Part shown: positions 1 to 64,000 of the stretch, piece after piece
Layout: every line of letters starts with the position of its first letter
Numbering within the stretch: position 1 is the stretch's first letter
Virus record (IMG/VR): IMGVR_UViG_3300023184_000024
Span: 62,001-126,000 of that record
Strand: one strand, 5' to 3'
DNA: 64,000 nt
Made by a program: the position numbers and the translations under genes
Notes under the pieces: generated by a model
Told to the model about the DNA's origin: nothing
The model's input: only the letters and a program-made list of their open reading frames with translations
Database searches by the model: none

Positions 1-414
1 TTTGATGCAGTGGCATCAGCACCTGGATTAACTCTAACTGTTACTTTTGATCAAGAAACAGTGTTTGATGGCCCAGTAGATGGCAATGTTGTGCATGTAA
101 AACATCAATTCAATGATGACAGTGACCTCGATCATCTGCTAGAAATTACCATGCAAGGCAAAACCGCCAGAGATACCCAAGTCGACGAGCATGGCAACAT
201 TGTCAGCGATGTTACATTAACTGTTTCAAATATTGCGCTAGACGACATTGTGCTCAGCAGTTCCTTGCTGGCAAACTGCAATTATCATCATAATTTCAAT
301 GGCAGTCAACCTGATATCATTGATGAATTTCATGGTATAATGGGCTGTAATGGCACAGTGAAAATACCATTCAAATCGCCAATCTACATTTGGCTGCTTG
401 AAAACATGGCCTGA
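1..414 (+). CDS. Hypothetical protein, 5'-truncated by window edge
   Basis: Frame is open from base 1; the stop overlaps the next ATG (TGATG at 412-416). Confidence 0.6.
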   Translation, partial: FDAVASAPGLTLTVTFDQETVFDGPVDGNVVHVKHQFNDDSDLDHLLEITMQGKTARDTQVDEHGNIVSDVTLTVSNIALDDIVLSSSLLANCNYHHNFNGSQPDIIDEFHGIMGCNGTVKIPFKSPIYIWLLENMA

Positions 415-1394
415 TGACAACAGTTGATCAACTACACGAAATAGTTTTTGAAGCCACAAGTCATTGTAATCTGCATTGTCCACAATGCGAGCGTTATGAT
501 CAAGATGGATACCTTCATCCAAAGTTAACCCCTCAACACATCGATTTTGATCTTGTCAAGCAAAACATCAATGTTGCCCAGCTTGTTGGATTAAAGAATG
601 TAACCTTTGAAGGCAACTACGGCGACATATTGATGCACCCACGTGCTCGAGAGTTGTTTGATTTATTTTCAACAGTGGAACGTGTTGCAGCCACCACCAA
701 CGGAAGTTTACGCAACAAAGCTTGGTGGGCCGACCTAGGGCGCAACAGCAAAGTTGATGTTATGTTCAGCATAGATGGACTTGAAGATACCAACCATGTT
801 TACCGCATCAATTCAAACTGGCAACGCATCATGGAAAATGCAGAAAGTTTTATTTCTGCTGGTGGACAAGCATACTGGAAATTTATAGTATTCAAGCACA
901 ACGAACACCAACTTGATCAAGCAAGAGAACTGAGCAAGACCATGGGCTTCCAAGATTTCCATTGGCAGTACAGTGATCGCAGTTGGTTTCAAGGAAGAGT
1001 TTGGCCTGTCAAAGTTGAAGGGCAGTATCTCTACGACCTAGAACCCGCAAAATCAGTCACTGCCAATACCTCTACTCCAGCTGTGATTACTTTGGACAAG
1101 ATTAAAAAGAAGAATTATACCAATCCTGTGCAGAAGTGTTTTTTGCCACAAGGCAGGCTCTACATCAACAGCAAAGGGCATGTTTTGCCCTGTTGTATGA
1201 CCAGTGGCAAAACCTGGGGGCACGATCTTGAAAGCCGTATGTGGCAACGTTTAATAGGCGACATAAACAGCATTGATCTACATCATCACACACTTGAAGA
1301 TATATTAAACAGTGACTTTTATCAGCATCGTTTGATCAACAGTTTTTCCGGCAGTCCCTACACGCATCCTTCGTGTGTGGCCTATTGCGGATAA
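414..1394 (+). CDS. Radical SAM protein with SPASM/twitch-like C-terminus
   Basis: CNLHCPQC (CX3CX2C); TNGSL and FSIDGLE motifs; C-terminal C..LYINSKGHVLPCC...C..C. Confidence 0.9.
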   Translation: MTTVDQLHEIVFEATSHCNLHCPQCERYDQDGYLHPKLTPQHIDFDLVKQNINVAQLVGLKNVTFEGNYGDILMHPRARELFDLFSTVERVAATTNGSLRNKAWWADLGRNSKVDVMFSIDGLEDTNHVYRINSNWQRIMENAESFISAGGQAYWKFIVFKHNEHQLDQARELSKTMGFQDFHWQYSDRSWFQGRVWPVKVEGQYLYDLEPAKSVTANTSTPAVITLDKIKKKNYTNPVQKCFLPQGRLYINSKGHVLPCCMTSGKTWGHDLESRMWQRLIGDINSIDLHHHTLEDILNSDFYQHRLINSFSGSPYTHPSCVAYCG

Positions 1395-1396
1395 CG

Positions 1397-1404
1397 TATA
1401 AATA
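1397..1404 (+). promoter_or_regulatory. T4 gp55-type late promoter TATAAATA
   Basis: Exact TATAAATA 6 nt before the ATG at 1411. Related (A)TAAATA precedes ORFs at 5023, 12117, 14316, 35098, 41690, 52052 and 59508. Confidence 0.55.
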
Positions 1405-1410
1405 CCATAT

Positions 1411-2469
1411 ATGAAAAAATTAGTGATTATTCCCGGTGGCTTTCACCCGTTCCATGCAGGACACAAGGCTTTGTATGACAAAGCAGTTGAAGCATTTCCT
1501 TCAGCTGATGTTTATATTGCAGCCACTGATGATCGTAGTGAGCGACCGTTTCCTTTTGCTATCAAGAAAAAACTAGCACAACTGGCCGGTGTGCCACCAC
1601 ATAGATTTATACAAGTCAAGAGTCCGTTTAAACCCGACGAAATTACCAGCCACTATCCTGACAATGATACACAGTTAATATTTGTCAAGAGTCAAAAGAA
1701 TGCCAAAAATGGACCTGATCCTGAAGGACCATTCCCGGCCGAAGTAGATCCCAAAACCGGGCAATTGCCCTTAGTCACTCGCGGTGCTAGAAAAGGGCAA
1801 CCTGTGAGTGATTGGTTGCAGTACTACAAGCGCAATGGCCTTGCCCCAATGAGTCAACACGGTTATTTGAAGTACCTACCTGTGCATGAATTCAATGGCA
1901 TGACATCAGGCAGTGAAATTCGTGCCAAGTGGGCCAACTATGATGATGCTACCAAAGCACAGTTGGTTAACATCATGTACCCAACCACAGTTAATAATCC
2001 GAGACTCACAGACGTCACAGTCAAGCTCATGGACAACGGCATGGGCACCAACAACAAAAAACCAGCAGCCAAGCCAGTTGACGAAGATCAAGGAGCTGGT
2101 CAAGTGTTGGCCAAAAGCATAGCATTGGCTCCAGTGGGTCCAGTAGACACTGAAGTTGACGAAGCCACATTGGTCAACGATCCCGAAGAAGGAATTCAAA
2201 TTCGTCCCAACGGCGGCCTAGGTTCCTGGAATGAAGCCAGTCTTAAAAATAACCTGGTAAAACAATTGGTTGAAATAGTAGAAATGCTCAAGGTTGGTAA
2301 TTACCGTGGCGTTGAGCACTTGTTGTACAAGGGCGGTGCCATGCAGGCCAAAGTGCAGGCTTTGGCACGATTAGAAGACTTTAGTACCAAACAAGGTCGT
2401 CGTCCTATTGCTCAAGGCAAAGAAATAAATATCGGCGAAGATTACGTCGAAGAAGGTAGTTTAAAATGA
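1411..2469 (+). CDS. Cytidyltransferase-like (HIGH-motif) nucleotidyltransferase with acidic-linker C-terminal module
   Basis: IIPGGFHPFHAGH HIGH-type motif at N-terminus; SGSEIR (KMSKS-equivalent); PVDE/EVDE linkers before a separate tail domain. Confidence 0.8.
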   Translation: MKKLVIIPGGFHPFHAGHKALYDKAVEAFPSADVYIAATDDRSERPFPFAIKKKLAQLAGVPPHRFIQVKSPFKPDEITSHYPDNDTQLIFVKSQKNAKNGPDPEGPFPAEVDPKTGQLPLVTRGARKGQPVSDWLQYYKRNGLAPMSQHGYLKYLPVHEFNGMTSGSEIRAKWANYDDATKAQLVNIMYPTTVNNPRLTDVTVKLMDNGMGTNNKKPAAKPVDEDQGAGQVLAKSIALAPVGPVDTEVDEATLVNDPEEGIQIRPNGGLGSWNEASLKNNLVKQLVEIVEMLKVGNYRGVEHLLYKGGAMQAKVQALARLEDFSTKQGRRPIAQGKEINIGEDYVEEGSLK

Positions 2470-4094
2470 AAGCACGTGAGTTTATTACAGAAGCTGTTGA
2501 GGATAGAACCAGCTATCAAGTTGCCAAAATATTGGCCGACAAAGGCATCAAGTATGACTCTTCTCTTGAGTCCAAGTTAATAAGTGCTATCGGGGCAGTG
2601 ATGGTAAAAGAGTTGGGCATGAATCCAACCACAGTAAGAAACATTATCAGCTACGATGACGATTTCCTTGCTGACACTCTAAGCGAACTACAACACATGA
2701 ATCAAGGTGTGACAGAAGGCTCCAGAAACGCATATTTGAAACACAACAATTTAGTTGACATAGAAAAGCCACTGGCCGGACTAAAAAGTGAGTTTGAGAA
2801 ATTTTTACAAACGCATGACCCTGAAGAAAAACAAAAATATCAACAAGGTATAAAAAAACGAATTAAATCAGAACCAATGTCAGGACCAAAAGGCGTATTA
2901 CCAGAGCAAGGTGAAGGCAACTTTGCAGGTGATGCCCCGGTCAACATCGGCGGAGCAACAGTCAAGCGACTAGGAGTTGGCGACGCAGTAACATACTTTG
3001 GGCAACCGGCAAAGATCCTTGCACAATCAACGGATCGTAAACATTCTCGCATTACAATTACAAAGGGCATGGGCGGCGTTACTCAAAATGTGCTAACAAG
3101 TGATTTAAAACGAGTGGGGCAAGGTGTGGCGGAAGGCTCCTTAAACGAAGGGCAATATGAAATGATGATGCGTAATGGACAAGTGAAGAAGTTCATTGCC
3201 AAAGACGATGCTGATGCCAAGCGTATTGCCGCCGGCCACGGTGCTAAAAGCGTAATCAAGTTAAGAGGTGGTGTTCCTGCTGGTAAAATAGCAGAGCAAG
3301 GTGTGGCGGAAGGCTATGACCCTGTAGAATCAGATTACCAACAGTGGGAAGATATTCTAGTCAAGGACGGCTACAGGATGGCTGACCCTTCCGGTGCTTA
3401 CGCATTAAAACTAGTGGTAGGACATCAGGGTTCAGATTCTGATTGGGTATCTGCCATTAGAAATATTTTGGCCTATGTCAAACAGAATCGTGCTGTGCTT
3501 GGTAAAGCAGTAGCAGACAGAACTACTGTGAAAGATGCTATCATTGATATTAAAAACAAGTTCCCTCAACAGTATCAAGCGGCCCAACAACAGCAAGGTG
3601 TAGCAGAAGGTAAACCAGAAGTTGATTCACTTGTTACCGACACATCAAACATAATGCAAGGTCCAGAATTCAGTGATGCTGAACTAGCAATAAAGACGGT
3701 GCTAGGAGATAGAGCATTTAATGAACGCCGCAGTTATTACAGTTTCTTTATTAACCAACTGGTCGATATGTATGGTAAGCCTGAAGGATCAAAAACAGTA
3801 GATTCACTGGTCACCAACGCACTAGGCGTAATGCGTGGTCCAACAAGAAATGATGCTATAGCCGCATTAAAAACTGCGCTTGGAAATGAAGAATATAAGA
3901 GCCGTAGTACTTTTTATAAGTTATGGGTCAACCAAGCAGTTGACAAGTATAGTAAAAAAGGTGTAACTGAAAGTTCTGTGACCAAGAAGCCGCAGCCTTA
4001 CAACGAGCCAAACTGGGCTAAAAATTTGCCCAAAGATAAGTTGGATGCCATAGCTGGCCCACGCTACAAAAAAGATAAAAAACAAAAAAGCTAG
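2466..4094 (+). CDS. Modular putative internal head protein (CTS-like N-terminus, repeated QGVAEG linkers)
   Basis: Starts MKAREFITE; five QGV[AT]E-type linkers; tandem ~58-aa duplication near the C-terminus. Confidence 0.6.
   Translation: MKAREFITEAVEDRTSYQVAKILADKGIKYDSSLESKLISAIGAVMVKELGMNPTTVRNIISYDDDFLADTLSELQHMNQGVTEGSRNAYLKHNNLVDIEKPLAGLKSEFEKFLQTHDPEEKQKYQQGIKKRIKSEPMSGPKGVLPEQGEGNFAGDAPVNIGGATVKRLGVGDAVTYFGQPAKILAQSTDRKHSRITITKGMGGVTQNVLTSDLKRVGQGVAEGSLNEGQYEMMMRNGQVKKFIAKDDADAKRIAAGHGAKSVIKLRGGVPAGKIAEQGVAEGYDPVESDYQQWEDILVKDGYRMADPSGAYALKLVVGHQGSDSDWVSAIRNILAYVKQNRAVLGKAVADRTTVKDAIIDIKNKFPQQYQAAQQQQGVAEGKPEVDSLVTDTSNIMQGPEFSDAELAIKTVLGDRAFNERRSYYSFFINQLVDMYGKPEGSKTVDSLVTNALGVMRGPTRNDAIAALKTALGNEEYKSRSTFYKLWVNQAVDKYSKKGVTESSVTKKPQPYNEPNWAKNLPKDKLDAIAGPRYKKDKKQKS
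2703..3611 (+). repeat. Dispersed in-frame 18-bp repeat CAAGGTGTRRCRGAAGGY (QGVAEG)
   Basis: Copies at 2703-2720, 3120-3137, 3297-3314 (identical to 3120) and 3594-3611. Variants occur at 3957, in the 8297 ORF (QGVEE, RGVAEG) and in the 9792 ORF (QDLAEG). Confidence 0.85.
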
Positions 4095-4155
4095 AAATTT
4101 TTTGACGCTGTATTCTTCTATTAAATATACACACATATTTTATTAAAGAGGTAAT

Positions 4156-5019
4156 ATGGCTGAACAACAAATCCAAGTAAACGTAGACTATCTCCGTACC
4201 ACTCGCGTACATATTTGTATGCCGTGTTATGGCGGTATGTTAACAGAATCAACATTCATGAGTTATATTAAATGGGCCAATACATGCCGACAACTGGGCA
4301 TTGATTGGACCATGGAAACAATGACCAATGAAAGTTTGATTTCCCGAGCTAGAAACACATTAGTTGCTAAATTTTTAAACAACCCAACATCAACACACCT
4401 TATGTTTATTGATGCAGACATTGGCTGGGAACCATGGCACTTGTTAGTGTTATTGAATCGCCAAGTTGATGTGATTGGGGGATTATACCCAATGAAAACC
4501 TTGCCAATTAAATGGGTGGTAAATGGGTTTGACGGGGCCGAAGAAGGTGAAGATGGCTTGCAAGAAGTCAGCAAAACTGGCACTGGATTTATGCTGGTCA
4601 AGCGTGATGTATTTGAAAAACTCAATGCACACCCTGCTGTAAAATCATTTGCCAACGACATTGGTCTGCCCAAAGAGTTGGATCAACACTTGAAAACCTA
4701 TTACGACACTGCTGTGCGTGAAAACCGTTACTACAGCGAAGACTGGACTTTCTGTGAAAACTGGCGTGACATCGGTGGTAAAGTTTGGGTCGACAAACGT
4801 GTGTTACTCAAGCACAGCGGTAGTTATGTGTTTGATTTTGCCGCACAAGAACCTTTATACCGGTCATTGCACGATATAGCAATGCAGACACAGGCAGCAA
4901 ATAATGCGCTTGAGCAATCAGCTGAAACAGTGTTGGTTACTCCCACAGTGTTGGACACTAACGAGCCGGAAGCAGAGCCAGTAACTGATAAAAAACAAAA
5001 GTCTGGTAAAAAAGCATAA
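4156..5019 (+). CDS. Putative GT-A fold glycosyltransferase-like protein
   Basis: ICMPCYGG, ESLISRARN, MFIDADIGW (DxD), GTGFMLVKR and SEDWTFC motifs. Confidence 0.65.
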   Translation: MAEQQIQVNVDYLRTTRVHICMPCYGGMLTESTFMSYIKWANTCRQLGIDWTMETMTNESLISRARNTLVAKFLNNPTSTHLMFIDADIGWEPWHLLVLLNRQVDVIGGLYPMKTLPIKWVVNGFDGAEEGEDGLQEVSKTGTGFMLVKRDVFEKLNAHPAVKSFANDIGLPKELDQHLKTYYDTAVRENRYYSEDWTFCENWRDIGGKVWVDKRVLLKHSGSYVFDFAAQEPLYRSLHDIAMQTQAANNALEQSAETVLVTPTVLDTNEPEAEPVTDKKQKSGKKA

Positions 5020-5036
5020 CGGTAAATACAGTTCGT

Positions 5037-8000
5037 ATGGACATCAACGAACTGGAAACGTACCGTTTATCGGACGCAATTAAATTTAACAGCAATCTTA
5101 ACCCCCGTTTGTGGGGTGAAGATGAACAGCTTAGACCTGAGGTGCGAGAGCACCTTTTGTCTATTGCTGATGATTTTCGAGAATCTCTTGGCGTCAACGA
5201 TCTCAACGTCAAAGACATTACCATCAGCGGAAGTAATGCCGCTTATACATATACCCCGCACAGCGACATAGACCTGCATCTTGTAGTAGACTTGGACAAT
5301 GTCTGCAACAACGAAGTCTACCGAGAGTTGTTTGATGCTAAAAAATATCAATACAACAACGAACACAACTACAAAATACATGGCTATGATGTTGAACTGT
5401 ATGTTCAAGACAGCAAACAACCACACCATAGTTCCGGCATTTACTCAATAGTCAACAACGATTGGATCAAAGTACCTAGCCGTAGAAAACCCACCATTGA
5501 TGATATCAGCGTCAAAGGCAAGTATGTGGATCTAGGCAACCGCATCGAAGCTGCCCTGGCCAGTGGGGATATTGAATTAATCAAAACCCTGTGGCAAAAA
5601 TTAAAGACCATGCGGCAAGCTGGATTGGATAAAACTGGAGAGTTTGGTCCTGAGAATCTAGCATTTAAATTGCTACGCAGAGCTGGTATAATTGAAAAAT
5701 TAAAAACTGCCATCACACAGGCCAAAGATCAAGAACTCAGCTTAACTGAACGTAAGAAAAAGAAAAAAAGAGTGCGCTACGGCTACGGTGGTCATTTTTA
5801 TCCTGGGTATTCATTCAATGATAACTCTGCCGACGGTGGCGAAGGCGGCGGTGAAAGTGTAATGGAAAACAAAGACGTCAAAGACATACTACAACCATTT
5901 ATTGACAGTTGCGTAGAATATCTTGGCATCGAAAACCGCCCAAAAATTATATTAAAACGTGATCCGGAGTGGACACGCAGAAACGGCACGTTTGGACGGT
6001 TTGATCATGACACACATTCAGTGACGTTGGCTGTAACCGGTCGGCACACACTGGACATTCTTCGCACGTTGGCACATGAACTCACTCATGCCAAGCAAGA
6101 TGAATTGGCAGCATTGCCTGTGGATGCAGGTCAAACAGGATCTCCCTACGAAGATGAAGCAAATGCCATGGCTGGTCGAATCATGCGACATTGGGTCGAC
6201 CAGCATCCTGAATTCTTCAAAGACGTACCAGTTGAAGAATCTGTTAAAAGTAAATTAGCGGCAGCCGGGGCGGCAGTGTGCATAGCTGGAACACCAGGAT
6301 GTGCTACCACCACTGGCGATGCTATCCGTGGTGTGCAGGCAGCAGGAACAGCGGCGCAGACCATCAAGCACATGGGCCGAGCCGGTGCCGAAGAAGAGGT
6401 AATGCAACGACTTAAAAATGAACTGCGTCGACATCGTGGGCAAAATGTGCCCGAAGAAGTCACTGACGAGGATTACGATCCCAACGGCAAGCCACCTGGT
6501 CCTGAGTTCAAGCCTACTATGCCAGCAGGCACAGTCAAAGTAGATGTTAGTGATGTTTACGATTGGTATAAGCTGGGACAACACATCAGTGATCTAGAAG
6601 GATTGGGCCAGCATGATTTTGGCAGTGGACCCCCTAGTACCATCATGGCATTTGGCAGTGAAAAAGAAGAACACAAATACATTGACGCACTAAAGAAAAC
6701 AGGACTGACAACAACTGATATTGATCCGGTTGATGTGAATCAACCCAAGGGTATGCCGCGCCAGAAAGTTGATCCTACCTATAACGTGGATGAAGATAAA
6801 CAAAGTATAGACGAAGCTCAGATTAGCAAAAACATTCAACCAATTCTTGTAAAAAAAGGCTATGCATTTTTGGGCAAAGGTCAGGACCAAGATGCCTATC
6901 TAGCACCCGACGGAACTGTTCTCAAAATATTTGGTTACGGTCCAGGCGGTAAGTTATCCCAAGGACAACAAAGTTTCAAAGACTTTGCCGATTACTGCAT
7001 GGCAAAGCCAAACAATCCATTTTTGCCACAGTTTGGCGGCTGGGAACCTTTTGACTTTGAAGGTAAACGATATCTGCAGATCAACTGTGAAAGAATGTTT
7101 GATCTTAGCAAGTCTGGGTTGATCCTGGTTGGTTCCAGACTAGGGCAATTGGCAAGTTTGATACAGTCCAATGGTGCAGACCGTGGAGTTAATAAATTCC
7201 TAAGACGCCACGGAGATAAAGAAACAGGAAAACTAATGTCATTGGTTGGTGGGCGGCAACAATTTCTGTTGTTGGCCAACACCATTGAGCAACTGGATAA
7301 GCTTGCTGACCGAAAGGGATACAGACTTGATTTGCATGGCGGTAACTTTATGCTTGGCAGTGATGGCGAGATAGTCATTAATGATCCATTTTTTACTGGT
7401 AATTGGCGATTTGATGAATCTATAAATGAATCATTGGACCAACCCTATAAAATACTTCGATGGGAAAAGGGTGACTACGGTGATGTAGACGCAATAGCAC
7501 GATTAGATGACGGAACTTTTCTAAGCATTATGTTCAACAAGGGATTTAGTCAAGATACAAAAGAGGAAGCATGGAGTGTTGAGTTTTATAGAAACAACAG
7601 TCAAGAAAAGACAGGTGAGGGTGATCAACAGCGTGTGTTTGCCACTGTGTTAAGTGCTGTTCAAACATTTGTTTCTGACAGGGTGCCTGGCGCCAAGGGA
7701 AAATACAAACCCAATAAAGTATACTTTTCGGCCTCAAAAGAAGTTAAACCAGATGAGGATCAAAGGAAAGCAATGACCAGGGCAAGACTGTATGACAGTT
7801 TGGTTCAGCGTTATGCACGAGCATTAGGCTTTAGAGCGTTCCGTGCTGACACCGGCAACAAAGTAATGTACGAATTGAGTAGAATAAAACCAATAGCGGA
7901 AGATATTGCAGATGAAAGTGTACTTGGATTTTTAACAAGTCCTAATACTCCTGGTGAAAAAAAATCTAAGATAAGTTCTGCAGAAATGCGAAAGTATTTT

Positions 8001-8300
8001 GAAAAAGAAAAATCCAAAGAGCCGGCAAAATATAATAACGATAACAAACAAAAGCCTCAATATGTGTATACTAGATCAAATGAAGAGAAACAAGAGGTAG
8101 TCGAGTCCACAGGCTATATTCCTGTTAATGATCAAGAAGCACGTGATCCAAGATACAGCATGGCTATCACACAAGATATCAAACCCGGGGAAGTTCAGCG
8201 TCAGGCAGCTAAAATGGGCTTTAAAACTGATGCTGCCGGTGTGCCACCGTTGTTGATGGCCAAACTACAAAATCAACTAAAAGAGATCAAAGCAAAATGA
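5037..8300 (+). CDS. Multidomain protein: Pol-beta-like nucleotidyltransferase + zincin metallopeptidase + protein-kinase-like domain + unknown modules
   Basis: GSNA-x7-SDIDLH (5229-5279); LAHELTH HExxH (6075-6089); GKGQ loop (6873), VLKIF, DLHGGN (7329-7346), INDP; domains separated by E-rich linkers. Confidence 0.8.
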   Translation: MDINELETYRLSDAIKFNSNLNPRLWGEDEQLRPEVREHLLSIADDFRESLGVNDLNVKDITISGSNAAYTYTPHSDIDLHLVVDLDNVCNNEVYRELFDAKKYQYNNEHNYKIHGYDVELYVQDSKQPHHSSGIYSIVNNDWIKVPSRRKPTIDDISVKGKYVDLGNRIEAALASGDIELIKTLWQKLKTMRQAGLDKTGEFGPENLAFKLLRRAGIIEKLKTAITQAKDQELSLTERKKKKKRVRYGYGGHFYPGYSFNDNSADGGEGGGESVMENKDVKDILQPFIDSCVEYLGIENRPKIILKRDPEWTRRNGTFGRFDHDTHSVTLAVTGRHTLDILRTLAHELTHAKQDELAALPVDAGQTGSPYEDEANAMAGRIMRHWVDQHPEFFKDVPVEESVKSKLAAAGAAVCIAGTPGCATTTGDAIRGVQAAGTAAQTIKHMGRAGAEEEVMQRLKNELRRHRGQNVPEEVTDEDYDPNGKPPGPEFKPTMPAGTVKVDVSDVYDWYKLGQHISDLEGLGQHDFGSGPPSTIMAFGSEKEEHKYIDALKKTGLTTTDIDPVDVNQPKGMPRQKVDPTYNVDEDKQSIDEAQISKNIQPILVKKGYAFLGKGQDQDAYLAPDGTVLKIFGYGPGGKLSQGQQSFKDFADYCMAKPNNPFLPQFGGWEPFDFEGKRYLQINCERMFDLSKSGLILVGSRLGQLASLIQSNGADRGVNKFLRRHGDKETGKLMSLVGGRQQFLLLANTIEQLDKLADRKGYRLDLHGGNFMLGSDGEIVINDPFFTGNWRFDESINESLDQPYKILRWEKGDYGDVDAIARLDDGTFLSIMFNKGFSQDTKEEAWSVEFYRNNSQEKTGEGDQQRVFATVLSAVQTFVSDRVPGAKGKYKPNKVYFSASKEVKPDEDQRKAMTRARLYDSLVQRYARALGFRAFRADTGNKVMYELSRIKPIAEDIADESVLGFLTSPNTPGEKKSKISSAEMRKYFEKEKSKEPAKYNNDNKQKPQYVYTRSNEEKQEVVESTGYIPVNDQEARDPRYSMAITQDIKPGEVQRQAAKMGFKTDAAGVPPLLMAKLQNQLKEIKAK

Positions 8301-9790
8301 AAATTAAAGATCTAATATTAAAAGAAACAACTTTGGGTGGATTTCCAGTCAAGGTATTGAACATCCAAGATCAAGGTGTTGAAGAAGCTGGCAATGCCAA
8401 TAGTGGACGTCGTGGGCCAATGTCACCGCCAGACAATGCTCCGGTTACACCCGGACGAGTAGAAAAAACTGCCACAGGTATAAAACATCATGCTGACCCA
8501 AGTCGGTATGGTGGTCACAGTCCCAAACCTGAAGATGATCGTTTATTGGGCACACAACAAAGATGGAGATTGGATCGTGCTGTTCGTGGTGTGGCCGAAG
8601 GCACAGAAAAACGCTGTCTGCAATGTGGTATGAAGAACTGTAAATGCCCCGGAGACAGTTGCAAGTGCAAACCCGTTGCAGGATGGATTCCTGGTAAAGG
8701 TTTCAAGAAAGCCATAGAAGAAGCAATCAAGCTCAATGCACCACAGAAGTCATGGTCCAAGCAAGACATGCAGGATTACCTGACTCGCATTAAAACAGGT
8801 ACAAAAACCAAACAAGATAGATTCAAGCCTATTATTCACGGCAGCAATGTCAAAGCAATCACAAAAGACGATGGTACAGAAGAATGGGACCTGGAAGATC
8901 TAAAGCGTCAAATCACCACACCACCTAGAGCAATCCTTGGATCAAATGCCAAGATGAGCAAGAGTAAAAAAGAAGGTGCCATCACATACGACTTGACACT
9001 ACCAGCACTAAGCGGTATTGTTGTTGATGAAGACACTGGAGAGTTTGTAGAAATCACCACATGCCCAGGTGCCGGCGAATGTCAACTGTTCTGTTATGCT
9101 AGAAAAGGCGGCTATGTCATGTTCCCTGCCGCATCAATGAGTGCCGCACAAGCATTGAACTTCTTGGTCAATCACCCTGATGAATACATGGCAATGTTTG
9201 ACAGCGAAATCAAAAAAACAAAAGCACTGGCAGACAAAAATGGTATCAAGTTGTTGGTGCGTATTCATGATGCTGGCGACTTTTTCTCTAAAGAATACTG
9301 GGACCTAAGCAAGAAAGTGCAACTTAACAATCCAGATGTACGTTTTTACTTTTACAGCAAAATGGGAGAGCCAGTAACTGATCCAAATACGCCGTCTAAT
9401 ACATTGCCCAACTTCAGCGATGGTGGTGCCAAGAGTCGTGAAGTTAAGAAAGTTGAACTTTACAGAAATGCTGGCAAGAACTTAAAAGGTGCACCAACTA
9501 TTCCCAAAGACATGTTCCGCGAGTTGTTTGTTACTGATGCCAAAGGCAAATACGTCAAGGATGAACAAGGTCGCACACAGGTTAAAAGCCCAGAAGCATG
9601 GGAAAACTTTAAACAGAAGTTATCTACAAAATACAACATTGACCCTGGGTCAATTATCACATACGACCAAATGAATCGTATTCCCGAAGGACCCAAACCC
9701 AAATGGAACGTAGTTGTGTTCCCTGCAGGTCATGGTGACTTGGGTGCAACCCGACTTGATGTACAAAATCAATTTTTAATGTTCCACTGA
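8297..9790 (+). CDS. Gp88-like (radical-SAM-related) domain protein with N-terminal modules
   Basis: GSNAKMSKS, TCPGAGECQLFCYARKG, RIHDAGDF and FYFYSK motifs; Cys-rich CLQCGMKNCKC module; GVEE/GVAE/AIEE linkers. Confidence 0.65.
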   Translation: MKIKDLILKETTLGGFPVKVLNIQDQGVEEAGNANSGRRGPMSPPDNAPVTPGRVEKTATGIKHHADPSRYGGHSPKPEDDRLLGTQQRWRLDRAVRGVAEGTEKRCLQCGMKNCKCPGDSCKCKPVAGWIPGKGFKKAIEEAIKLNAPQKSWSKQDMQDYLTRIKTGTKTKQDRFKPIIHGSNVKAITKDDGTEEWDLEDLKRQITTPPRAILGSNAKMSKSKKEGAITYDLTLPALSGIVVDEDTGEFVEITTCPGAGECQLFCYARKGGYVMFPAASMSAAQALNFLVNHPDEYMAMFDSEIKKTKALADKNGIKLLVRIHDAGDFFSKEYWDLSKKVQLNNPDVRFYFYSKMGEPVTDPNTPSNTLPNFSDGGAKSREVKKVELYRNAGKNLKGAPTIPKDMFRELFVTDAKGKYVKDEQGRTQVKSPEAWENFKQKLSTKYNIDPGSIITYDQMNRIPEGPKPKWNVVVFPAGHGDLGATRLDVQNQFLMFH

Positions 9791-9791
9791 A

Positions 9792-10853
9792 ATGCGATCA
9801 CAAGAATTCATACGTGAGTACAAAGAAAAATTCAACCAGGCTGTGATGCAGCCGGGGTTCAAGTTCAGCCAGGAAATCAACGGTGTTGTTTATAAAGTAA
9901 TTAATAAAATAGGCATGCCCGAAATGCTGGCACTAGACAAACAAGGTCAAGTAATCGGCGCCGCAACATTTTGGAAACACCCTACTCAAACCGGATTAGA
10001 AAGCCTGAGCACACACGTAGACCAAGCATGGCAAGGCAAGGGCATTGCCGCAAACATGTATGCTGTGATGCGCATGCTGGGAGTAAACATATCGCCATCG
10101 TCTAATAGAACTAACATGGGCAAGGCCATGTGGGCCAAATGGAGCCGACAAGGTGATGCTAAACATCTAAAGAATTTAAATCCACGAACCAAAGAGCAAG
10201 ATCTAGCAGAAGGCCTGTCACATCCAGTTATCTGTGTTGATGTACAGCCAGAATACAACGGAGGACCATGGCCGCCTGCCAATCCAAAGTTTGTTCAAAT
10301 AATGAATTTTGTACAAAAACAAACTGGCCCTGTGCTGTTCTTTGTCAATGCCGAAGATCAAGGCTTGAGTGGAGATTCCGTTCAACAAATACAACAATTC
10401 TGGGACGAAACCTTGGGCACAGAAGGTGAAGAAGGTGAGGACGAGAATGGTGATTACTATTACAACGAGCCGGAGAGCCCGATTGACTGGCGCCGCTTTG
10501 AAATAGTAGACAAGGGCTACGGATACTTGCGTTCATGGATGGATCACGGAATTGAACCAAGTACCATCGTTGCAACCATACGTGAAATGTACGCACAACA
10601 AGTCTCAGACACTAGAGACCTAGAGTTCCCTGCCTTTAATCGTCGTACTACTACACAAAGTTTAATTCAAGGTGCCATAGAAGAAATGCAAGATGATCCA
10701 ATGACTGTGGGCTGGGCCAGTGTTGGTCAACTAAAGCGTTTTAACGGTGCCTACTTGGTTGGTGGTGGCAGAGAAGAATGCCTGCGTGAAGTAGAATTAT
10801 TAATGAATGCGTTTAATATTAAATATAAACGTATAGATAGCTTGGTGTATTAA
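9792..10853 (+). CDS. GNAT acetyltransferase domain fused to a cysteine-hydrolase-like domain; CTS-like N-terminus
   Basis: MRSQEFIRE; VDQAWQGKGIAANMY (acetyl-CoA motif A); second domain ICVDVQP...LVGGGREECL resembles the isochorismatase D/C motifs. Confidence 0.6.
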   Translation: MRSQEFIREYKEKFNQAVMQPGFKFSQEINGVVYKVINKIGMPEMLALDKQGQVIGAATFWKHPTQTGLESLSTHVDQAWQGKGIAANMYAVMRMLGVNISPSSNRTNMGKAMWAKWSRQGDAKHLKNLNPRTKEQDLAEGLSHPVICVDVQPEYNGGPWPPANPKFVQIMNFVQKQTGPVLFFVNAEDQGLSGDSVQQIQQFWDETLGTEGEEGEDENGDYYYNEPESPIDWRRFEIVDKGYGYLRSWMDHGIEPSTIVATIREMYAQQVSDTRDLEFPAFNRRTTTQSLIQGAIEEMQDDPMTVGWASVGQLKRFNGAYLVGGGREECLREVELLMNAFNIKYKRIDSLVY

Positions 10854-11339
10854 ATGAGAGCACAAGAGTTTATCACCGAAGGCAAGTTAAGTGTAGATGT
10901 GCCCAACGAAGCGTGGTTACAAGACAAGATTGACTATGCCAAAAGCAAAGGTCGTAACAGTTACGGTGTTCCATATATGGGTAGTACTACTGCTTCTGTT
11001 CAAGGAACTCCACCTAGAGTGCGTGTAATGAGATTAGCATCATTGCCGGGTATGCGCCATGAACAAACCAATGTGCGTCAAGATGACCTAAAGTGGTTGA
11101 TGGACTACATGGAACGCACAGGCAAGTTGCCACCCATGGGCAGTAACCCCGACCAAGAATACTTGCCCTACATCATGGTGGCATACAACGGTGAAGCATG
11201 GGTCAACGAAGGCAATCATCGTATCATGGCCGCTTATAGATTAAACTGGCAGGACATGCCCATTGAAATACGCTACTTTGATGGCGGCGAAAGAATTGCA
11301 ACAGGGCCAATGGCACCAGGCAAGATTGGACTAGCATGA
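10854..11339 (+). CDS. ParB/Srx N-terminal-like domain protein; CTS-like N-terminus
   Basis: MRAQEFITE; VNEGNHRIMAA matches the ParB GxxR motif. Confidence 0.65.
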   Translation: MRAQEFITEGKLSVDVPNEAWLQDKIDYAKSKGRNSYGVPYMGSTTASVQGTPPRVRVMRLASLPGMRHEQTNVRQDDLKWLMDYMERTGKLPPMGSNPDQEYLPYIMVAYNGEAWVNEGNHRIMAAYRLNWQDMPIEIRYFDGGERIATGPMAPGKIGLA

Positions 11340-11914
11340 GAGCCCAAGAGTTTGTTACTGAAACAATAAATCCAGATATTCTCAACAAGAGATTCCGGCA
11401 CAAACAAGTAATTGGTGATTACACTTACACAGCGTCAGTTGAGATGTTTATAGGTGAGCCGTTGTTGAACATCAAGGTTTATAATGGTGACACCGAAATA
11501 GGGCATGCCATGTTTGAAGTATTTCACTGGGAAGACCAACCATCTAAAAGCCACATAGAAAGCGGTGGCACCGAAGTTGATCCAAAATACAGAAACAAAG
11601 GTGTTGCTTCTACAATGTATGCCTATGCAAAAATGTTGGGCAATGATATTAGAGCCAGTTCTAATAGAACACCTCAAGGTAAGGCAATGTGGGCAGCCTG
11701 GGAAAAGTCGGGCGATGCGCAACACATAACTAGACCAGTTGAAGAAAACTTTGCAGATGGCAAAAAGCCTGGACGCAAAGGACTAGCCAAACGCTCAGGT
11801 GTTGACTGTAAACAAAGCGTGACCAAACTGCGTAACATTGCTGCCAACAGTTCTGGCGAACGACAAAGAATGGCACACTGGTGCGCCAACATGAAATCAG
11901 GCAAGAAAAAATGA
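11336..11914 (+). CDS. GNAT acetyltransferase domain plus basic C-terminal module; CTS-like N-terminus
   Basis: MRAQEFVTE; VDPKYRNKGVASTMY; PVEE linker, then NFADGKKPGRKG...HWCANMK module. Confidence 0.7.
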   Translation: MRAQEFVTETINPDILNKRFRHKQVIGDYTYTASVEMFIGEPLLNIKVYNGDTEIGHAMFEVFHWEDQPSKSHIESGGTEVDPKYRNKGVASTMYAYAKMLGNDIRASSNRTPQGKAMWAAWEKSGDAQHITRPVEENFADGKKPGRKGLAKRSGVDCKQSVTKLRNIAANSSGERQRMAHWCANMKSGKKK

Positions 11915-12108
11915 AAGCACAAGAGTTTATAACCAGGCCCAAACTCAAAGTTTATGCGGTAAAGATAAAACTACCACAGGGCGGATATAATAACATTGTT
12001 GACACAACTGTGATGGCAAAAAACCCTGAAATGGCTCGTCGTATTTTGCGTACCCAATATAATAATGCCAACATAATTGTGGGCCAGCCCAAAGAAATCA
12101 AACAATAA
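11911..12108 (+). CDS. Small hypothetical protein with CTS-like N-terminus
   Basis: True start is ATG 11911 (ATGA overlap with the previous stop): MKAQEFITRP. Confidence 0.7.
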   Translation: MKAQEFITRPKLKVYAVKIKLPQGGYNNIVDTTVMAKNPEMARRILRTQYNNANIIVGQPKEIKQ

Positions 12109-12126
12109 ATTCACGCTAAATACTGC

Positions 12127-12432
12127 GTGGATAATATATTTGTACAAGCTTGTTTTGACCTGCACTGTGAGTGGAAGGAAACTCCCCCATCGTATCGTGT
12201 TTTTGTAAACAACGAATTGTTTACAGAGCGAACGTATGTATGGACTGACTACTACTTAACAGAAATGTTGCAAATTGAAGCTCCTGCAGGACATTATCAA
12301 ATAACAATAGTTCCAATGGGGCCCGAAGCCGATACATTGATTGTCAACAATTGGGACATAGAATACGGAACTGCTCGATGGCTTACAAAAGAGTCTGAGT
12401 CATTTAAAAACACCTTGGAAATACACCCATGA
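12127..12432 (+). CDS. Hypothetical protein
   Basis: ORF in the operon, preceded by TAAATA at 12117. Confidence 0.55.
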   Translation: MDNIFVQACFDLHCEWKETPPSYRVFVNNELFTERTYVWTDYYLTEMLQIEAPAGHYQITIVPMGPEADTLIVNNWDIEYGTARWLTKESESFKNTLEIHP

Positions 12433-12599
12433 GATGGCGAGAAATAATGGAAAATATCAGCTCAGGGACCACTGGGGCCGGGTCAATTTCTGTGGTCAGC
12501 AATCCCATTGGGAAAGTAATTACCAGAACAGAGAATAAAAAAATAGGTAAATATTCTAATAGTCCAAACCCAACACCGTACAGTAAGAAAAAGGAATAA
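12429..12599 (+). CDS. 56-aa hypothetical protein (below ORF-track cutoff), CTS-like start
   Basis: MRWREIMENISSGTTGAGSISVVSNPIG...KKKE; fills the gap exactly, with ATGA overlap. Confidence 0.65.
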   Translation: MRWREIMENISSGTTGAGSISVVSNPIGKVITRTENKKIGKYSNSPNPTPYSKKKE

Positions 12600-12601
12600 G
12601 A

Positions 12602-13042
12602 ATGCTTGCCGAAGATTTAAAAACGTTATTAGCTACCCAATATGCATTGAGCATCAAAGCTCAGAATTTTCACTGGAATGTTGAAGGTCCGGACTTTGCT
12701 GAATACCATGACTTCTTTGCCAACTTCTACGAAGAAGTGTACGGCGCTGTTGATCGCATTGCCGAATATATTCGCACATTGGACGAGTACAGCCCCGGCA
12801 GTTTTGAACGTTTTCAAGAATTGTCAGCTATCCAGGGACAAATAAAAATTCCACGTGCCAGATTAATGATAGAAGAATTACTAAGTGATAACCAGACCAT
12901 GACTGATTTGTTAAACCAATGCTTTTCATCGGCCACGCAAGAAAACAATCAAGGTATTGCCAATTTCATAGCTGAACGGCTAGATGCACACGGCAAACAT
13001 GGCTGGATGTTGAGAAGTTTCCTCAAGGATAACCGGGCATGA
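12602..13042 (+). CDS. dps: Dps family ferritin-like DNA protection protein
   Basis: QNFHWNVEGPDF..YHDFF..FYEE...VDRIAEYIRTL; H/WML C-terminal motif. Confidence 0.92.
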   Translation: MLAEDLKTLLATQYALSIKAQNFHWNVEGPDFAEYHDFFANFYEEVYGAVDRIAEYIRTLDEYSPGSFERFQELSAIQGQIKIPRARLMIEELLSDNQTMTDLLNQCFSSATQENNQGIANFIAERLDAHGKHGWMLRSFLKDNRA

Positions 13043-13524
13043 GCAACGACATTTATAAAATTCTACAAAAGTTTGACGAGGCAGAAACTCCCAAACAACT
13101 TCCAGCTTTGTTTAAACCCAAAAATATTAGTCCTGTGTTAGGCGCCAACAAGGATAAAAAAGATCCCATGGACGGATATCTAGTTGGTGAAGATATTATT
13201 AGCACAGTTAAGAAAAAACTGGGAGATTATCTCAGCAACATCGAAGATGAAATTAAAAAAGATCCAGGACTGATAAAGCAGGAACTTAGTTCGCAGATTG
13301 ATCAGCCGGGACCAGCAGTAAAAACTATAACCACAGATGACGGGAATGAAATTAAAATTCACGGCAACGAAGACGATGGGTTTAGAATAACAATTAAAAA
13401 CAAACCATCTACTGCACACTTTGAAAACTTAGACCATGCTGTCATGGCCTGCGAGATGTTCTGCAATCGTAGAAGAACTCAGAATTTAAATGCAGACTAT
13501 GTGGAAGAAAAAAGCAACATTTAA
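13039..13524 (+). CDS. Hypothetical protein
   Basis: Overlapping operon ORF. Confidence 0.6.
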   Translation: MSNDIYKILQKFDEAETPKQLPALFKPKNISPVLGANKDKKDPMDGYLVGEDIISTVKKKLGDYLSNIEDEIKKDPGLIKQELSSQIDQPGPAVKTITTDDGNEIKIHGNEDDGFRITIKNKPSTAHFENLDHAVMACEMFCNRRRTQNLNADYVEEKSNI

Positions 13525-13554
13525 TTCCACAGCGGTTGACATTTTCTTGTTACG

Positions 13555-14319
13555 TTGATAATAATAAACTTTTTGCCTGGTGCTCTTGGGTTTTTAACTC
13601 TCAAGACTATTCATGCGCATTGGCCTACCCACTTTTTCTACGACAAGATTCACGACAATAGTACGTCAAACAATCACTCTGTACAGCCTAATTTATTTCT
13701 ATCAAACCAATCAGAAATAACCACTGGTCAATTGTCATTGTTGGATCAATTGTCCAAAACTCCGTCAATTGTGTTGGTACACAATCTAAAACTAATTCCC
13801 AGCAACATCATTGACAAATCTAATGTCTTTACAATTTCCTGCGATGTAGGCGCAGTTCGACAAGCTAATTTTTTATATTGGTTTAAAAATACAAAGTCTA
13901 CTTTTGAGTGGGTGCAACGTCAGAAACAATTTGATTTTTACCAGGCCGCATACCAAGAATTAGTGCGAATGTATCAACAACCGGACACTGTAGATCTAGG
14001 AACCTGCGTTGATTTTTGGAAGTTAAATCAGGTTGATTCGTTGATTCCTTTGCTGGATGCTGTTAAAAATGAGTACCAAATAGACCCGTATATTTTAAAG
14101 CATAAATGGTATGTTGATAATTACAATAGATCAGTTTCGCCAATGCATGAGAACTTGAAGATTTACAATTATTTCATAGAACTATTGCATGAATTAGATG
14201 AAAACCCAACTGAACTTCTAGGGCATCCTTACCAGGAAATATTAACTGCTGAATCCAGAGAAAAGTTAAAAACATGTATTGACTTTTTTCATCAGCTGTA
14301 TAAAAATCAAACTACATAA
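13555..14319 (+). CDS. Hypothetical protein (start uncertain)
   Basis: 254-aa ORF; N-terminus INFLPGALG resembles the 27370 ORF. Confidence 0.5.
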   Translation: MIIINFLPGALGFLTLKTIHAHWPTHFFYDKIHDNSTSNNHSVQPNLFLSNQSEITTGQLSLLDQLSKTPSIVLVHNLKLIPSNIIDKSNVFTISCDVGAVRQANFLYWFKNTKSTFEWVQRQKQFDFYQAAYQELVRMYQQPDTVDLGTCVDFWKLNQVDSLIPLLDAVKNEYQIDPYILKHKWYVDNYNRSVSPMHENLKIYNYFIELLHELDENPTELLGHPYQEILTAESREKLKTCIDFFHQLYKNQTT

Positions 14320-14346
14320 ATACAACGTTACTGGAGATAACAAAAA

Positions 14347-14946
14347 ATGACTAATCGAACTCTTGCAATTAAAGGTGTAGGCTTTCACGCTACACAAGCC
14401 TCTGTACGTGTAAAAATAGATGGAAATATAGTGTATGAAGGGCCTGTGCTCACTGATACCACAAACCCTTACAATCTACAAGGATCCCCGTTGATGACTG
14501 CCTTGGAAAACGGCGTACCAGTGCTTACACCAGTTTACTCCTGGGAAGAATCCATGGAATTTGCTGGTACGCACCAGTTGGAAATCATGGCCACAGCTGG
14601 AGACTTTTTGTACACTCATGCGCAATCAAATTTCATGCCAGTTGCTTTGAAAACTAACCCCACTGAGATGTTTTCCACTAGAAAAGCTATATGGATCAGT
14701 TGTTTTGCACAAGAGCAATCACCGGGCAACATTTATAGAGACCCAAACAGCAATGTTGTCATTGATGGCATTGAACAAGGAAGAACTGTGATTAGCTCCA
14801 ATCAGCACTACGGTCAATTTTATCGTGGTATCCAAGAAGGCAAGACTTTGACCTGCACTCTCAATATTTCTGCGGGTCTTGAAGAGCCATTATTTGCCCC
14901 ACCATGGGATTATACTATGGGTAGTTACTACGGATTTGAAGTTTAA
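14347..14946 (+). CDS. Hypothetical protein
   Basis: GGAG RBS and ATAAATA (14316) upstream. Confidence 0.65.
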   Translation: MTNRTLAIKGVGFHATQASVRVKIDGNIVYEGPVLTDTTNPYNLQGSPLMTALENGVPVLTPVYSWEESMEFAGTHQLEIMATAGDFLYTHAQSNFMPVALKTNPTEMFSTRKAIWISCFAQEQSPGNIYRDPNSNVVIDGIEQGRTVISSNQHYGQFYRGIQEGKTLTCTLNISAGLEEPLFAPPWDYTMGSYYGFEV

Positions 14947-14964
14947 TCAACCTTAAACTACAAT

Positions 14965-15016
14965 GGCGGCTGCTGCCAGGAGTCATAGGTCGCTACCTTG
15001 TGACGCCAAGTGAGCA
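14965..15016 (+). ncRNA. Candidate structured cis-regulatory RNA (hairpin/pseudoknot, SAM-SAH-riboswitch-like)
   Basis: GC-rich island in an AT-rich spacer; GUCAUA(14982)/UGUGAC(15004) stem; loop GCU can pair with AGC in GAGCA (15012-15016). Confidence 0.35.
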
Positions 15017-15028
15017 CAAACAACATCA

Positions 15029-15493
15029 ATGAATATCTGCCAGGTTCCATATCGAGCTCTCACCATAGACTTCGACGGTAATTGTTTTATTTGTCATCAT
15101 GCCAAATGGCTGCCCATGCCGGTTGGAAGAATCGAAAATATCACCGATTTACGCAATGTTTGGTCAAGCCCAATTGCACGTATGCTCCAACAAGACATCG
15201 AATTAAACCGATTCACTTGGTGTGCTACCAAACATTGTGGCATATTAAAACAACATCAGCAACTCGACCACTATCAAATCACAGTGATGTTAGATGGTTT
15301 AGCAGAGGATTCAGAATTAAATTGCACCATTGATCGGTTAAACAAACTGTTCTATCTACTTGACCAATTTACAGAATCGTGTATAATTAAAATCATAGGA
15401 ACAACATCAACTTTGGATTCTACAATTGTATCGTTGATCAACACTTATACTCCAACCAACCCCAAGCAAATTTTAAATATTCAATTAACCTAA
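15029..15493 (+). CDS. SPASM/twitch-like Fe-S domain protein
   Basis: CQVPY..LTIDFDGNCFIC...VG.I....VWSS...F..C...C pattern; no radical SAM core. Confidence 0.55.
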   Translation: MNICQVPYRALTIDFDGNCFICHHAKWLPMPVGRIENITDLRNVWSSPIARMLQQDIELNRFTWCATKHCGILKQHQQLDHYQITVMLDGLAEDSELNCTIDRLNKLFYLLDQFTESCIIKIIGTTSTLDSTIVSLINTYTPTNPKQILNIQLT

Positions 15494-15497
15494 ATAA

Positions 15498-15526
15498 TTG
15501 ACTTTTGTTTGGCCACACTGTATACT
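15498..15526 (+). promoter_or_regulatory. sigma70-type promoter
   Basis: TTGACT-N17-TATACT, then AAGGAG RBS and ATG 15545. Confidence 0.7.
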
Positions 15527-15544
15527 AGAACACAAGGAGAAATT

Positions 15545-15805
15545 ATGTTAGAAAAAACTTTTAATGGTGAACAAAAAATCAAGCTCACTCAACTGATCAA
15601 TGAAGGTATGCAGGTCATGCACGAAGTGGAAACACTCAATGCTGGTCTCAGTGATACCATCAAAGCAATAGCCGAAGAACTTGAAGTCAAACCCAGTGTG
15701 CTTAAAAAAGCCATCAGGGTAGCACACAAAGCAGAGTTTGGCAAGACGCAACAGGAACAGGTTCTTCTTGAAACAATTTTGACCACAGTCGGCAAAACTT
15801 TGTAA
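15545..15805 (+). CDS. Small DNA-binding protein (T4 DsbA/GapR-like)
   Basis: Helical L..LI.E......V......L.D.IK.IAEELEV pattern; AAGGAGA RBS supports start 15545. Confidence 0.5.
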   Translation: MLEKTFNGEQKIKLTQLINEGMQVMHEVETLNAGLSDTIKAIAEELEVKPSVLKKAIRVAHKAEFGKTQQEQVLLETILTTVGKTL

Positions 15806-15880
15806 ATAATTTATCAATGTATCGCCTACAGTACAGGCATGTAGAATGGTATGTGTGGGCCATAAGCCACCAGGAGCACA

Positions 15881-18538
15881 ATGAGTTACGTCGACGCACT
15901 TTTTGATCGTGAACACGATCGCATTCATGTTGTAGAAAGAAAAAATGGCATACGGGAATATCGAGAATATCCTGCCAGCTATATTTTTTACTATGACGAC
16001 CCACGTGGTAAATTTCGTAGTATTTTTGGCGGGTCTGTTTCAAGATTCAGCACACGCAACAACAAAGAGTTTCGCAAAGAAATACGTATTCAGAGCAGCC
16101 GCCAAATCTATGAAAGTGATATTAATCCTGTTTTTAGATGCTTTGAAGAAAACTACAAAGGCCAAGATGCTCCAAAATTGCACACAGCATTTTTTGACAT
16201 TGAAGTAGACTTTGATCCAGAGCGAGGCTTTAGTCCACCCAGTGACCCGTTCAACCCAATTACTGCAATTTCAGTTTACCTAGACTGGCTAGACCAACTG
16301 GTCACACTAGTGGTGCCACCTCGACACATGAGTCAAGAGACTGCTCAAGAAATTGCCAAAGAATTTGAAAATACCATTATCTTTGCCAACGAAGGTGAAC
16401 TGTTAAACACTTTTTTGGATCTCATTGATGATGCCGACGTACTAAGTGGATGGAACAGTGAAGGTTTTGATATTCCGTACACTGTGCAACGTATAACTCG
16501 AGTTCTTAGCAAAGACGATACTCGTAGATTTTGTTTATGGGGGCAATTACCTAAACAACGCACATTTGAAAGATTCGGTGCAGAAAATATCACATTTGAC
16601 TTGATTGGTCGTGTTCACATGGATTACATGCAGTTATATCGCAAATACACCTATGAAGAACGTCACAGTTATTCATTGGATGCAATCGGCGAGCACGAAC
16701 TAAACGAACGTAAGACTGCGTTCGAAGGCACATTGGATCAGTTGTACAATCAAAACTTTAAAACATTTATCGAGTACAACAGACAAGATACAATGTTACT
16801 GGCCAGATTAGATAAGAAATTACGTTTCTTAGATCTGGCCAACGAATTGGCACATGCCAACACTGTATTGCTACAAACCACCATGGGTGCAGTAGCAGTA
16901 ACCGAGCAAGCGATTATAAATGAAGCGCACGAAAGAGGCGTCGTAGTTCCTAACCGTAAAGAAAGATTCACAGATGAAGATACACAAGCCGCAGGTGCCT
17001 ATGTTGCTTATCCCAAAAAAGGCATCCACGAATGGGTCGGTGCAATTGACATTAACTCGCTCTACCCCTCAGCGATCCGCGCTCTTAACATGGCGCCCGA
17101 AACAATTATTGGACAACTCCGTCCGATAATGACCAATCGGATTATCAAAGAAAAAATTGATAAAGGTGCCAGTTTTGCGGCAGCCTGGGAAGGCCTGTTT
17201 GCCAGCTTGGAATATACCGCTGTGATGGAACAACAACGTGGCACAGAAATTACCATAGATTGGCAAAATGGTGAAGAGAGTGTTCACAGTGCCGCTGAAA
17301 TTTGGCAAATAGTTTTTAACAGTAATAACCCTTGGATTCTCAGTGCAAATGGCACCATCTTCAACTATGACCAGGAAGGCATCATTCCGGGCCTGCTTGC
17401 ACGATGGTACAGAGAACGTAAAGAACTACAAGTCAAGTTAAAAGAGTCAACAACCAAACAAGATCAAGAATTTTGGGACAAGAGACAGCTGGTCAAGAAG
17501 ATTAACTTGAACAGTTTGTATGGTGCTATTCTTAATCCCGGTTGTAGGTTCTTTGACAAACGCATTGGACAGAGTACTACGCTAACTGGTCGTAGTATTG
17601 CCAAGCACATGGACAGTTTTGTCAACGAGTGCATCACTGGCAAGTACGATCACACTGGTGACTCTATTATCTACGGGGACACTGACTCTGTTTATTTTAG
17701 TGCATGGCCGGTCCTTAAACAAGAAGTTGCCGAAGGACGAATGGAATGGAGCAAAGAAACTTGCATTGCTTTGTACGATTCCATTGCTGATCAAGTCAAT
17801 CAAAGTTTTCCTGGATTTATGGAACAAGCATTTCATTGTCCGAGAGATATGGGATCCATCATCAAAGGCGGTCGAGAGTTGATTGCTGATCGTAGCCTGT
17901 TTATTACTAAAAAACGATATGCTGTCAACATCTTTGACAAAGAGGGCAAACGAAAAGACGTTGACGGAAAAACTGGCTCTATCAAAGCAATGGGGCTTGA
18001 TTTAAAACGTTCCGACACTCCTAAAATTATTCAAGACTTCTTGTGGGAAATTCTAAATAATGTACTTGCTGGTTCTACTCGAGTAGACATCATTGAACGT
18101 ATACGAAAATTCAAGTACGAGTTCATGGAACGTCCTGGTTGGGAAAAAGGTAGTCCCAAGCGTGTTAACAATTTGACCAAGTACGGCAAAGAAGAAGAAC
18201 GACTTGGAAGAGCAAACATGCCAGGGCATGTGAGAGCGGCAATTAACTGGAATAATATGCGCAGGATGAATGGAGATAATTATTCAATGCAGATAGTAGA
18301 TGGTATGAAAACTATTGTGTGTAAACTTAAATCAAATGCGCTTGGTTGGACCAGCATTGGTTATCCCACAGATGAGATACATCTTCCACAATGGTTCAAA
18401 GAATTGCCATTTGACGATGCAGAAATGGAAGCCACTGTGGTTGATCAAAAGATCAGCAACCTACTTGGTGTTCTTGACTGGGACCTGAGCAGTGCAACTA
18501 ATACAGAAAACACTTTCCAAAATTTATTTGAATTCTAA
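15881..18538 (+). CDS. Family B DNA polymerase with 3'-5' exonuclease
   Basis: ExoI FFDIEV, ExoII GWNSEGFDIPY, ExoIII YNRQD; pol motifs DINSLYPS, KINLNSLYG, YGDTDS, KKRYA. Confidence 0.97.
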   Translation: MSYVDALFDREHDRIHVVERKNGIREYREYPASYIFYYDDPRGKFRSIFGGSVSRFSTRNNKEFRKEIRIQSSRQIYESDINPVFRCFEENYKGQDAPKLHTAFFDIEVDFDPERGFSPPSDPFNPITAISVYLDWLDQLVTLVVPPRHMSQETAQEIAKEFENTIIFANEGELLNTFLDLIDDADVLSGWNSEGFDIPYTVQRITRVLSKDDTRRFCLWGQLPKQRTFERFGAENITFDLIGRVHMDYMQLYRKYTYEERHSYSLDAIGEHELNERKTAFEGTLDQLYNQNFKTFIEYNRQDTMLLARLDKKLRFLDLANELAHANTVLLQTTMGAVAVTEQAIINEAHERGVVVPNRKERFTDEDTQAAGAYVAYPKKGIHEWVGAIDINSLYPSAIRALNMAPETIIGQLRPIMTNRIIKEKIDKGASFAAAWEGLFASLEYTAVMEQQRGTEITIDWQNGEESVHSAAEIWQIVFNSNNPWILSANGTIFNYDQEGIIPGLLARWYRERKELQVKLKESTTKQDQEFWDKRQLVKKINLNSLYGAILNPGCRFFDKRIGQSTTLTGRSIAKHMDSFVNECITGKYDHTGDSIIYGDTDSVYFSAWPVLKQEVAEGRMEWSKETCIALYDSIADQVNQSFPGFMEQAFHCPRDMGSIIKGGRELIADRSLFITKKRYAVNIFDKEGKRKDVDGKTGSIKAMGLDLKRSDTPKIIQDFLWEILNNVLAGSTRVDIIERIRKFKYEFMERPGWEKGSPKRVNNLTKYGKEEERLGRANMPGHVRAAINWNNMRRMNGDNYSMQIVDGMKTIVCKLKSNALGWTSIGYPTDEIHLPQWFKELPFDDAEMEATVVDQKISNLLGVLDWDLSSATNTENTFQNLFEF

Positions 18539-19479
18539 TGAAACTCAGTGACATTGTCGGATATAAGAACTTGCTAAACAGTCTTACTTGTTTAGAGAGC
18601 AAAGCTATGATCAATAAAGAGCTTGGACCATCGTTGCATGCAGTGTTAACTGGCTTGTTGACCAGCCCTGAAAAAGGCCAACTTTTGTGCAAGAACCTAG
18701 CAGACATTCATTCACAGATTGATGTTTATATACAAACCCTTGACAGTATCAAGGATGATGTTCAACAGTTAATCAACAACGCAGAACCAGACTATCTAAA
18801 TGAAAGCTTTAGATTATACTCTGAAGAAATGGTCAATGATTCGACCGTACATATTTTAAATCGCAGGTTGGCTATAACGCCTGAAACTGATGAGTTTATT
18901 AAAAATCGAATCTCAATTTACAGTGACTGGCAGCACCCAGGTATCATTCTACGTCCCGGCATCGAAAGCTGGATTACTAATCTAGTCGGGCTAGATCCTC
19001 TGTATCTAGTAGATGAACGAGAAGAGTTGGTTAGTCCTGCTCTGCGAAGATTCAATGCTGAATATCAACGACGACTACGGACTTACGAAGTCAACGAACA
19101 AGACAAGGCCCCAATTTTCAAAGATTTGCCCGATGGTCAGTTTAGCTTTTGTTTTGCGTATAACTTTTTTCATTACAAACCAATAAGCATATTTTCCCGG
19201 TATATTGAAGAAGCGTTTACTAAACTTAAACCAGGTGGCGTATTTGCATTGACCTTCAATGACGGTGATCGCGCTGGCGGAGTGGAATTGGCTGAACGCA
19301 ATTTTATGGTTTACACGCCATGGCATATGATTAAAAGCATTGCCGAAAAAACTGGCTATGAAATTTTACGCTATGATCAATTAGATCACGCTACCACATG
19401 GGTTGAAATCAAAAAACCCGGAGAACTAACCAGCCTTAGAGGGGGCCAATCTTTAGCCAGACTGGTTGCAAAACCCTAA
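18538..19479 (+). CDS. Hypothetical protein with class I methyltransferase-like C-terminus
   Basis: LPDGQFSFCFAYNFF and LKPGGVFALTF resemble Rossmann MTase strands; the SAM-binding GxG motif is not clear. Confidence 0.45.
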   Translation: MKLSDIVGYKNLLNSLTCLESKAMINKELGPSLHAVLTGLLTSPEKGQLLCKNLADIHSQIDVYIQTLDSIKDDVQQLINNAEPDYLNESFRLYSEEMVNDSTVHILNRRLAITPETDEFIKNRISIYSDWQHPGIILRPGIESWITNLVGLDPLYLVDEREELVSPALRRFNAEYQRRLRTYEVNEQDKAPIFKDLPDGQFSFCFAYNFFHYKPISIFSRYIEEAFTKLKPGGVFALTFNDGDRAGGVELAERNFMVYTPWHMIKSIAEKTGYEILRYDQLDHATTWVEIKKPGELTSLRGGQSLARLVAKP

Positions 19480-19518
19480 CAGACATGCTATAATTTTTAA
19501 CACAGGAGAATATTTAAT

Positions 19519-20250
19519 ATGAGAGACCACCTTCTAGATCTAGTAGAACACACATTTGACTTGGGTTGTATTGACCTAGTCAAAATTACTGGCAATGACC
19601 AGGAAACACTGATTGACGGCATTGCCGAGGATCGTAGTGTTGTAGTACAGGGACGTTTTTTAGCACCAGTATCTGAGTTTGTTGGCGTTTTTGGTATGCC
19701 AAACTTAAGCAAACTCAAGATTCTTTTAAACTTAGAAGCATACCGAGAAAATGCAAAAATCACAGTGTCGCGACAAACTCGCAACGGAGTTGATGCACCA
19801 GTGGGGTTGCACTTTGTGAATGAACACAACGATTTCAAGAACGACTATCGTTTTATGACTTCGGAAATTGTTGCTGAAAAACTTAAAACTGTAAAATTCA
19901 AAGGAGCAACCTGGCACATTGAATTTGAACCAACTGTGGCAGGAATTCAGCGTCTACGAATGCAGGCACAGGCCAATGCCGAGGAAGCCACATTCCAGGC
20001 ACGCACAGACAACGGAGATTTGAAGTTTATGTTTGGTGATCACAGCACACACGCCGGCGAGTTTGTGTTCCAACCCAGCATAAACGGTGAACTCAAACGT
20101 GCGTGGAGTTGGCCCAAGGTACAAATTATGTCAATTATGAGTTTGACCGGTGACAAGCTAATGAAAATCAGCGATGACGGCGCCGCACAAATTACTGTTA
20201 ACTCAGGCATTGCTGAATACAACTATATCTTGCCTGCACAAAGCAAATAA
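19519..20250 (+). CDS. Probable DNA polymerase sliding clamp (gp45-like)
   Basis: 243 aa, next to PolB, two-domain beta-rich pattern, C-terminal YNYILPA; AGGAG RBS. Inferred from size and synteny. Confidence 0.55.
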   Translation: MRDHLLDLVEHTFDLGCIDLVKITGNDQETLIDGIAEDRSVVVQGRFLAPVSEFVGVFGMPNLSKLKILLNLEAYRENAKITVSRQTRNGVDAPVGLHFVNEHNDFKNDYRFMTSEIVAEKLKTVKFKGATWHIEFEPTVAGIQRLRMQAQANAEEATFQARTDNGDLKFMFGDHSTHAGEFVFQPSINGELKRAWSWPKVQIMSIMSLTGDKLMKISDDGAAQITVNSGIAEYNYILPAQSK

Positions 20251-21101
20251 TGAAAACTGCCCACGATCCCATTGTTGATCCCAAAGTACAGGCCAGTATT
20301 CAACACATTGTCAACAACATTGACTGTGCTGACTTGTCGTTGGAGCAATGGGACTTGCAGGCATATCTAGATCAATTTGATCATTGGATAAAGTCCAGTT
20401 CTTATAATGCAATACAAGGACTAGATAGTTTTCCGGTAAGAGCATACAGTTGCGGCTCGTTAGAATCTATTGTGTCATTTGTTCATCGGCATGCTACAAA
20501 ACGTAGAATTAGATTTAGTCGTGCCGAATTCGTTGCCAGCAAGATTGCCGCAAACCATTGTCAATGTAATTGGTGTTTTCTTGAAGATGATGTTATCATG
20601 CCCAATGATGCTGTCATTATCAGTGCACCATTTTCTGGCAATGGGGGATACTATCCCGGCTTTAATAATCTGATTGACTTGTGTAACATCAACAATGTTC
20701 CGGTGTTGCTGGATATTTCTTATTATGGCATCAGTCATGGCATTGCTATAGATGTTGACCAACCATGCATCACCGATGTTGTGTGTAGTTTGAGCAAACC
20801 AATGAATGTGCAATTTAGACTTGGTATAAGGTTTTGTAAAACTGACCATGACGATCTTGTGCAAGTAAATTCAGATTTGAAATTGTTCAATCGATTCAGT
20901 GCCACAGTTGGCATTGAACTTATGAAGAATTACACGCACAATTGGTTTGTTGAAAAATATTTGCCCAAGCATAAAAATATTTGTAAACAACATAATTTAG
21001 AATCCACCAACACATTTACGTTGGCCATTGGTTCATCGCCCGAGTTTATGCGTAACGGGTTTTGTAGGGTTTGCATCACAGAAGAACTATTAAATGATTG
21101 A
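20250..21101 (+). CDS. Short PLP-dependent (fold type I) enzyme-like protein
   Basis: LLDISYYG (DxxY) and CSLSKPM..RLGIRF (SxSK lysine motif); paralog of 33463. Confidence 0.65.
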   Translation: MKTAHDPIVDPKVQASIQHIVNNIDCADLSLEQWDLQAYLDQFDHWIKSSSYNAIQGLDSFPVRAYSCGSLESIVSFVHRHATKRRIRFSRAEFVASKIAANHCQCNWCFLEDDVIMPNDAVIISAPFSGNGGYYPGFNNLIDLCNINNVPVLLDISYYGISHGIAIDVDQPCITDVVCSLSKPMNVQFRLGIRFCKTDHDDLVQVNSDLKLFNRFSATVGIELMKNYTHNWFVEKYLPKHKNICKQHNLESTNTFTLAIGSSPEFMRNGFCRVCITEELLND

Positions 21102-21675
21102 ATTTACAAAAAACTATCCCGGTGACTATCTGCATTGCGGGCAAATGGATTTGCCGTGGGAACAAATACACCGGGACTTGCAAACGGTTGCAGACGAACA
21201 AACTAAAAATTGGTCAATCATTGACAACGGTGCTTACCAGGATAATGCCAGTGTTCTACAAAATGAATACAAAAAATACGGTTACAATCAACACAACACA
21301 CAAAGTTGGAAAACCACAAACTTTGACCCTAAAATTAACTTCGAATGGGAAAATTTAATTGCTGAAGTATTGCCCTTGGACAATGCTGTTGTTACAATAC
21401 ACAGACAAGATCCAGGACAGGTGTTGCCTTGGCACATTGATCGATTTTTCATGCACAAGCGTTTGTATCCCAACGACGAAAGACCAATTTGGAGATTTCT
21501 GGTATTCTTGGAAGAATGGCAGAATGGACATGTATTGCAGGTAGGCAACTCCGTGTTGCATCACTGGCAACAAGGTGACACTGTAGTATGGACACCAGGA
21601 ACATGGCACTTGGCTGCCAACGTAGGTCTAAATAAAAAGTGGACTGCTAACATCACAGGATTTTTAAAAGTTTAA
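21094..21675 (+). CDS. 2OG-Fe(II) oxygenase / cupin-fold protein
   Basis: LPWHID (HxD) and distal WHLAAN His; double-stranded beta-helix pattern. Confidence 0.7.
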   Translation: MIEFTKNYPGDYLHCGQMDLPWEQIHRDLQTVADEQTKNWSIIDNGAYQDNASVLQNEYKKYGYNQHNTQSWKTTNFDPKINFEWENLIAEVLPLDNAVVTIHRQDPGQVLPWHIDRFFMHKRLYPNDERPIWRFLVFLEEWQNGHVLQVGNSVLHHWQQGDTVVWTPGTWHLAANVGLNKKWTANITGFLKV

Positions 21676-23240
21676 TGACGCAAGATAATTTAACCTCTAA
21701 GCAAAACGATTACGCTGTGTTTCTACCAGCAATATCGGGCTTCTATGCCACGTTCATAGGTAAACAGCGTGATCCTATGAACGGACCATATGTGGAGCCT
21801 GCACGTATGCCACAGGGCATGCCTGACATGGAACAGATGAATTGGCTCAACAGTCAACAGGCATTGTTTCCATACAAGTGGTCATTGTACTCAGGTGGTC
21901 ACGCCAACCTAGACTTGAACAAACAAGACTGGTCAGAAGACATGGTTCGTAATCGTGAACCTGGCACTGTAATCTTAGGCGACTCGGGTGGTTTCCAAAT
22001 TGCCAAAGGCCTATGGGAAGGTGACTGGAAAGCCAACTCGGGTTGCGGCAAGGCACAAAAGAAGCGCGATGCTGTGCTCAAGTGGTTAGACGGGGTTTCT
22101 GACTATGGCATGATCTTGGATATTCCCACATGGGTTATCCATGACAAGAAAGCATCAGCGGCTTGTCAAATTACCACACTGCAAGAAGCTGTGGATGCTA
22201 CCAAGTTCAACAATGAATACTTCATGGCTCATCGCAAGGGTGTTAAAAATGGTGGTGCCAAGTTCTTGAACGTGTTGCAGGGCGCCAATCATGCTGACGC
22301 AGATCGCTGGTACGACATGATGAAACACTACTGCGATCCTGCACAATACCCTGACACACATTTCAATGGGTGGTCAATGGGCGGACAAAACATGTGCGAT
22401 GTGCATTTGGTGCTACGACGACTAGTAGCACTGCGTCACGACAACCTGCTACAGCAAGGTGTTCATGATTGGATGCACTTCTTGGGCACATCAAAGTTGG
22501 AATGGGCTGTGTTACTCACCGTGATTCAAAGAGCAGTTAGAAAATACGTTAATCCGTCTTTTACTATCTCCTTTGATTGTGCCAGCCCATTCCTTGCCAC
22601 AGCCAATGGACAGGTCTACCATGAAATTGTGTTGCCGCACGATGGCAAGTGGTCATATAGAATGAATCCCATTGTAGATGACAAAAAGTATGCCGCAGAC
22701 ACAAGGCCCTTTGGGCAAGCAGTGGTAGCAGACGGTTTGGTTGATAAGTTTGATGAAAGCCCAATCAGTCTCAATTTGCAAATGAAAGACATTTGTTATT
22801 ACAAGCCTGGTGATTTGAACAAGATCGGTAAAGAAGGCAAGACTTCGTGGGATAGTTTTAGCTATGCCTTGCTGATGGGTCACAATGTTTGGTTGCATTT
22901 GGAATCTGTGCAACGTGCCAATCGTGAGTTTGATGCAGGCTCTAGACCCAGAATGATGTGGGATGTCAACGGCAGTCATGAAAAGTTTGAGGACATTGTT
23001 GAGGCCATATTTGCCACTCCAGATCGAGCCACAGCTGAGGCTATTATTGAGAACTATGATCGTTATTGGATGGATATTGTAGGTACACGTGGATTCAAAG
23101 GTAAAAAGGCAAAGAACGCACATACTCAATTCAATGCACTGTTTGAAATTGGAAAAGTTGAAGTTGACGGGGGATCCGATGATAGTGTACAATTAGATAC
23201 ACTGGCACTAGATCAACTTGAGCAGGAACAAAAAATATGA
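21675..23240 (+). CDS. tRNA-guanine transglycosylase superfamily protein, probable DNA 7-deazaguanine transglycosylase (DpdA-like)
   Basis: LGDSGGFQ, MILDIP, LNVLQG, HFLGTS and SFDCAS TGT-type motifs; lacks the tRNA-TGT zinc motif; co-occurs with folE/queD/queE. Confidence 0.75.
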   Translation: MTQDNLTSKQNDYAVFLPAISGFYATFIGKQRDPMNGPYVEPARMPQGMPDMEQMNWLNSQQALFPYKWSLYSGGHANLDLNKQDWSEDMVRNREPGTVILGDSGGFQIAKGLWEGDWKANSGCGKAQKKRDAVLKWLDGVSDYGMILDIPTWVIHDKKASAACQITTLQEAVDATKFNNEYFMAHRKGVKNGGAKFLNVLQGANHADADRWYDMMKHYCDPAQYPDTHFNGWSMGGQNMCDVHLVLRRLVALRHDNLLQQGVHDWMHFLGTSKLEWAVLLTVIQRAVRKYVNPSFTISFDCASPFLATANGQVYHEIVLPHDGKWSYRMNPIVDDKKYAADTRPFGQAVVADGLVDKFDESPISLNLQMKDICYYKPGDLNKIGKEGKTSWDSFSYALLMGHNVWLHLESVQRANREFDAGSRPRMMWDVNGSHEKFEDIVEAIFATPDRATAEAIIENYDRYWMDIVGTRGFKGKKAKNAHTQFNALFEIGKVEVDGGSDDSVQLDTLALDQLEQEQKI

Positions 23241-23746
23241 ATAGAGAAGGACACAACAATACCAAATTCTTTACCGGGGTAGAAGTAGAACATACTCCTG
23301 CGTTCGGTAAAAAAACATTGTTTGTAGTGGGGATACAACCAGTTGCTGACATTGCGTTAAATCTAAATGGGTGTGAGCACATTTATTTTGGTGCCAATAT
23401 GAGTTTCCCGTCAAGCATACGCACCAACGATGCTGTGTTCTGGAATCCATGGGAACATATGATTGAGCACTTTTTATCCAGAGGATATACGTGTACCTTA
23501 GACATCAATGTTTCTCAAGTAGAAGGCTTGCTAGAAACTGGATTATGCGAATACAACAATTTTATTCCCATGATATCTGTTAAGTTGCCGTATGCAAGAC
23601 AACTTGGATATAATGCCACAATCAAAATTGACGACAAAGATTTTGCCGCAACCAATCCAGGAGTTTGGTGTCATAGCGTACACGATTTGATGGCAAGAGA
23701 TAAATTCACAGACTGGAATCAATATAAAAAAGATGAGGTGTTATAA
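23237..23746 (+). CDS. Conserved hypothetical protein translationally coupled to the TGT-like gene
   Basis: ATGA overlap; FTGVEVEHTP..GKKTLFVVG and HIYFGAN motifs. Confidence 0.65.
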   Translation: MNREGHNNTKFFTGVEVEHTPAFGKKTLFVVGIQPVADIALNLNGCEHIYFGANMSFPSSIRTNDAVFWNPWEHMIEHFLSRGYTCTLDINVSQVEGLLETGLCEYNNFIPMISVKLPYARQLGYNATIKIDDKDFAATNPGVWCHSVHDLMARDKFTDWNQYKKDEVL

Positions 23747-23967
23747 TGAAAACGTTTGACACATTTGAAGAAGTACAAGGAATGATGCCTTGTGTTAAGA
23801 GACCTATTATTGTACATGCTAAGAAATTTGAATTTGACTTTCGTGTAAACACACTAGAAGGCAATTACAAACAGGGCAAAGCAGGCGATTATCTAATGCG
23901 TGGCATTGATGGCGAACTGTATATTTGCGATGGTCCTATCTTTGAACGAAGCTACGATTTTGTATGA
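23746..23967 (+). CDS. Small hypothetical protein (TLEG...GDYL type)
   Basis: Coupled ORF with a VNTLEG..GKAGDYLMRG..GELY..F..SY pattern. Confidence 0.6.
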   Translation: MKTFDTFEEVQGMMPCVKRPIIVHAKKFEFDFRVNTLEGNYKQGKAGDYLMRGIDGELYICDGPIFERSYDFV

Positions 23968-24152
23968 ACGAACGAATTAAAGAACTTGCCGAACAGGCCG
24001 GCTGGGACAATCATCACTCAAAATTTGATACTAGGATTGAAAAGTTCGCCGAGTTGATTGTGAAAGAAACTTTACAAATTGCTAGAGTGGGTATGGAGTT
24101 TGGACCCAGTATGGAAGAAGCAGTTTACACTTATTTCGGAGTTGAAGAATGA
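23964..24152 (+). CDS. MNERIKELA/EKFAELIV family small protein, copy 1
   Basis: Paralog of 24149 and 24740. Confidence 0.7.
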   Translation: MNERIKELAEQAGWDNHHSKFDTRIEKFAELIVKETLQIARVGMEFGPSMEEAVYTYFGVEE

Positions 24153-24439
24153 ACGAACGAATTAAAGAACTTGCTAGGCAAACTGGCATTATTGATGTAG
24201 AACTATTGAATGATTCACAGGCTAAGATGCTTGAAAAGTTCGCCGAGTTGATTGTTCGGGAATGTATCGGATGTTGTGAACAAGTTATTAGTGATCCTGT
24301 CCCTAAATCAGTTGACACTTGGCTTAACGGTGGTTCTCAATGTATTGACCAGATTAAACAACATTTCGGAGTTGATGGTATGTCAACGGAAGATAAAAAG
24401 ACCCTAATCAAAGAATTACTAGGAGTGAAGAATGATTGA
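24149..24439 (+). CDS. MNERIKELA/EKFAELIV family small protein, copy 2
   Basis: Shares N-terminal and EKFAELIV.EC blocks. Confidence 0.7.
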   Translation: MNERIKELARQTGIIDVELLNDSQAKMLEKFAELIVRECIGCCEQVISDPVPKSVDTWLNGGSQCIDQIKQHFGVDGMSTEDKKTLIKELLGVKND

Positions 24440-24743
24440 CTACTACGAAGCACTTAAAGAAATGCACCAGGGTAATGTGGTCAAATATGTTGGCACAGTG
24501 AATGGCAATGTGATGAGCGATAATGGTGCCAGTTTCTGTATGTGCCGTGGTTGTATCTTTCTTTTTGATGCGGGCGTAATCAAGTGGAACAAGTTGGGAT
24601 ATATGGTCTACGATCCAGACTTTCGTTATGAACTCACAGGTGAAACTGTGGATCCAAGAGCATGGAAACCAGAAAAGAAAACGGACCGTAAAGAGATTAA
24701 ATCAAAGTTAGGCTACAGCCGCATAGGAAGGAATAATGTATGA
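24432..24743 (+). CDS. Hypothetical protein
   Basis: Coupled ORF with GGAG RBS. Confidence 0.6.
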   Translation: MIDYYEALKEMHQGNVVKYVGTVNGNVMSDNGASFCMCRGCIFLFDAGVIKWNKLGYMVYDPDFRYELTGETVDPRAWKPEKKTDRKEIKSKLGYSRIGRNNV

Positions 24744-24943
24744 AAAAGATACCAATGTTAGAAAAGTTTGCCGCACAAAGTCTTGTTGAACACGACGGTG
24801 AGTTGATTTTTAGTAAAGAAAAGTTCGCCGAGTTGATTGTGGAAGAATGTGCCATGGTGATTGAGAAAAATTTATATAAAAATATTGGCTGGAACACTAG
24901 CAGGAAAGTTAAACAACATTTTGGAATTGAGGAAGAAGAATGA
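24740..24943 (+). CDS. EKFAELIV family small protein, copy 3
   Basis: EKFAELIVEECA...KQHFGIEE. Confidence 0.7.
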   Translation: MKKIPMLEKFAAQSLVEHDGELIFSKEKFAELIVEECAMVIEKNLYKNIGWNTSRKVKQHFGIEEEE

Positions 24944-25422
24944 GTCAAGTATACCTAATCAAACCGCTGAAAAAGAAAAGCATTGTCTACCACGTTGAGA
25001 TGTTCCGTGACAATCCTGACGGTAGCACTAGCTGGTTTAACATCGATGAAACATATCGTTGGGGCCAGGGCTTTATTGAAGCGGATATGGACTGCAATCT
25101 TCCTTGGCAAGGCGATACAGTTGCTTACGCTAAAATCGATGCAGGCTGGGGCTGTGAGTTTGACGACAGCATCAGCATTGAGTGGGAATTCAGCGATGAC
25201 ATCACCGAACTTGATCAACAAGAACTCAAAGAACTTTACTACGAAGGTGGTGCAGGTTGGCTTTATGATGGTGAACATGATTGGCAAGAAGAAGATGCCG
25301 CAGTACATATCATTGCACCATACCAAGTTGATTTATGCGAAGAAGATGGCACAGTCATTGAAGAAAACGTAAAATTAAAACCACGTCCTACTCCTAGTAA
25401 TGACTGGCCTTTCCCAAATTAA
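24940..25422 (+). CDS. Acidic hypothetical protein
   Basis: Coupled 160-aa ORF. Confidence 0.65.
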   Translation: MSQVYLIKPLKKKSIVYHVEMFRDNPDGSTSWFNIDETYRWGQGFIEADMDCNLPWQGDTVAYAKIDAGWGCEFDDSISIEWEFSDDITELDQQELKELYYEGGAGWLYDGEHDWQEEDAAVHIIAPYQVDLCEEDGTVIEENVKLKPRPTPSNDWPFPN

Positions 25423-25432
25423 AGGAATAATT

Positions 25433-25939
25433 ATGGCAACATGGACTATTAGAACACACTACAAAAAATCTTGTGAACAGATTGAGTATTTCTACAATCG
25501 CAAAAACGATGACAAAATTGTTGTGCATGACGGATTTCGACGTGCAGAGTTTACCATCGAAACCACTGATGATGAATTTCCGCAGATTGAGTTTACAGAA
25601 GTGCCAGGTGGCGATGGTAAAACAGACAGCATAGACTTATTCAGTTTGTCTGGTGACAATATTGAATCAACTGAAATGGTTGAAATGTACGATGGTGGTT
25701 GCTGGGGCGATGTCGAAATCGAAGTTGAGGATGAAGAAGAAGCAGAACGACTGCGTGAACTTATTCAAGAAGAAGGTGCGTGGGCACTAGAAGAAGACGG
25801 CGACGGCGATTGGTATCTAAGTGATACTGAATGTTGGGTCTGGGGACCACTAGAAATTGAAGACGAAGCAGGCAATGTGCGTATCATTTGCGCAGATGAG
25901 GATGGCAATGTCATCGACTTTGTAGAGGACAACGAATGA
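25433..25939 (+). CDS. Acidic hypothetical protein
   Basis: AAGGA RBS supports ATG 25433 (MATWTIRT). Confidence 0.65.
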   Translation: MATWTIRTHYKKSCEQIEYFYNRKNDDKIVVHDGFRRAEFTIETTDDEFPQIEFTEVPGGDGKTDSIDLFSLSGDNIESTEMVEMYDGGCWGDVEIEVEDEEEAERLRELIQEEGAWALEEDGDGDWYLSDTECWVWGPLEIEDEAGNVRIICADEDGNVIDFVEDNE

Positions 25940-26262
25940 AATGGTTTGATCGATGGTTTACCAACAAATGCAAACAAGCATTGGGCATTGAGGATGATAC
26001 TCGTGAAGAAGATGCGTATCAACCTATGACAAGTTCCAAGCAAAGACGTAACACTGTTATTAGTCGTCGGGATGATATGGACCTTCCCGACGGCGGCCTA
26101 AATATCCAAGTAAAGTCTGCACTTGGTGGCAAGATTGTCATCTTCCGTAACTACGATGAGCGCAATGATCGTAACTTGTACACCACCTATCTAATTCACG
26201 ACAGTGAAAACTTTGAGTCTAGCTTGGGCAAAATCATCACCATGGAAAGTATGAAGCTATGA
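25936..26262 (+). CDS. Hypothetical protein
   Basis: Coupled ORF. Confidence 0.6.
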   Translation: MKWFDRWFTNKCKQALGIEDDTREEDAYQPMTSSKQRRNTVISRRDDMDLPDGGLNIQVKSALGGKIVIFRNYDERNDRNLYTTYLIHDSENFESSLGKIITMESMKL

Positions 26263-26606
26263 TTAAAAATATTTCTTCGTCGGGCAAGTATCTTCAGGTG
26301 CAAGGTGGAAATAATGTATATCCTTACATCAGCCCCGGTGCTGCCAATGCCGGCCAATTAAGATTTAATACTAACACAAGCAATCTTGAAATATGGGACG
26401 GGGTTGCATGGAAAGACATCAATAACACCTACACCAGCATTGGCTTAACTGGCGAAGCCGAATTGTTGTTGGATTGGGCTCGTACCAAACGTGATGAAGA
26501 TATCAAGTTCCAAGCATTGGTAGAGTCACACCCTGGCGTCCAAGACCTAAAAGAAAAATTAGATATAATGGTTGCTTTGGTCAAGCAAGAAAAGTTCATT
26601 AAATGA
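26259..26606 (+). CDS. Hypothetical protein
   Basis: Coupled ORF. Confidence 0.6.
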   Translation: MIKNISSSGKYLQVQGGNNVYPYISPGAANAGQLRFNTNTSNLEIWDGVAWKDINNTYTSIGLTGEAELLLDWARTKRDEDIKFQALVESHPGVQDLKEKLDIMVALVKQEKFIK

Positions 26607-26623
26607 AACATGTGCGGCTCTGG

Positions 26624-26652
26624 TTGACTTTTATACAACAAAGCACTATAAT
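26624..26652 (+). promoter_or_regulatory. sigma70-type promoter
   Basis: GGTTGACT-N17-TATAAT upstream of the DpdL-like gene. Confidence 0.75.
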
Positions 26653-26678
26653 AACTTATACATTAACTGGAAAGAACT

Positions 26679-27122
26679 ATGAATCAAGAGCAACGAGATC
26701 GAATTGAAAGATGTAAACAATATGCAGATAGAAAAATCTGGGTTACCTTCCGCAAAGAAGGAATCCACAAATACCCCGCTGCCGCTAGTGATCCAATGCT
26801 GGCGACCGGTGATGAATATGATGTGTCTTTTCTTGGGGTGCCTCATCGACACATCTTTCATTTCCGAGTTTGGATCGATGTTTTTCATAATGATCGCGAT
26901 ATTGAATTCATCCAGTTCAAACGCTGGTTGGAAAAGCTCTATGCCGGCGGAACACTTGAACTCAACTTCAAAAGTTGCGAAATGATCTCAGATGATCTGT
27001 ACCTGCAGATTGCTCAAGGGTATCCTGACCGTTCGGTCTGGATTGAAGTGGCTGAAGATGGCGAGAACGGCGCTTTGATCAAATATGAAATTTCTCGCCC
27101 AAGTTTATCAATTGTAAATTAA
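26679..27122 (+). CDS. QueD-paralog T-fold protein, DpdL-like (putative 7-carboxy-7-deazaguanine decarboxylase)
   Basis: FLGVPHRHIF = LxxxHRHxF in place of QueD CxxxHGHxY; SCEMI and EVAEDGENG T-fold C-terminus. Confidence 0.65.
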   Translation: MNQEQRDRIERCKQYADRKIWVTFRKEGIHKYPAAASDPMLATGDEYDVSFLGVPHRHIFHFRVWIDVFHNDRDIEFIQFKRWLEKLYAGGTLELNFKSCEMISDDLYLQIAQGYPDRSVWIEVAEDGENGALIKYEISRPSLSIVN

Positions 27123-27133
27123 AAAGGAATAGT

Positions 27134-27373
27134 ATGGCCAAGCCTACAATCAAATCCAACCCACGTGTGGCCGAAATCCTCGAAGAGCTGGAAGGCTTTT
27201 TAGAATTCTGTCAAGACTATGGTTATCGGTATAACGAAGCCGACATGTATAACTTCAAGAGTTATGCATTCCAACAATACAGCAAATTCATGCAGGGCAA
27301 GAACGCTAAGAATATGTGGGACGAGGACACTCGAAGATTTGCTGGTTACACTAGTAGACCAACATATAGATGA
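27134..27373 (+). CDS. Hypothetical protein
   Basis: AAGGA RBS; 79 aa. Confidence 0.65.
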   Translation: MAKPTIKSNPRVAEILEELEGFLEFCQDYGYRYNEADMYNFKSYAFQQYSKFMQGKNAKNMWDEDTRRFAGYTSRPTYR

Positions 27374-28251
27374 TCAACATTATCTTTGTGCCTGGGACAT
27401 TTGGTACTACCGTTGAGTACGTACTAAGATCCCAGACTGTGCAAGGAACACCAATTGATACAAAAATTGCCAGTGATGGGTCAATGCACACAATAAACAA
27501 ATTGGCGCACTTTACCCATCCTGCAACAATTAAACAATTTTTCCAATCAGAGTACGATCCAACCACAATCACTACTCCTATATATGGATTTGCAGAAGTT
27601 ACCTTAGATCAAGTCTTGACAGTGTTCGAGGGGAAATCAACCCCGTTGGACAAGAATGTATTAATATATTGCTCGGACTTCAGCTGGGCAGAAATTAACA
27701 TTTTATTCAACTATCATAAAGTTGCAGTAGGAACTGAGTTTTGCAAAGGTTTACAAATCTTTGATGATCGAAGCTCGCCAGTTTTCAAGAACTATGACAC
27801 GTTTAGAGCTTGGCAATCTCAGCCCTTGTGGCAATGGAGGAACTGGTTCAGTGAGTACTATCCAAATTGGGTGTCTTCATGGATTTCCAGTGTCAATGAA
27901 GTGCCCGATTCGTTTTTAACAATTTCAAACCAAGAAATTTTATCAAACCCACACCAATCGTTGGAAAAAATTATTAGGCATTGCAATCTTGATTCTAAAT
28001 ATAGTCTCAATGAGTTTGCAACAGAATGGCAAGACAAACAACAATATGTCTTGCAAAATTATCAAACAATATGTACAATTAGAGATTGTATAGTTGACAA
28101 CCAGTATTTTGAATACAAACCGTTAAACATTGTAAGTGAAGCAATATTAAAACACAAGTTAAAAGATTCCGGATTTGTATTAAACGCAGATGGACTTGAT
28201 GTATTGCCACTTGACACTGTTGAATTGCGTAAATTACTATCATTGATATAA
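27370..28251 (+). CDS. Hypothetical protein (possible sulfotransferase/P-loop-like fold)
   Basis: IIFVPGTFGTTVEYVL N-terminal loop; assignment weak. Confidence 0.5.
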   Translation: MINIIFVPGTFGTTVEYVLRSQTVQGTPIDTKIASDGSMHTINKLAHFTHPATIKQFFQSEYDPTTITTPIYGFAEVTLDQVLTVFEGKSTPLDKNVLIYCSDFSWAEINILFNYHKVAVGTEFCKGLQIFDDRSSPVFKNYDTFRAWQSQPLWQWRNWFSEYYPNWVSSWISSVNEVPDSFLTISNQEILSNPHQSLEKIIRHCNLDSKYSLNEFATEWQDKQQYVLQNYQTICTIRDCIVDNQYFEYKPLNIVSEAILKHKLKDSGFVLNADGLDVLPLDTVELRKLLSLI

Positions 28252-28262
28252 AGGATGCTACA

Positions 28263-29462
28263 ATGAGAAAACTATTTTACATGGGCTTGGAAAGTTACGA
28301 AGCCCGTTACACACTACAGCTCACGGAATGGAACCGACGTGTGTTTGACCGTAGAGGTCTTGATGTCGTTTATGTTCCTGGAACCACTATTGACAATAGC
28401 CAAGCTATTTCAGTGGGGCAAGTGCTAGACGCACACGGACGCAGTTATTTCGGCATGAGCCAAATGATGAACTTAGTTCAACTAATGAAGAATGGAGAAG
28501 TTACCAATGCGGATGTTATCTACTTTGAAGACATGTTTCAACCCGGCATCGAGAGTCTTCCTTACATCCTTAATCAAGTTCCTGCTGATCAACGTCCTCG
28601 TGTGTATGTTCGTTGTCTTGCTCAGTCCATTGATCCTGATGACTTCGTACATGTATGGGGTATGGCGAAATGGATGGGCCTCTACGAACAAATGGTTAAC
28701 GAGTTCGTGGACGGGGTTCTTGCCACCAACGAGGAGATGGTTGCTCATATGCGCATTGCTGGATGGCGTGCTCCTATATATAATATTAGTGGCCTAGCAT
28801 TTGGCAAATCGGAAGTGCTAGAGCGCATTGGTGGTGTAGAGAATATCCGGCCTTTCCAGGATCGCAAGAGACGAGTTGGGTTTGCCGCAAGGTTTGATCA
28901 GGAAAAACAACCAGACTTTTACATGGACTTGATTGAGATGTATCACAATCAAGGACACCATAAGGACATCGAGTTTGCTATTTTCTCAGGCGGGCCGTTG
29001 CGTAGCAATAATCCAAAGTACTTGGAACGTGCTTACAAACTGGCAGGAGAGGGCAAACTCAACATTTATGAGGATCTAAAGAAGAACGATTACTATGATC
29101 TCCTCAACGATACTCGTGTGCTGTTTAATTGTGCTCTCCAAGATTGGGTCTCAAACACTGTCAGTGAAGCAGATACCCTCGGAGCCAACGTTCTATATCC
29201 TGCTTATCGCAGTTTCCCTGAAACTTTTGCAAATGACCCTAACAGGCTCTACATTCCCTGGAGTATAGATGATGCTTTCCATAAATTAGAAAATCTCCTT
29301 GACTCTCCACATCACAACATGGGCCTGATCAGTGACTGGAACGATGGCACAATTGATCGTGTTGTTGATATCATTGACGGTAATGGCGAGCAATGGAATC
29401 GTGCTGGTAATCGTTACCGGGACCATGTGGCTGGTGCTAAGTATCCTGTAAGGAAAATTTAA
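28263..29462 (+). CDS. GT-B fold glycosyltransferase
   Basis: FAARFDQEKQPD and LFNCALQDWVSNTVSEA..LGANVLYP (GT4-like E-x7-E region). Confidence 0.75.
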   Translation: MRKLFYMGLESYEARYTLQLTEWNRRVFDRRGLDVVYVPGTTIDNSQAISVGQVLDAHGRSYFGMSQMMNLVQLMKNGEVTNADVIYFEDMFQPGIESLPYILNQVPADQRPRVYVRCLAQSIDPDDFVHVWGMAKWMGLYEQMVNEFVDGVLATNEEMVAHMRIAGWRAPIYNISGLAFGKSEVLERIGGVENIRPFQDRKRRVGFAARFDQEKQPDFYMDLIEMYHNQGHHKDIEFAIFSGGPLRSNNPKYLERAYKLAGEGKLNIYEDLKKNDYYDLLNDTRVLFNCALQDWVSNTVSEADTLGANVLYPAYRSFPETFANDPNRLYIPWSIDDAFHKLENLLDSPHHNMGLISDWNDGTIDRVVDIIDGNGEQWNRAGNRYRDHVAGAKYPVRKI

Positions 29463-29465
29463 CCT

Positions 29466-30509
29466 ATGAATAAACAAACAGTTTTAGTCACTGGCGGCGC
29501 TGGATTTATCGGGCATCACATGATTCGGCGTTTGCTCAAGCATCCCGAGTACAATATTATTTCCCTGGATCGATTGGATTTTTCAGGTAACTTAAATCGC
29601 CTAGCTGAACTTGCACAAGAATTTGGCACAGACGAAATGCGTAGATTGCGTGTAATTCATCATGACCTTAAAGCAGAAATCAACCCACAACTAGCTGGAC
29701 AAATTGGCGACGTAGATTACATTGTTCACATGGCCGCTGGCAGTCATGTCACACGCAGTATTGAAAACCCTATGTTGTTTGTGCAAGACAATGTTGTAGG
29801 CACTTGTAACTTGTTGGACTATGCACGATTTTATTTGCCCAATCTAAAGAAGTTTATTAACTTTGGCACAGATGAAGTATTTGGATCAGCCCCCGAAGGT
29901 GTTGAGTATCAAGAGTATGATCGATACAACAGTCGCAGTCCATACTCAGCTACCAAAGCCGGCGCAGAAGAATTATGTGTGGCCTATGAAAACACATTTG
30001 GCATGCCCATCTACTGTACACATACCATGAATGTTTTTGGCGAGCGCCAGTCACCAGAAAAGTTTCTTGGGTTGGTCATGCGCAAGGTACTAGAAGATCA
30101 AGAAGTCACCATCCATTGTGACGAAAAGACCGGCACTGAAAGTGGGCTACGTCATTGGGTGCATGCCGCAGACGTTGCCGATGCTACTATGTTTATCATG
30201 AACTTGCCGCACAAAGAATTCCCCTTGCCCAATGACTTTGGTGGGGCCACTTGCCCCAAGTTTAACATTGTGGGACAGCGAGAAATCAGCAACCTCGAGG
30301 TGGCTCAACGTGTTGCTGACATAATGAAACGCAAGCTCAATTACACAATGGTAGGGTATGACACACAACGTCCCGGACATGACTTCCGGTACGCACTTAG
30401 TGGAGAATACATGAAGAGTCTAGGTTGGGAACCCAAATACGACTTTGACACTCGTCTTGAGCAAATGATAAACTGGACTCTTAAAAACTCTCGTTGGTTA
30501 AAGCTATGA
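29466..30509 (+). CDS. rmlB: dTDP-glucose 4,6-dehydratase (extended SDR)
   Basis: VTGGAGFIG, HMAAGSHV, TDEVFG, YSATK. Confidence 0.88.
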   Translation: MNKQTVLVTGGAGFIGHHMIRRLLKHPEYNIISLDRLDFSGNLNRLAELAQEFGTDEMRRLRVIHHDLKAEINPQLAGQIGDVDYIVHMAAGSHVTRSIENPMLFVQDNVVGTCNLLDYARFYLPNLKKFINFGTDEVFGSAPEGVEYQEYDRYNSRSPYSATKAGAEELCVAYENTFGMPIYCTHTMNVFGERQSPEKFLGLVMRKVLEDQEVTIHCDEKTGTESGLRHWVHAADVADATMFIMNLPHKEFPLPNDFGGATCPKFNIVGQREISNLEVAQRVADIMKRKLNYTMVGYDTQRPGHDFRYALSGEYMKSLGWEPKYDFDTRLEQMINWTLKNSRWLKL

Positions 30510-31714
30510 ATCACATACACGAAAATACAGAATGCCTTGCATGCGGCAGCACTAATATTCAAACGGCATTGGACCTTGGAGTTCAGCCGCTGGCAAACAG
30601 TTATAAGAAGTCTGTTGCTGATGCCGAAGAACGTTACCCATTAGCAGTGCGACTTTGCCAGGACTGCTATCATTTACAACTAAGCCACACAGTTGATCCT
30701 GAAATCATCTACAAAAACTATTTGTATGCCACAGGCACAAACAAAACCATTCGAGAATACTCCCAGTGGTTTGCTAATTTTTGTTTAGAATATCTTCCAG
30801 GGTCATCTAGTGTTCTTGACATTGGTTGCAACGATGGTACACAGCTAGATTACTTCAAGGAATTGGGGTTTAATACCTATGGTATTGATCCAGCTGAAAA
30901 CTTACACGAACGCAGTAGTGCAAATCACTTTGTGATATGTGACTTTTTTGGTCCCGATGCTGTGAGTCGTTTAGCCACAGCTGATTACAATATAATCACA
31001 GCACAAAATGTTTGTGCACACAATCCTGATCCTTTGAGATTTTTAAAATCATGCCGTGAGTTAATGCGTGAAGATACTTTGTTGTTTGTACAAACCAGCC
31101 AGGCCGATATGGTGTTGCACAATGAGTTTGACACCATTTATCATGAGCATGTCAACTTTTTTAATGCCAACAGTATGTTCAAATTGGCACAACGTGCTGG
31201 ACTACACCTAGTTGATGTTGTCAAGGCACCAATACATGGTAACAGTTATATCTTTGTACTGAGTTTAAAAAATAGTCGTCAGCATCACGTGCAAAATATC
31301 ATTGCCATGGAAGCACCATTGCTTGAAAAACGCACATATCAGCAATGGCGAGACATTGTAGAATTAAATGTAGATGCATTAAAATTCCATGTTGACCAAT
31401 ATCGCAGTCAAGGATACCGGTTAGTTGGATATGGTGCCGCAGCCAAAGGTAATACCTTGTTGAACTATGCCGAACTTGATTTAGATTTTATTGTTGACGA
31501 CAATCCGCTTAAACAAGGATTGTACACACCCGGACGTGCCATCCCAATTGTGGGCATTGAACGAGTAAAAAATTTAACTCAACAAGATCGTGTATTGTTT
31601 ATTCCGTTGGCTTGGAATTTCTTTGATGAGATTCGAGAACGCATTCTAGCTGTTCGTAAAAATGATCAAGATGAATTTCTTAGATATTTCCCCACAGTAG
31701 AATTGGTCAAATGA
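30506..31714 (+). CDS. NDP-hexose C-methyltransferase family protein
   Basis: N-terminal CLACG...CQDC zinc site; LDIGCNDG; IYHEHVNFF; GYGAAAKGNTLLNY. Confidence 0.88.
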   Translation: MNHIHENTECLACGSTNIQTALDLGVQPLANSYKKSVADAEERYPLAVRLCQDCYHLQLSHTVDPEIIYKNYLYATGTNKTIREYSQWFANFCLEYLPGSSSVLDIGCNDGTQLDYFKELGFNTYGIDPAENLHERSSANHFVICDFFGPDAVSRLATADYNIITAQNVCAHNPDPLRFLKSCRELMREDTLLFVQTSQADMVLHNEFDTIYHEHVNFFNANSMFKLAQRAGLHLVDVVKAPIHGNSYIFVLSLKNSRQHHVQNIIAMEAPLLEKRTYQQWRDIVELNVDALKFHVDQYRSQGYRLVGYGAAAKGNTLLNYAELDLDFIVDDNPLKQGLYTPGRAIPIVGIERVKNLTQQDRVLFIPLAWNFFDEIRERILAVRKNDQDEFLRYFPTVELVK

Positions 31715-32478
31715 AAAATTACCTAATCAAGGGTTTGCACAGAATTGGCAGTACCAAGTGGTGGCCCGGCAGCGATCGTAGCTGGGAAGGTGACTTATAT
31801 CCCATGTATGAAAAGATGAATGAATTAAGTAAACAAAGCTTTTTTCATTTTTTAGAAGGTGAATGGGAACTGATTAATCTTGTCAGCGAAGCAACGGATG
31901 TTAATCATGTGTTTAGACAACAGTTTCAAGCTATATGGGAAATTTGGCAACAGGAACCTTGTAACATTTTTTACTGCGGGTCTGACACACAAATGATCAA
32001 GCCCACCAAGGTGTTTGATCAATATCAGCATTTTCTACTGTTTAACTACACCGATCCAAAAAGTTTTGGTCCATGCACACACTTTCTCAATGCCGACGTT
32101 AGATATTACCCCAACACCATGAGTCGCGAAATGTGGAGTTGGGCATTGGCTCAAACCAAAGCACTTGACTGGTGGAACAGCGATCAGTTGTTATACAATC
32201 AGATGGTATGGAGCCAAGGGCTTGGAGCAGAAAAAGTAATTGATCCTCGTATGGCTTATCAAGGATTTATGTTGCCCGGTGATGAAGAAGTTCGAGCTAG
32301 ATCTGATCGCTGGAATGGATGTAAAATTGAAGACGCTCATCTCATACACTGGCATGGTAGTCGGGGAGCTCAAGCAAAACTACAACTAATGCAAGATATA
32401 AACAATCAATTGGGGGTACCAGTGGCGCCAGTGAGACCCATTACGCAACAGGTAATTGATATTTCACATATTAAATAA
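31711..32478 (+). CDS. Hypothetical protein, possible glycosyltransferase
   Basis: YCGSDTQM, FLNADVRY, IHWHGSRG; located in the sugar operon. Confidence 0.5.
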   Translation: MKNYLIKGLHRIGSTKWWPGSDRSWEGDLYPMYEKMNELSKQSFFHFLEGEWELINLVSEATDVNHVFRQQFQAIWEIWQQEPCNIFYCGSDTQMIKPTKVFDQYQHFLLFNYTDPKSFGPCTHFLNADVRYYPNTMSREMWSWALAQTKALDWWNSDQLLYNQMVWSQGLGAEKVIDPRMAYQGFMLPGDEEVRARSDRWNGCKIEDAHLIHWHGSRGAQAKLQLMQDINNQLGVPVAPVRPITQQVIDISHIK

Positions 32479-33466
32479 TAAACAGGTAATAAAATTGACC
32501 AATAAAAAAACTATAGTAGTAACTGGATCTTCGGGATACATCGGTGGTGAGATTGCACTTAAACTTCATGACCTAGGTCACAAAGTTATCGGCATCGACC
32601 GAGTTGTTGCACCCGACAGACTCAAGCCAGCGTTTCCCAACTTTGTTAATTTAAATTTTGGAGATCGGCAAACATTAGAGTATATTGCTAGCTGGAAACC
32701 AGATGCAATTATACACTGTGCAGGAAGTAGTCTAGTTGGATCTAGTGTGCGTGACCCATCTGAGTACTACAGTAACAATGTAGCACAAAGCATCAAACTT
32801 ATAGATATGATCAAAGAGCAGTTGCCAAACACCAGGATCATTTTTAGTTCTAGCGCATCTGTTTACGGAGTCCCATATTTAAATCCGTGCCACGAAGTTG
32901 ATCCCTGTGATCCGATCAGTCCCTACGGAGAAAGCAAACGTATGTTTGAGCAAATGCTTGGCAGTTATCACAAAGCATACGGGTTGGATTATGTATCATT
33001 TAGATTTTTTAATGCTTGTGGTGCCGACAGTCAAGGGAGACATGGTCAAAATCCTGGAGCAACACATATTATTAGTCGAGTGTTAGAAAGTATCTACCAC
33101 GATCAAGAGTTTACTCTCAACGGCGACCAATTCCCCACCGATGATGGCACATGCATCCGAGATTATGTGCATGTCGAAGATATTGCAAATGCTCACATAT
33201 CTGCACTAAATTTAGATATTCCGCCAGGAGTTTATAATTTAGGATCTGGAGTTGGCACAAGTAATAAACAAATTATCACTGCGGCAGAGAGAATCACAGG
33301 AAAAAAATTAAAACTAATCATAGGCCCAACTCGTGATGGTGATCCGGCAATGTTAACCGCAGACTCGGCCAAATTTGAAAGACTAGTTGGACCTTGGAGA
33401 ACATTTGACCTTGATGATATGATTACTCACGCATGGAATTGGCAACACACTAGGGAAAATGTATGA
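32456..33466 (+). CDS. galE: UDP-glucose 4-epimerase (start possibly TTG ~32495)
   Basis: TGSSGYIG, FSSSASVYG, YGESK, FRFFNACGA, CIRDYVHVED, YNLGSG. Confidence 0.9.
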   Translation: MIFHILNNKQVIKLTNKKTIVVTGSSGYIGGEIALKLHDLGHKVIGIDRVVAPDRLKPAFPNFVNLNFGDRQTLEYIASWKPDAIIHCAGSSLVGSSVRDPSEYYSNNVAQSIKLIDMIKEQLPNTRIIFSSSASVYGVPYLNPCHEVDPCDPISPYGESKRMFEQMLGSYHKAYGLDYVSFRFFNACGADSQGRHGQNPGATHIISRVLESIYHDQEFTLNGDQFPTDDGTCIRDYVHVEDIANAHISALNLDIPPGVYNLGSGVGTSNKQIITAAERITGKKLKLIIGPTRDGDPAMLTADSAKFERLVGPWRTFDLDDMITHAWNWQHTRENV

Positions 33467-34383
33467 CCGCAGTACCTACAATGAAAAATTTAAAAAAATT
33501 ACCTTACGGTGGTGCAAGTTATGTCAACGACCCCGAAATGCTTAAGTATGTCAATGATTTGCTGGCGCAAGGAGATGCCACTGAGTACTTGCAAGATTTA
33601 AACATACATCAAAAATTTGTAGAAAATTATCGTGCATGGATCAATTTATCTCGCCACAATAAATTTAAAAATCTAAATCAGTTTCCAATTAGTACTATTA
33701 GCCTTGGTACTTCAGAAAGTTTTGATAAGTTTTATCTAAAAAATTCTACTCGACGATTCAGATGCTTCAAAGGCGAATACATGTACCATGCTGCCAGCTG
33801 GAGAAACTATTTTCCAGGATGGTGCTATCTCGAAGAAGATTCTATTCAGGCAAATGATGCCTTGGTGATCAGCATGCCGTTTAGTGACACCGGTGATATA
33901 CATCCGGACATGGAAGGTGTATTAAGTATTTGCGATCGTCTAGGCGTTCCGGTACTAATTGACTGTGCATTTTTTGGTATTTGTAGAGACATAGAATTTG
34001 ACTTTGATCGTCCATGTATCACTGACATTGTGTTTAGTCTGAGTAAAACCTTTCCAGTCAGTCATGTTAGAATTGGTATGAGACTATCACGCAATGACGA
34101 TGATGACAGCCTGTTAGTACATCATAAAACCAATTACGTTAATCGTTTAGGCGCTTGGCTGGGAATCAAATTAATAGATCAGTATGGTCCAGATTGGAAT
34201 GTCAACAAATGGAGACCGGCACAAGAATTGTTTTGTCAACACTTGTCGGTTACCCCAAGCAAAACGGTGATATTTGGACTAGGAAAAAGTCATTGGTCGC
34301 AGTATAATAGAGGAACAAGTACAAATCGTTTGTGCTTTGCCAACTACTTAAGCAACGGATTATTGCCCAATGATAGATATTGA
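33463..34383 (+). CDS. Short PLP-dependent (fold type I) enzyme-like protein
   Basis: LIDCAFFG and FSLSKTF..SHVRIG motifs; paralog of 20250. Confidence 0.65.
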   Translation: MTAVPTMKNLKKLPYGGASYVNDPEMLKYVNDLLAQGDATEYLQDLNIHQKFVENYRAWINLSRHNKFKNLNQFPISTISLGTSESFDKFYLKNSTRRFRCFKGEYMYHAASWRNYFPGWCYLEEDSIQANDALVISMPFSDTGDIHPDMEGVLSICDRLGVPVLIDCAFFGICRDIEFDFDRPCITDIVFSLSKTFPVSHVRIGMRLSRNDDDDSLLVHHKTNYVNRLGAWLGIKLIDQYGPDWNVNKWRPAQELFCQHLSVTPSKTVIFGLGKSHWSQYNRGTSTNRLCFANYLSNGLLPNDRY

Positions 34384-35101
34384 GTTACTGACCAGTAAGT
34401 ATGATCCCAAAGATTATTCTATAGACTATGCTCACGGTCAACCAGTTCCTTGGATTGTATTTGATGACTTTTTACCCGAAGACATTTTACTTGCAGTCCA
34501 AGAAGAAATAGAATTAATCCCGAAACACATGTGGAGCAAATTTACACGCAACGGCAGTTTTATGTTAGAGTGTAATAATCTTAAGTATGCACCCAGGATA
34601 CGAGACTTGGTATTAAATTTTAACAGTGGAGAATTCATTCATTGGTTAGAAGCAATCACTGGGACTACAAAAGTGATACCAGACCCGCACTTGATTGGTG
34701 CTGGGTTAATGAGGTGTGGTGCAGGACACAATTTAAAACTTCACACCGACTTTAACTGGAATGAACAACTCCATCTCAATAGAAAACTCAGCATGATTTT
34801 ATACGTCAGCAAAGAATGGGAAACTGAATGGGGTGGGTCTTTGGAATTTTGGGATTTTGAAAAAACTCAGTGTCTACATCGAGTTGACCCCAAACCCAAT
34901 CGGCTGTTGATCTGGGATTATGATGAGCGTCTTATACACGGTCATCCTTTGCCCATCGACTGTCCAGATGATGCCAGCAGAGATGGGCTTAGATTATTCT
35001 ACTTCGGTAGTAACGCAACGCCGTTGAATGCGCCGCATCGTAGTCTTTATTGGTTCGATGATCAAAACAATAAATCGTATGATCGTAGAGAAAATCAATA
35101 A
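34370..35101 (+). CDS. 2OG-Fe(II) oxygenase (prolyl-4-hydroxylase-like)
   Basis: LKLHTDFN (HxD), WGGSLEFW, IHGH, R..LRLFY. Confidence 0.85.
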   Translation: MIDIELLTSKYDPKDYSIDYAHGQPVPWIVFDDFLPEDILLAVQEEIELIPKHMWSKFTRNGSFMLECNNLKYAPRIRDLVLNFNSGEFIHWLEAITGTTKVIPDPHLIGAGLMRCGAGHNLKLHTDFNWNEQLHLNRKLSMILYVSKEWETEWGGSLEFWDFEKTQCLHRVDPKPNRLLIWDYDERLIHGHPLPIDCPDDASRDGLRLFYFGSNATPLNAPHRSLYWFDDQNNKSYDRRENQ

Positions 35102-35106
35102 ATATC

Positions 35107-35128
35107 TTTGTCACACAAAGGTGACAAA
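35107..35128. promoter_or_regulatory. Perfect inverted repeat TTTGTCAC-N6-GTGACAAA upstream of folE
   Basis: 8-bp perfect palindrome between a late-promoter-like ATAAATA (35098) and the folE RBS. Confidence 0.45.
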
Positions 35129-35166
35129 CTTTTCAATTATTAATCCGTGTAAGGAAGGAAAACAAA

Positions 35167-35847
35167 ATGAGTTATAACAAAACTAAATGCGACCCCGAGT
35201 TGGGTCAACGTGTACATCAACATTTACTCAAATGTGGAGTCGAGACTCCAACATTTCAACACAGTGTTGATCGCAAAGACAAAATTGATCTAATAGAGCG
35301 TGACTTCAAACACATCATGGAAGTGTTGGGGTTAGATCTCAGTGACGATAGCCTCATGGACACTCCCAAACGTGTGGCCAAGATGTATGTCAATGAAATC
35401 TTTTGGGGGCTAGACTACGAAGCATTTCCCAAATGTACCACAGTAGACAACAAAATGAAGTACGATGAAATGGTGGTCGAGCGCAATGTCAACGTGCAAA
35501 GTAACTGCGAGCACCACTTTGTTGTCATCGATGGGGTGGCCACTGTGGGTTACATTCCCAAACAAAAAGTACTTGGCTTGTCCAAGATTAATCGTGTTGT
35601 TGAATACTTTAGCAAACGCCCTCAAATTCAAGAACGCTTGACCGAGCAAGTGTACTATGCTCTACAATATATTTTGGAAACAGACGACATTGCAGTTGTT
35701 GTAGATGCGCAACACTACTGTGTCAAGAGTCGTGGTGTTGAGGATGTGGGTAGCTCAACGGTTACCAGCAAGCTTGGTGGAGTATTTAAAAATGATCCAT
35801 CGGTGCGTGTAGAGTTTATGAACATTGTCAACAATTGTAATCGATAA
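35167..35847 (+). CDS. folE: GTP cyclohydrolase I
   Basis: TPKRVAK, SNCEHHF, GLSKINR, RPQIQERLT, HYCVKSRG. Confidence 0.96.
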   Translation: MSYNKTKCDPELGQRVHQHLLKCGVETPTFQHSVDRKDKIDLIERDFKHIMEVLGLDLSDDSLMDTPKRVAKMYVNEIFWGLDYEAFPKCTTVDNKMKYDEMVVERNVNVQSNCEHHFVVIDGVATVGYIPKQKVLGLSKINRVVEYFSKRPQIQERLTEQVYYALQYILETDDIAVVVDAQHYCVKSRGVEDVGSSTVTSKLGGVFKNDPSVRVEFMNIVNNCNR

Positions 35848-36479
35848 TGAATTATCAGGTATTACACGACCAAGGCAAGATTATGTGTTACATTGGCAAT
35901 ACTTTGCCAAACCAGATGTACCACAATCATTACTCTAAGCACCGTCCTAGTGAATTACTGAGATTTGAGGAAGTCTTAGAAAAAGACTCTCAGTGGTTCC
36001 GGGCACGGCAGTTTATGGTAGCCAACACAGATGTGTCATTCAGAAAGCAAGTGGTTGAAGGTCTTGCTAAATTTTCACCTCACTATTTTTCTTTGGTATC
36101 TAACAATACCACTGTTGGTGTTGACACAAAAATCGGGCATAACGTAGTAATCAATGACTTTAATTTTTTATGGGACAACGTGGTCATTGGTGACCATTGC
36201 ACAATCACAACCCACTGTACTATTAGCCATGGCACAGTGATTGGAAACTTTTGTTTTATTGCTCCTTACTCTTATATTTGTTTCACTACACTAGGGCAAG
36301 GGGTGATTGTTGGACTGCGTAGCTCGTTTATTGCCAAGCCTGAAGCTCTAGTACATGTAGCAGACTGGACAAACTTTGTCATGGATAGTCGAGTAAATAT
36401 GCCAATTGTAAAATCCGGCACTTATCGAGGCCACAAGTTGATTGCACAAGAAACTAGTTTAGATAAAAAAATACTATGA
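35847..36479 (+). CDS. Hexapeptide-repeat (LbH) acetyltransferase, PglD/NeuD-like
   Basis: Repeated [IV]GxxxxI hexapeptides (IGHNVVI, IGDHCTI, IGNFCFI, LGQGVIV). Confidence 0.75.
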   Translation: MNYQVLHDQGKIMCYIGNTLPNQMYHNHYSKHRPSELLRFEEVLEKDSQWFRARQFMVANTDVSFRKQVVEGLAKFSPHYFSLVSNNTTVGVDTKIGHNVVINDFNFLWDNVVIGDHCTITTHCTISHGTVIGNFCFIAPYSYICFTTLGQGVIVGLRSSFIAKPEALVHVADWTNFVMDSRVNMPIVKSGTYRGHKLIAQETSLDKKIL

Positions 36480-37714
36480 ACACATCTCAAAAACACATAT
36501 ATGCATCATGCGTACTAGGAAGTCTAATTGCCTGGTATGATTTTATCATTTTTGGAACTGCCACCGCATTGGTATTTTCGCAGTTGTTCTTTCCTGGCAT
36601 GGGGTATATCATTCCCATGTTGGTGTTTGCTGTAGGTTTTCTTAGCAGGCCTTTGGGAAGTTTTATCATAGGACATATCGGTGACAAGATTGGCCGCCGC
36701 AAAACATTGTTGGCAACGTTGTTGTTAACTGGTGCATCAAGTGTGTTAATTGGATTACTGCCAACTTATGCCGACATAGGTGTTACCGCCACAGTGCTTC
36801 TTGTTCTTTGCCGAATTCTGCAAACATTTGCGTTGGGCGGTGAATGGTCGGCTGCTAGTACAATGATGCTAGAGCACAATGTTGAAAAACCCAACAAGGG
36901 ATTTTTAGGTAGTACACTATCAAGCGGTCTGGCATTGGCATCGGCACTGTCAGCAGGGGCATGGGCATTGGCATCAGCTTGGGGCACTGAATTTTTAATG
37001 TCCTGGGGTTGGCGCATTCCGTTCTTGTTTAGCTTTGTGTTGGTTGGGCTTGGTGTGTACATGAGATACCGGGTTTTAGAAACTCCAGTTTTTGAATCAA
37101 CTCAGAAAGTAAAGAACCCAACCGCTAGCTTGCTAATCAATCATTGGCCAAAAGTATTACTGGGTGCGGCATCCACCCAAGTTGGTGCTGTATGGTGGTA
37201 TGGCATCACTGTGTTTGGATTTGCCTACATGGCTAACACACTCAAAATTGATCGGGCAGTAATTAATCAAACATGGTTTTATTTTACTCCGTTGTTGTTC
37301 TCAGCCCTGCTGTTCTTTGGATGGGTGGGTGATAAATTTTCAAGATTGTTGCTGTATAGAACCTGTGCAATACTTTCTATACTACTGGTCTATCCTATAT
37401 TTTTATTACTGGGCCAAGGAAATATTGTACTCCCGATATTTTTAGCAATTATTGTTATACAATCAATGTCGTTTGCATCTGACCCAACGTTTTTTACTGA
37501 ACTATTTCCAGCAGAACTCAGACAGGTTGGCAGCGGTGTTACAAAGAGCCTGTCAACTTTGCTGGCTGGAGGCATTGTACCATTGGTTGCACAACAATTA
37601 ATGGTTACCTACAATGACATCATGTATGTGGCTCACCTGTTTATTGCACTAAGCGTTGTACAAGTGCTGGCCACAGTGATGATAAAAAAGCATTATGAAC
37701 AACGTATCCAATAG
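36476..37714 (+). CDS. MFS transporter, metabolite:H+ symporter (ShiA/ProP-like)
   Basis: WYDFIIFG, RPLG..IIGHIGDKIGRRKTL, GLLPTYADIG, GGEW, WGWRIPF, ELFPAELRQVG; about 12 hydrophobic segments. Confidence 0.92.
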   Translation: MNTSQKHIYASCVLGSLIAWYDFIIFGTATALVFSQLFFPGMGYIIPMLVFAVGFLSRPLGSFIIGHIGDKIGRRKTLLATLLLTGASSVLIGLLPTYADIGVTATVLLVLCRILQTFALGGEWSAASTMMLEHNVEKPNKGFLGSTLSSGLALASALSAGAWALASAWGTEFLMSWGWRIPFLFSFVLVGLGVYMRYRVLETPVFESTQKVKNPTASLLINHWPKVLLGAASTQVGAVWWYGITVFGFAYMANTLKIDRAVINQTWFYFTPLLFSALLFFGWVGDKFSRLLLYRTCAILSILLVYPIFLLLGQGNIVLPIFLAIIVIQSMSFASDPTFFTELFPAELRQVGSGVTKSLSTLLAGGIVPLVAQQLMVTYNDIMYVAHLFIALSVVQVLATVMIKKHYEQRIQ

Positions 37715-39161
37715 TCTCACAGAAAAAAACAGATACAATGAAAAAACTGCTTACATTTGCGGCAACACTGAATTAACGTTTGCTGACGTTTACATTCGCA
37801 GTCGGGCTGCCGCAACTTACCTAGCTGAGCTGGGTGTAGTTTCCAGAGAAAAAGTTTTATTTGTAATGGAAGACTGCCTTGAATGGCCGTTGTTTTTCCA
37901 CGGGTGTGTTATGATAGGAGCAATACCAGTTGTGCTGAGTCCCAAGACTGACATTGACATGCTACAAAGAATTTGCGATGTCACTGGTGCAAAAAATATC
38001 ATAACAAACCACAACTTATCAACTTTGCTCGATAACCCAAACTTGGTCATCATTGAACCCAATGACAACTACAAATCATCCGATCCCTACACAAATTTCT
38101 ATGACTTCAGACCCACCGACGATGTTGTTTATTTCTCAACGTCAGGTACTACCGGATATCCAAAACTGGTAATGCATTGTCACCAGGTGGTCGAAAACTT
38201 TACCACTTCTGCATTTCCCTGGCACATAACTGACCATAGCATTGTTTGTTGTGGTGCAAAAATGTCATTTGGCTTTGGGTGGATTGTACAAGTTCTCGGT
38301 TGTCTTGTTTTTCAATCGACTCATATAATATTACCTTCTGATTTTGATTTAAGAAAAATTCCCAACAACATCAACGAACATTCTGCAACTCATTTGTTTA
38401 CAAACCCAACTGTGTTGCAAATGATGCTTAAGTTTGACCATGTGGTTTTAGGAAACCATTTAGAATATATATGGTGCGGTGGCGAGCCGTTGCCTCAGTC
38501 TGTGATACGAGCCTGCATAGAAAAGTTCAACAGGTACCCTGGCGACACCTACGGTCTCAGCGAGTCACCATGTAGCACTATTTTAAACGATCCAAACAAC
38601 TATCGCATAGGTTCAATTGGAAAACCAGCACTGGGAGTAGAATGTCGCATAGTAGATGATGAGTACAACGACTGCGAAATTAACACGCCCGGTAGACTAT
38701 TGATCAAGTCAAATTTATTGTCAACTGGCTACTACAATGACCAATTCAATACCGAAAAAACATTCCAGGACAACTGGTTACACACCAACGATGTTGTGTA
38801 CAAAGATCAAGATGAATATTTTTACTTTGTAGGAAGATTGGACCAATATGTTAAAATTCGTGGACGTTTTGTAAGTGCTCTAGAAATTGAAAACATACTG
38901 TTGGGATACTCAGACATACTTGAGGCCAGTGTCACTTTTGCCAAAAAAGGTGCCGATGACTTCATGGAAGCATTTGCTTTTGTGGTAATAGAAAACCCCA
39001 AGATAAGCATCACTGATATACGAGCAAGATTAACGTCTGAACGATACCCTAGTCATTTGATTCCTAGGAACATTTTTATAACAAATACCTTGCCAAAAAC
39101 GGTTACTAATAAAAAAATACGGGTGTTTTCAACACTGATGGATTGGAAAAATACCGGTTGA
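37695..39161 (+). CDS. ANL-superfamily acyl-adenylating enzyme (benzoate-CoA-ligase-like)
   Basis: FSTSGTTGYPK (A3), YGLSE (A5), HTND..YFYFVGRLD..KIRG (A7/A8), LPKTVTNKK (A10). Confidence 0.88.
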   Translation: MNNVSNSLTEKNRYNEKTAYICGNTELTFADVYIRSRAAATYLAELGVVSREKVLFVMEDCLEWPLFFHGCVMIGAIPVVLSPKTDIDMLQRICDVTGAKNIITNHNLSTLLDNPNLVIIEPNDNYKSSDPYTNFYDFRPTDDVVYFSTSGTTGYPKLVMHCHQVVENFTTSAFPWHITDHSIVCCGAKMSFGFGWIVQVLGCLVFQSTHIILPSDFDLRKIPNNINEHSATHLFTNPTVLQMMLKFDHVVLGNHLEYIWCGGEPLPQSVIRACIEKFNRYPGDTYGLSESPCSTILNDPNNYRIGSIGKPALGVECRIVDDEYNDCEINTPGRLLIKSNLLSTGYYNDQFNTEKTFQDNWLHTNDVVYKDQDEYFYFVGRLDQYVKIRGRFVSALEIENILLGYSDILEASVTFAKKGADDFMEAFAFVVIENPKISITDIRARLTSERYPSHLIPRNIFITNTLPKTVTNKKIRVFSTLMDWKNTG

Positions 39162-39186
39162 CACCAAATTCTATTACTGCTATACT
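39158..39186 (+). promoter_or_regulatory. sigma70-type promoter
   Basis: GGTTGACA-N17-TATACT upstream of the S8 protease gene. Confidence 0.75.
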
Positions 39187-39211
39187 AACAGTTCTTTAAT
39201 TAGGAGTCTAC

Positions 39212-41173
39212 ATGAAAGTAAAACCTTTAGCACTAGCCATTACACAGCTATTGTCCTATCCAGTATTTGCACAATCGTTTATGGGCACACCCACTCCGGT
39301 GTTTAGTACCAACCCAAATCAATGGTTAAACAGCACAACAATTAATAAAGCCAACGAAACAATCAAGGCAAACTATGCTTGGAGTCGCGGATGGACCGGC
39401 AAAGGCAGTACCATTCTAATCATGGACACCGGTATCGATGTCAACAATGTTGACTTTGCCGGCAAAATCAAATATCAACTTGATATCAGCAAAACTGGTA
39501 TCCAGGACACTGTCGGGCACGGTACTCACACTGCTGGAATTGCTGCCGCGGCCTTCAACAATGTTGGTATCACCGGCGTGGCCTTTGATGCCAATCTTGC
39601 CATTGCTAAATTAAGCAATACTTCCAATGTCACCAGCGGCCAAGCACTACAGGCCCTGAATTGGGCACGTCAATATTCGGATATAACTGTGGCCAACTTT
39701 AGTGCCAACACTGCATATTCGTCTGCATACACCAAAAGTGTGACACAGTTTGCACCAGGTGTTTATTCCAGTAGCGACAAAAACTACGGTGGCGTCAACT
39801 ATTATAATTTAGAGAAACCTGAATCTTGGGCGTCAGCACTGAGCCCAAACATGGTTCTCACCGTCAGTGCTGGTAACTCTGCAAATCCATATCCACAGAA
39901 TCCAGCTACATTTGCCGCGGCCACTGACCGGTCGGGAAAATTAGTGTTGAACGGCCAAATGATAATTGTGGGCAATTGGAATACACTAGCAGGACGGGTA
40001 GAAGGTGCACAGGCAGGACACGTCTGCAAAAACATTGTCGGTACAACTTGCAAAGACACATTCCGAACTTCCGACTTTTATATTTTAGCACCAGGCATGT
40101 CTGTAGTCAGCGATGCCATTGGCGGCGGAGTTAAAGCAATGAGCGGAACCAGTCAGGCCGCACCACAGGTTGCAGGAGCAGTGGCAGTTATTGGCCAAAT
40201 GTGGCCATACATGACTCCTGCCAATCAAGTTCAGTTGTTGCTAAAAACAGCCAACAAGAACTTGCCTAACTACAATGTCAATGTCATGGGACAAGGTTTA
40301 CTAGATCTCGAAGCCGCAACAAGGCCGGTTGGTCCATTGGGGATTTCAATGACTGGGCGTACTGGCGTTGTTGTTCCTATTTCCGGGGCAATTGCACTCA
40401 GCAATACCGGCACACAAACAGTGTCTAAATTAAGTTCAATTTCAGCAGTTGATTCGTTTCAAAGAGATTTCACTGTGAATTTATCACCAATGGTGGTAAA
40501 GAATTCGCTGATGGCTGATTCCATTACCATGGATGCAGACCCAGGATTCAGCTGGAGTGGACGGTGGACTGGATTGGTAGCTGGACAAAATCAGTCTGCG
40601 CCACTATCGGGCGTTCAATCTTCCAATGGCGACAGCACTGTCACCATCGACTCGAAAGCCTTTGACCCCAAAGCTGAAAGGTCGCATCAACTCACATTGA
40701 CCAACAGCAAATTCAATCCTTTTGTAAACTTTTCTGGAGCATGGGGACAAACAACTGGATCTACCACTTTAGAATACAGCATGTCACAACAGTTTGATTC
40801 TGGGTGGTGGGCACAAGTTGGTGCAATGCAAACATCAGTAAATCACACCGCAGGCTTGGTTAGTAGTGTAACTCCTGTTAGTGCGCTACATGCTGTGGGT
40901 GGCCGACAAATTGGAGATTTAAATGTGTTTGCTGGCATTAAGCCTACAGTGGTGCACGGCTATGTAAATATGCTGGCACCAACCAGTGTAGATGCCGATG
41001 GTGTTATGTCTTATACTCAAATTAAAAATAATCTAGCAGGCTCTGCAACTGTGGGCTATGCTGGATTTAAATGGACGCATAGTGTCAGTCGAGAAGGTAA
41101 GTTGACTTTCCGAGGACAGGTAGCACAAGACGGTAGTGCCAATGCCAAACTATATTACATACATCAACTATGA
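39212..41173 (+). CDS. Secreted subtilisin (S8) serine protease with beta-rich C-terminal domain (autotransporter-like)
   Basis: Signal peptide MKVKPLALA...VFA; triad IMDTGID, GHGTH, SGTSQAAP; VSAGN oxyanion residue. Confidence 0.9.
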   Translation: MKVKPLALAITQLLSYPVFAQSFMGTPTPVFSTNPNQWLNSTTINKANETIKANYAWSRGWTGKGSTILIMDTGIDVNNVDFAGKIKYQLDISKTGIQDTVGHGTHTAGIAAAAFNNVGITGVAFDANLAIAKLSNTSNVTSGQALQALNWARQYSDITVANFSANTAYSSAYTKSVTQFAPGVYSSSDKNYGGVNYYNLEKPESWASALSPNMVLTVSAGNSANPYPQNPATFAAATDRSGKLVLNGQMIIVGNWNTLAGRVEGAQAGHVCKNIVGTTCKDTFRTSDFYILAPGMSVVSDAIGGGVKAMSGTSQAAPQVAGAVAVIGQMWPYMTPANQVQLLLKTANKNLPNYNVNVMGQGLLDLEAATRPVGPLGISMTGRTGVVVPISGAIALSNTGTQTVSKLSSISAVDSFQRDFTVNLSPMVVKNSLMADSITMDADPGFSWSGRWTGLVAGQNQSAPLSGVQSSNGDSTVTIDSKAFDPKAERSHQLTLTNSKFNPFVNFSGAWGQTTGSTTLEYSMSQQFDSGWWAQVGAMQTSVNHTAGLVSSVTPVSALHAVGGRQIGDLNVFAGIKPTVVHGYVNMLAPTSVDADGVMSYTQIKNNLAGSATVGYAGFKWTHSVSREGKLTFRGQVAQDGSANAKLYYIHQL

Positions 41174-41580
41174 CCTACAACATAATCACAGATCTCGAAC
41201 AAGCACAAGAAAACAAAATTGCGCCATGGGATGATCTCAACGAGGATCTCACAGATTATCACGTAGCTGTATTCCGAGACCGATTTCCGGTTACCAATGG
41301 ACACTTGTTGTTCGTGCCTAAATACAATGTTCATGCCGTGATCATGGATTGTTTTGAAATGGCTCTTAAAAAAGGGCAGGACATGGTAGCACAAGGTGAA
41401 TGTGATGCGTTCAATGTTGGTATCAACATGGGCCAGGCTGCTGGTCAGACTGTGATGTATCCACATGTGCATTTAATTCCTAGACGGGTAGGCGATTGTG
41501 CAGATCCTGTAGGCGGTGTGCGTGGCGTAGTTTCTGGTCAAGCGAACTACAAAACCCACAGTTACCAGGAACCAAAATGA
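41170..41580 (+). CDS. HIT family hydrolase
   Basis: FPVTNGHLLFVP; GQTVMYPHVHLIPR histidine triad. Confidence 0.92.
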   Translation: MTYNIITDLEQAQENKIAPWDDLNEDLTDYHVAVFRDRFPVTNGHLLFVPKYNVHAVIMDCFEMALKKGQDMVAQGECDAFNVGINMGQAAGQTVMYPHVHLIPRRVGDCADPVGGVRGVVSGQANYKTHSYQEPK

Positions 41581-41693
41581 TTATAATAACAAACTATACC
41601 AGAGATATTCAACTGCCATATGAAGAAGGATTACTGGAATGGCTACAGCAACAGTATCCTGCTTCTAAATATCAGTTAGTCGAATTAGAATAA
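41577..41693 (+). CDS. 38-aa hypothetical protein
   Basis: ATGA overlap with the HIT stop; MIIITNYTRDIQLPY... Confidence 0.5.
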   Translation: MIIITNYTRDIQLPYEEGLLEWLQQQYPASKYQLVELE

Positions 41694-41703
41694 ATATTCT
41701 TTT

Positions 41704-41768
41704 AAGCGGTCTTTGGCTTCATCCCGCTTTACAAACTCTGCCAGCCTATGCTACAATTAACATAGGAG
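41704..41768 (+). ncRNA. Candidate riboswitch-like leader of queD (H-type pseudoknot plus SD-sequestering hairpin)
   Basis: AAGCGG(41704)/CCGCTT(41729); loop TGGC(41714)/GCCA(41743); CCTATG(41745)/CATAGG(41766) overlaps SD AGGAG. Confidence 0.5.
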
Positions 41769-41775
41769 AAACAGC

Positions 41776-42327
41776 ATGCAATCATCAACACAAGAATTAA
41801 TCAACCACATGGAAGATAACTTCTCAAACACTAGACCGGTAGTTTACAAATATACTAGTACCAAAGAGTATCACGACGCATTTCCATGTGCGTACAGACA
41901 ATGGAGGGCCGACAGTCATTGTAACTTGATACACGGTTATTCGTTTAGTATGAAATTTTACTTTGGCACCAACGACCTAGATGTTCGCAACTGGGCGGCC
42001 GACTATGGTGGTTTAAAAGAACTAAAAAAGACACTAGAAGATCAATTTGACCACACTCTAATTGTGGCACAAGATGATCCAGAGATGGCAACATACAACT
42101 TGTTGGTAGAGAAAAAAATGGCCAAGGTAGTTGTACTGCCTAAATTGGGATGTGAAGGCTTGAGTGACATGCTGTACAAGTATGTGAATGGTGTTTACAT
42201 TCCAGAGATGTGGGGACCAGGAGAGGCTGCTAGACTTTGGTGTTATCGTGTGGAAGTGCGCGAAACGCAAGCAAACATGGCTTTCCGTGAAGGTCACCGC
42301 GAGTGGAATGAAGACCTATTTGCATAA
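41776..42327 (+). CDS. queD: 6-carboxy-5,6,7,8-tetrahydropterin synthase
   Basis: SHCNLIHGYS (CxxxHG), LEDQFDHTLI, GCEGL, EVRETQAN. Confidence 0.88.
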   Translation: MQSSTQELINHMEDNFSNTRPVVYKYTSTKEYHDAFPCAYRQWRADSHCNLIHGYSFSMKFYFGTNDLDVRNWAADYGGLKELKKTLEDQFDHTLIVAQDDPEMATYNLLVEKKMAKVVVLPKLGCEGLSDMLYKYVNGVYIPEMWGPGEAARLWCYRVEVRETQANMAFREGHREWNEDLFA

Positions 42328-42354
42328 TACTTAATTTAATAAAGGAAACATAAC

Positions 42355-42873
42355 ATGAAAAATATACCCAACGTAACATTTGCCTTCCGCGAAGGCGACG
42401 AAACTCCCAAAGATGGCGGCTGCCCAATCGGAGGAGAATTTGTTTTTAAAACCACAGCAGATTTGTTTGCCAACAAACGTGTGGTAGTGTTCAGCTTGCC
42501 AGGTGCATTCACACCAACTTGCAGTACCTACCAATTGCCAGGATTTGAGCAACAGTATGCTGAGTTCAAAGCCAAAGGCATTGATGAAATTTACTGCATC
42601 AGTGTCAACGACGCATTTGTCATGAATGCTTGGGCACAAGCATTAAACATCAAAAATGTCAAAGTCATTCCTGACGGTGCGGCTGGATTTACATCAGGCA
42701 TGAACATGCTGGTTGATCTGAGTGCTATTGGATTTGCCTGGCGCAGTCGACGTTATGCGGCCATTATCAACAACGGTGTGGTGGAACACATGTTCGAGGA
42801 ACCAGCATCAAGTGACAACGACCCTGATCCATACGGCGTTTCCAGTCCTGAGAATGTGATGAAGCATCTGTAA
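42355..42873 (+). CDS. Peroxiredoxin (Prx5-like redoxin)
   Basis: SLPGAFTPTCS, SVNDAFVM, RSRRYA. Confidence 0.93.
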   Translation: MKNIPNVTFAFREGDETPKDGGCPIGGEFVFKTTADLFANKRVVVFSLPGAFTPTCSTYQLPGFEQQYAEFKAKGIDEIYCISVNDAFVMNAWAQALNIKNVKVIPDGAAGFTSGMNMLVDLSAIGFAWRSRRYAAIINNGVVEHMFEEPASSDNDPDPYGVSSPENVMKHL

Positions 42874-42881
42874 GAAAAATT

Positions 42882-43247
42882 ATGTTTAGTGTTTTAAAGT
42901 TTATATACATACTGTTTAAGGCTTTTAGAGACGGAATCAATCCCAATCTTAACAGTCTACGTTATGCGCCAACTTATGTAAAATATCTAACTAGCATTTT
43001 GTTGGCCTGTTTCTGGTGTTTGGCTTTTGGAATTTACATTGGTGAATTACTGACCATTGGTTATAACATGATTGGACACATTGCTCTCATCAGCATGGCC
43101 TTTGCCACAGGTATTGTCATGCAGGTGTTTAAACGCACATACGGCCCTAGACAGGGCTCAGTGGATTATTTACGTATGCCTGACAGAAGCAGCCGGTGCG
43201 ATGAACTTACAGATGAACAGCGCAGAGAATTGGCCACAAGAATATGA
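42882..43247 (+). CDS. Small membrane protein
   Basis: Two hydrophobic segments. Confidence 0.6.
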   Translation: MFSVLKFIYILFKAFRDGINPNLNSLRYAPTYVKYLTSILLACFWCLAFGIYIGELLTIGYNMIGHIALISMAFATGIVMQVFKRTYGPRQGSVDYLRMPDRSSRCDELTDEQRRELATRI

Positions 43248-43408
43248 ACGATTTAAAATTTACCACAGCCGGCGAATACATGACAGATGACAAGTGTGAC
43301 GGTACTTGCATCATAAATGCAGAAGATGAATGCTGGTGTGGTCGCAAGTGGGACGGAGAGAAAATGTGTGCATCAATGGCAGATGACAATGTGTACTACG
43401 GAGCATAA
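43244..43408 (+). CDS. 54-aa Cys-containing hypothetical protein (below ORF-track cutoff)
   Basis: MNDLKFTTAGEY...CDGTC...CWCG; fills the gap with ATGA overlap. Confidence 0.55.
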   Translation: MNDLKFTTAGEYMTDDKCDGTCIINAEDECWCGRKWDGEKMCASMADDNVYYGA

Positions 43409-43410
43409 TC

Positions 43411-44061
43411 ATGTTAGAAACAATTTGCGATACATTAGTTGAAGCATATAGACGCAACTGGATTACCAGTCGTGATGGCAATGTCTCAATTCGTCATCAC
43501 GACCGTGATCACTTTTACATCACGCCCAGTGGTGTGCGTAAACAGACAATGCAACCGGATCAGTTTAAGAAGATTGGGATTGAACAAGGCTACTATGACC
43601 AACCTCCTAGACCATACTATTCTTGGAAAGAATTGGCATATACAGACATTAGTGAGAAGCTAAAACCTAGTGGAGAAATACCACTACACTTTGGATTACA
43701 ACGAGAAATGGGTCAACATAGAGACGATGTTAGAGTTGTAGTTCATTTACACCCCACTTACTGCATTGCCGCAATGCATGCCGGTATTGATTTAAGCACT
43801 ATCAGCAAAGCGTTTCCAGAACTTAATCGTTATACCAAGGTAGCACCCAATGTGGGAGATGTGCCACCTATCAGCCAAGAGCTTGCGGATCAATGCCATA
43901 AAAATCTTGGATTAGATAATGCAGGTAACATTGAGTATGATATAGTAGGTATCAAAGGTCACGGTGTTGTTGCCATTGACACAAGCCCATGGCGTGCATT
44001 TGAACACATTGAACGATTAGAACATATTTGTCAAATCGTATTAGCATCAGGTAAATTTTAA
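43411..44061 (+). CDS. Class II aldolase/adducin family protein
   Basis: SRDGNVS, YITPSG, PSGEIPLH, VVHLHP, IKGHGVVA. Confidence 0.88.
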   Translation: MLETICDTLVEAYRRNWITSRDGNVSIRHHDRDHFYITPSGVRKQTMQPDQFKKIGIEQGYYDQPPRPYYSWKELAYTDISEKLKPSGEIPLHFGLQREMGQHRDDVRVVVHLHPTYCIAAMHAGIDLSTISKAFPELNRYTKVAPNVGDVPPISQELADQCHKNLGLDNAGNIEYDIVGIKGHGVVAIDTSPWRAFEHIERLEHICQIVLASGKF

Positions 44062-44071
44062 GGAGAAAATT

Positions 44072-44761
44072 ATGTTTGGAACAACTTATACCGGTGGAAT
44101 TGCATATCGTTCTGCCAGCGAAATCAACTCAGCAATGGGCCGTGTCTATGGACATATGAGTCTTGCTGTTATTGTATCAATGATTGTTAGTTACTTTGTA
44201 GGCACTAGCCCAGAGTTATTAGCATTCTTTTTTACTGGCATGCTAAAGTGGATTGTGATCTTTGCACCATTGGTAGCAATCTTTGGTATCACTATTTTGC
44301 TAAACGCAAGTCCAACTAAACAGATGGCACAGTTATGCTTACACGGCTTCGCGGCGCTGATGGGACTGAGTTTTGCCACAATATTTGCTGTGTTCACTAT
44401 GGGCAGTATTGTGTCAGCATTTATGGGTGCGGCAATACTGTTTAGTGTTATGAGTGGCTATGGGTACTTTACCAAACAGAGCCTAGATAGTGTTGGTAAG
44501 TTTATGTTTGTGGGATTGATTGCTATCATCATTGCCAGCATTGTCAATATCTTTATTGGTAGCACAGTTATGCAAATGGTAATCAGTGCGTTGGCAATCA
44601 TCATCTTTCTTGGATTGACTGCATATGATACTCAAAAGATTCGAGAAGAAGTCAGCTTAGATACCAGCGATGTTGTGGAGATTCGCGGAGCACTAACACT
44701 TTACATGGATTTTATCAACCTGTTTATCAATCTCTTAAATCTGTTTGGTGATAGAAAATAA
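44072..44761 (+). CDS. Bax inhibitor-1/YccA family membrane protein
   Basis: Seven hydrophobic segments; GLTAYDTQKI and ALTLYMDFINLF. Confidence 0.9.
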   Translation: MFGTTYTGGIAYRSASEINSAMGRVYGHMSLAVIVSMIVSYFVGTSPELLAFFFTGMLKWIVIFAPLVAIFGITILLNASPTKQMAQLCLHGFAALMGLSFATIFAVFTMGSIVSAFMGAAILFSVMSGYGYFTKQSLDSVGKFMFVGLIAIIIASIVNIFIGSTVMQMVISALAIIIFLGLTAYDTQKIREEVSLDTSDVVEIRGALTLYMDFINLFINLLNLFGDRK

Positions 44762-44778
44762 TATATCACTGACAAAAT

Positions 44779-44970
44779 ATGAATAGTTTAGAAAAAATTT
44801 GGGCAAGAGCAACTGGTCATTTGATGGGGTCTTCGGATTCTGATAGACCAGACGTTCCTATTCTCACATTGAGAGAAGCCAGGATTGCACTGTTTTTAAA
44901 AACTTTCTGGGTCATACTACATGTAATAACATGTGGTTTTATCATAGCAAATGTGATACATAATTGGTAG
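44779..44970 (+). CDS. Small hypothetical membrane protein
   Basis: WARATGHLMG..D.D.PDVP pattern with a hydrophobic tail. Confidence 0.6.
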   Translation: MNSLEKIWARATGHLMGSSDSDRPDVPILTLREARIALFLKTFWVILHVITCGFIIANVIHNW

Positions 44971-44973
44971 AAG

Positions 44974-45783
44974 ATGACAAATACTAACATAACTTTATTA
45001 TTACCGACAAGAGGTCGGCCCGACGCACTGGATCGAAGCATTACTAGTTTACTTGACAATGCCGAGCACCCTGAGTCTATTCAATGGTTGTTGGCATTTG
45101 ACAACGATGACCGTGAGTCTTATCAACATTTCAAAGACAATGTTTTGAAAAAAATCAAAGATTCCGGCGGTACATACAGTTGCATGGAGTTTCCTCCACT
45201 GGGGTATGGTCGCTTGCACGAATATCTAAATGCACTTGCCAAACACGGCACCGGAGATTGGTTTGTGTTTTGGAATGATGATGCAGTCATGATAGACAAA
45301 GGTTGGGACACTGTTATTACCAGCCATACTGGGACATTTTGTGTGCAAGCATTTAATACACACAACATGCATCCTTACAGTATATTTCCTATTATTCCAA
45401 AAGAATGGTATGCGTTGTTGGGGCATCTTAGCCAACACTCGCTCAACGATGCTTGGATCAGTCAGATTGCTTGGATGTTAGATATCATGGTAAGAATTCC
45501 TGTCAAAGTAGAACATGACAGATTTGATCTCACAGGAAAGAACGAAGACGCTACTTATAAAAATAGAGAAGTGTTTGAAGGCAACCCCCGTGATCCTAGA
45601 GATTTTAATCATGTGTTGAATCGAAAAAAACGATATGATGAAGGTCAAATCATTGCAACCTATCTTGAATCCAAAGGGTTAGACATGACCCACTGGCACC
45701 AAATAAAGTCAGGAAAAAAAGATCCTTGGAGTAAAATGTTGGCCAGTGATGTCAACCATCAGATGGTAAGAGTTGAGCCTTAG
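44974..45783 (+). CDS. GT-A (family 2-like) glycosyltransferase
   Basis: LLLPTRGRP; FWNDDAVM DxD; FPIIPKEW; DAWISQ. Confidence 0.7.
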   Translation: MTNTNITLLLPTRGRPDALDRSITSLLDNAEHPESIQWLLAFDNDDRESYQHFKDNVLKKIKDSGGTYSCMEFPPLGYGRLHEYLNALAKHGTGDWFVFWNDDAVMIDKGWDTVITSHTGTFCVQAFNTHNMHPYSIFPIIPKEWYALLGHLSQHSLNDAWISQIAWMLDIMVRIPVKVEHDRFDLTGKNEDATYKNREVFEGNPRDPRDFNHVLNRKKRYDEGQIIATYLESKGLDMTHWHQIKSGKKDPWSKMLASDVNHQMVRVEP

Positions 45784-45794
45784 AAACACACGCA

Positions 45795-46541
45795 ATGATT
45801 GCAACAAACGAAGCGCAAGAGATACAGTTTCCGCAAAACGATAAAATATTAGATCAAGTAATTGATTCAATTCGGCATGAGAGAAAAGAGCACTTACAAG
45901 ATCCATATTATCTTGAATATAAACTACTTCCTAAACTAGGGTTAAGTGATCGATTGATACAACATTATCCAGATCATCTACATCAATATTGTGGGACAGG
46001 AGTTGATAGTTTGCAGTATCCCAATCAATTTTCAAAATATCTTGCACACTTGGCAACTAAAAAAATCAAGTCCTACGCAGAAATAGGTTGTTATAAAGGT
46101 GGTGCATTTATCATTGCTTGCGAATATCTAAGTAGATTTCACGAATTAGAAATGTGCATTGCCTGTGATCCGTGGCCCAGATACATCATGATGCAGTACG
46201 CCGAACGCAGGCCCAACGTGGTCTACATCACAGACAGCAGTCATAACCCAAAATTTAAAGATCTATACCTGTCTAGAAAATGGGATATGACGTTTATAGA
46301 TGGTAACCAATCCTATCAAAGTGTTGTGCAGGACTACAACATGGTGAGTTCTAATACAAAAATGTTTGCTGTAAATAATATAAAAAATGTATTTTATCCC
46401 GGACCTCAACAATGTTGGGATGAGATTAAAACCTTGCATAAAAAAGATCAACTCATTGAATGGACTGATCAATACGACGATGTGCTGTTGCGCATGCGTG
46501 GGTCAGTCATGGGAATTGGATTTGTAGAGCATTCTGGTTAA
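45795..46541 (+). CDS. Methyltransferase-like protein
   Basis: YAEIGCYKGG, ACDPWP, FIDGNQSY..V..DY. Confidence 0.65.
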   Translation: MIATNEAQEIQFPQNDKILDQVIDSIRHERKEHLQDPYYLEYKLLPKLGLSDRLIQHYPDHLHQYCGTGVDSLQYPNQFSKYLAHLATKKIKSYAEIGCYKGGAFIIACEYLSRFHELEMCIACDPWPRYIMMQYAERRPNVVYITDSSHNPKFKDLYLSRKWDMTFIDGNQSYQSVVQDYNMVSSNTKMFAVNNIKNVFYPGPQQCWDEIKTLHKKDQLIEWTDQYDDVLLRMRGSVMGIGFVEHSG

Positions 46542-46587
46542 ACATGTTAATTTAATCTATTGCTTTTTCTTTGTAAACCTGTTATAA

Positions 46588-47715
46588 TTGTTAATGACTA
46601 GCCTGTTAGACACCGAGCAACATTGGGATAATAAAAATTGCGAATACGATTTGCAGACTTATAACTGGCCTGCGTGGACTCTGAAAGTCATACAAGAAAT
46701 TGTACCCGAAGTCACAGAGTTAGAAAAATTACACACATTCCTTGACCCTGCTGGCGTTGTCAAGGTCACACAACATGTGCAAAATGCATGTAGTCGACAA
46801 GAATTTATGACAATGTTTGATCAATTTGCCAATGACATTGTACCTCAAAGGATTGACAACAAGCAATACCTAGTGCAAAGACAAGGCACACTTAGAGTTG
46901 TTGTCCCAAATCAATCTTCTTACCATCGACGCTTGCCATTTCACAATGATTTTTTTGCTGGTAACGGTCGTGGATTAAGAACCGTTTGGATCCCGTTGAC
47001 CAAATCATATTATTCTAATACCATGTGGATGGTTGATCTGCCCACATCTAGGCGACTGGCACGACAGTTGGTTCAAGAAAAATGGAAACTGGAACGGTTT
47101 GAAAAAGAATGCATGAAGTATGCCTTTCCAGTTAACCTAAGCCCTGGACAATGCCATTTGTTTTTACAAGAGCACTTACATGGCAATGTCAACAATGAAG
47201 AAAACTATACCAGGGTGAGTTTAGATATGCGAATAATGGTCAGAGGCGAAGAGTACGGCCGCAAGACACCCGGGGGCTATCTACGGTTACCCGGTGATTA
47301 CGGCACCCCCAACAAAGATTATTCAGGCAAAACTTTTTTAACCTACGCTAGTTGGAATTCAGAATACTCAAGGCACATTCCGTTGCCCATGCAAAGATCT
47401 ATAATAGAACGATACTGTTCATCAAACAACATTAGATACAACGAGTATGCAGCCGATTTTGATCATTTGGATTATCAACCAGCATTGGAACAATGCATAC
47501 AACACAAGCCAGACGGTATAGTACTAACTAGTATGTTTTCATTGACAGATGATAAAACACGCAGAGACGAACTACTTGACTTGGCACTAGACTTGGGTGT
47601 ACAATTACATTTTGCCAACGAATGTTGTGCATTATGCAATCGGGTAGATCTCGAGAAAGTACAAACTTATTTAAACTTTGGGTTGGTCAAAAGCCGACCA
47701 TATGAATGGGAATAA
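46588..47715 (+). CDS. Fusion of 2OG-Fe(II) oxygenase and sporadic-carbohydrate-cluster-like domain
   Basis: LPFHND (HxD), HLHGNVNN.E..TRVSLDMR; C-terminal IPLPMQR.II..YC...DGIVL.S.FSL...LHFANE. Confidence 0.6.
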   Translation: MLMTSLLDTEQHWDNKNCEYDLQTYNWPAWTLKVIQEIVPEVTELEKLHTFLDPAGVVKVTQHVQNACSRQEFMTMFDQFANDIVPQRIDNKQYLVQRQGTLRVVVPNQSSYHRRLPFHNDFFAGNGRGLRTVWIPLTKSYYSNTMWMVDLPTSRRLARQLVQEKWKLERFEKECMKYAFPVNLSPGQCHLFLQEHLHGNVNNEENYTRVSLDMRIMVRGEEYGRKTPGGYLRLPGDYGTPNKDYSGKTFLTYASWNSEYSRHIPLPMQRSIIERYCSSNNIRYNEYAADFDHLDYQPALEQCIQHKPDGIVLTSMFSLTDDKTRRDELLDLALDLGVQLHFANECCALCNRVDLEKVQTYLNFGLVKSRPYEWE

Positions 47716-47729
47716 CACAGGAAGCGCAC

Positions 47730-48614
47730 ATGGAAAAAATTACATACACAGAAATCTTTTACAGTTTGCAAGGCGAGGGACGTTGGGCAGGAGTGCCCAG
47801 TGTTTTCTTCCGCACATTTGGCTGTAATCTTCGTTGCAAGAAATTCGGCAGGGATCGCAATGAAGTCATCGACGGGCCTAACCCCGAAGTTGTTGAGATC
47901 ATTCGCAACATTGACAAGTACAACAAGTTTGAAGAATTGCCATTGGTGACTTCGGGCTGTGACACTTATGCCAGTATCTATCCAGAATTTAAAAAGTTCA
48001 ACGAGCAGGGCACAGTTGAAGAAATTGTGGGCAAGATGCATGACATGATCCCGGGACAGCAATGGAGTGGAGTCAACGGGCTAGATGACGTACACTTGGT
48101 GATCACAGGTGGTGAACCGTTTTTGGCATATCAACAACTGTACCCAGAAATGATTCAACAGTGTCGGGATCGTGGACTGAGGAATCTAACATTCGAAACC
48201 AACGGTACTCAACCATTGTACGACAATGTTCGTGAATACTTGTTTGAAGAGTTTACTCGCCATGGCAGGGATTATGACCGGTTGACATTCAGTGTCAGTC
48301 CCAAGCTTCCGTGTTCAGGTGAGTCTTGGGACAAGGCCATCAATCCCAAGATCATCAAAGAGTATGAAAGTGTGGGCATGACTTACTTGAAGTTTGTTGT
48401 GGGCACTGAGCAGGACTTGCGTGATGTAGACCGTGCTGTGGAAGAGTTCCGTAGTGCAGGGTTTGGTGGGCCTGTGTATTTGATGCCCATTGGTGGTGTG
48501 CCGGGTGTATACAATCTAAATACACAACAAGTTGCCACCTTGGCCATGCGCCGTGGCTATCGCTACAGTCCAAGACTGCAAGTTGATATCTGGCGCAATG
48601 CCTGGGGTACATAA
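47730..48614 (+). CDS. queE: 7-carboxy-7-deazaguanine synthase (radical SAM)
   Basis: EIFYSLQGEG, FFRTFGCNLRC..(40 aa)..GCDT, ITGGEP, ETNGT, SVSPKL, PRLQVDIW. Confidence 0.9.
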   Translation: MEKITYTEIFYSLQGEGRWAGVPSVFFRTFGCNLRCKKFGRDRNEVIDGPNPEVVEIIRNIDKYNKFEELPLVTSGCDTYASIYPEFKKFNEQGTVEEIVGKMHDMIPGQQWSGVNGLDDVHLVITGGEPFLAYQQLYPEMIQQCRDRGLRNLTFETNGTQPLYDNVREYLFEEFTRHGRDYDRLTFSVSPKLPCSGESWDKAINPKIIKEYESVGMTYLKFVVGTEQDLRDVDRAVEEFRSAGFGGPVYLMPIGGVPGVYNLNTQQVATLAMRRGYRYSPRLQVDIWRNAWGT

Positions 48615-48615
48615 T

Positions 48616-49011
48616 ATGAAATTTTTAGATAACATAAAAAAGAAGTTTAAAAAACCTGCGCCAGCGCCGGTAGAAAAACCACATCCAGAAAAAAAGAAAA
48701 GCGAAAAAGATCGTGCCAGTGAAAAGGGAGAACCATATGTGGCTATCTTAAGCCTCGAAGTGGACCCAGATAATTTACATGCCGGAGCCTTTGAGCTAGA
48801 TTGGAATGACAAGTTTGTAGCAAACTTGGTAAGGGCAGGCTACCGGATGGGCCCAAAAGATGCTGATTCAGACATAGTCGATCGGTGGTTTCAAAATGTA
48901 TGCAGACACGTTGTAATGGAAACATGGGAACAAGAACAAGCAATGAATCCTCCAATACAACGATATACCAAGAGTAAAGACCTTGGCGATGGACGTCGGG
49001 AGGTTTCATGA
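48616..49011 (+). CDS. Hypothetical protein
   Basis: Start ATG 48616 (MKFLDNIKK); GAFELDWN..F motif. Confidence 0.6.
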   Translation: MKFLDNIKKKFKKPAPAPVEKPHPEKKKSEKDRASEKGEPYVAILSLEVDPDNLHAGAFELDWNDKFVANLVRAGYRMGPKDADSDIVDRWFQNVCRHVVMETWEQEQAMNPPIQRYTKSKDLGDGRREVS

Positions 49012-49196
49012 ATAAACAAAGTATTAATGAACGCATGACAGAACTGGCAATGCCAATTGAGCAACAAATTTTAATGTGTGACAGCAGAGAAGAGTTGCTG
49101 ATGATGGCCTGTGTTATGTTGCAACGCACACGAGAAATATTTGATCTAGAACTTGGCGAGCCAGGTAGAAAAGAAATGTTCAAGGAGTATGTATGA
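49008..49196 (+). CDS. Hypothetical protein
   Basis: GGAGG RBS, ATGA overlap. Confidence 0.6.
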   Translation: MNKQSINERMTELAMPIEQQILMCDSREELLMMACVMLQRTREIFDLELGEPGRKEMFKEYV

Positions 49197-49669
49197 TTTT
49201 TAACCACATCAAAGACCTCAAAGCCGAAGGCAAACGAATCGGCATCACATTCAGTCAATTTGATTTATTGCATGCTGGACACATAGCAATGTTGGCCGAA
49301 GCAAAGAATCACTGCGATTATTTGATTGCGGGATTACAAACAGATGCCAGCGTTGATCGTCCAGATTCAAAAAATCCCCCTGTGCAAAGCATTGTGGAAC
49401 GACAAATACAACTGAGTGCTTGTCGCTTTGTAGATGAAATTGTTGTTTACACCACAGAACGAGATTTAGTAGACTTGATACTCACACTGCCAATTGATGT
49501 GCGCATCCTGGGAAAAGAGTACGAAGACACCAACTTCACAGGTCGTAACGAAGGTGCGGCGTTGCAAATTGAACATGTGTTTAACAGCAGAGACCATTCG
49601 TTCTCTTCAAGTAGCTTGAGAAAACGTGTATACAATGCAGAAGCAGAAAAACTACTGCCAAAGATATGA
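49193..49669 (+). CDS. Cytidylyltransferase (TagD-like)
   Basis: FSQFDLLHAGH, ERQIQL.AC.FVDE, FSSSSLRKR. Confidence 0.88.
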   Translation: MIFNHIKDLKAEGKRIGITFSQFDLLHAGHIAMLAEAKNHCDYLIAGLQTDASVDRPDSKNPPVQSIVERQIQLSACRFVDEIVVYTTERDLVDLILTLPIDVRILGKEYEDTNFTGRNEGAALQIEHVFNSRDHSFSSSSLRKRVYNAEAEKLLPKI

Positions 49670-50373
49670 TTTTATATGTAAACGGTGATAGTCATGCTGC
49701 CGCGGCCGAAGCAGTTAACCAACATGCATTTGCCGAGGACGACGGCCAGTATTTTTACATGGGCAGGTCTCCGCACCCTGATAACATAGCAGTTAGTTGG
49801 GGCAAACGTCTGTCAGAAATTGTCAAAGCAGTTTTTCATTGCCAAGCGGAATCTGCCAGCAGTAATCAACGTATTATTCGCACTGCCCGCGAGTGGGTTG
49901 CCAATCATCAATTAGATCATCCTCGTACAGTGATGATCATTCAATGGAGCACCTGGGAACGACAAGAATGGTTGATTGATGGTACATACTATCAAATTAA
50001 CGCATCGGGCATAGACACAGTACCCGACAGTCACAAAGAAAAATACAAACAGTTTGTAGCTGACATTGATTGGGAACAGGTAACAATACAAGCCCACAAC
50101 GAAATTTGGGAATTCCACAAAGAACTGGAATCTCAAAACATCAAACATGTATTTTTCAACGGGAATAATTGTTTTGACAAGTATGTCACAGATCGTCGAG
50201 ACTGGAAAGAATCATATATTGGACCATATGATCCTGCCCAGACCTTTGATGGGTGGTTAAAAAACAACGGGTTTGACACAGTTTCGCCCAATTCCTGGCA
50301 TTACGACAAAGAAGCTCATACAGCCTGGAGTCGTTTTATGTTACAATACTGTATAGCCAACAAACTAATATAA
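49666..50373 (+). CDS. SGNH-hydrolase-like hypothetical protein
   Basis: YVNGDSH (GDS); C-terminal WHY..EAH. Confidence 0.5.
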   Translation: MILYVNGDSHAAAAEAVNQHAFAEDDGQYFYMGRSPHPDNIAVSWGKRLSEIVKAVFHCQAESASSNQRIIRTAREWVANHQLDHPRTVMIIQWSTWERQEWLIDGTYYQINASGIDTVPDSHKEKYKQFVADIDWEQVTIQAHNEIWEFHKELESQNIKHVFFNGNNCFDKYVTDRRDWKESYIGPYDPAQTFDGWLKNNGFDTVSPNSWHYDKEAHTAWSRFMLQYCIANKLI

Positions 50374-50378
50374 CCTCA

Positions 50379-51401
50379 ATGAACTACCTACTGATAGACA
50401 CTGCTAACATGTTTTTCCGGGCACGGCACGTGGCCTTTCGAGCCGCTGATCCCTGGGAAAAAGTAGGCTCAGCATTGCATATCACATTGAGTGCAATTAA
50501 CAAAGTCTACAAAAAATTCAATGTAGACCATGTAATTTTTGCACTGGAAGGTCGAAGCTGGCGCAAAGACTTTTACACTCCGTACAAGCGCAATCGCAGT
50601 GATGCTAGAGCCGCACACACCGAATCTGAACAAGAAGAAGATAAACTGTTTTGGGAAACGTTCGACAGCTTCACTAAATACTTGAGTGAACAAACAAATT
50701 GTTCTGTTATTAGACATGAGCAAGCAGAAGCCGATGATATCATAGCCCGGTGGATCGCACTACATCCTGAAGATCAACACACAATTGTGTCAAGCGACAC
50801 AGATTTTGTTCAGCTTTTGGCAAACAATGTACAACAGTACAATGGCATTTCGGATGAGCTATTGACCATTGATGGTATATTTGATGCCAAGGGCAAGCCG
50901 GTGATTGATAAGAAAACCAAAGCACCCAAGACGATTCCTGATCCTTCTTGGCTGTTGTTTGAAAAAATCATGCGTGGCGACACCAGTGACAATGTGTTTT
51001 CGGCTTTTCCGGGTGTGCGTGAAAAAGGTACCAAGAACAAAGTGGGTCTAAGAGAAGCATTTGCTGACAAAGATAAAAAAGGCTATTCTTGGAATAATAT
51101 GATGCTTCAGCGTTGGGTTGACCACAATGGTGACGAACATAGGGTATTAGACGATTATGAACGCAATCAAATTCTCATTGACTTGACTGCGCAACCCGAA
51201 CACATCAAAGAAAAAGTCGATGTTGCCATCAAAGAACAAGTTAGTCACAAAGACACCGGACAGGTTGGTGTGAGATTTATGAAATTCTGCGGTCGTTACG
51301 AACTTAACCGTGCCAGTGAGTCAGCTGAACAATACAGTCAATGGCTCAATCAAACTTATAAAGGAGTATTAAATGATTATAGCGAAACCAGTGATACCTA
51401 A
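50379..51401 (+). CDS. rnh: RNase H / 5'-3' exonuclease (T4 Rnh-like, FEN family)
   Basis: LIDTANMFFR, EADDIIA, SSDTDFVQL, GDTSDNV. Confidence 0.9.
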   Translation: MNYLLIDTANMFFRARHVAFRAADPWEKVGSALHITLSAINKVYKKFNVDHVIFALEGRSWRKDFYTPYKRNRSDARAAHTESEQEEDKLFWETFDSFTKYLSEQTNCSVIRHEQAEADDIIARWIALHPEDQHTIVSSDTDFVQLLANNVQQYNGISDELLTIDGIFDAKGKPVIDKKTKAPKTIPDPSWLLFEKIMRGDTSDNVFSAFPGVREKGTKNKVGLREAFADKDKKGYSWNNMMLQRWVDHNGDEHRVLDDYERNQILIDLTAQPEHIKEKVDVAIKEQVSHKDTGQVGVRFMKFCGRYELNRASESAEQYSQWLNQTYKGVLNDYSETSDT

Positions 51402-51816
51402 TCAGTATTGGATACTCAAAAAAGACAACCAAAAAGTTGGAAATATTGAAGCAGTGGATGATGGGTTTTCTGTTAAAATCAACAACAACATCACAAGATT
51501 TAAAACCATTAACATGGTTGAGCAACGGGTGGGAGTCAATTTTGAAACATTGAACCGCTGTCCATTAAATGAAAATCCAAATCAAGTGCATGATTATCCC
51601 ACTAATGGAAAACCTCATAATTCGTTGTTTGATGTACAACATCAATTGCCATTATGGACCAAAGATGGAAAATCCAAGTCTTGGTATGCGGCAGGATGGT
51701 ACCGTGTGCGAATAGAACGCCATTGGAAAACTGTGCAATGCCCAAAGCTGATTACTCTTAAAAGATACGAGTACAAAGGTCCTTTCTACACACAAGACGA
51801 AGCGGCCAGATCATGA
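51373..51816 (+). CDS. Hypothetical protein
   Basis: AAGGAG RBS; overlaps the rnh end. Confidence 0.65.
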   Translation: MIIAKPVIPNQYWILKKDNQKVGNIEAVDDGFSVKINNNITRFKTINMVEQRVGVNFETLNRCPLNENPNQVHDYPTNGKPHNSLFDVQHQLPLWTKDGKSKSWYAAGWYRVRIERHWKTVQCPKLITLKRYEYKGPFYTQDEAARS

Positions 51817-52034
51817 GTTTACACATCAATAGATTCATTGACAAACTCAAGGCCTCGGACAGTCGCGGCCAAAGAGACTTCATCATGACCATGTCAGAAG
51901 CCAAAGACCTTCATGCTGACATCACCAAGTTGCTGTTGGGACTTCATGTGCTACATGAACAAACACAGGCAAAAGCCGCATCAATGGCTCAAACAGACGA
52001 CATCGAAGTTGAAATACAAGGATCTTCATTTTAA
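51813..52034 (+). CDS. Hypothetical protein
   Basis: Coupled ORF. Confidence 0.6.
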   Translation: MSLHINRFIDKLKASDSRGQRDFIMTMSEAKDLHADITKLLLGLHVLHEQTQAKAASMAQTDDIEVEIQGSSF

Positions 52035-52076
52035 AACTACCCACATTAAGCATAAATAAAATGTAGGGAGTTTTCA

Positions 52077-52382
52077 ATGAGTAGACCAAAACCCAAAGTC
52101 CTATTAGACTTAACTAATAAGACCAGTTATAAAACCGAACAAGTTCTGGCAGCCGAAGGCATTTGGGCAGTATTCTTTGACGGCCAGCCAATCAACCTTA
52201 AAACCAGTAACCTGTTGGTGCAGTATCCTGGACCAAAGTATAAAAAGGTAAGTTTTTCAAACCAAGGTCACGCCATTAATTTGGCCAAAAAATTAAACAC
52301 ACAATTTCGGTCAGATAAATTTTCAGTGGTGTTGTTGACATCTGGTCAACAAATCTTTCCCAATGAAAACAGTAAAGCGTGA
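52077..52382 (+). CDS. Hypothetical protein
   Basis: ATAAATA (52052) and GGGAG RBS upstream; YKKVSFSN.GHA motif. Confidence 0.7.
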   Translation: MSRPKPKVLLDLTNKTSYKTEQVLAAEGIWAVFFDGQPINLKTSNLLVQYPGPKYKKVSFSNQGHAINLAKKLNTQFRSDKFSVVLLTSGQQIFPNENSKA

Positions 52383-52725
52383 TCTCACTGAGCACATCTT
52401 AAATTTGTTGCCCGAGGGTAACCAAATTACAATAGACCAAGCACTTAAAACATGGTATCAAAATATTAGACCCAATGGCGGTCTGCGATTAACCAGTGCT
52501 GGTTATCAGGTCCTGCAGTTATTGAATATCGAATCTTGGACGATAGAATTTGATAATATTAAAAAACATATTTCTCAACGAGAATTGCTGAGCTTAGACC
52601 ATAAAATCAAATACCCTTATTACATTGATTTTAAAGGCAAACGTCTTATTCTATTTTCCAGTAAAGAAGCAATGTTGGCTACACTCTACGGGGACCTAAA
52701 AAAATTCCTTGAAAATTACAGTTGA
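52363..52725 (+). CDS. Hypothetical protein
   Basis: Overlapping operon ORF. Confidence 0.6.
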   Translation: MKTVKRDLTEHILNLLPEGNQITIDQALKTWYQNIRPNGGLRLTSAGYQVLQLLNIESWTIEFDNIKKHISQRELLSLDHKIKYPYYIDFKGKRLILFSSKEAMLATLYGDLKKFLENYS

Positions 52726-52750
52726 CCAGAAATTCAACTTCGGTTATACT
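52722..52750 (+). promoter_or_regulatory. sigma70 early promoter (cassette 1)
   Basis: TTGACC-N17-TATACT. Confidence 0.8.
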
Positions 52751-52777
52751 GTAAGTACAGTAAAAGAAAGGGAATAT

Positions 52778-52945
52778 ATGTCAAAATATACATTTATTGT
52801 TAACCCTAAAGTTAAAGAGATATTGGAATTATCCGATAAACTCCGTGAATGTTTAGAGTATCCCAACAGCGAAAACTCAAGGGATGAGCGACACTACTCA
52901 GAGCATTTTGAAGCTGAGATTATCAAGGTTATCAAGAGAAAATAA
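52778..52945 (+). CDS. 55-aa hypothetical early protein
   Basis: True start is ATG 52778 downstream of the promoter and a GGGA RBS. Confidence 0.6.
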   Translation: MSKYTFIVNPKVKEILELSDKLRECLEYPNSENSRDERHYSEHFEAEIIKVIKRK

Positions 52946-52948
52946 CCA

Positions 52949-53015
52949 ATAATATTATCGATAATCCCGATAATATTATCGATAATCCAGCTTAATCCAG
53001 CTTATATTCCAGCTT
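52949..53015. repeat. Tandem palindromic repeats in intergenic DNA
   Basis: ATAATATTATCGATAATCC at 52949 and 52970, each containing the palindrome ATTATCGATAAT; then three TCCAGCTT units. Confidence 0.8.
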
Positions 53016-53071
53016 GTTGTTAAAAAACAACACAGATTTTGGTTGACCAGAATTGCAAGATCGGTTATAAT
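53016..53071 (+). promoter_or_regulatory. GTTG-N8-CAAC operator plus sigma70 promoter (cassette 2)
   Basis: GTTG(53016)-N8-CAAC(53031); TTGACC(53043)-N17-TATAAT(53071). Confidence 0.8.
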
Positions 53072-53077
53072 ACTAGT

Positions 53078-53416
53078 ATGGAAATTAAAAAAGCAACCCG
53101 CAAAAAACGTGCAGATCGCACTCACATCATTTACCGCATTGAGAGCGGTGCAGACTTCTACATTGGTGTCACAGCCAAAACAGAAAGCACTGTTTTGAAG
53201 AGTGTAAAAACACGCATCAACAAGCACATCTATCGCTCACGTAGCGAAGACAAAAGCTGGGCCTTGTACGAAGCAATTCGTGCTCGCGGCACTGGTGCTT
53301 TCCAGTTCCGTATCGTTGCAGTTGTGCGTGGCAAAACAGAAGCTCACACCGCAGAACGTGCTCTGATCCGTGAACTCAAGCCCAACTTGAACACCGATGT
53401 ACGTGGTGTTGTTTAA
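53078..53416 (+). CDS. GIY-YIG-like nuclease domain protein
   Basis: IIYRIE...FYIGVT; R...H; HxAE..LI..LKPNLN; start ATG 53078. Confidence 0.7.
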
Positions 53417-53464
53417 ACGCAACACTACATTTTGGTTGACCAGAATTCGCCAATTTCGTATAAT
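53408..53464 (+). promoter_or_regulatory. GTTG-N8-CAAC operator plus sigma70 promoter (cassette 3)
   Basis: GTTG(53408)-N8-CAAC(53423); TTGACC(53436)-N17-TATAAT(53464); AAGGAG RBS. Confidence 0.85.
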
Positions 53465-53494
53465 ACGAGTATAGTAAACAAAAAGGAGTCAAAT

Positions 53495-53779
53495 ATGTCA
53501 TACGTAATCGTTGCAAAAGGTACCGGTTTAATTGTCACAGACGGTCCCAACAAAACCCGTGCCTACAAAACATTTGGTGCCGCTAAAGCAACTCGTACCC
53601 GTCTCTGCACCAAAGCAGGGTGGACAGAAGACCAACTCAACATTGTGGATCGCATCACTTACACCGCTCCCCAGAGACGGATGACTGTACTCAACTTGAT
53701 GACAGGCAAGCCTGTTGAGATTGATGCTGACACACCTTGGGCTTGCCGTGTAGACAGCGAAACATACTGGAGCAATTAA
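53495..53779 (+). CDS. Hypothetical early protein
   Basis: True start ATG 53495 after AAGGAG; C-terminal TPW.C.VDSETYW motif. Confidence 0.7.
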   Translation: MSYVIVAKGTGLIVTDGPNKTRAYKTFGAAKATRTRLCTKAGWTEDQLNIVDRITYTAPQRRMTVLNLMTGKPVEIDADTPWACRVDSETYWSN

Positions 53780-53780
53780 T

Positions 53781-54011
53781 ATGACAAATATCGCACCACG
53801 TTCTTTTACATTTGATGTCGTAGTAAGAGAAACTGCCGATGGTCGTGTCACCCGGTCCTCCACAGGCGGACCATGGCTACGATTGGCCAGAAAAATGGCC
53901 AAAGCTGGCACAGCCCGACTTGCAGTACAAGGCGGCGGCGTTATGGGGTACGGACGCTCATATGATGTTGGTTATTCTAAGTTGATTTATACAGTAACGG
54001 AGATTGTATAA
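53781..54011 (+). CDS. Hypothetical protein
   Basis: Coupled ORF. Confidence 0.55.
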   Translation: MTNIAPRSFTFDVVVRETADGRVTRSSTGGPWLRLARKMAKAGTARLAVQGGGVMGYGRSYDVGYSKLIYTVTEIV

Positions 54012-54154
54012 TGAAAGTCATTTACAACGGTTTGCTGGCAGGTTGGTACATTGTGCGTGGCGCACATCAAACACCCATTTCGGGCAGATTTGACAGTAAA
54101 GAATTGGCACTGGCCCATTTGCGTAGACGCAATCCTTTTCACACAGGAATTTAA
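54011..54154 (+). CDS. 47-aa hypothetical protein (below ORF-track cutoff)
   Basis: TAATG overlap; MKVIYNGLLAGWYIVRGAHQTPISGRF. Confidence 0.6.
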   Translation: MKVIYNGLLAGWYIVRGAHQTPISGRFDSKELALAHLRRRNPFHTGI

Positions 54155-54155
54155 A

Positions 54156-54557
54156 ATGGAAGTCTATATTGAAGGTCGTACAAAGGCCTGTAAATTTGTA
54201 GAGTCATTGATTCCCTCCATGCTGGAACAATTGAAGCTGACCAAAAGCCGAAAACTCTTGCACATCATTCTTGACCCCGATATCGACGAGCTTGGCAGTA
54301 CCATTCCATTGGATGGCATAGACACTTACTTGGTGGTTCTCAAGCCCACCCGAGACTTGTTTGCCTTGGGTGCTACCTTGGCGCACGAGCTCACCCATGT
54401 GTCACAATTTGCCAAAGGCACTCTACAGGTCACACCCAAAGGAAAGAAATGGCGTGGCAAGTTCTACGGCCGCAACGTCCCGTATCTAAATCAACCTTGG
54501 GAAATACAAGCATTTTCCAAGCAAGAAATTGTAATGCGCAGGGCCATAGAGCTTTGA
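54156..54557 (+). CDS. Zincin-like HExxH protein
   Basis: TLAHELTHVSQ; PWEIQA; AGGA RBS supports ATG 54156. Confidence 0.75.
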   Translation: MEVYIEGRTKACKFVESLIPSMLEQLKLTKSRKLLHIILDPDIDELGSTIPLDGIDTYLVVLKPTRDLFALGATLAHELTHVSQFAKGTLQVTPKGKKWRGKFYGRNVPYLNQPWEIQAFSKQEIVMRRAIEL

Positions 54558-54723
54558 TGTTGTGCAAAACCAGCCCCAAATCAGTGGCTAAAAGTAGTAC
54601 TTGAGTTTGCAGTTTTAACCCCTAAAACTAGTACTAAAGTACACATTTTTCTCTGTCAGGGTGTTTAATTTCCCTAGATGTTGTGCAAACGCATCTTAGC
54701 ACACAAAAACAGCGTAAAACCGC

Positions 54724-54755
54724 GGTTGACCAGAAATACCCATTTTGCTATAATA
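54724..54755 (+). promoter_or_regulatory. sigma70 promoter (cassette 4), 32 bp identical to 55029-55060
   Basis: GGTTGACCAGAAATACCCATTTTGCTATAATA. Confidence 0.85.
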
Positions 54756-54783
54756 CGAGTATAGTAAGAAAAAGGAGCTAAAA

Positions 54784-55011
54784 ATGATTCATCAAAACAT
54801 ACAAAAACTCATCAATGATTACCAGGAAATTCTGGACCGAGATCCCATGGATCAGAAGGAAGACACTCAAAGCATTCTCACTCGCTTTGCCCAAGTATTG
54901 GCCACAGAGCTAGGCGAAATCGTAGTAGCAAGTCCTTACATGGAAGGCGTTCACATGTACTTTGACGAGAAGATTGCTCGCTATGAAATTAAGCAAGCAG
55001 TAGGGTTGTAA
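54784..55011 (+). CDS. Hypothetical early protein
   Basis: AAGGAG RBS after the promoter. Confidence 0.7.
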   Translation: MIHQNIQKLINDYQEILDRDPMDQKEDTQSILTRFAQVLATELGEIVVASPYMEGVHMYFDEKIARYEIKQAVGL

Positions 55012-55060
55012 AAAAACAACGGTATTTTGGTTGACCAGAAATACCCATTTTGCTATAATA
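55005..55060 (+). promoter_or_regulatory. GTTG-N8-CAAC operator plus sigma70 promoter (cassette 5)
   Basis: GTTG(55005)-N8-CAAC(55020); TTGACC(55031)-N17-TATAAT(55059). Confidence 0.85.
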
Positions 55061-55089
55061 GAAGTATAGTAAGAAACAAGGAGCACTAA

Positions 55090-55467
55090 ATGACTACAGA
55101 CTTCAAAAGTTGGGACGAGTTAAGCGATTTGGAACAAGCCCAAGCCACTTTTTGGGACATGTATAAGGACGCCTACGGTGTTCGTCCCCGTGGTGTTGAT
55201 ACCTCTGCTTGGACTCTTGATGATTTTACATCTGAGTTTGTGATCCTTGGTCAAGCCATTGACCGTGAAGAGACAGCTCGCAAGGCGTCAGAAGCTCAGG
55301 CTGTCACAGCCTTTGAGCGCCGTATTGCTGAATTGATCAGCACAGGCGCCCGGGACTATGAAATGGCTCTGCGCTGGATTCACGAAGCCGAAGAGACTCG
55401 TGGCGACGATGACTATCTTGCCTGGACTCTGGGCTTGCCCTATCAATACTTCCGCAAAGCGGCTTAA
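55090..55467 (+). CDS. Hypothetical early protein
   Basis: AAGGAG RBS; YKDAYGVRPRG motif. Confidence 0.72.
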   Translation: MTTDFKSWDELSDLEQAQATFWDMYKDAYGVRPRGVDTSAWTLDDFTSEFVILGQAIDREETARKASEAQAVTAFERRIAELISTGARDYEMALRWIHEAEETRGDDDYLAWTLGLPYQYFRKAA

Positions 55468-55476
55468 GGAGCAACA

Positions 55477-55899
55477 ATGAAACACACTATTCTACTAGAA
55501 AATGGTACATATCTGCAGGTCAATGACCTGGGCTGGACTGAGCGTAAGACGCCCCGGCAGTACAAAAACCTGGCAGAAGCCCAACATCATTTACAATGGG
55601 GCATTGCCATGTGCCACACCAATGTCAAACTCAGAACAGACTACATTGCGGCCTATCATCGAGACAAAACTAGATTTGAAAAGGCTGTTGCCAAAGAACA
55701 GTCTCTAATCAAAAAGCTAGAGACACAACCTTATAACAAGGTAGCAGATCAGATTAAGAAAGCACTATTCAACATTGATCAACTCACTGTTAAGTTTTAT
55801 CCCAAAAGCCGTCTTGAGGACTTCAAGCGTGACACCAAGTTTTTGGCGAGTGCCAAAAGAGTACTGGCCAACAACCCCAGAGTTGTTGCTTTAGGTTGA
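55477..55899 (+). CDS. Hypothetical protein
   Basis: AAGGAG RBS. Confidence 0.68.
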   Translation: MKHTILLENGTYLQVNDLGWTERKTPRQYKNLAEAQHHLQWGIAMCHTNVKLRTDYIAAYHRDKTRFEKAVAKEQSLIKKLETQPYNKVADQIKKALFNIDQLTVKFYPKSRLEDFKRDTKFLASAKRVLANNPRVVALG

Positions 55900-55924
55900 C
55901 CAAAAAGGTCCAATTTAGTATAAT
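55896..55924 (+). promoter_or_regulatory. sigma70 promoter (cassette 6)
   Basis: TTGACC-N17-TATAAT, then CATAGTAAGAAAAAGGAG. Confidence 0.85.
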
Positions 55925-55953
55925 ACAAGCATAGTAAGAAAAAGGAGAACACA

Positions 55954-56265
55954 ATGATTGCAGAACTAAATCGATTAAAAGCATTAAAAGAAAGCCCCAG
56001 CCGTGGCGTCAGGGATGAGATTGAGATTTCTCAACTGGAAACTATGCTGGGCCAGAGTGCCTATTATGATCAACGACATGGCGGTCCTTACGATCGCGGT
56101 CAGGCAGACAGCTACTACGGTCGCGACTATATGCCGCATTACTTTGTGAGAGACACTCACCGTAGTCCTAGAATTGACATGGCGCAGATGACTGAGCATG
56201 AGATTGTGGCCTATACCGCAGGCTATCGCGACAACGAAGCCAATGGCGATAAGAAGGAGTGGTAA
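55954..56265 (+). CDS. Hypothetical early protein
   Basis: RHGGPYDRG.ADSYY motif; AAGGAG RBS. Confidence 0.7.
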   Translation: MIAELNRLKALKESPSRGVRDEIEISQLETMLGQSAYYDQRHGGPYDRGQADSYYGRDYMPHYFVRDTHRSPRIDMAQMTEHEIVAYTAGYRDNEANGDKKEW

Positions 56266-56266
56266 G

Positions 56267-56452
56267 ATGAGTAAGATGAGCGATTTATCAATTGAAATTG
56301 ACAGCATGCTAGAAGCAGGTTACTTGCCTGTGACCATTGCTAGAAATCTAGAAATCCCAGTGACCTGGGTCTACGAAACCGCCGACGTAGATACCGATGC
56401 GGACGAGGACATCACCGATGAACTCAGCCCATTTGAAACCATCAACAGTTAA
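56267..56452 (+). CDS. Hypothetical protein
   Basis: Start ATG 56267 after AAGGAG. Confidence 0.55.
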   Translation: MSKMSDLSIEIDSMLEAGYLPVTIARNLEIPVTWVYETADVDTDADEDITDELSPFETINS

Positions 56453-56461
56453 GGAACTGCC

Positions 56462-56863
56462 ATGACCATGCCTGCTGGAAAGTATTACATTGGTGACTTG
56501 TGCTATGTCATGCATGACGAATGGGACGAGTGTTGTAGCCTTTTCTTTCCCACTAACCAAAGTGGCCGTGGCGTAGAAGGTGAGTTCCAACTACGTGACG
56601 GGCGACAATTTGCCAGCTTTGGTACTGCCTACGGCGATGGCGAATACTACGACAACATGGGCGACAGTCATTGCGTGGACTCGGGGTCAATTGGTTGTAT
56701 CCGTGTGGCGGACATTCGCGATGAAACCTACGGCAACATTGAATCTTTGGGTTCCGTTGTGGAATTTAAAGAACCCTTTGAAGTTGAAAAAGTAGGCAGA
56801 GGCCTGCTGAAATTTGGACACGTGGAAATTGATACAGATCCTGTCTATGACGAAACCTATTAA
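56462..56863 (+). CDS. Hypothetical protein
   Basis: YYIGDLCYV, TAYGDGEY, VDSGSIGC motifs; AAGGA RBS. Confidence 0.7.
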   Translation: MTMPAGKYYIGDLCYVMHDEWDECCSLFFPTNQSGRGVEGEFQLRDGRQFASFGTAYGDGEYYDNMGDSHCVDSGSIGCIRVADIRDETYGNIESLGSVVEFKEPFEVEKVGRGLLKFGHVEIDTDPVYDETY

Positions 56864-57167
56864 CAAGTTAGTTGACAATGGCCGGGTGGCGGTGTTATAC
56901 TCGCCGGGCTTTGGCGCAGGTTGGTCAACTTGGAATCAAGGAGTGCCAGATCTCATGTTTGATCCTGCTATTGTAAAATTTGTAGAGGATGACCAATGGG
57001 CAGAGTTAAACACCTATGTCACACTCAAGTACCCGGGTATCTACACAGGCGGCATGAGAGACTTGGCTGTAGCCTGGCTACCTGTGGGTACTGAGTTTCG
57101 AATCGGCGAACACGACGGTGCAGAAAACATTGAGGTAAAAGACAACCAACTTTGGTTTGTTGCCTAA
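56847..57167 (+). CDS. Hypothetical protein
   Basis: VAVLYSPGFGAGWSTW motif; start approximate. Confidence 0.65.
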   Translation: MTKPINKLVDNGRVAVLYSPGFGAGWSTWNQGVPDLMFDPAIVKFVEDDQWAELNTYVTLKYPGIYTGGMRDLAVAWLPVGTEFRIGEHDGAENIEVKDNQLWFVA

Positions 57168-57227
57168 TTGCATTGACTTGTAATTGGATTTGCTGTAAAA
57201 TTTGACTTTAAACAAAGGGTATTAACT

Positions 57228-57749
57228 ATGATCACTCTCAAAGAATGGATGGAAACCGTTGACTATCGTATCACAGAAGGCAGTGAATACACTTGGAATT
57301 GTTTTGGCAACAATTCCTACAGTCTAGATTCATGGAATGGTGAACAAGATGGTCACGCATTCCATATTATTTTTGATACTCGCACACAGGAAGTTTATCA
57401 AGTTGATGCTCACGACTACAAGAACCGTCGTAGTTATCGAATGACCAATCCCGACTATCTTGACGCCTACAACAAGTCAGTTAAACATCATAGCATCAAT
57501 GATGTTGCCTATGATGATGTTAAATTTATTGACTTGGAAGTTGAGGAAGATTGGCTTGAAAAAGCTCGTTGTATCTTCCTTGGCAACGATTACGACACGC
57601 GAGTACAATTGCCCATAGATTTTTCAGATGAGGAACTGTTGACTCACATGAAGGCCGCACATGACATGGATATTACATTTAATCAATACGTTGTGCAGGC
57701 CCTGACAGCGGCCATAGACAATCATCGTACAACGCAGGAGTCAAAATGA
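57228..57749 (+). CDS. Hypothetical protein
   Basis: 173-aa ORF after a TTGACT..TAAAAT promoter-like site. Confidence 0.7.
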   Translation: MITLKEWMETVDYRITEGSEYTWNCFGNNSYSLDSWNGEQDGHAFHIIFDTRTQEVYQVDAHDYKNRRSYRMTNPDYLDAYNKSVKHHSINDVAYDDVKFIDLEVEEDWLEKARCIFLGNDYDTRVQLPIDFSDEELLTHMKAAHDMDITFNQYVVQALTAAIDNHRTTQESK

Positions 57750-58054
57750 ATATTGTAAAACCACACCCAAATGTTTATATACGCACCACAGTGAACATTG
57801 ACTTGAGTGCCGAACAATGGGGACTGCACACAAGTTCGTTTTCTCGAACAATGGTTGAGAAGGTTGCTACATTCCTTAACAAAAAAGTCACACATACCTT
57901 TAACATTGGGTGTGATAGAAAAACTGTGGAAGAACACTTTAATTGTCTAGCAGATCATTTTAAATTATACGGTGCCACTAACAAGAATACTCAAGCTATT
58001 CTTAAAGGCTTGCTGGATGAACTGTTTAGTAGCCGTGCTATTAACAAAAAATGA
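57746..58054 (+). CDS. Hypothetical protein
   Basis: AGGAG RBS, coupled. Confidence 0.6.
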   Translation: MNIVKPHPNVYIRTTVNIDLSAEQWGLHTSSFSRTMVEKVATFLNKKVTHTFNIGCDRKTVEEHFNCLADHFKLYGATNKNTQAILKGLLDELFSSRAINKK

Positions 58055-58377
58055 CCGATGACCAGCAATTGTTTTGGGACATTATTTCCTGCAATTATTC
58101 TCGCATCAGCCATGTCTGGGGGCGAGAAATGCAGGACTTGGTCATGAGAAACAAGATGAAAAAGTTTCACCGTATGGCTGACAACTGTGTTTCTGCTGTG
58201 TTGTTGTGGCCCGCTGATGCCAGAGCTCGGGCAGTAAAAACTTGGTTGAGCAGTTATCGGTTACCATTTGATCCCAGGCGAATGGACTCATTTGATGATT
58301 TTCATAAAACAACTGCTTCGTACATTTTTAACAATGCTAAACATATCCACAGCTACGATGAGAATTTGACTACATAA
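58051..58377 (+). CDS. Hypothetical protein
   Basis: Coupled ORF. Confidence 0.55.
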   Translation: MTDDQQLFWDIISCNYSRISHVWGREMQDLVMRNKMKKFHRMADNCVSAVLLWPADARARAVKTWLSSYRLPFDPRRMDSFDDFHKTTASYIFNNAKHIHSYDENLTT

Positions 58378-58385
58378 AAGATCAC

Positions 58386-58462
58386 GGGCCGTTAGCTCAT
58401 TAGGTTAGAGCAGTGGACTCATAATCCATTGGTGGAGTGTTCGAATCACTCACGGCCCACCA
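58386..58462 (+). tRNA. tRNA with CAT anticodon, probably Ile2 (lysidine type)
   Basis: GGGCCGT/ACGGCCC acceptor, CUCAUAA loop, encoded CCA; D/anticodon arms resemble E. coli ileX. Confidence 0.85.
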
Positions 58463-58481
58463 AATATATTGAAAGACTAAA

Positions 58482-58730
58482 ATGAAAACAACAGATAAAA
58501 AAATCAAAGTTGAATTTGCACCAGGTGCGTTTGATGATTTCGAAGGCACACAAGAAGAGCTGGATCAACTGCAAGAAGAACTGTTGACATTGTTTTCTGA
58601 GTTGACTCCTGAAGAATTGTCGTTGAGAAGTATGCCAGTTGATCTTGATGCGTTGAGTGCCGAAGATCCTGATGTTGCTGAAAAGATTGCAAACTTTTTA
58701 GGCGATGATGCTACACGAGTACTGCAATAA
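58482..58730 (+). CDS. Acidic hypothetical protein
   Basis: 82-aa ORF. Confidence 0.6.
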   Translation: MKTTDKKIKVEFAPGAFDDFEGTQEELDQLQEELLTLFSELTPEELSLRSMPVDLDALSAEDPDVAEKIANFLGDDATRVLQ

Positions 58731-59290
58731 TGGCCAAGATTGCTAAAAGTCCTGACCGACATACCTTTCAAAAAGAAGGTTATATTAAACGCATGAAAGA
58801 ACAGGGCAAAGAGCCAAATCCCGACTACGTTGAAATGTATAAAACTTGGCGTGTGCAGGATGAGGCTAACGTAGTAGATCCTGCTTGGCAAAAAGACAAC
58901 ATGGAGTACGACTTGCGTGTTGCAACTTGGATCTGCGACAAAGCCAAGGCCAGCGAGGCATACGCTCAAAACTTGTATGCGGCCATGTGCAACAGAGACT
59001 TCATGAAAAACGACGTTATGCCAATACTCAAAGATCAGCGTTGGAGTGCCAGTTGGCGTCATGCAGGAGGCATTGTTGCTGACATGCGGGAAGAAGGTGA
59101 CTATATTGATTGGTACTGCTCGGGCATTGGCGGTACGATGGCTGGCGGCAATGAGTCTGATCCTGCAATAGAAGAGGCCATACTGGCTAGAAAAAATTAC
59201 GTGCCAGAGGGCACCATCACTGACGAGATACGAGAAGATTTATTCCGACTGGGTTGGATTGTGTTGGAAGAAGACGACAACGACCAGTGA
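58730..59290 (+). CDS. Hypothetical protein
   Basis: YAQNLYAAMCN, WRHAGGIVAD, DYIDWYCSG motifs. Confidence 0.7.
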   Translation: MAKIAKSPDRHTFQKEGYIKRMKEQGKEPNPDYVEMYKTWRVQDEANVVDPAWQKDNMEYDLRVATWICDKAKASEAYAQNLYAAMCNRDFMKNDVMPILKDQRWSASWRHAGGIVADMREEGDYIDWYCSGIGGTMAGGNESDPAIEEAILARKNYVPEGTITDEIREDLFRLGWIVLEEDDNDQ

Positions 59291-59499
59291 CGCAGGTAAC
59301 ACTTTTACATATCAATGTTGACAAGGTATTTCAAATAGTTGGCACCTTGAAATCACAGGGCTATCAACTTGGCATTGATTTTGATTTTGCTTACTATCAA
59401 AGCCGATGGGACGAAATGATCGGGGAAATCCCTAGATCAACAATCTTTACTTTTTATTCTGACAGCGTGGCGCTATGGTTTAGTTTAAAGTACCGTTGA
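59287..59499 (+). CDS. Hypothetical protein
   Basis: GTGA overlap start at 59287. Confidence 0.55.
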   Translation: MTQVTLLHINVDKVFQIVGTLKSQGYQLGIDFDFAYYQSRWDEMIGEIPRSTIFTFYSDSVALWFSLKYR

Positions 59500-59519
59500 T
59501 TGACGTGTAAATACTTTGA

Positions 59520-61274
59520 ATGACACACTCGATTGCACTAGTACAAGCCAATGATATAATAGGTAACAATGTTAGGTTACCATTGGCCATCGGTGTACTT
59601 TGGCAGCAGGCAATGACTAGTACACTTAATTCTAACAAGTGGGAATTAGAAAAAATAGTTCACGCTAAATTACCCGTAAACGAAACAGCACAACAATTGT
59701 CGCACTGCGATGTTGTTGCATTTAGTTGCTATGTGTGGAACTTTGAATACCACATGCAACTGGCACAAGCTATTAAAAAAATAAACCCAACTTGCTTTGT
59801 AGTAGTTGGTGGTCCTCAAATACACACAGGGTTTGTGGACTTTTGGCCAGCATGGGGACACTGCATAGACTTTGCATTACTGGGCGAAGGTGACAACAGT
59901 TTTTGCCAATTGTTGGAACAGTGGCCCGCCCAACAAAGCAGTGCCATTCCGGGTGCCTGGACCAAAGACTGGTGTCAAGGCGAAGCACCAAGAACTGAAA
60001 ACCTAACTACATTACCCAGTCCGTACTTGAACGGATTCTACGATTCAATCATCCAAGAAGAAACAGCCAAGGGCCATTATATTGAAGCTGTGCTCCAGAC
60101 CAATCGAGGATGCCCATACCATTGTACTTTTTGTGAAGAAGGCAAAGAGTACAAAAATAAAATGTTCTTCTACGACGAAAAACAAATACGCCAAGAAATA
60201 GAATGGTTTGGTATCAACAAAATTGAAATGGTGGACATTGCCGATGACAATTGGGGAATTGCTGACAGAGATGTTGACCTCATGCAGTATATCTGTGAAA
60301 CAAAACTCAAATACGGATACCCCAACGTGCTCGATGCCACGTATGCCAAGAATGCTCCTGATCGATTATGGGCAATTGCCAAGATAGATCATCGATTCGG
60401 AACCAAGTTGATCAGAGGTATAACATTTGCATATCAAAGCAACAACACAGAAACACTGTCTGCAATTAAAAGATTCAATCTTGTGCCAGACAAGCAGTAC
60501 CAACTGATCAAAAAGCTAAAAAGTATCGGAACTCCTACCTACGTAGAAATGATCTGGCCACTGCCGTATGAAACATATCAAACATTTTGTCAGGGCATTG
60601 ACGACACAATCGACCTAGGACTTGATACTTGGTTACAAGTGTACACCTTGGGTATGAGTCCTTCCACTGATTTATATGATGATTTCGTCAACAGCTACGA
60701 CTTGGCTGCTAGTAAAAGTAATCAAAGTTTTATACCTGCGTTTGCAACCCCTGTCAGTAATAAGTGGGTGACCAACGAAACAATGATACAAGGGCAGGTA
60801 TTTTATACGTGGCTAGCGGTGCTGTATTATTTTGGGTTTGCAAGGCCTGTACTTGAATGGTTTAAATTATCAAAGGGACAAACAATCACTCAAACTGTTG
60901 ATAAATTCATTGAGTTTGCCGGCTCAGACACAACGTTGTGTGCATACAAAGAAAAAATCAACAACTACTGGCAACAAAGTATTTTAAAACAACCATTGCC
61001 TGACATTGGTATGTTTAAAAATTCCACAGACTTTTGGCAACCATACACGCATCTGGCCAGCTGGTTACAACACGATCATGACAATTTTATAGTCAGCGTC
61101 GGCGAATTTTTAGAATCACAACAGTTAGATACATCGGACATATCAAGGTTGACAGAGAAACTCAAACACTGTATAGTTAAGTTTTCCCACAGTGATGCTG
61201 ACAAGTTTTTTAATTTTTGCCAGCAATACTATTTCTACAAACGAAAATCTGGTGCATCTTATGTGTCGCCATAA
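59520..61274 (+). CDS. Cobalamin-binding radical SAM protein
   Basis: N-terminal LPLAIGVL, AFSCYVWN and VVGGPQ (B12-binding domain); TNRGCPYHCTFC. Confidence 0.88.
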   Translation: MTHSIALVQANDIIGNNVRLPLAIGVLWQQAMTSTLNSNKWELEKIVHAKLPVNETAQQLSHCDVVAFSCYVWNFEYHMQLAQAIKKINPTCFVVVGGPQIHTGFVDFWPAWGHCIDFALLGEGDNSFCQLLEQWPAQQSSAIPGAWTKDWCQGEAPRTENLTTLPSPYLNGFYDSIIQEETAKGHYIEAVLQTNRGCPYHCTFCEEGKEYKNKMFFYDEKQIRQEIEWFGINKIEMVDIADDNWGIADRDVDLMQYICETKLKYGYPNVLDATYAKNAPDRLWAIAKIDHRFGTKLIRGITFAYQSNNTETLSAIKRFNLVPDKQYQLIKKLKSIGTPTYVEMIWPLPYETYQTFCQGIDDTIDLGLDTWLQVYTLGMSPSTDLYDDFVNSYDLAASKSNQSFIPAFATPVSNKWVTNETMIQGQVFYTWLAVLYYFGFARPVLEWFKLSKGQTITQTVDKFIEFAGSDTTLCAYKEKINNYWQQSILKQPLPDIGMFKNSTDFWQPYTHLASWLQHDHDNFIVSVGEFLESQQLDTSDISRLTEKLKHCIVKFSHSDADKFFNFCQQYYFYKRKSGASYVSP

Positions 61275-61327
61275 TGTTGTTTTTTGACAACATACTGGTT
61301 GACAAGGTATAAATAAACACATATAAT
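61275..61327 (+). promoter_or_regulatory. TGTTG-N8-CAACA operator plus sigma70 promoter of the attenuator/tRNA region
   Basis: GTTG(61276)-N8-CAAC(61291); TTGACA(61299)-N17-TATAAT(61327). Confidence 0.8.
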
Positions 61328-61337
61328 AGAGACTATA

Positions 61338-61448
61338 ATGAACTCCGCTCATTTAAACGCACTGTCAGGACAGCAGAAAACTACAAGTTATTTGTGGTCA
61401 CCTGTCTGCCCACGTACAATTGATAATGAGATACCGGGTTCTGAGTAG
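61338..61448 (+). CDS. Putative 36-aa leader peptide
   Basis: MNSAHLNALSGQQKTTSYLWSPVCPRTIDNEIPGSE*; begins near the predicted TSS; the stop lies in the 5' arm of the antiterminator. Confidence 0.45.
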   Translation: MNSAHLNALSGQQKTTSYLWSPVCPRTIDNEIPGSE

Positions 61449-61513
61449 AATCAAATTTAACACATTTTTTACTCAGAACCCCGGGAATTAAAACTTCCGG
61501 GGTTTTGTTTTTT
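61436..61513 (+). terminator. Intrinsic terminator with overlapping antiterminator hairpin (attenuator)
   Basis: GGGTTCTGAGTA(61436)/TACTCAGAACCC(61481) 12-bp stem overlaps terminator AACCCCGG(61477)...CCGGGGTT(61504) plus T-tract. Confidence 0.75.
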
Positions 61514-61521
61514 AGGACAAC

Positions 61522-61689
61522 ATGAAAACAGAAAACGATTTATATAAAAGAATTGAAGAGAAGAACAACATCTTGTGCAAAGATCTGTACAAACAGCTCA
61601 TTGACGGTAAAATGCAACGAGCTTCTATTCAGCATCGAGCACATCAGAAATTAAAAGATACTACAAAATCTTCTCAGAAATCAATGTAG
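61522..61689 (+). CDS. 55-aa basic hypothetical protein (below ORF-track cutoff)
   Basis: AGGA RBS; first ORF after the terminator. Confidence 0.5.
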   Translation: MKTENDLYKRIEEKNNILCKDLYKQLIDGKMQRASIQHRAHQKLKDTTKSSQKSM

Positions 61690-61793
61690 TATCAAAGTGT
61701 TGACAGGAAACGAGGTCCTGTGCTACACTCAAAACAAGCACAAACGGGCGGTAACGAGGATGGCTTATCTTTTTGTAGATAAAAAAATTCGTT

Positions 61794-61858
61794 ATATTGA
61801 AGCATTCTTGTCCATGGAGTTGGGAACGGGAAGATAAACCGTGAGAGTGTTTCAATAT
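61794..61858 (+). other. Long hairpin in tRNA-cluster spacer
   Basis: ATATTGAAGCATTCT / AGAGTGTTTCAATAT, 15-bp stem with GU pairs. Confidence 0.6.
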
Positions 61859-61888
61859 GCACATTCCTCAGAGTGTGTTATTGAATTT

Positions 61889-61963
61889 ATCGCTGTCGTT
61901 CAACGAACAGGACACCATGCTACGAACGTGGGAATGGAGGTTTGATTCCTTCCAGCGATACCA
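61889..61963 (+). tRNA. tRNA-Arg(ACG), non-canonical elbow
   Basis: ATCGCTG/CAGCGAT acceptor, CUACGAA loop, CCA; D-loop G18A19 and T-loop U56. Confidence 0.8.
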
Positions 61964-61965
61964 GG

Positions 61966-61994
61966 TTGACCAATAATTGGTTTGGTAGTATAAT
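61966..61994 (+). promoter_or_regulatory. sigma70-type promoter
   Basis: GGTTGACC-N17-TATAAT directly after tRNA-Arg. Confidence 0.8.
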
Positions 61995-62015
61995 TTGTTT
62001 TTTAAGGAGAAGTGT

Positions 62016-62210
62016 ATGAAGCACAAGATGATCGTGCCACAACGTAACCCCTTCGTTGTGTTGGCACTAAAACGCAAAGCGGGTAGTCATCGCAAGAGCA
62101 ACAAAGCTCTGCGTCGATGCGAAAAATCTAGGGATCGTGGTGAAGCGGTATCACAGCAGACTTTTAATCTGCCAATCCCGAGTTCGAATCTCGGCGGTCC
62201 CACCATATAA
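62016..62210 (+). CDS. Small basic protein whose 3' end overlaps tRNA-Lys
   Basis: AAGGAG RBS; QRNPFVVLALKRKAGSHRKSNKALRR; the frame continues through the tRNA. Confidence 0.5.
   Translation: MKHKMIVPQRNPFVVLALKRKAGSHRKSNKALRRCEKSRDRGEAVSQQTFNLPIPSSNLGGPTI
62131..62205 (+). tRNA. tRNA-Lys(TTT)
   Basis: GCAGA-CTTTTAA-TCTGC anticodon arm; TTCGAAT; CCA. Confidence 0.92.
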
Positions 62211-62271
62211 AAACACATTGGTGTTGGTTTAACAAATAAGTAAACCTAGTTATAGTGTGTTTCTATATGGT
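62202..62271 (+). other. Long hairpin in tRNA-cluster spacer
   Basis: ACCATATA/TATATGGT plus AAACACAT/GTGTGTTT and inner GGTTTA/TAAACC. Confidence 0.6.
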
Positions 62272-62277
62272 AGAGTT

Positions 62278-62367
62278 GGAACGGTCCCATAATGGTATTG
62301 GAGCGGATTGCTAATCCGTCGAGTGGTGAAAGCCGCTTTCTGGGTTCAAGTCCCAGTCGTTCCGCCA
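62278..62367 (+). tRNA. tRNA-Ser(GCT)
   Basis: TTGCTAA loop, long variable arm, G73, CCA. Confidence 0.93.
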
Positions 62368-62374
62368 ACATTTT

Positions 62375-62450
<76 letters not shown>

Positions 62451-62457
62451 AACATAT

Positions 62458-62533
<76 letters not shown>

Positions 62534-62541
62534 ATTTCTTA

Positions 62542-62633
62542 ACCTCGGTAGTTTAACGGTAAAACAGCGGATTTATATCCCGTGCGCAACAGATAATTGG
62601 CCAATGTGGGTTCAACTCCCGCCCGAGGTACCA
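62542..62633 (+). tRNA. tRNA with TAT anticodon (nominal Ile-AUA) and a 22-nt variable arm
   Basis: ACCTCGG/CCGAGGT acceptor, TTTATAT loop (anticodon 62574-62576), 7/5 fold, A73, CCA. Confidence 0.75.
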
Positions 62634-62641
62634 TCAAGTTT

Positions 62642-62715
62642 GTATCCATAGTGTAATGGCAGCATCGCGGTCTCCAAAACCGTCAGTCTAGGTTCGAGTC
62701 CTAGTGGGTACGCCA
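62642..62715 (+). tRNA. tRNA-Trp(CCA)
   Basis: GCGGT-CTCCAAA-ACCGT; G73, CCA. Confidence 0.94.
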
Positions 62716-62731
62716 AATAAAGGAGCATAGT

Positions 62732-63337
62732 ATGCCAGCAGTATTTTTAGTCAGTGATACACACTTCGGACACGCTGGTGTGTGTCGCTTCATGCACCCC
62801 GATGATCCTGAAGTAAAATTACGGCCGTGGACTGATCCCGATGAGATGGATGAGGAAATGGTGCGACGATGGAACGACCGTGTGCGACCCAACGACAAGG
62901 TCTACCATTTGGGCGATGTTGTCATCAACCGTAAGGCCATGAAAACCTTGCATCGCTTGAATGGTGACAAGGTGTTGATACGCGGCAACCATGACATCTT
63001 CCGTGACGAGGAGTACAGAGAACACTTTCGTGAGTTGCGAGCATACCATGTCATGAACGGAATGATCTTGAGTCATATTCCTGTGCACGAAGCCAGCTTG
63101 GGCAGGTTTGGTACAAACATTCACGGACACTTGCACGCCAGTCGTGTAAAGAAAGTGCGTGGCTACGATGTCGAAACAGGTACCATGTTGTACAGCAACG
63201 AGATTGATCCACGCTACCATTGTGTCTGCGTAGAACAAACCGACTACACGCCCATCTTGTTTGAAGATGTGATCAAACGCATTGAAGCAGAAGGCGGTAG
63301 TGTGGGATTTAAAAACGGCAACGGACCAACTATGTAA
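62732..63337 (+). CDS. Calcineurin-like metallophosphoesterase
   Basis: SDTHFGH, HLGDV, RGNHD, LSHIP, HGHLH. Confidence 0.92.
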   Translation: MPAVFLVSDTHFGHAGVCRFMHPDDPEVKLRPWTDPDEMDEEMVRRWNDRVRPNDKVYHLGDVVINRKAMKTLHRLNGDKVLIRGNHDIFRDEEYREHFRELRAYHVMNGMILSHIPVHEASLGRFGTNIHGHLHASRVKKVRGYDVETGTMLYSNEIDPRYHCVCVEQTDYTPILFEDVIKRIEAEGGSVGFKNGNGPTM

Positions 63338-63342
63338 TACAT

Positions 63343-63417
63343 CGCGGGGTGGAGAAGTGGTAACTCATCGGGCTCATAACCCGAAGATCGACGGTTCGAA
63401 TCCGTCCCCCGCAACCA
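63343..63417 (+). tRNA. Initiator tRNA-fMet(CAT)
   Basis: C1:A72 mismatch, GGG/CCC anticodon stem, CCA. Confidence 0.94.
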
Positions 63418-63418
63418 A

Positions 63419-63883
63419 TTACTGAGTAATTTGCCCTGTTACAGCATCCACATGCACAGGTTGGCGATCAGCAAATGTAAAATCATAAAAAGGATTGCCT
63501 CGATAATCAACAGTTTGGCGTAATCTACAGAACAACCAAACATTTGTGATACCTGCTTTGGTCATAGCCTGTTGTGCTTGAGCACAACTCAGTGTAGGTG
63601 GATATACAAATGCCTGACACTCAGCCACACGAGAGTCATCAAAAGTGGGACCAGTGGCATTGCCCGTAATGTCAACAGTTATAGCATAAGGCTTGGTATC
63701 TTCGGATCCTTGCCAGCAGGTATACATAGTGCCATTATGGTCAGCCTCAGCAAGATAAAATTTAGATCCGTTTTGATGTAGATCCATAAGGCTTTTGGCT
63801 CCCCAGATCTGTTGATCAAAACTCAAGGGAGACAACAACCTTAGTCGTCGTAAATACTGTTTTATACGTGTTATTATTGACAT
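63419..63883 (-). CDS. Hypothetical protein with PepSY-like C-terminus (only minus-strand gene)
   Basis: AAGGA RBS upstream on the minus strand; LSCAQAQQAM...YDFTF...VHVDAVTGQI. Confidence 0.6.
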   Translation of the reverse strand: MSIITRIKQYLRRLRLLSPLSFDQQIWGAKSLMDLHQNGSKFYLAEADHNGTMYTCWQGSEDTKPYAITVDITGNATGPTFDDSRVAECQAFVYPPTLSCAQAQQAMTKAGITNVWLFCRLRQTVDYRGNPFYDFTFADRQPVHVDAVTGQITQ

Positions 63884-63936
63884 AATTACATTTCCTTTTG
63901 TTGATAATACTTATTTAATTAATGTTAAACATCAAT

Positions 63937-64000
63937 GCCTGGTTAGTTCAGCGGTAGAACTCCGTCTTTACACGGCGGCTGTCGGCGGTTCGATCCCGTC
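63937..64000 (+). tRNA. tRNA-Val(TAC), truncated by window end
   Basis: CCGTC-TTTACAC-GGCGG anticodon arm; GGTTCGATCCC T-arm. Confidence 0.88.

What the first reader, a model, noticed from the sequence alone, without database searches (positions are those of the whole stretch)
26624..27122. QueD paralog with LxxxHRHxF signature under its own sigma70 promoter
Seen: FLGVPHRHIF replaces the catalytic Cys motif of QueD, while a canonical QueD is separately encoded at 41776. Known, from my recollection of the phage deazaguanine literature: DpdL, a QueD-like CDG decarboxylase producing 7-deazaguanine, has this motif. Inference: it predicts unsubstituted 7-deazaguanine (dDG) in DNA, and its separate promoter could tune the dCDG/dDG ratio.
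Basis: partly seen in the sequence, partly recalled or inferred. Interest (0 to 1): 0.65.

Follow-up and report, generated by a model that had tools for sequence, protein, structure and literature searches.

The report
Phage DpdL, predicted 7-deazaguanine maker
The gene is a genuine member of the DpdL family, QueD-like proteins that some phages are thought to use to replace guanine in their DNA with 7-deazaguanine. It lies in a 353-kb uncultured jumbo phage beside a previously unannotated DNA transglycosylase and a conserved glycosyltransferase, but the enzyme's chemistry has never been shown for any family member.

Summary
Window 26679-27122 (+) encodes a 147-aa protein with L52-x3-H56-R-H58-x-F60, preceded by TTGACT-N17-TATAAT at 26624-26652.

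It is a DpdL-family member:
- 35% identical to the founding DpdL, Cellulophaga phage phiST CGPG_00067, and 57% identical to Acidovorax phage ACP17 gp125.
- Its AlphaFold model matches E. coli QueD best.
- Leu52 sits where QueD has its catalytic Cys.

The complete 352,754-bp phage genome encodes FolE, a phage-type QueD, QueE and a divergent tRNA-guanine-transglycosylase-fold protein at 21675-23240. I take that protein to be the DpdA. No QueC or QueF was found. This is the gene set of phages whose DNA carries 2'-deoxy-7-deazaguanine (dDG).

Caveats:
- CDG decarboxylation by DpdL is only a published prediction, and reconstitution in E. coli failed.
- The "canonical" QueD reads CxxxHGY, as in other phage QueDs.
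- The promoter is probably real but not a conserved feature. In many relatives dpdA, orf169 and dpdL abut or overlap, and here a 2.9-kb insertion separates them. The dCDG/dDG "tuning" idea therefore has no support.

New here: a conserved module, dpdA-orf169-dpdL-orf79-GT4 glycosyltransferase, is shared with ACP17 (no orf79 homologue seen), and in part (dpdA, GT, dpdL) with PA5oct, X1 and BUCT-ZZ01.

The parts
26624..26652 (+). Sigma-70-like promoter, TTGACT-N17-TATAAT, 26 nt upstream of the dpdL start codon
   Evidence: 11 of 12 matches, the best site in 19-30 kb. It belongs to a genome-wide class: 49 sites with at least 11 of 12 matches on the coding strand against 6 on the other strand, while shuffles give about 12 for both strands together. 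No promoter-like site (at least 9 of 12) precedes dpdL where it abuts orf169; sites appear only in some loci with a gap. Function was not tested.
26679..27122 (+). dpdL: 147-aa QueD-like T-fold protein. It keeps H30, H56 and H58, which align with three conserved His of E. coli QueD (two lie in its CxxxHGH zinc motif), and has Leu52 in place of the QueD catalytic Cys. Predicted 7-carboxy-7-deazaguanine decarboxylase.
   Evidence: tblastn: phiST CGPG_00067 35% identity (E 2e-9), ACP17 gp125 57% (E 2e-39), Phosso 69%. phrog_17812 E 7e-36. The model has pLDDT 88 and its best PDB match is E. coli QueD 4ntk (probability 1.0, TM 0.73). hhalign maps L52 to the QueD Cys.
21675..23240 (+). DpdA candidate: 521-aa divergent tRNA-guanine-transglycosylase-fold protein with invariant DSGGFQ, GW-x-MGGQ, HFLGTS and FDCASP motifs
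   Evidence: The model has pLDDT 88, and the 50 best Foldseek PDB hits listed are all bacterial or archaeal tRNA-guanine transglycosylases (E 2e-8, probability 1.0). It is 31% identical over its full length to PA5oct gp168. HMMER with Pfam TGT finds nothing. A homologue is present in 74 of 80 related loci.
23237..23746 (+). orf169: conserved protein of unknown function between dpdA and dpdL, homologous to ACP17 gp122
   Evidence: A homologue is present in 79 of 80 loci. In many relatives it overlaps dpdA and dpdL by 4 nt. ACP17 gp122 matches at E 4e-10. No Pfam, PHROG, PADLOC, PDB or Atlas hit.
23746..26606 (+). Variable 2.9-kb insertion of small, poorly conserved ORFs that separates orf169 from dpdL in this genome
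   Evidence: Its ORFs have homologues in only 0-23 of 80 related loci. In 35 of 78 relatives orf169 lies within 40 nt of dpdL.
27134..27373 (+). orf79: conserved small protein immediately downstream of dpdL
   Evidence: A homologue is present in 71 of 80 loci, usually 9-12 nt after dpdL. No family hit.
28263..29462 (+). GT4/GT1-like (GT-B) glycosyltransferase conserved next to dpdL across distant phages
   Evidence: Weak Pfam hits to Glycos_transf_1 and Glyco_trans_1_2. ACP17 gp124 gives the same weak hits plus GT4-conflict. Atlas feature hits point to GT1/GT4 clusters. Homologous to ACP17 gp124, PA5oct gp167, Phosso gene 224, X1 WEM34306 and BUCT-ZZ01 UTS52032 (67% identity). Present in 61 of 80 loci.
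35167..35847 (+). FolE, GTP cyclohydrolase I
   Evidence: PF01227 E 1e-61.
41776..42327 (+). Phage-type QueD (CPH4 synthase family) with a CxxxHGY motif
   Evidence: PF01242 E 5e-15 and phrog_2389 E 1e-34. hhalign to E. coli QueD gives probability 95%. phiSM and RHEph04 QueD share the HGY motif.
47706..48614 (+). QueE, CDG synthase (radical SAM)
   Evidence: phrog_2076 'QueE-like radical SAM domain' E 1e-49. tblastn with ACP17 QueE matches the cluster-motif region.

Best explanation
The gene encodes a DpdL-family enzyme, a QueD-like T-fold protein. It keeps three conserved His of QueD (H30, H56, H58) and the conserved acidic residues (E76, E101, E126), but has Leu where QueD has its catalytic Cys.

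Proposed pathway in the infected cell:
1. Phage FolE, QueD and QueE convert GTP to 7-carboxy-7-deazaguanine (CDG).
2. No QueC is encoded, so the pathway cannot continue to preQ0.
3. DpdL removes the carboxyl group, giving 7-deazaguanine.
4. The divergent TGT-fold protein at 21675-23240 (DpdA) exchanges this base for guanine in phage DNA after replication.
5. The resulting dDG-containing DNA resists restriction.

Shown here: family membership, fold, motif, gene complement and operon conservation. Inferred from the literature and by analogy: the decarboxylation step, the substrate of DpdA and the presence of dDG. The upstream sigma-70-like promoter most likely restarts transcription after a lineage-specific 2.9-kb insertion split an ancestral dpdA-orf169-dpdL-orf79-GT operon.
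For: - Homology to the named DpdLs, as defined in the paper.
- Conserved residues across the family.
- QueD-like model and residue mapping of L52 onto the QueD Cys.
- C-terminal profile match to phage QueD, probability 80%.
- FolE, QueD and QueE are present.
- The only QueC-like signal is an NAD synthase. The only QueF-like signal is a weak, below-cutoff match (E 0.02) inside the FolE ORF.
- TGT fold of the 521-aa neighbour.
- phiST, with the same gene set, has 100% dDG.
- PA5oct carries a 55%-identical DpdL together with homologues of the TGT-fold protein and the GT. It resists G-dependent restriction enzymes and is targeted by nucleases that sense modified G.
- Same order and strand of the five module genes in 43 of 43 loci that hold all five.
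Against: - No DpdL has been shown to decarboxylate CDG. phiST and ACP17 dpdL plus dpdA gave no dDG in E. coli.
- HMMER-level searches do not link P0001 to PTPS. The link rests on a predicted structure and low-probability hhalign alignments.
- The DpdA candidate is very far from the phiST DpdA3 (hhalign probability 1%) and only weakly similar to the ACP17-type DpdA.
- A conserved glycosyltransferase and two unknown ORFs in the same operon are not explained by a simple CDG-to-DG-to-dDG scheme.
- No DNA chemistry is available for this uncultured phage.
Confidence: 0.55

Rival explanations
1. DpdL is one component of a larger pathway. The conserved module (DpdA, orf169, DpdL, orf79, GT4 glycosyltransferase) produces a more elaborate guanine replacement than plain dDG, for example a glycosylated or otherwise decorated deazapurine. 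In that case DpdL's reaction need not be a simple decarboxylation of free CDG.
For: - A GT4-like gene sits beside dpdL in ACP17, PA5oct, Phosso, X1, BUCT-ZZ01 and 61 of 80 metagenomic relatives, often in a tight operon.
- No ThyA-family hydroxymethylase exists in the genome to supply a pyrimidine acceptor.
- NDP-sugar genes follow the GT directly.
- The two-gene reconstitution failed, and the authors themselves suggested that other enzymes may be required.
- The chemical nature of the PA5oct G modification is unreported.
Against: - phiST makes plain dDG, and no homologue of the window's or ACP17's GT was detected in the ~10 kb around its dpdL.
- dDG offers no obvious acceptor group at C7.
- The GT could serve an unrelated target such as host envelope or virion glycans, given the adjacent sugar genes.
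- Adjacency alone is weak evidence.
Confidence: 0.2
2. DpdA inserts CDG into DNA first, and DpdL then decarboxylates dCDG within the DNA. A transient or partial dCDG/dDG mixture, would then be possible.
For: The paper considers that DpdA3 may insert CDG as a common precursor. dCDG does occur in one archaeal virus (abstract).
Against: - The authors' structural model of DpdL favours action on the free base.
- A QueD-type T-fold pocket, as modelled here, binds small pterins and purines and has no evident DNA-binding surface. This point is my inference.
- No dCDG was detected in phiST DNA.
Confidence: 0.12
3. The protein is a second CPH4-synthase-like or other pterin-handling T-fold enzyme that supports the phage QueD, not a decarboxylase.
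For: It is QueD-like in fold and keeps three conserved His of QueD. The co-encoded QueD has Tyr in place of one motif His.
Against: - The QueD Cys is required for activity and is Leu here.
- The HGY-type QueD also occurs in phages that encode QueC, where dpdL was not found (phiSM; RHEph04), so it evidently works alone.
- In the paper, and in the genomes checked here (the window's own, with only weak PP-loop matches in five large relatives), DpdL goes with absence of QueC.
Confidence: 0.05

Closest known systems
DpdL of Cellulophaga phage phiST (CGPG_00067, YP_007673448.1), the founding member (Cui, Hutinet et al., NAR 2023, PMC10516641)
   Same: Homologous at 35% identity (tblastn E 2e-9; pairwise 4e-14). 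Same LxxxHRHxF motif and the same conserved His, Glu and S-C-E residues. Both phages encode FolE, QueD and QueE and lack QueC.
   Different: The window protein has a 17-residue N-terminal helix and an insert at residues 43-47. Its partner transglycosylase is not the 259-aa DpdA3 of phiST but a 521-aa TGT-fold protein. The window's module also carries a GT4-like gene, orf169 and orf79, for which no homologue was found in the ~10 kb around phiST dpdL.
ACP17 gp125, PA5oct gp166, Phosso XYS97381 and Xanthomonas X1 WEM34308 (DpdL homologues in large isolated phages)
   Same: 50-69% identity. Neighbourhood: the GT4-like gene accompanies dpdL in all four. A TGT-like gene is next to dpdL in ACP17, X1 and PA5oct and lies elsewhere in Phosso. 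An orf169 homologue is clear only in ACP17 (gp122; weak in Phosso). QueE and FolE are nearby.
   Different: Those genes are all annotated as hypothetical. PA5oct and Ahp1 read HFH instead of HRH. ACP17, X1 and ZZ01 use a different TGT-like subtype from the window, PA5oct and Phosso.
E. coli QueD (6-carboxytetrahydropterin synthase; PDB 4ntk)
   Same: It is the best structural match to the model (TM 0.73, probability 1.0). Three conserved His and the conserved Glu positions align.
   Different: Only 17% identity and no HMMER-level similarity. The catalytic Cys is replaced by Leu, and Gly of HGH by Arg. The predicted substrate is CDG rather than dihydroneopterin triphosphate.

Membership tests
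DpdL (proposed CDG decarboxylase) | Sequence homology to phiST CGPG_00067 and the ACP17 DpdL | tested here: met
   tblastn E 2e-9 at 35% identity (phiST) and E 2e-39 at 57% (ACP17) against 2.3 Gb of phage records. The hit coordinates fall on CGPG_00067 and gp125.
DpdL (proposed CDG decarboxylase) | LxxxHRHxF in place of the QueD motif CxxxHGH | tested here: met
   L52, H56, R57, H58 and F60 are present. L, both H and F are invariant across nine diverse homologues. hhalign places L52 opposite the E. coli QueD Cys (low probability, but consistent with the paper).
DpdL (proposed CDG decarboxylase) | QueD/PTPS-like T-fold | tested here: met
   The AlphaFold2 model has pLDDT 88.2. The ranks listed down to 25 in PDB are QueD/PTPS-family chains, led by E. 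coli QueD. Pfam HMMER finds nothing for this protein, and equally nothing for the named DpdLs.
DpdL (proposed CDG decarboxylase) | Genome encodes FolE, QueD, QueE and a DpdA but no QueC | tested here: met
   FolE, QueD and QueE. TGT-fold DpdA candidate. The QueC Pfam model gives only a PP-loop match inside an NAD synthase. The genome is a complete record with terminal repeats.
DpdL (proposed CDG decarboxylase) | Decarboxylation of CDG to 7-deazaguanine, and dDG in virion DNA | not testable with these tools
   This is not demonstrated even for the prototype, where heterologous expression gave no dDG. dDG was measured only in phiST, phi19:2 and phi13:1.
DpdA / tRNA-guanine transglycosylase superfamily (protein at 21675-23240) | TGT TIM-barrel fold with catalytic Asp motifs (DSGGFQ and FDC-type) | tested here: met
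   The 50 best Foldseek PDB hits listed are all TGTs. D103-SGGFQ and F300-D-C-A-S-P are invariant in 47 sequences. Equating these motifs with the catalytic residues of bacterial TGT rests on my memory.
DpdA / tRNA-guanine transglycosylase superfamily (protein at 21675-23240) | Membership of a named DpdA subfamily (bDpdA, DpdA1-4) | tested here: inconclusive
   No match to PF01702, to the PHROGs hit by phiST DpdA3 (phrog_20335, phrog_19058) or to that of ACP17 gp123 (phrog_10773). hhalign to phiST DpdA3 gives probability 1% and to the ACP17/X1 type E 8e-4. The paper's supplementary tables are not held.
QueD (CPH4 synthase; protein at 41776-42327) | PF01242 domain with the CxxxHGH motif | tested here: inconclusive
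   PF01242 scores above its cut-off (55.9 bits against 22.4). hhalign to E. coli QueD gives 95% and the Cys is present. However, the motif reads CxxxHGY, and the NCBIfam QueD equivalog scores below its cut-off (34 against 89 bits). phiSM and RHEph04 QueD have the same variant and sit next to QueC.

The most novel reading that the evidence does not exclude
Jumbo and large phages of this kind (this lineage, PA5oct, ACP17, X1, Phosso, BUCT-ZZ01) may not stop at plain dDG. The conserved dpdA-orf169-dpdL-orf79-GT4 module would then make a further-decorated, possibly glycosylated, deazaguanine. Alternatively, the GT and the small ORFs may be the missing obligatory partners whose absence explains why the dpdL-plus-dpdA reconstitution failed. 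Either way, it would be a new DNA hypermodification pathway that is abundant in environmental viromes.
Probability: 0.2. Interest if true: 0.8.

Novelty: new member of a known kind. Interest (0 to 1): 0.5.

Why it matters
DpdL is the one unproven step in the only proposed route to dDG, a modification that fully replaces G in phage DNA. This work shows three things:
- The family is very common in uncultured large phages: at least 598 IMG/VR contigs, and thousands of protein clusters.
- In this branch it is paired with a TGT-fold protein that databases and GenBank records label as hypothetical.
- It is embedded in a conserved five-gene module that includes a glycosyltransferase.

That gives a concrete list of genes to add to the failed reconstitution experiment. 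It also nominates isolated phages (PA5oct, ACP17) in which the chemistry of the modified G can be settled.

Tried and rejected
Searches on the DpdL protein (P0001) that found nothing useful:
- Pfam, NCBIfam and PADLOC scans gave no hit.
- phmmer and profile hmmsearch against PDB sequences gave only noise, plus a weak PTPS hit (2dj6, E 0.76).
- BLASTP of P0001 against the window QueD was not significant.

Searches for a DpdA that failed:
- No match to Pfam TGT (PF01702), phrog_20335, phrog_19058 or phrog_10773 in the genome.
- tblastn with phiST DpdA3 and ACP17 gp123/gp124 found nothing.
- Pfam TGT also misses the transglycosylases of phiST, ACP17, Phosso and PA5oct. These blanks therefore reflect low sensitivity, not absence.
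- A profile of the 521-aa family against PDB sequences found nothing. Only the fold search resolved it.

Other dead ends:
- The second IMG/VR scan, with a diverse alignment, returned the same close relatives.
- orf169 has no Atlas hit. Its matches to the 'Cake' designer repeat proteins are an artefact of summing 3-bit repeats.
- hhalign of the DpdL profile against single sequences gave low probabilities. I used these only for residue mapping.
- The large representative-protein search was not used, as the operators advised, because the family question was already settled.
- The paper's supplementary tables are not held.

Ideas considered and dropped:
- The HGY-type QueD is specific to dpdL phages, or forms a complementary heteromer with DpdL. 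The same QueD type sits beside QueC in phiSM and RHEph04.
- The GT glycosylates hydroxymethyl-pyrimidines. The genome has no ThyA-family gene.

Full report
**Observation.** The ORF at 26679-27122 (+) encodes 147 residues, kept as P0001.
- Residues 51-60 read F-L-G-V-P-H-R-H-I-F, which fits LxxxHRHxF exactly.
- Upstream, TTGACT (26624) and TATAAT (ending 26652) are separated by 17 nt. At 11 of 12 matches this is the best sigma-70-like site between 19 and 30 kb.

**What the protein is.** HMMER-level scans say nothing. Pfam, NCBIfam, PADLOC and PDB sequences give no hit, and only the unnamed phrog_17812 matches (E 7e-36).
- tblastn against 50,697 phage records finds 28 records: Sinorhizobium phage Phosso (69%), Acidovorax phage ACP17 (57%, E 2e-39), eleven PA5oct-like Pseudomonas jumbo phages (55%), and Cellulophaga phage phiST and its relatives (35%, E 2e-9).
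- The phiST hit is CGPG_00067 and the ACP17 hit is gp125.
- The NAR 2023 paper (PMC10516641) names CGPG_00067 DpdL. It states that the QueD motif CxxxHGH becomes LxxxHRHxF, and it used the ACP17 homologue as a second example.
- In nine homologues sharing 37-67% identity with the window's protein, the invariant residues are G28, H30, P33, A35, L52, H56, H58, F60, I66, V68, H70, R73, E76, F77, S99, C100, E101 and E126.
- R57 is not invariant. PA5oct and Aeromonas phage Ahp1 read HFH.
- An AlphaFold2 model built on 48 relatives (pLDDT 88.2) matches E. coli QueD best (4ntk; probability 1.0, TM 0.73, 17% identity), followed by other PTPS/QueD chains.
- hhalign against E. coli QueD has low probability. 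Its alignment nevertheless puts H30, H56 and H58 opposite three conserved histidines of QueD (two lie in its CxxxHGH zinc motif) and L52 opposite the catalytic Cys.
- The C-terminal half aligns to the phage QueD family at 80% probability.
- The named DpdLs also fail to hit Pfam PTPS by HMMER. The blank for P0001 is therefore expected.

**Genome context.** The window is bases 62001-126000 of a 352,754-bp virus record with direct terminal repeats, estimated 100% complete.
- Its DNA polymerase is closest to Phosso (50%), Agrobacterium phage Atu_ph07 (47%) and the 121Q-like jumbo phages (42%).
- The window encodes three pathway genes:
  - FolE at 35167-35847 (PF01227, E 1e-61).
  - A QueD at 41776-42327.
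  - QueE at 47706-48614 (phrog_2076, E 1e-49).
- The only QueC-like signal in the whole genome is the PP-loop of an NAD synthase.
- The only QueF-like signal is a weak, below-cutoff match (E 0.02) inside the FolE ORF.
- Five large related contigs likewise show only weak PP-loop matches.

**The missing DpdA.** Pfam TGT, the PHROGs hit by phiST DpdA3 and ACP17 gp123, and tblastn all found nothing.
- Pfam TGT also finds nothing in phiST, ACP17, Phosso or PA5oct. These blanks reflect low sensitivity.
- Comparing the genes that travel with dpdL solved the problem.
- The 521-aa ORF at 21675-23240 is 31% identical over its full length to PA5oct gp168 (E 2e-79). It is weakly similar to ACP17 gp123 (E 0.005-0.013).
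- ACP17 gp123 is in turn 38% identical to the Xanthomonas phage X1 gene annotated as queuine tRNA-ribosyltransferase, which sits directly upstream of X1's dpdL.
- An alignment of 47 relatives shows invariant DSGGFQ, GW-x-MGGQ, HFLGTS and FDCASP. From memory, these resemble the catalytic motifs of bacterial TGT.
- Its model (pLDDT 88.1) returns tRNA-guanine transglycosylases as all 50 best PDB matches listed (E 2e-8, probability 1.0).
- I therefore take it to be the DpdA of this phage. It belongs to a subtype shared with PA5oct-like phages and Phosso, where every copy is annotated as hypothetical.
- I could not assign it to the published subfamilies DpdA1-4.

Homologue counts for the five module genes:

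| Gene | Loci with a homologue (of 80) |
|---|---|
| dpdA candidate | 74 |
| orf169 (23237-23746) | 79 |
| dpdL | 79 |
| orf79 (27134-27373) | 71 |
| 399-aa protein at 28263-29462 | 61 |

- All 43 loci that hold all five genes have them in the same order and on the same strand.
- In many loci the junctions are 4-nt overlaps or gaps of about 10 nt.
- The 399-aa protein has weak GT1-family Pfam hits, and so does its ACP17 homologue gp124. Atlas feature search places it among GT1/GT4 clusters.
- Homologues of it lie next to dpdL in ACP17, PA5oct, Phosso, X1 and Synechococcus phage BUCT-ZZ01, where the copy is 67% identical.
- orf169 is homologous to ACP17 gp122 and has no detectable family.
- The genome has no ThyA-family hydroxymethylase that could provide a pyrimidine acceptor for the GT.
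- In the ~10 kb around dpdL in phiST, which makes plain dDG, no homologue of this GT was found.

**The promoter.**
- Genome-wide, sites with at least 11 of 12 matches number 49 on the coding strand and 6 on the other. Shuffled sequence gives about 12 for both strands together. This is a genuine promoter class, and the dpdL site belongs to it.
- It is not a conserved feature of dpdL, however. In 35 of 78 relatives dpdL abuts orf169 and no promoter-like site precedes it. Sites appear only where extra DNA lies between the two genes.
- In this genome a 2.9-kb block of poorly conserved small ORFs (23746-26606) is inserted there. A 293-aa ORF (27370-28251, homologues in 9 loci) is also inserted between orf79 and the GT.
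- The simplest reading is that the promoter restores transcription after the insertion.
- The idea that it tunes a dCDG/dDG ratio has no support. No dCDG was found in phiST DNA, and nothing here suggests that CDG is inserted.

**The "canonical" QueD.** The protein at 41776 passes the Pfam PTPS threshold and aligns to E. coli QueD at 95% probability.
- Its motif is C49-x3-H53-G-Y55, which is invariant in 19 phage QueDs.
- The same HGY form occurs in phiSM and RHEph04 QueD, both encoded beside QueC.
- So this is the usual phage QueD type. It keeps the Cys and is not specific to dpdL phages.

**Mechanism and confidence.** Membership of the DpdL family is close to certain. The function is an inference.
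- The paper proposes alkaline, metal-assisted decarboxylation of the free base CDG, followed by insertion of 7-deazaguanine by DpdA.
- The evidence is circumstantial. phiST DNA is fully dDG and phiST lacks QueC, but co-expression of dpdL and dpdA from phiST or ACP17 in E. coli gave no dDG.
- Independent support that this branch modifies G comes from PA5oct. It resists G-dependent restriction enzymes and is targeted by nucleases that sense modified G (PMC12191111).
- An earlier comparative study also credited PA5oct with a deazaguanine synthesis and incorporation system (PMC7824862).
- I put about 0.55 on the plain CDG-to-DG-to-dDG scheme.
- I put about 0.2 on a more elaborate product, or on the GT and small ORFs being required.
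- Smaller weights go to decarboxylation after insertion and to a non-decarboxylase role.

**Limits.**

Noticed in passing
window 21675-23240: A 521-aa TGT-fold protein (DpdA candidate) belongs to a family whose every copy found in isolated phages (PA5oct gp168 and relatives, Phosso, Vibrio phage 2.275.O) is annotated as hypothetical. Pfam TGT does not detect it.
   Followed up: yes
window 28263-29462, and L090:8349-9515: The GT4-like protein is 67% identical to a protein of the freshwater Synechococcus phage BUCT-ZZ01. The two phages' DpdLs share only 38% identity and their TGT-like proteins are of different subtypes. This suggests that the GT is unusually constrained or was recently exchanged.
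   Followed up: partly
window 29466-39161: A run of sugar-nucleotide and tailoring genes lies between the GT and QueD, interrupted by FolE: 4,6-dehydratase, C-methyltransferase, epimerase/reductase, aminotransferase-like, 2OG-Fe oxygenase, hexapeptide acyltransferase, MFS transporter and AMP-binding ligase. Only the epimerase is widely shared with relatives.
   Followed up: partly
window 35167-35847: The FolE here is 93% and 73% identical to those of only two relatives, and about 35% identical to the FolE of the other 45 related loci. It is 63% identical to ACP17 FolE. This looks like replacement by a xenologous copy.
   Followed up: no
window 41776-42327: The QueD motif is CxxxHGY instead of CxxxHGH, with an invariant His directly before the Cys. 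The variant is shared by phiST, ACP17, phiSM and RHEph04 QueD. What it means for metal binding in phage QueD is unknown.
   Followed up: partly
genome-wide; in the window for example 53043, 53436, 54726, 55031, 55896, 61149-61966: There are 49 near-consensus TTGAC(C/A/T)-N17-TATAAT sites on the coding strand against 6 on the other. They occur in clusters ahead of short ORFs, which looks like arrays of early genes that depend on host sigma-70.
   Followed up: partly
window 39212-44761: Several auxiliary genes of unclear role: a subtilase (653 aa), a HIT-family hydrolase directly upstream of QueD (conserved in 26 loci), a peroxiredoxin, a class II aldolase and a Bax1-inhibitor-like membrane protein.
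   Followed up: no
window 47706-48614: This QueE is 302 aa long against a 247-position PHROG profile. Pfam radical-SAM models score only weakly, which suggests an insertion of about 50 residues.
   Followed up: no
L090:3441-3902 (Synechococcus phage BUCT-ZZ01): A gene annotated as xanthine-guanine phosphoribosyltransferase sits between QueE and QueD in a dpdL-bearing cyanophage. This hints that the free deazapurine base might also be turned into a nucleotide there.
   Followed up: no
G000:C1:17711-18547 (outside the window): The phage encodes an NAD synthase (PF02540, E 2e-50). Its PP-loop produces the only weak QueC-like signal in the genome.
   Followed up: yes

What the first reader, a model, noticed from the sequence alone, without database searches (positions are those of the whole stretch)
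41690..41778. Riboswitch-like pseudoknot and SD-sequestering hairpin in the queD leader
Seen: after ATAAATA come stem AAGCGG/CCGCUU with a 14-nt loop, loop UGGC pairing with downstream GCCA (H-type pseudoknot with an A-rich linker), then CCUAUG/CAUAGG hiding the AGGAG SD 7 nt before the queD ATG. Known: preQ1 riboswitches are small H-type pseudoknots controlling que genes, but this sequence does not match the preQ1-I consensus I know. Inference: a possibly new phage riboswitch class sensing a deazapurine, pterin or GTP-derived ligand to feedback-control DNA-modification precursor synthesis.
Basis: partly seen in the sequence, partly recalled or inferred. Interest (0 to 1): 0.75.

Follow-up and report, generated by a model that had tools for sequence, protein, structure and literature searches.

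The report
New phage pseudoknot riboswitch candidate
The 82-base leader before a phage QueD-like pterin-synthase gene is one copy of a widespread, undescribed RNA pseudoknot that looks like a preQ1-I riboswitch core rewired to switch translation on, although its ligand is still unknown.

Summary
The structure is real and conserved. The same leader precedes QueD/PTPS-like genes on hundreds of freshwater and marine viral contigs. Across 66 distinct copies, 97.7% of cells in P1 and pseudoknot helix P2 pair, and 7 of 12 pairs show compensatory changes. Eight unpaired bases never vary.

Its pseudoknot partner is 3 nt off: the covarying pairing is GGCU+CA (41715-41721) with UG+AGCC (41739-41746).

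The P2 3' strand is also complementary to the SD (window type) or to the start codon region (other types). All three segments covary. Pseudoknot formation should therefore expose the ribosome site, which predicts a translational ON switch.

Promoter-like motifs sit just upstream of P1. Here that motif is ATAAATA.

No Rfam 15 family matches, and the PreQ1 model (RF00522) misses the element. Even so, it shares the GG/CC top of P1, an invariant C beside P1 and an A-rich L3 with preQ1-I. My model also weakly finds genuine preQ1-I elements.

The phage has FolE but no QueC or TGT, so feedback control of DNA modification is not supported. The ligand is untested. Verdict: a well-supported new riboswitch-like class, or a strongly divergent preQ1-I relative.

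The parts
41690..41696 (+). ATAAATA, a T4-late-type promoter-like motif. It overlaps the stop codon of the upstream 38-aa ORF. The inferred transcription start is about 41702-41704, just before P1.
   Evidence: In the own genome ATAAATA occurs 38 times. 33 sites lie within 100 nt upstream of a gene in the same direction and 23 lie in the 7.5% that is non-coding; control heptamers give 11-21%. 31 of 68 related leaders have TAAATA 3-20 nt before P1, and 16 of 68 have instead a sigma70-like site (at least 10 of 12 matches) ending 6-11 nt before P1. Promoter function is inferred.
41704..41709 (+). P1 5' strand (A)AGCGG
   Evidence: It pairs with 41724-41729. P1 pairs in 99.4% of cells, with types GC/CG, CG/AU/UA and AU/UA. 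The two top G-C pairs never vary.
41710..41714 (+). L1, UCUUU. N-C-U directly after P1 is conserved; the length varies from 4 to 10 nt across the family.
   Evidence: Alignments A1 and A2 and the marine leaders.
41715..41721 (+). P2 5' strand GGCU-U-CA (pseudoknot). U41719 is the invariant U of a conserved U x C mismatch.
   Evidence: Pair types are GC/AU/GU; AU/UA/GU/CG/GC; UA/CG/AU; and AU/GC. Indels are compensated on both strands.
41722..41723 (+). L2. C41723 is invariant (66 of 66) and sits directly 5' of the P1 3' strand, the position of the specificity cytosine in preQ1-I.
   Evidence: The role of this position in preQ1-I is taken from PMC10622847.
41724..41729 (+). P1 3' strand CCGCU(U)
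41730..41738 (+). L3, UACAAACUC. It is A-rich, with three invariant A and an invariant UC before P2.
   Evidence: columns 34, 37, 39, 41 and 42 are 66 of 66.
41739..41746 (+). P2 3' strand UG-CC-AGCC. This is the switching segment. C41745 and C41746 are shared with the SD hairpin, and U41739 and G41740 are shared with an outer CUG/CAG helix.
41745..41766 (+). P3 hairpin, CCUAUG (41745-50) with CAUAGG (41761-66). It sequesters the first bases of the SD. Together with CUG 41738-40 pairing with CAG 41772-74 it encloses the whole ribosome site.
   Evidence: MFE fold. The hairpin is conserved in all type-1 leaders.
41749..41757 (+). TGCTACAAT, an extended -10-like element in the P3 loop, with TTTACA (41728-33) 18 nt upstream. 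It is a possible internal promoter that would bypass the aptamer.
   Evidence: 10 of 12 matches plus TG. By eye, TA...T is kept in nearly all type-1 leaders printed (no count was made), but the element is absent from types 2 and 3 and from marine leaders. The scan as a whole is not above chance (16 sites against 13.7 expected).
41764..41768 (+). Shine-Dalgarno AGGAG, 7 nt before the start codon.
41776..42327 (+). QueD-like/PTPS-family gene (183 aa; active-site motif CxxxHGY rather than CxxxHGH). This is the regulated gene.
   Evidence: Pfam PF01242 E = 5e-15. PHROG 2389, QueD-like, E = 1e-34. It falls below the NCBIfam QueD cut-off. The best PDB relative is a 6-carboxytetrahydropterin synthase, E = 3e-4.
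35167..35847 (+). FolE (GTP cyclohydrolase I), the enzyme that makes the substrate of QueD/PTPS. This is context, not part of the RNA.
   Evidence: PF01227 E = 1e-61. FolE is present in 4 of 5 large relatives, and in one it lies directly upstream of the leader.

Best explanation
The 41704-41746 segment is the aptamer of a cis-acting RNA switch that begins at or near the 5' end of the mRNA. It folds as an H-type pseudoknot. P1 has 5-6 bp. A long P2 has 7-8 positions and a conserved U x C mismatch. L2 has 2 nt and ends in an invariant C next to P1. The A-rich L3 is placed to lie in the P1 minor groove.

The P2 3' strand has two mutually exclusive partners. One is the aptamer loop, which gives the pseudoknot. 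The other is the ribosome site: the SD in the window's type, and the start codon plus the next 3-5 bases in the other types. In the default state the ribosome site is locked in a hairpin. Stabilising the pseudoknot pulls the P2 3' strand away and opens the ribosome site, so translation of the QueD-like gene goes ON.

The stabiliser is most likely a small guanine-faced heterocycle read by the invariant C. Candidates are a 7-deazaguanine such as preQ1 or preQ0, or a pterin or GTP-derived intermediate such as the FolE product.

Shown: the two helices, the invariant loops, the three-way covariation, the exclusive gene association and the promoter-like motifs. Inferred: the transcription start, the direction of switching, and that a small molecule is the trigger. 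Unknown: the ligand.
For: The family is large and specific. More than 595 freshwater and 295 marine viral contigs encode the protein. The leader was found before it in all 78 of the 80 fetched freshwater loci that keep upstream sequence (the 79th, L045, carries only a weak copy that lacks its P1 5' strand) and in 71 of 80 marine loci. In a protein-blind pattern scan, all 79 true instances precede a PTPS-like gene; in one of them (L313) a small cupin ORF lies between. There is one copy per genome in the own genome and in 5 large relatives.

Covariation, 66 distinct sequences: 97.7% of cells pair, 7 of 12 pairs have double changes (99 cells), and the score is 0.317 against 0.098 +/- 0.010 for shuffles (0 of 500 reach it). 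Sliding the partners drops pairing to 33-49%. A MAFFT-only subset gives 96.8%.

The proteins are only 39% identical between clades, yet 8 unpaired bases are invariant.

Three-way covariation: GACUU / AAGUC(AUC) / GAUGACUU in marine leaders, and GGCAU / AUGCC(AUC) / GAUGGCA in freshwater leaders. The mean complementary run is 7.07, against 5.19 +/- 0.11 with swapped partners.

Engaging the P2 3' strand costs the platform 3.5-9 kcal/mol in 13 of the 14 leaders tested and leaves the marine platform with no structure at all. Accessibility of the SD or AUG rises.

Promoter-like motifs lie directly upstream of P1.

Resemblance to preQ1-I: genuine preQ1-I elements are the top hits of my model in their loci, and alignment A7 shows the shared core.
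Against: No ligand binding has been shown or can be computed here. The single-sequence fold is not better than shuffles. Alignment A6 was fitted to a model that contains P2, so it leans towards that helix. For the window's own type the direction is less clear: with P2 engaged the SD opens (0.25 to 0.82) but a weak alternative UAUGCU/AGCAUG pairing could cover the AUG (0.77 to 0.10). ON control of a biosynthetic gene by a pathway product would be unusual. 9 of 80 marine genes and the nearest cultured-phage homologues do without any leader. One outlier (L070) has a poor P2.
Confidence: 0.6

Rival explanations
1. It is a true but highly divergent preQ1-I riboswitch (effectively a fourth type) that binds preQ1 or preQ0 in the canonical pocket. 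It differs only in a longer P2 and a rewired platform.
For: It shares the invariant GG/CC top of P1, the invariant C 5' of the P1 3' strand, a CAUC-CC...-AUAAAAA core and an H-type topology (PMC10622847). Model R1 ranks the two genuine Oceanobacillus preQ1-I elements first in their loci, at 10.5 and 3.3 bits. The regulated gene belongs to the QueD family, and in L021 a canonical QueD (CxxxHGH) sits directly under the leader.
Against: RF00522 (gathering score 39 bits) gives nothing at the locus even at E <= 10 in the genome, nor in 64-81-nt windows where noise of 7-13 bits is listed. L1 (N-C-U), the UC before P2, the U x C mismatch and the 2-nt L2 differ from preQ1-I. The predicted logic is ON, whereas the preQ1-I riboswitches described in PMC10622847 repress by sequestering the SD. 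The phages lack QueC and TGT.
Confidence: 0.3
2. It is a protein-binding translational operator. The pseudoknot is recognised by the QueD-like enzyme itself or by a phage translational regulator, as the 5' pseudoknot of the T4 gene 32 leader is recognised by gp32. No small molecule is involved.
For: The exclusive association with one gene family in unrelated neighbourhoods fits autoregulation. Invariant loop bases could equally be protein contacts. Phage leaders with operator pseudoknots are known from T4 gene 32 (from my own knowledge).
Against: A repressor would be expected to bind the OFF form, yet the conserved tertiary-looking features are in the ON (pseudoknot) form. The core resembles a known metabolite pocket. 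The protein diverges to 39% identity while the RNA core stays invariant.
Confidence: 0.12
3. It is a ligand-independent device. The ribosome-site hairpin silences some transcripts while others escape, by co-transcriptional folding of the pseudoknot in transcripts that start at the proximal promoter, or, in type-1 leaders, by an internal promoter that starts inside P3. This would be analogous to transcript-specific translation of T4 lysozyme.
For: Promoter-like motifs lie immediately before P1. The window and other type-1 leaders carry TGnTAnnnT in the P3 loop. Marine leaders have no visible promoter of their own and follow an upstream ORF.
Against: This does not explain eight invariant unpaired bases, the conserved U x C mismatch or the preQ1-I-like core. 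The internal promoter is absent from three of the four leader types. The promoter scan is not above chance (16 sites against 13.7 expected).
Confidence: 0.1
4. There is no RNA function. The hairpin is the terminator of the upstream gene, and the conserved bases are a DNA promoter for the QueD-like gene.
For: The TTTACA-18-TACAAT match and a GC-rich stem after a stop codon.
Against: The terminator scan does not list it: the loop has 14-20 nt and there is no U tract. Compensatory changes occur in two helices, one of them long-range. Strong promoters lie upstream of the stem, not downstream. The -10-like element is missing in most clades.
Confidence: 0.02

Closest known systems
preQ1-I riboswitch (Rfam RF00522; types I-III)
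   Same: H-type pseudoknot with a 5-6-bp P1 whose top two G-C pairs are conserved. A conserved cytosine sits at the 3' end of L2, next to the P1 3' strand. An A-rich L3 follows P1. It is located before a queuosine or 7-deazaguanine pathway gene. It controls translation.
   Different: The Rfam model does not detect it. P2 has 7-8 positions with an invariant U x C mismatch, against the much shorter P2 of preQ1-I (5 bp, CUUAG with CUAAG, in the Oceanobacillus example L235). L2 has only 2 nt. L1 is N-C-U... and L3 ends in an invariant UC. The P2 3' strand is an anti-ribosome-site segment rather than the SD itself, so the predicted logic is ON rather than OFF. It is known so far only from viral contigs.
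add adenine riboswitch of Vibrio vulnificus (translational ON purine riboswitch; from my own knowledge)
   Same: Ligand-stabilised aptamer folding removes a strand that otherwise sequesters the SD or start codon, which turns translation on.
   Different: It has a three-way-junction fold, not a pseudoknot, and there is no sequence relation.
SAM-II / SAM-V, other small H-type pseudoknot riboswitches (from my own knowledge)
   Same: Compact classical pseudoknot aptamers of about 45-55 nt that act on translation. SAM-V is likewise an aquatic-metagenome family.
   Different: No Rfam match. The conserved nucleotides and gene association differ. They are OFF switches with the SD inside the pseudoknot.
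Glutamine riboswitches (glnA RNA) carried by marine phages
   Same: A precedent for riboswitches encoded by aquatic T4-like phages (PMC9004378).
   Different: Different fold, ligand and genes. That family is shared with bacteria, whereas this one was found only on viral or probably viral contigs.
Phage T4 gene 32 leader pseudoknot (from my own knowledge)
   Same: An H-type pseudoknot at the 5' end of a phage mRNA that takes part in translational control.
   Different: It is a protein (gp32) nucleation site without a metabolite-like pocket or a competing anti-start helix.

Membership tests
preQ1-I riboswitch (RF00522) | Score at or above the Rfam gathering threshold (39 bits) with the family covariance model | tested here: not met
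   There is no hit at the locus at the gathering threshold, at E <= 10 in 401-, 64- and 81-nt windows, or in the whole genome with RF00522 alone. The same model scores 54.8 and 45.9 bits on genuine Oceanobacillus elements.
preQ1-I riboswitch (RF00522) | H-type pseudoknot with a 5-6-bp P1 and loop-to-3'-tail P2 | tested here: met
   Both helices covary. P2 is, however, 7-8 positions long and contains a conserved mismatch.
preQ1-I riboswitch (RF00522) | Conserved specificity cytosine at the 3' end of L2, adjacent to the P1 3' strand | tested here: met
   C41723 is invariant in 66 of 66 distinct sequences. The feature definition comes from PMC10622847. That this base contacts a ligand is not tested.
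preQ1-I riboswitch (RF00522) | A-rich L3 following P1 | tested here: met
   L3 reads U-A-N-A-A-A-Y-U-C, with three invariant A. It aligns with the AUAAAAA of genuine elements.
preQ1-I riboswitch (RF00522) | The SD lies in or next to the P2 3' strand, so the ligand turns translation OFF | tested here: not met
   The P2 3' strand is complementary to the SD or start codon, not part of it. The predicted logic is ON.
preQ1-I riboswitch (RF00522) | Binds preQ1 (or preQ0) | not testable with these tools
   This needs in-line probing, ITC or SPR. Complex prediction does not accept RNA plus ligand alone.
Riboswitch (generic) | Conserved aptamer with covarying helices and invariant unpaired nucleotides | tested here: met
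Riboswitch (generic) | Expression platform with mutually exclusive pairing that involves an aptamer strand | tested here: met
   Three-way covariation of the loop, the P2 3' strand and the ribosome site, plus energies. The switching itself is inferred.
Riboswitch (generic) | Lies in the 5' untranslated leader of the regulated mRNA | tested here: inconclusive
   Promoter-like motifs lie 3-20 nt before P1 in 42 of 68 leaders, and ATAAATA is enriched upstream of genes in this genome. No usable RNA-seq run was found.
Riboswitch (generic) | Direct, protein-free binding of a metabolite that changes expression | not testable with these tools
   This is an experiment.
Intrinsic terminator | GC-rich stem, 3-8-nt loop, U tract | tested here: not met
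   It is not listed by the scan, the loop has 14 nt, and no U run follows.

The most novel reading that the evidence does not exclude
This is a new riboswitch class known only from viruses. It would be a preQ1-I-derived pseudoknot that has been rewired into a translational ON switch and retuned to a different guanine-faced ligand, for example the FolE product dihydroneopterin triphosphate or another pterin or 7-deazapurine intermediate. Aquatic phages would then make the QueD-like enzyme only when its substrate or a host signal is present.
Probability: 0.4. Interest if true: 0.85.

Novelty: new variant of a known kind. Interest (0 to 1): 0.72.

Why it matters
Riboswitches are rare in phages, and the known phage examples are copies of bacterial classes. 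This one is abundant: hundreds of freshwater and marine viral contigs spanning at least five clades of the protein. It is absent from Rfam and was not found in any bona fide bacterial chromosome here.

If it binds a metabolite, it would show phages sensing host or self-made pterin or 7-deazapurine metabolism directly through RNA. It would also give a natural example of a preQ1-I-like pocket coupled to ON logic, and a compact 45-nt ON switch for synthetic biology.

It also points to the function of the widespread phage FolE plus QueD-like (CxxxHGY) gene pair, which here occurs without QueC or TGT and is not explained by DNA modification.

Tried and rejected
- **Rfam scans.** I scanned the window, six related loci and three short windows. 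The results were only tRNAs and noise.
- **RF00522 on the whole genome** gave noise elsewhere and nothing at the locus.
- **Single-sequence folding** was not significant.
- **RNAalifold on the raw MAFFT alignment** found only the 4 core P1 pairs, because it cannot see pseudoknots and MAFFT misplaced the loop indels.
- **A leader peptide** is rejected: there is no start codon, and the substitutions are compensatory rather than codon-like.
- **A terminator** is rejected.
- **Pattern scan of bacterial genomes**: 43 matches, about the number I estimated for chance from the pattern's information content. The only true ones are on short MAG contigs that carry the same phage-type gene, so they are probably viral DNA that was binned with the bacteria.
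- **BLAST of the leader against cultured phages** gave only chance matches; the Xanthomonas phage XbC2 hit lies inside a CDS on the opposite strand.
- **The nearest cultured-phage homologues** (R5C, ACP17, X1) have no room for a leader.
- **RNA-seq evidence**: only DNA runs plus one metatranscriptome holding 4% of the words.
- **Literature searches** found no description of this motif. One search failed on syntax.
Full report
**What is at the locus.** Bases 41694-41775 are an 82-nt gap. Upstream is a 38-aa ORF (41577-41693) whose start overlaps the end of a HIT-family gene in the sequence ATGA. Downstream is a 183-aa gene at 41776-42327. That gene belongs to the PTPS/QueD family: Pfam PF01242 E = 5e-15 and PHROG 2389 "QueD-like" E = 1e-34. 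It scores below the NCBIfam QueD cut-off. The window lies in a complete viral genome of 352,754 bp with direct terminal repeats, from lake water.

Its z-score is only -0.25, and 79 of 200 shuffles fold as well. No Rfam 15 family matches at the gathering threshold anywhere in the window except tRNAs. Nothing relevant appears at E <= 10 around the locus. The finding therefore stands or falls on comparison with relatives.

**Relatives.**
- A search of IMG/VR with the protein gave more than 595 loci, of which I fetched 80.
- The upstream 130 nt showed a conserved leader with obvious compensatory changes.
- A covariance model of the aptamer (R1) found the element before the gene in all 78 fetched loci that keep upstream sequence. 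L045 has only a weak copy (29.1 bits) that lacks its P1 5' strand.
- The own genome and five large relatives each hold exactly one copy.
- A marine clade of the protein, only 39% identical, has 295 loci. 71 of the 80 fetched carry the leader. The nine without it have the gene overlapping the upstream ORF.
Of these, 79 were true instances, and every one is followed by a PTPS-like gene from at least five protein clades. In one case (L313) a small cupin ORF lies in between.
- Other arrangements seen: in L021 a canonical QueD (CxxxHGH) comes first and the PTPS-like gene second, in L047 an 85-aa ORF comes first, and in L001 a weaker second copy precedes an inserted methyltransferase-like gene.

**The structure.** The family folds as an H-type pseudoknot. 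In window coordinates:

| Element | Position | Sequence or pairing |
|---|---|---|
| P1 | 41704/5-41709 with 41724-41729 | (A)AGCGG with CCGCU(U) |
| L1 | 41710-41714 | UCUUU |
| P2, outer part | 41715-41718 with 41743-41746 | G41715-C41746, G41716-C41745, C41717-G41744, U41718-A41743 |
| P2, mismatch | U41719 against C41741/C41742 | conserved U x C |
| P2, inner part | 41720-41721 with 41739-41740 | C41720-G41740, A41721-U41739 |
| L2 | 41722-41723 | UC |
| L3 | 41730-41738 | UACAAACUC |

- On a MAFFT-only alignment of 24 sequences, 96.8% of cells pair and 5 pairs show double changes. Sliding the partners drops pairing to 29-51%.
- On a model-guided alignment of 66 distinct freshwater and marine sequences, 97.7% of cells pair. 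7 of 12 pairs show double changes (99 cells). The covariation score is 0.317 against 0.098 +/- 0.010 for shuffles, and 0 of 500 shuffles reach it. Slid controls give 33-49%. This alignment was fitted to P2 and so leans towards it. P1 was not in that model and still pairs in 99.4% of cells.
- An inserted or deleted base pair in P2 is compensated on both strands.
Relatives cannot form it.
- Eight unpaired positions never vary in 66 sequences: the U and the C of the P2 mismatch, the C of L2, and three A plus the final UC of L3.
- The encoded proteins have meanwhile diverged to 39% identity.

**The expression platform.** The P2 3' strand plus the next 3-4 bases is complementary to the ribosome site, and the partner changes together with P2.

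| Leader type | P2 5' strand (loop) | P2 3' strand (+ next bases) | Ribosome-site partner |
|---|---|---|---|
| Marine | GACUU | AAGUC(AUC) | GAUGACUU |
| Freshwater type 2 | GGCAU | AUGCC or AUGUC (AUC) | GAUGGCA |
| Freshwater type 3 | GGCAU or GACGC | UGUCAUUG(U) | (A)CAAUGGCA |
| Window (type 1) | GGCU | CCUAUG | CAUAGG of the SD |

- In the window type, CUG 41738-40 also pairs with CAG 41772-74.
- The mean complementary run is 7.07 nt. It is 5.19 +/- 0.11 when ribosome sites are swapped between sequences with different P2 strands, and 4.48 when the P2 segment is shuffled.
- The loop strand and the start region are thus near-copies of each other that compete for one partner.
- Blocking the P2 strands, as pseudoknot formation would, costs the platform 3.5-9 kcal/mol in 13 of 14 leaders tested; one atypical marine variant (L142) is unaffected. 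It leaves the marine platform completely unstructured. SD or AUG accessibility rises.
- The P2 duplex alone (-2.5 to -7.7 kcal/mol) is weaker than the platform hairpin (-6.7 to -13.8 kcal/mol). The default state should therefore be OFF, and whatever stabilises the pseudoknot should turn translation ON.
- For the window's own type the SD opens (0.25 to 0.82), but a weak UAUGCU/AGCAUG pairing could then cover the AUG. The direction is less certain there than in the other three types.

**Is the RNA made from the right place?**
- 16 of 68 leaders have a sigma70-like promoter with at least 10 of 12 matches, several of them perfect TTGACA-N16-TATAAT, ending 6-11 nt before P1.
- 31 of 68 have TAAATA 3-20 nt before P1.
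- In this genome ATAAATA is rare (38 sites, against about 100 for heptamers of similar composition). 33 sites lie within 100 nt upstream of a gene in the same direction, against 11-21% for control heptamers. This is the signature of a phage promoter resembling the T4 late TATAAATA (quoted as TATAAAT in PMC9004378).
- The ATAAATA at 41690-41696 therefore probably starts the mRNA at about 41702-41704.
- This is inference. No usable RNA run exists.
- Type-1 leaders, including the window, also carry TGnTAnnnT in the P3 loop (41749-41757) with TTTACA 18 nt upstream. This is a possible internal promoter that would bypass the switch. It is absent from the other types.

**Comparison with what is known.**
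- *What it shares with preQ1-I.* The fold, the invariant GG/CC top of P1, the invariant cytosine next to the P1 3' strand and the A-rich L3 are the hallmarks of preQ1-I riboswitches, as summarised in PMC10622847.
- *Reciprocal test.* I fetched two genuine preQ1-I elements from an Oceanobacillus genome with RF00522 (54.8 and 45.9 bits). My model R1, with filters off, ranks exactly these elements first in their loci, at 10.5 and 3.3 bits over model positions 1-32. Alignment A7 shows the shared CAUC-CC...-AUAAAAA core.
- *Where membership fails.* RF00522 does not detect any member. P2 is much longer and has a conserved mismatch, L2 has 2 nt, and L1 and the end of L3 differ. The P2 3' strand is an anti-ribosome-site segment rather than the SD, so the logic is inverted.
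- *Conclusion.* It works like a preQ1-I-type pseudoknot switch but cannot be filed as a member on present evidence.
- *Literature.* I found no description of it.

**Biological context.**
- The genome encodes FolE 6 kb upstream (window 35167-35847). It has no QueC and no TGT/DpdA.
- 4 of 5 large relatives also have FolE, in one case directly upstream of the leader. None has a convincing QueC.
- The protein carries CxxxHGY in place of the QueD CxxxHGH.
- Homologues at 53% identity or less in cultured phages often sit in queC/queE/folE clusters, but they lack the leader.
- An ON switch fits better with sensing the substrate (the FolE product or GTP) or a host 7-deazapurine or pterin signal. This is speculation until binding is measured.

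**Verdict.**
- The interpretation as a possibly new phage riboswitch is supported as far as sequence analysis can go. Three corrections apply: it is related to preQ1-I, it is predicted ON, and there is no DNA-modification link.
- I put the probabilities as follows:

| Reading | Probability |
|---|---|
| A conserved two-state cis-regulatory RNA | about 0.85-0.9 |
| A metabolite riboswitch | about 0.6 |
| The ligand is preQ1 or preQ0 | about 0.3 |
| A protein operator | about 0.12 |
| A ligand-independent device | about 0.1 |

Noticed in passing
own genome (G000), e.g. window 456-899 and 60099-60590; G000:C1:131097-131603, 214097-214585: The 352,754-bp phage genome has 16 matches to Radical_SAM (PF04055), 11 of them over the curated cut-off. 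That is an unusually large set for a virus.
   Followed up: no
window 58386-64000: A cluster of at least 10 tRNA genes on the + strand.
   Followed up: no
window 32456-46541: A long same-strand block of auxiliary metabolic genes. In order: NAD-dependent epimerase/dehydratase, aminotransferase-like, 2OG-Fe(II) oxygenase, FolE, hexapeptide acyltransferase, MFS transporter, AMP-binding enzyme, S8 subtilase, HIT, QueD-like, peroxiredoxin, class II aldolase, Bax1-I family membrane protein, methyltransferase.
   Followed up: partly
window 41776-42327; L021:2560-2985: The regulated protein has CxxxHGY where QueD has CxxxHGH, in both freshwater and marine clades. One relative (L021) carries a canonical 141-aa QueD (HGH) immediately before it under the same leader. 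The two paralogues are therefore probably not redundant.
   Followed up: partly
L001:1935-1981: A second, weaker copy of the leader (33 bits; P1 ACCAG/CUGGU; UCUGC changed to UUCGC). It precedes a 309-aa SAM-methyltransferase-like gene inserted between the HIT and QueD-like genes. It is either a decaying duplicate or a variant switch.
   Followed up: partly
window 41728-41757: TTTACA-18-TACAAT with a TG extension lies inside the leader, with the -10 element in the P3 loop. By eye, TA...T is kept in nearly all type-1 leaders, so an internal promoter that bypasses the aptamer is possible.
   Followed up: partly
window 41577-41693: A 38-aa ORF, overlapping the HIT gene in ATGA, has no Pfam or PHROG match. 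It is absent from relatives, where the HIT gene ends directly before the leader.
   Followed up: no
own genome, both strands: ATAAATA is about threefold under-represented relative to heptamers of similar composition, and 87% of its 38 sites lie within 100 nt upstream of genes. It is therefore probably this phage's late-type promoter motif.
   Followed up: partly
L112, L098, L130, L108, L126 (MAG contigs): Short contigs binned into Bacteroidetes, Nitrospira and 'Rickettsiales MED657' MAGs carry the phage-type leader plus gene. They are probably viral DNA binned with bacterial genomes.
   Followed up: partly

What the first reader, a model, noticed from the sequence alone, without database searches (positions are those of the whole stretch)
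52722..55953. Array of early genes each headed by a near-identical promoter-RBS cassette
Seen: six GTTGACCA-N-TA[TC]AAT/TATACT promoters in 3.2 kb, most followed by AC[GA]AGTATAGTAA..AAAAAGGAG; 32 bp are identical at 54724 and 55029. Known: T4-type phages carry mobile early-promoter cassettes (PeSLs) that mediate modular shuffling. Inference: a hot spot for acquiring and immediately expressing host-takeover or anti-defence ORFs.
Basis: partly seen in the sequence, partly recalled or inferred. Interest (0 to 1): 0.6.

Follow-up and report, generated by a model that had tools for sequence, protein, structure and literature searches.

The report
Shuffling promoter cassettes in lake jumbo phage
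A 352-kb uncultured lake phage carries about 20 near-identical strong promoter plus ribosome-site cassettes, six of them packed in 3.2 kb; related phages show the small genes between cassettes being swapped and relocated, as with the "PeSL" cassettes of T4-type phages, here in a different phage group.

Summary
Six GTTGACCA-N16-TATAAT/TATACT promoters lie at window 52721-55924, all on the + strand. The window holds 8 such sites against 0.5 expected by chance. They belong to a family of about 20 cassettes in this 352,754-bp lake jumbo phage. Five large relatives carry 11-15 each, and at least 118 IMG/VR contigs hold the pattern.

A cassette runs from an optional upstream hairpin through a T-tract, -35, extended -10 and -10 to a conserved leader and AAGGAG. 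A leaderless variant has its ATG at the predicted +1.

- At least 12 module combinations occupy this one slot in relatives.
- The window's cassette genes are single-copy but sit at 4-5 other loci in relatives.
- One gene lies between two cassettes in relatives, where this genome has a single cassette (an empty site).
- Breakpoints fall on cassette edges.
- Synonymous divergence of several cargo genes is far lower than in core genes, which indicates exchange between lineages.

Not tested: early timing, promoter and terminator activity, mini-circles and ORF functions. The anti-defence idea is speculation.

Verdict: a new member of a known kind. Interest is moderate.

The parts
52711..52780 (+). 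Cassette P1. -35 at 52722-52727, -10 TATACT at 52745-52750, weak SD, ATG at 52778. The -35 overlaps the TGA stop of the upstream core gene g120. No upstream hairpin.
   Evidence: an orthologous promoter is present in G003
52778..52945 (+). c1_55, a 55-aa ORFan. No homolog in any sampled relative.
52945..53013 (.). AT-rich inverted repeat holding two copies of the 12-bp palindrome ATTATCGATAAT, then three CCAGCTTA repeats, between c1_55 and P2. Likely a hairpin or operator region.
   Evidence: 17-pair stem listed; partly conserved in G003 and G004
53015..53080 (+). Cassette P2. Hairpin GTTGTT-A5-ACAAC, T-tract, -35 at 53043-53048, -10 at 53066-53071, ATG at 53078 = predicted +1 (leaderless, no SD).
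53078..53416 (+). GIY112, a 112-aa GIY-YIG-like nuclease. It is a core gene at this position in all relatives and is always leaderless.
   Evidence: (PF01541 E 1.7e-4; PHROG homing-endonuclease families at about 1e-6)
53403..53497 (+). Cassette P3. Strong hairpin at 53403-53428 (-16.5 kcal/mol, z -2.9) plus T-tract, -35 at 53436, -10 at 53459-53464, predicted +1 at 53471, AAGGAG at 53483-53488, ATG at 53495.
   Evidence: homology with L083 and L054 ends at 53488
53495..54557 (+). Module 3. c3_94 (53495-53779), c3_76 (53781-54011), c3_47 (54011-54154) and MP133, an HExxH metallopeptidase-like protein (54156-54557).
   Evidence: located at other loci in G001-G004; low pS for c3_94 and c3_76
54598..54724 (+). 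Conserved non-coding element upstream of P4: a long hairpin followed by T5. It is 93% identical to a copy in G001, where it lies downstream of c4_75.
   Evidence: no Rfam match
54714..54786 (+). Cassette P4. -35 at 54726, extended -10 TGC plus TATAAT at 54749-54754, predicted +1 at 54761, SD, ATG at 54784. Its 32-bp core is identical to that of P5.
54784..55011 (+). c4_75, a single-gene module flanked by the two identical promoter cores.
   Evidence: (alone between cassettes in G001)
55005..55092 (+). Cassette P5. Weak hairpin GTTGT-A7-ACAAC, T-tract, -35 at 55031, -10 at 55054-55059, predicted +1 at 55066, SD, ATG at 55090.
   Evidence: homology with L083 and L054 resumes at 55024-55028
55090..55899 (+). 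Module 5. c5_125 (55090-55467, phrog_21968) and c5_140 (55477-55899). The TAG stop of c5_140 abuts the -35 of P6.
   Evidence: a contig in run X6 lacks c5_140 and P6
55869..55956 (+). Cassette P6. Hairpin CAACAAC-N6-GTTGTTG inside the 3' end of c5_140, -35 at 55896, -10 at 55919-55924, predicted +1 at 55931, SD, ATG at 55954.
55954..57167 (+). Module 6. c6_103 (55954-56265), c6_61 (56267-56452), c6_133 (56462-56863, phrog_20074) and c6_106 (56847-57167).
49666..52725 (+). Conserved left flank (g235, g340 = 5'-3' exonuclease/FEN, g147, g73, g101, g120). Syntenic in all relatives, with saturated synonymous divergence.
57228..59290 (+). Right flank (g173, g102, g108, tRNA-Met at 58386-58462, g82, g186). 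g173, g82 and g186 are the syntenic anchors in relatives.

Best explanation
The six sites are PeSL-type composite regulatory cassettes in a hyperplastic region of an uncultured freshwater jumbo phage. Its DNA polymerase places it near the Atu_ph07 and Rak2-like phages of the T4 superfamily.

Each cassette is a compact terminator-promoter-RBS unit. It starts with an often weak upstream hairpin and a T-tract. Then come a near-consensus host sigma70 promoter (GGTTGACC, 17 nt, often TGn, TATAAT), a start at the A seven nt after the -10, a conserved leader of about 24 nt, AAGGAG and the ATG. In a leaderless subclass the ATG itself sits at +1.

Each cassette heads a short transcription unit of one to four small ORFs. 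These are probably read by unmodified host RNA polymerase straight after infection. Large genes use a separate TAAATA late-type motif.

The roughly 70-nt cassette is held near one consensus by selection, so copies at different loci and in different co-infecting lineages stay alike. They can therefore serve as portable homology for recombination, and modules bounded by cassettes are deleted, inserted, replaced and relocated.

Shown here: the anatomy, the family and its conservation, the hyperplasticity, the cassette-edge breakpoints, and the younger ancestry of several cargo genes. Inferred: promoter and terminator activity, early timing, and recombination between cassettes (possibly through excised circles) as the cause.
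For: - Statistics and family size. Relatives carry 11-15 copies each, all on the gene strand. At least 118 IMG/VR contigs hold the pattern. Across three genomes, 55 copies share a consensus that extends through the spacer and the leader.
- Start-site consistency: the distance from the -10 to the ATG is bimodal, 29-31 nt or exactly 6 nt. The 6-nt class has 41 cases in 9 gene families. GIY112 is leaderless in 16 of 17 cassette-headed family members and in all five large relatives' syntenic loci.
- Hairpins: 60% of cassettes have a hairpin of -6 kcal/mol or better within the 40 nt upstream, against 24% of shuffles. The TTGY..RCAA motif is seen in 33%, against 5% of random windows.
- Cargo: 80 unrelated first-ORF clusters, median 92 aa.
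- Plasticity: the core flanks are syntenic, but at least 12 module combinations follow GIY112 in 20 relatives. The window's cassette genes are single-copy, yet lie at 4-5 other cassette clusters in G001-G004.
- Filled versus empty site: G003 and G002 have geneA-P-c5_140-P-geneB, while this genome has geneA-P-geneB at 320.6 kb. The crossover lies inside the promoter core.
- Replacement slot: homology with L083 and L054 stops at 53488 (the SD of P3) and resumes at 55024-55028 (the 5' edge of P5). The slot has six alternative contents, one of them empty.
- Synteny breaks: intergenic regions with a cassette are enriched in breaks. Against G003 it is 13 of 15 versus 103 of 268, Fisher p 3e-4. Against G004, long-range breaks give p 0.02.
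- Similarity of neighbours: adjacent cassettes are more alike outside the hexamers (0.61 versus 0.55, permutation p 0.0014).
- Divergence: core genes have pS 0.72-0.91 (saturated), while c3_94, c3_76, c4_75 and c5_140 have pS 0.40-0.48.
- Second promoter class: TAAATA lies 8-45 nt (mostly 15-30) before 46 mostly large genes, where about 4 are expected.
- The literature definition and mechanism come from PMC2839356 and PMC4122927.
Against: - There is no expression, start-site, terminator or circle data. Only contigs of DNA runs were available.
- Only one of the six hairpins (P3) is clearly stable. P1 has none, and the stems are AT/GU-rich, so terminator function is doubtful.
- About half of the breakpoints inside this locus lie at tight gene junctions with no promoter: c3_47|MP133, c5_125|c5_140, c6_133|c6_106 and c6_106|g173.
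- G001 and G005 fill the same slot with 5-7 kb of larger ORFs and no cassettes, so other mechanisms also act here.
- Cassette identity within a genome equals that between genomes (0.548 versus 0.542). There is therefore no genome-wide homogenisation, and conservation is mainly selective.
- The link between cassettes and synteny breaks may be confounded. Both mark accessory regions, and the events are clustered rather than independent.
- The low dS rests on short genes, and selection on synonymous sites in highly expressed genes could add to it.
Confidence: 0.65

Rival explanations
1. The cassettes are ordinary, strongly selected early promoters and nothing more. Each small operon needs a maximal sigma70 promoter and RBS. 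The shuffling of the region is driven by other processes, such as illegitimate recombination at gene boundaries, general recombination in flanking coding homology, or nuclease-stimulated exchange. The link with breakpoints arises only because both cassettes and plasticity mark accessory regions.
For: Cassette identity within and between genomes is equal, so selection explains the conservation. Half of the local breakpoints lack a cassette. G001 and G005 vary at this slot without cassettes. The Fisher tests are not corrected for clustering.
Against: Several junctions fall within a few nt of cassette edges or inside the promoter core. Single genes sit between two cassettes where other genomes have one. 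The flanking pairs of such modules are the most similar pairs. All four cassette junctions in this locus are breakpoints against G003, compared with 4 of 8 other junctions.
Confidence: 0.25
2. The array is a recent local amplification. One promoter was duplicated in tandem within this genome, which gave six look-alike copies with no wider meaning.
For: P4 and P5 share 32 identical bp. Adjacent copies are slightly more alike than non-adjacent ones.
Against: The family has about 20 members in five other clusters of this genome and 11-15 in each of five diverged relatives. Orthologous copies lie in front of orthologous genes, for example GIY112. The genes between copies are unrelated to each other and are single-copy.
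Confidence: 0.03
3. The cassette is an autonomous mobile element or a specific recombination site, integron-attC-like or MITE-like. It would be moved by a dedicated phage enzyme, for example the adjacent conserved GIY-YIG nuclease, rather than by general homologous recombination.
For: About 70 nt are conserved, including the spacer and the leader, which is more than a promoter strictly needs. A conserved GIY-YIG-like gene sits in the middle of this hyperplastic slot in all relatives. One module shows a circular permutation: the element 54598-54724 lies upstream of c4_75 here but downstream of it in G001.
Against: There are no terminal inverted repeats or target-site duplications. No integrase or transposase was found in this locus by Pfam or PHROG scans of its ORFs. 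The other cassette clusters have no GIY-YIG gene beside them. The extended -10, the start-site region and the SD account for much of the extra conservation.
Confidence: 0.05

Closest known systems
PeSLs (promoter-early stem-loops) of T4-type phages RB49/phi1, PST/T4 and nt-1/KVP40 (Arbiol et al. 2010, PMC2839356; Comeau et al. 2014, PMC4122927)
   Same: Both are composite stem-loop + AT/T-rich tract + sigma70-type -35/-10 + SD + start codon units. Both are repeated tens of times, concentrated in hyperplastic regions and placed in front of small ORFans. Both are tied to insertions, deletions, replacements and displacements between relatives. The case of one ORF between two cassettes against a single cassette mirrors ORF192 of RB49 versus phi1.
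   Different: The host phage is a 352-kb uncultured freshwater jumbo phage, nearest to Atu_ph07/Phosso and the Rak2-like group, and not a 160-250-kb Tevenvirinae. The stem is a sequence-conserved, AT/GU-rich GTTGT...ACAAC hairpin always upstream of the -35, not the GC-rich stems of RB49 placed at varying positions. The leader and RBS are part of the conserved unit. A leaderless subclass exists. Conservation holds across genomes whose core genes are saturated at synonymous sites, whereas the published cases compare close pairs. Promoter and terminator activity and mini-circles were shown experimentally for RB49 and phi1, but not here.
T4 early promoters and T4 late promoters (TATAAATA)
   Same: There is a two-class layout. 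An extended sigma70-like class heads small early-type ORFs, and a -35-less A/T motif sits 15-30 nt before large genes.
   Different: The -35 is TTGACC, closer to the E. coli consensus than the T4 GTTTAC. The late-like motif is nTAAATA, and the full T4 octamer is rare (7 copies). No gp55, AsiA or MotA homologs were looked for or found, except that a Sigma70_r2 search was negative.
Integron gene cassettes (attC-bounded promoterless ORFs captured at attI)
   Same: Both are arrays of small, unrelated, exchangeable ORF modules at a fixed platform, with circular intermediates proposed.
   Different: There is no integrase and no attC-type folded sites. Every module brings its own promoter and RBS, and the exchange is presumed to be homologous rather than site-specific.

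Membership tests
PeSL cassettes | Near-consensus sigma70-type promoter (-35, spacer of about 17 nt, -10) | tested here: met
   All six sites score 10-11 of 12 hexamer positions with a 17-nt spacer. P4 and P5 also have TGn. This is sequence only; activity was not assayed.
PeSL cassettes | Stem-loop associated with the promoter that acts as a terminator or attenuator | tested here: inconclusive
   A hairpin lies directly upstream of P2, P3, P5 and P6, but only P3 is stable (-16.5 kcal/mol, z -2.9). P4 has a distal hairpin plus T5, and P1 has none. Clade-wide, 60% of cassettes have a hairpin against 24% of shuffles. Terminator function is untested.
PeSL cassettes | AT-rich tract upstream of the -35 | tested here: met
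   ATTTTG precedes GGTTGACC in the consensus and in P2, P3 and P5.
PeSL cassettes | Shine-Dalgarno sequence and start codon of the downstream gene at the 3' end | tested here: met
   AAGGAG lies 5-7 nt before the ATG at P3-P6, and P1 has a weak SD. P2 is a leaderless variant.
PeSL cassettes | Many copies per genome, concentrated in hyperplastic regions and in front of small ORFs of unknown function | tested here: met
   About 20 copies in six clusters. First ORFs have a median of 92 aa and fall into 80 unrelated clusters. The slot is hypervariable.
PeSL cassettes | Indels, replacements and displacements between related phages with junctions in or beside the cassettes | tested here: met
   About half of the local junctions lie elsewhere.
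PeSL cassettes | Excised mini-circles carrying one chimeric cassette | not testable with these tools
   Only Logan contigs were available. They break at the cassette cores (54753 and 55031). One back-joint in run X6 (55079 to 53493) comes from a 90-95% relative and is not diagnostic.
PeSL cassettes | Early transcription by host RNA polymerase | not testable with these tools
   No RNA run holds the locus. The only support is indirect: a separate TAAATA class before large genes.
T4 superfamily (the phage group in which PeSLs were defined) | T4-type core replication genes | tested here: met
   The DNA polymerase matches phrog_262 at E 8e-196. It is 47-50% identical to Atu_ph07/Phosso and 42% to 121Q-type phages, and it hits T4-like coliphages and cyanophages. 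Only this gene and a 5'-3' exonuclease were checked, so the phage is a distant relative and not a Tevenvirinae.

The most novel reading that the evidence does not exclude
The cassette may be more than a promoter. On this reading it is the dedicated exchange site of an integron-like, promoter-carrying gene-cassette system of freshwater jumbo phages. The whole 70 nt, spacer and leader included, would be kept constant because a phage factor recognises it. One candidate is the always-adjacent, always-leaderless GIY-YIG nuclease. That factor would nick or bind the cassette to launch excision of cassette-bounded modules as circles and their capture at any other cassette, in the same or a co-infecting genome. 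This would account for the young synonymous age of the cargo genes.
Probability: 0.07. Interest if true: 0.8.

Novelty: new member of a known kind. Interest (0 to 1): 0.5.

Why it matters
PeSLs have been documented only in a few pairs of cultured T4-like phages. This locus shows the same architecture and the same comparative signatures in an uncultured clade of about 350-kb lake phages far from the T-evens. Here the cassettes remain recognisable across genomes whose core genes are saturated at synonymous sites.

That extends promoter-cassette shuffling to jumbo phages. It also gives a practical handle: one 43-nt pattern pulls out at least 118 contigs. The handle can be used to harvest the exchangeable, probably immediately expressed small-gene pool of this clade (80 families in this sample), which is where host-takeover and counter-defence genes would be sought.

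The leaderless subclass, with its ATG exactly at the predicted start site, provides an internal check on the start-site assignment and is itself unusual for lytic phage early genes.

Tried and rejected
- **Cultured relatives of the locus.** The INPHARED phage search with the 5-kb region and with an 80-nt cassette gave no match.
- **Rfam on 51.5-59 kb.** Only tRNA-Met was found; the non-coding element at 54598-54724 has no family.
- **Reads.** No RNA runs were found. The DNA runs are contigs that break at the cassette cores, so module order, circles and expression could not be read. The joint 55465 to 55942 in X6 (loss of c5_140 and P6 at a shared AAGGAG) has only 25 nt on one side and comes from a 90-95% relative. 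I treat it as consistent, not as proof. The back-joint 55079 to 53493 is not diagnostic of a circle.
- **Function of c3_94.** Pfam, PDB sequence search, an AF2 model (pLDDT 75.7) and Foldseek against the PDB gave nothing. The atlas gave only viral hypotheticals and a weak T4 Y01A lead at 0.81. c5_140 had no atlas hit.
- **T4 late machinery.** The T4 late octamer TATAAATA is not enriched (7 copies), and there is no Sigma70_r2 domain in the genome.
- **TTGACCA excess.** The apparent excess on both strands (41 versus 15) vanishes under a hexamer-based expectation (115 versus 110). It reflects composition, not signal.
- **Genome-wide concerted evolution of cassettes.** Rejected: identity within a genome equals identity between genomes.
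- **Gene caller.** My first greedy ORF caller picked spurious antisense ORFs in the small-gene regions. The synteny test was redone using only ORFs with conserved homologs.
- **Clostridium MAG hit.** This match to the cassette pattern is a chance match (GC 0.29, nhmmer E 0.005).

Full report
**1. Observation**

Reading window 52000-56800 shows six sites of the form GTTGACCA, 16 nt, TATAAT (TATACT at the first). Their -35 hexamers are at 52722, 53043, 53436, 54726, 55031 and 55896, all on the + strand.
- TTGACC-N16-18-TANANT occurs 8 times in the 64-kb window. Shuffles expect 0.51 +/- 0.73, and 0 of 100 reach 8. The consensus scan ranks five of the six at 11 of 12 hexamer positions with a 17-nt spacer, and P1 at 10 of 12.
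- The 32-bp identity between 54724 and 55029 is real.
- The downstream leader ending in AAGGAG is present at sites 3-6 and degenerate at site 1. Site 2 has none: its ATG (53078) follows the -10 after six nt.

**2. The genome and the family**

The window is positions 62001-126000 of a 352,754-bp IMG/VR virus record. Its ends overlap by 127 bp, which indicates a circular assembly.
- Its DNA polymerase is T4 gp43-type (phrog_262, E 8e-196). It is 47-50% identical to Agrobacterium phage Atu_ph07 and Sinorhizobium phage Phosso, and 42% to the 121Q/Rak2-like group. Near-identical pieces occur in lake and freshwater metagenomes from several studies.
- The exact promoter pattern occurs 13 times in the genome, all forward. 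A 72-nt profile finds 20 copies at E below 1e-3, all on the + strand. They lie in clusters at 1.3-2.5 kb, 10-15 kb, 114.7-117.9 kb (this finding), 126.8 kb, 283.7-284.3 kb and 319.9-320.6 kb.
- Five relatives of 315-349 kb carry 11-15 exact copies each, always on one strand. At least 118 IMG/VR contigs contain a 23-specified-base version of the cassette. No cultured phage has it.
- Fifty-five copies from three genomes give a consensus running from ATTTTG through GGTTGACC, an A/T-rich spacer ending in TTTGC (so TGn, an extended -10), TATAAT, A, a conserved GTATAGTAA block and AAAAAGGA.

**3. Anatomy and predicted start site**

In 346 cassette hits (118 loci plus three genomes), 312 have a downstream ORF.
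- The distance from the end of the -10 to the ATG is bimodal: 29-31 nt in most, and exactly 6 nt in 39 (5-6 nt in 41).
- The second class puts the A of the ATG at the position where sigma70 promoters normally start. In the leadered class the conserved A of ATAGTAA sits at the same position. The two classes thus agree on +1.
- Nine gene families are mostly leaderless. The GIY-YIG-like gene of the window (53078-53416) is leaderless in 16 of 17 contigs and in all five large relatives.
- Upstream hairpins of the type GTTGT-loop-ACAAC followed by ATTTTG precede P2, P3, P5 and P6. Only P3's is clearly stable (-16.5 kcal/mol, z -2.9). P1 has none, and its -35 overlaps the stop codon of g120. P4 has a long hairpin plus T5 about 95 nt upstream.
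- Across the 55 copies, 60% have a hairpin of -6 kcal/mol or better in the 40 nt upstream, against 24% of shuffles.

**4. Genes**

The modules are as follows.
- P1: c1_55, an ORFan with no homolog in the sample.
- P2: GIY112, which scores against Pfam GIY-YIG at E 1.7e-4, just under the cut-off, and against PHROG homing-endonuclease families at about 1e-6.
- P3: c3_94, c3_76, c3_47 and MP133. MP133 carries HELTH and matches DUF6782 and phrog_10499.
- P4: c4_75.
- P5: c5_125 (phrog_21968) and c5_140.
- P6: c6_103, c6_61, c6_133 (phrog_20074) and c6_106.

None has an informative function. An alignment-based AF2 model of c3_94 (pLDDT 75.7) has no PDB fold match, and the atlas look-ups were uninformative. 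The left flank is a replication-type block that includes a 5'-3' exonuclease. The right flank holds tRNA-Met, g82, g186 and a B12-binding radical-SAM protein.

**5.

The flanks g235-g340-g147-g73-g101-g120 and g173/g82/g186 are syntenic in all five large relatives. GIY112 sits at the same place in all of them. What lies around it varies.
- G002 and G003 go from GIY112 straight to g173, so window 53410-57227 is absent there. Yet its genes, which are single-copy in this genome, are found at four or five other cassette clusters of those genomes.
  - MP133, c3_94, c3_47, c4_75 and c6_106 lie together near G003 51-53 kb, in a different order, with MP133 behind its own cassette.
  - c5_125 lies at 65 kb.
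  - c5_140 lies alone between two cassettes at 98.8 kb.
  - c6_103 and c6_133 lie at 282 kb.
- The flanks of the G003/G002 c5_140 module correspond to this genome's 320.3-320.9 kb. There a single cassette (320608) joins the same two genes, so this is a filled-versus-empty pair. The left copy in G003 carries the generic leader and the right copy carries the leader of the downstream gene, so the exchange point lies in the promoter core.
- Against the closer relatives L083 and L054 (GIY112 96-98% identical), homology stops at 53488, the SD of P3. It resumes at 55024-55028, the 5' edge of P5.
- That slot holds six different contents in different phages, one of them empty. In 20 relatives at least 12 module combinations follow GIY112.
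- Genome-wide, intergenic regions with a cassette are broken in synteny far more often than others. Against G003 it is 13 of 15 versus 103 of 268, p 3e-4. Against G004, long-range breaks give p 0.02. These events are clustered, so the p-values are indicative only.

**6. Age of the cargo**

Between this genome and G003 or G004, core genes are saturated at synonymous sites. The flank genes, the DNA polymerase and the 1087-aa protein have pS 0.72-0.91. In contrast c3_94, c3_76, c4_75 and c5_140 have pS 0.40-0.48 (dS 0.56-0.78), and GIY112 is intermediate at 0.55-0.61. The simplest reading is that these modules share a more recent ancestor than the genomes that carry them, which means exchange between lineages. 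Short gene length and possible selection on synonymous sites are caveats.

**7. What maintains the cassettes**

Outside the hexamers, cassette pairs are no more alike within a genome than between genomes (0.548 versus 0.542). Neighbours are slightly more alike (0.61, permutation p 0.0014). Some module-flanking pairs are near-identical, such as P4/P5 here and G004 214446/214730 at 0.91. Conservation is therefore mainly selection for one optimal sequence. On top of that there are local duplicates of the kind left by insertion through a single crossover.

**8. Temporal class**

No RNA data exist for the locus. The T4 late octamer is rare and no Sigma70_r2 domain was found. However, TAAATA lies 8-45 nt (mostly 15-30) before the ATG of 46 mostly large genes, against about 4 expected, and without a -35. 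So there are two promoter classes. The cassette class is the one a host sigma70 holoenzyme could use unaided. 'Early' remains an inference.

**9. Comparison with the known**

The PeSL papers define stem-loop plus sigma70 promoter plus SD and start cassettes in hyperplastic regions. They describe recombination between cassettes that deletes, inserts or swaps ORFans, with mini-circles shown by PCR in phi1 and RB49 (PMC2839356, PMC4122927).

All sequence-level and comparative criteria are met here. The stem-loop criterion is only partly met. Activity, timing and circles are untested.

The differences are these:
- the phage group;
- the fixed upstream position and sequence conservation of a weak hairpin;
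- the inclusion of the leader and RBS in the conserved unit;
- the leaderless subclass;
- persistence across deep divergence.

**10. Limits**

About half of the junctions inside the locus lie at promoterless gene boundaries. G001 and G005 fill the slot with larger ORFs and no cassettes. Recombination between cassettes is therefore a contributor, not the only process.

Contigs of public runs break at the cassette cores. They show many alternative neighbours on both sides (loose ends at 54722-54762 and 55026-55063), which fits a repeated element but proves no rearrangement. A contig in run X6 that joins 55465 to 55942, lacking c5_140 and P6, matches the L083-type arrangement, but it has a short side and comes from a 90-95% relative.

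**11. Verdict**

This is a new member of a known kind, of moderate interest.

Noticed in passing
window 53066-53416, and 41 cassette copies in related loci: This is a leaderless subclass. The ATG lies exactly 6 nt after the -10, at the predicted +1, with no SD. It occurs in 9 gene families. The GIY-YIG-like gene is leaderless in 16 of 17 contigs and in all five large relatives.
   Followed up: partly
window 52945-53013: An AT-rich inverted repeat holds two copies of the 12-bp palindrome ATTATCGATAAT, followed by three CCAGCTTA repeats. It lies between c1_55 and P2 and is partly conserved in G003, where the P1 ortholog is followed by this region and no ORF. It could be an operator, a terminator or a small transcript.
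   Followed up: no
window 54598-54724; L153:1803-1994 (G001): This 125-nt non-coding element (a long hairpin plus T5) is 93% identical between two genomes whose core genes are saturated at synonymous sites. It is fused to a cassette promoter in both, but lies upstream of c4_75 here and downstream of c4_75 in G001, a circular permutation of the module. It has no Rfam family.
   Followed up: partly
whole genome; in the window before the genes starting at 2466, 4156, 5037, 10854, 14347, 21675 and 52077, and the minus-strand gene whose start is at 63883: A second promoter-like class exists. nTAAATA lies 8-45 nt (mostly 15-30) upstream of the ATG of 46 mostly large genes, against about 4 expected, with no -35. 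It resembles T4 late promoters, although the full TATAAATA octamer is rare.
   Followed up: partly
window 58386-58462 and 61889-63417: Nine tRNA genes are present (Met x2, Arg, Lys, Ser, Thr, Asn, Ile-tat, Trp). A cassette-type promoter at 61965 starts immediately after tRNA-Arg, and consensus sigma70 promoters lie at 61149 and 61299.
   Followed up: no
L189 (contig in an uncultured Polynucleobacter MAG): This 5.3-kb contig, binned with a freshwater Polynucleobacter genome, carries the cassette. It is a fragment of a related phage (tblastx 47-59% to this genome's 146.8-150.3 kb). It is a weak host hint that rests on binning only.
   Followed up: partly
window 59520-61274: A 584-aa protein has B12-binding and radical-SAM domains, both just under the Pfam cut-offs. 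It lies next to the tRNA cluster.
   Followed up: no
window 5037-8300: A 1087-aa protein has a weak match to the T7-type protein kinase / host-transcription shut-off family (phrog_15752, E 3e-6) in residues 580-790.
   Followed up: no
genome 175068-189245 (outside the window): A single minus-strand ORF of about 4,700 aa sits within a minus-strand block (151-201 kb) in an otherwise plus-strand genome.
   Followed up: no
window 53495-53779 and alignment A2: The c3_94 family is the commonest cargo behind the cassette (22 contigs). It has an invariant C-terminal motif, N.M.G ... DTP..C ... E.(Y/F)W, and a predicted alpha/beta fold with no PDB match.
   Followed up: partly
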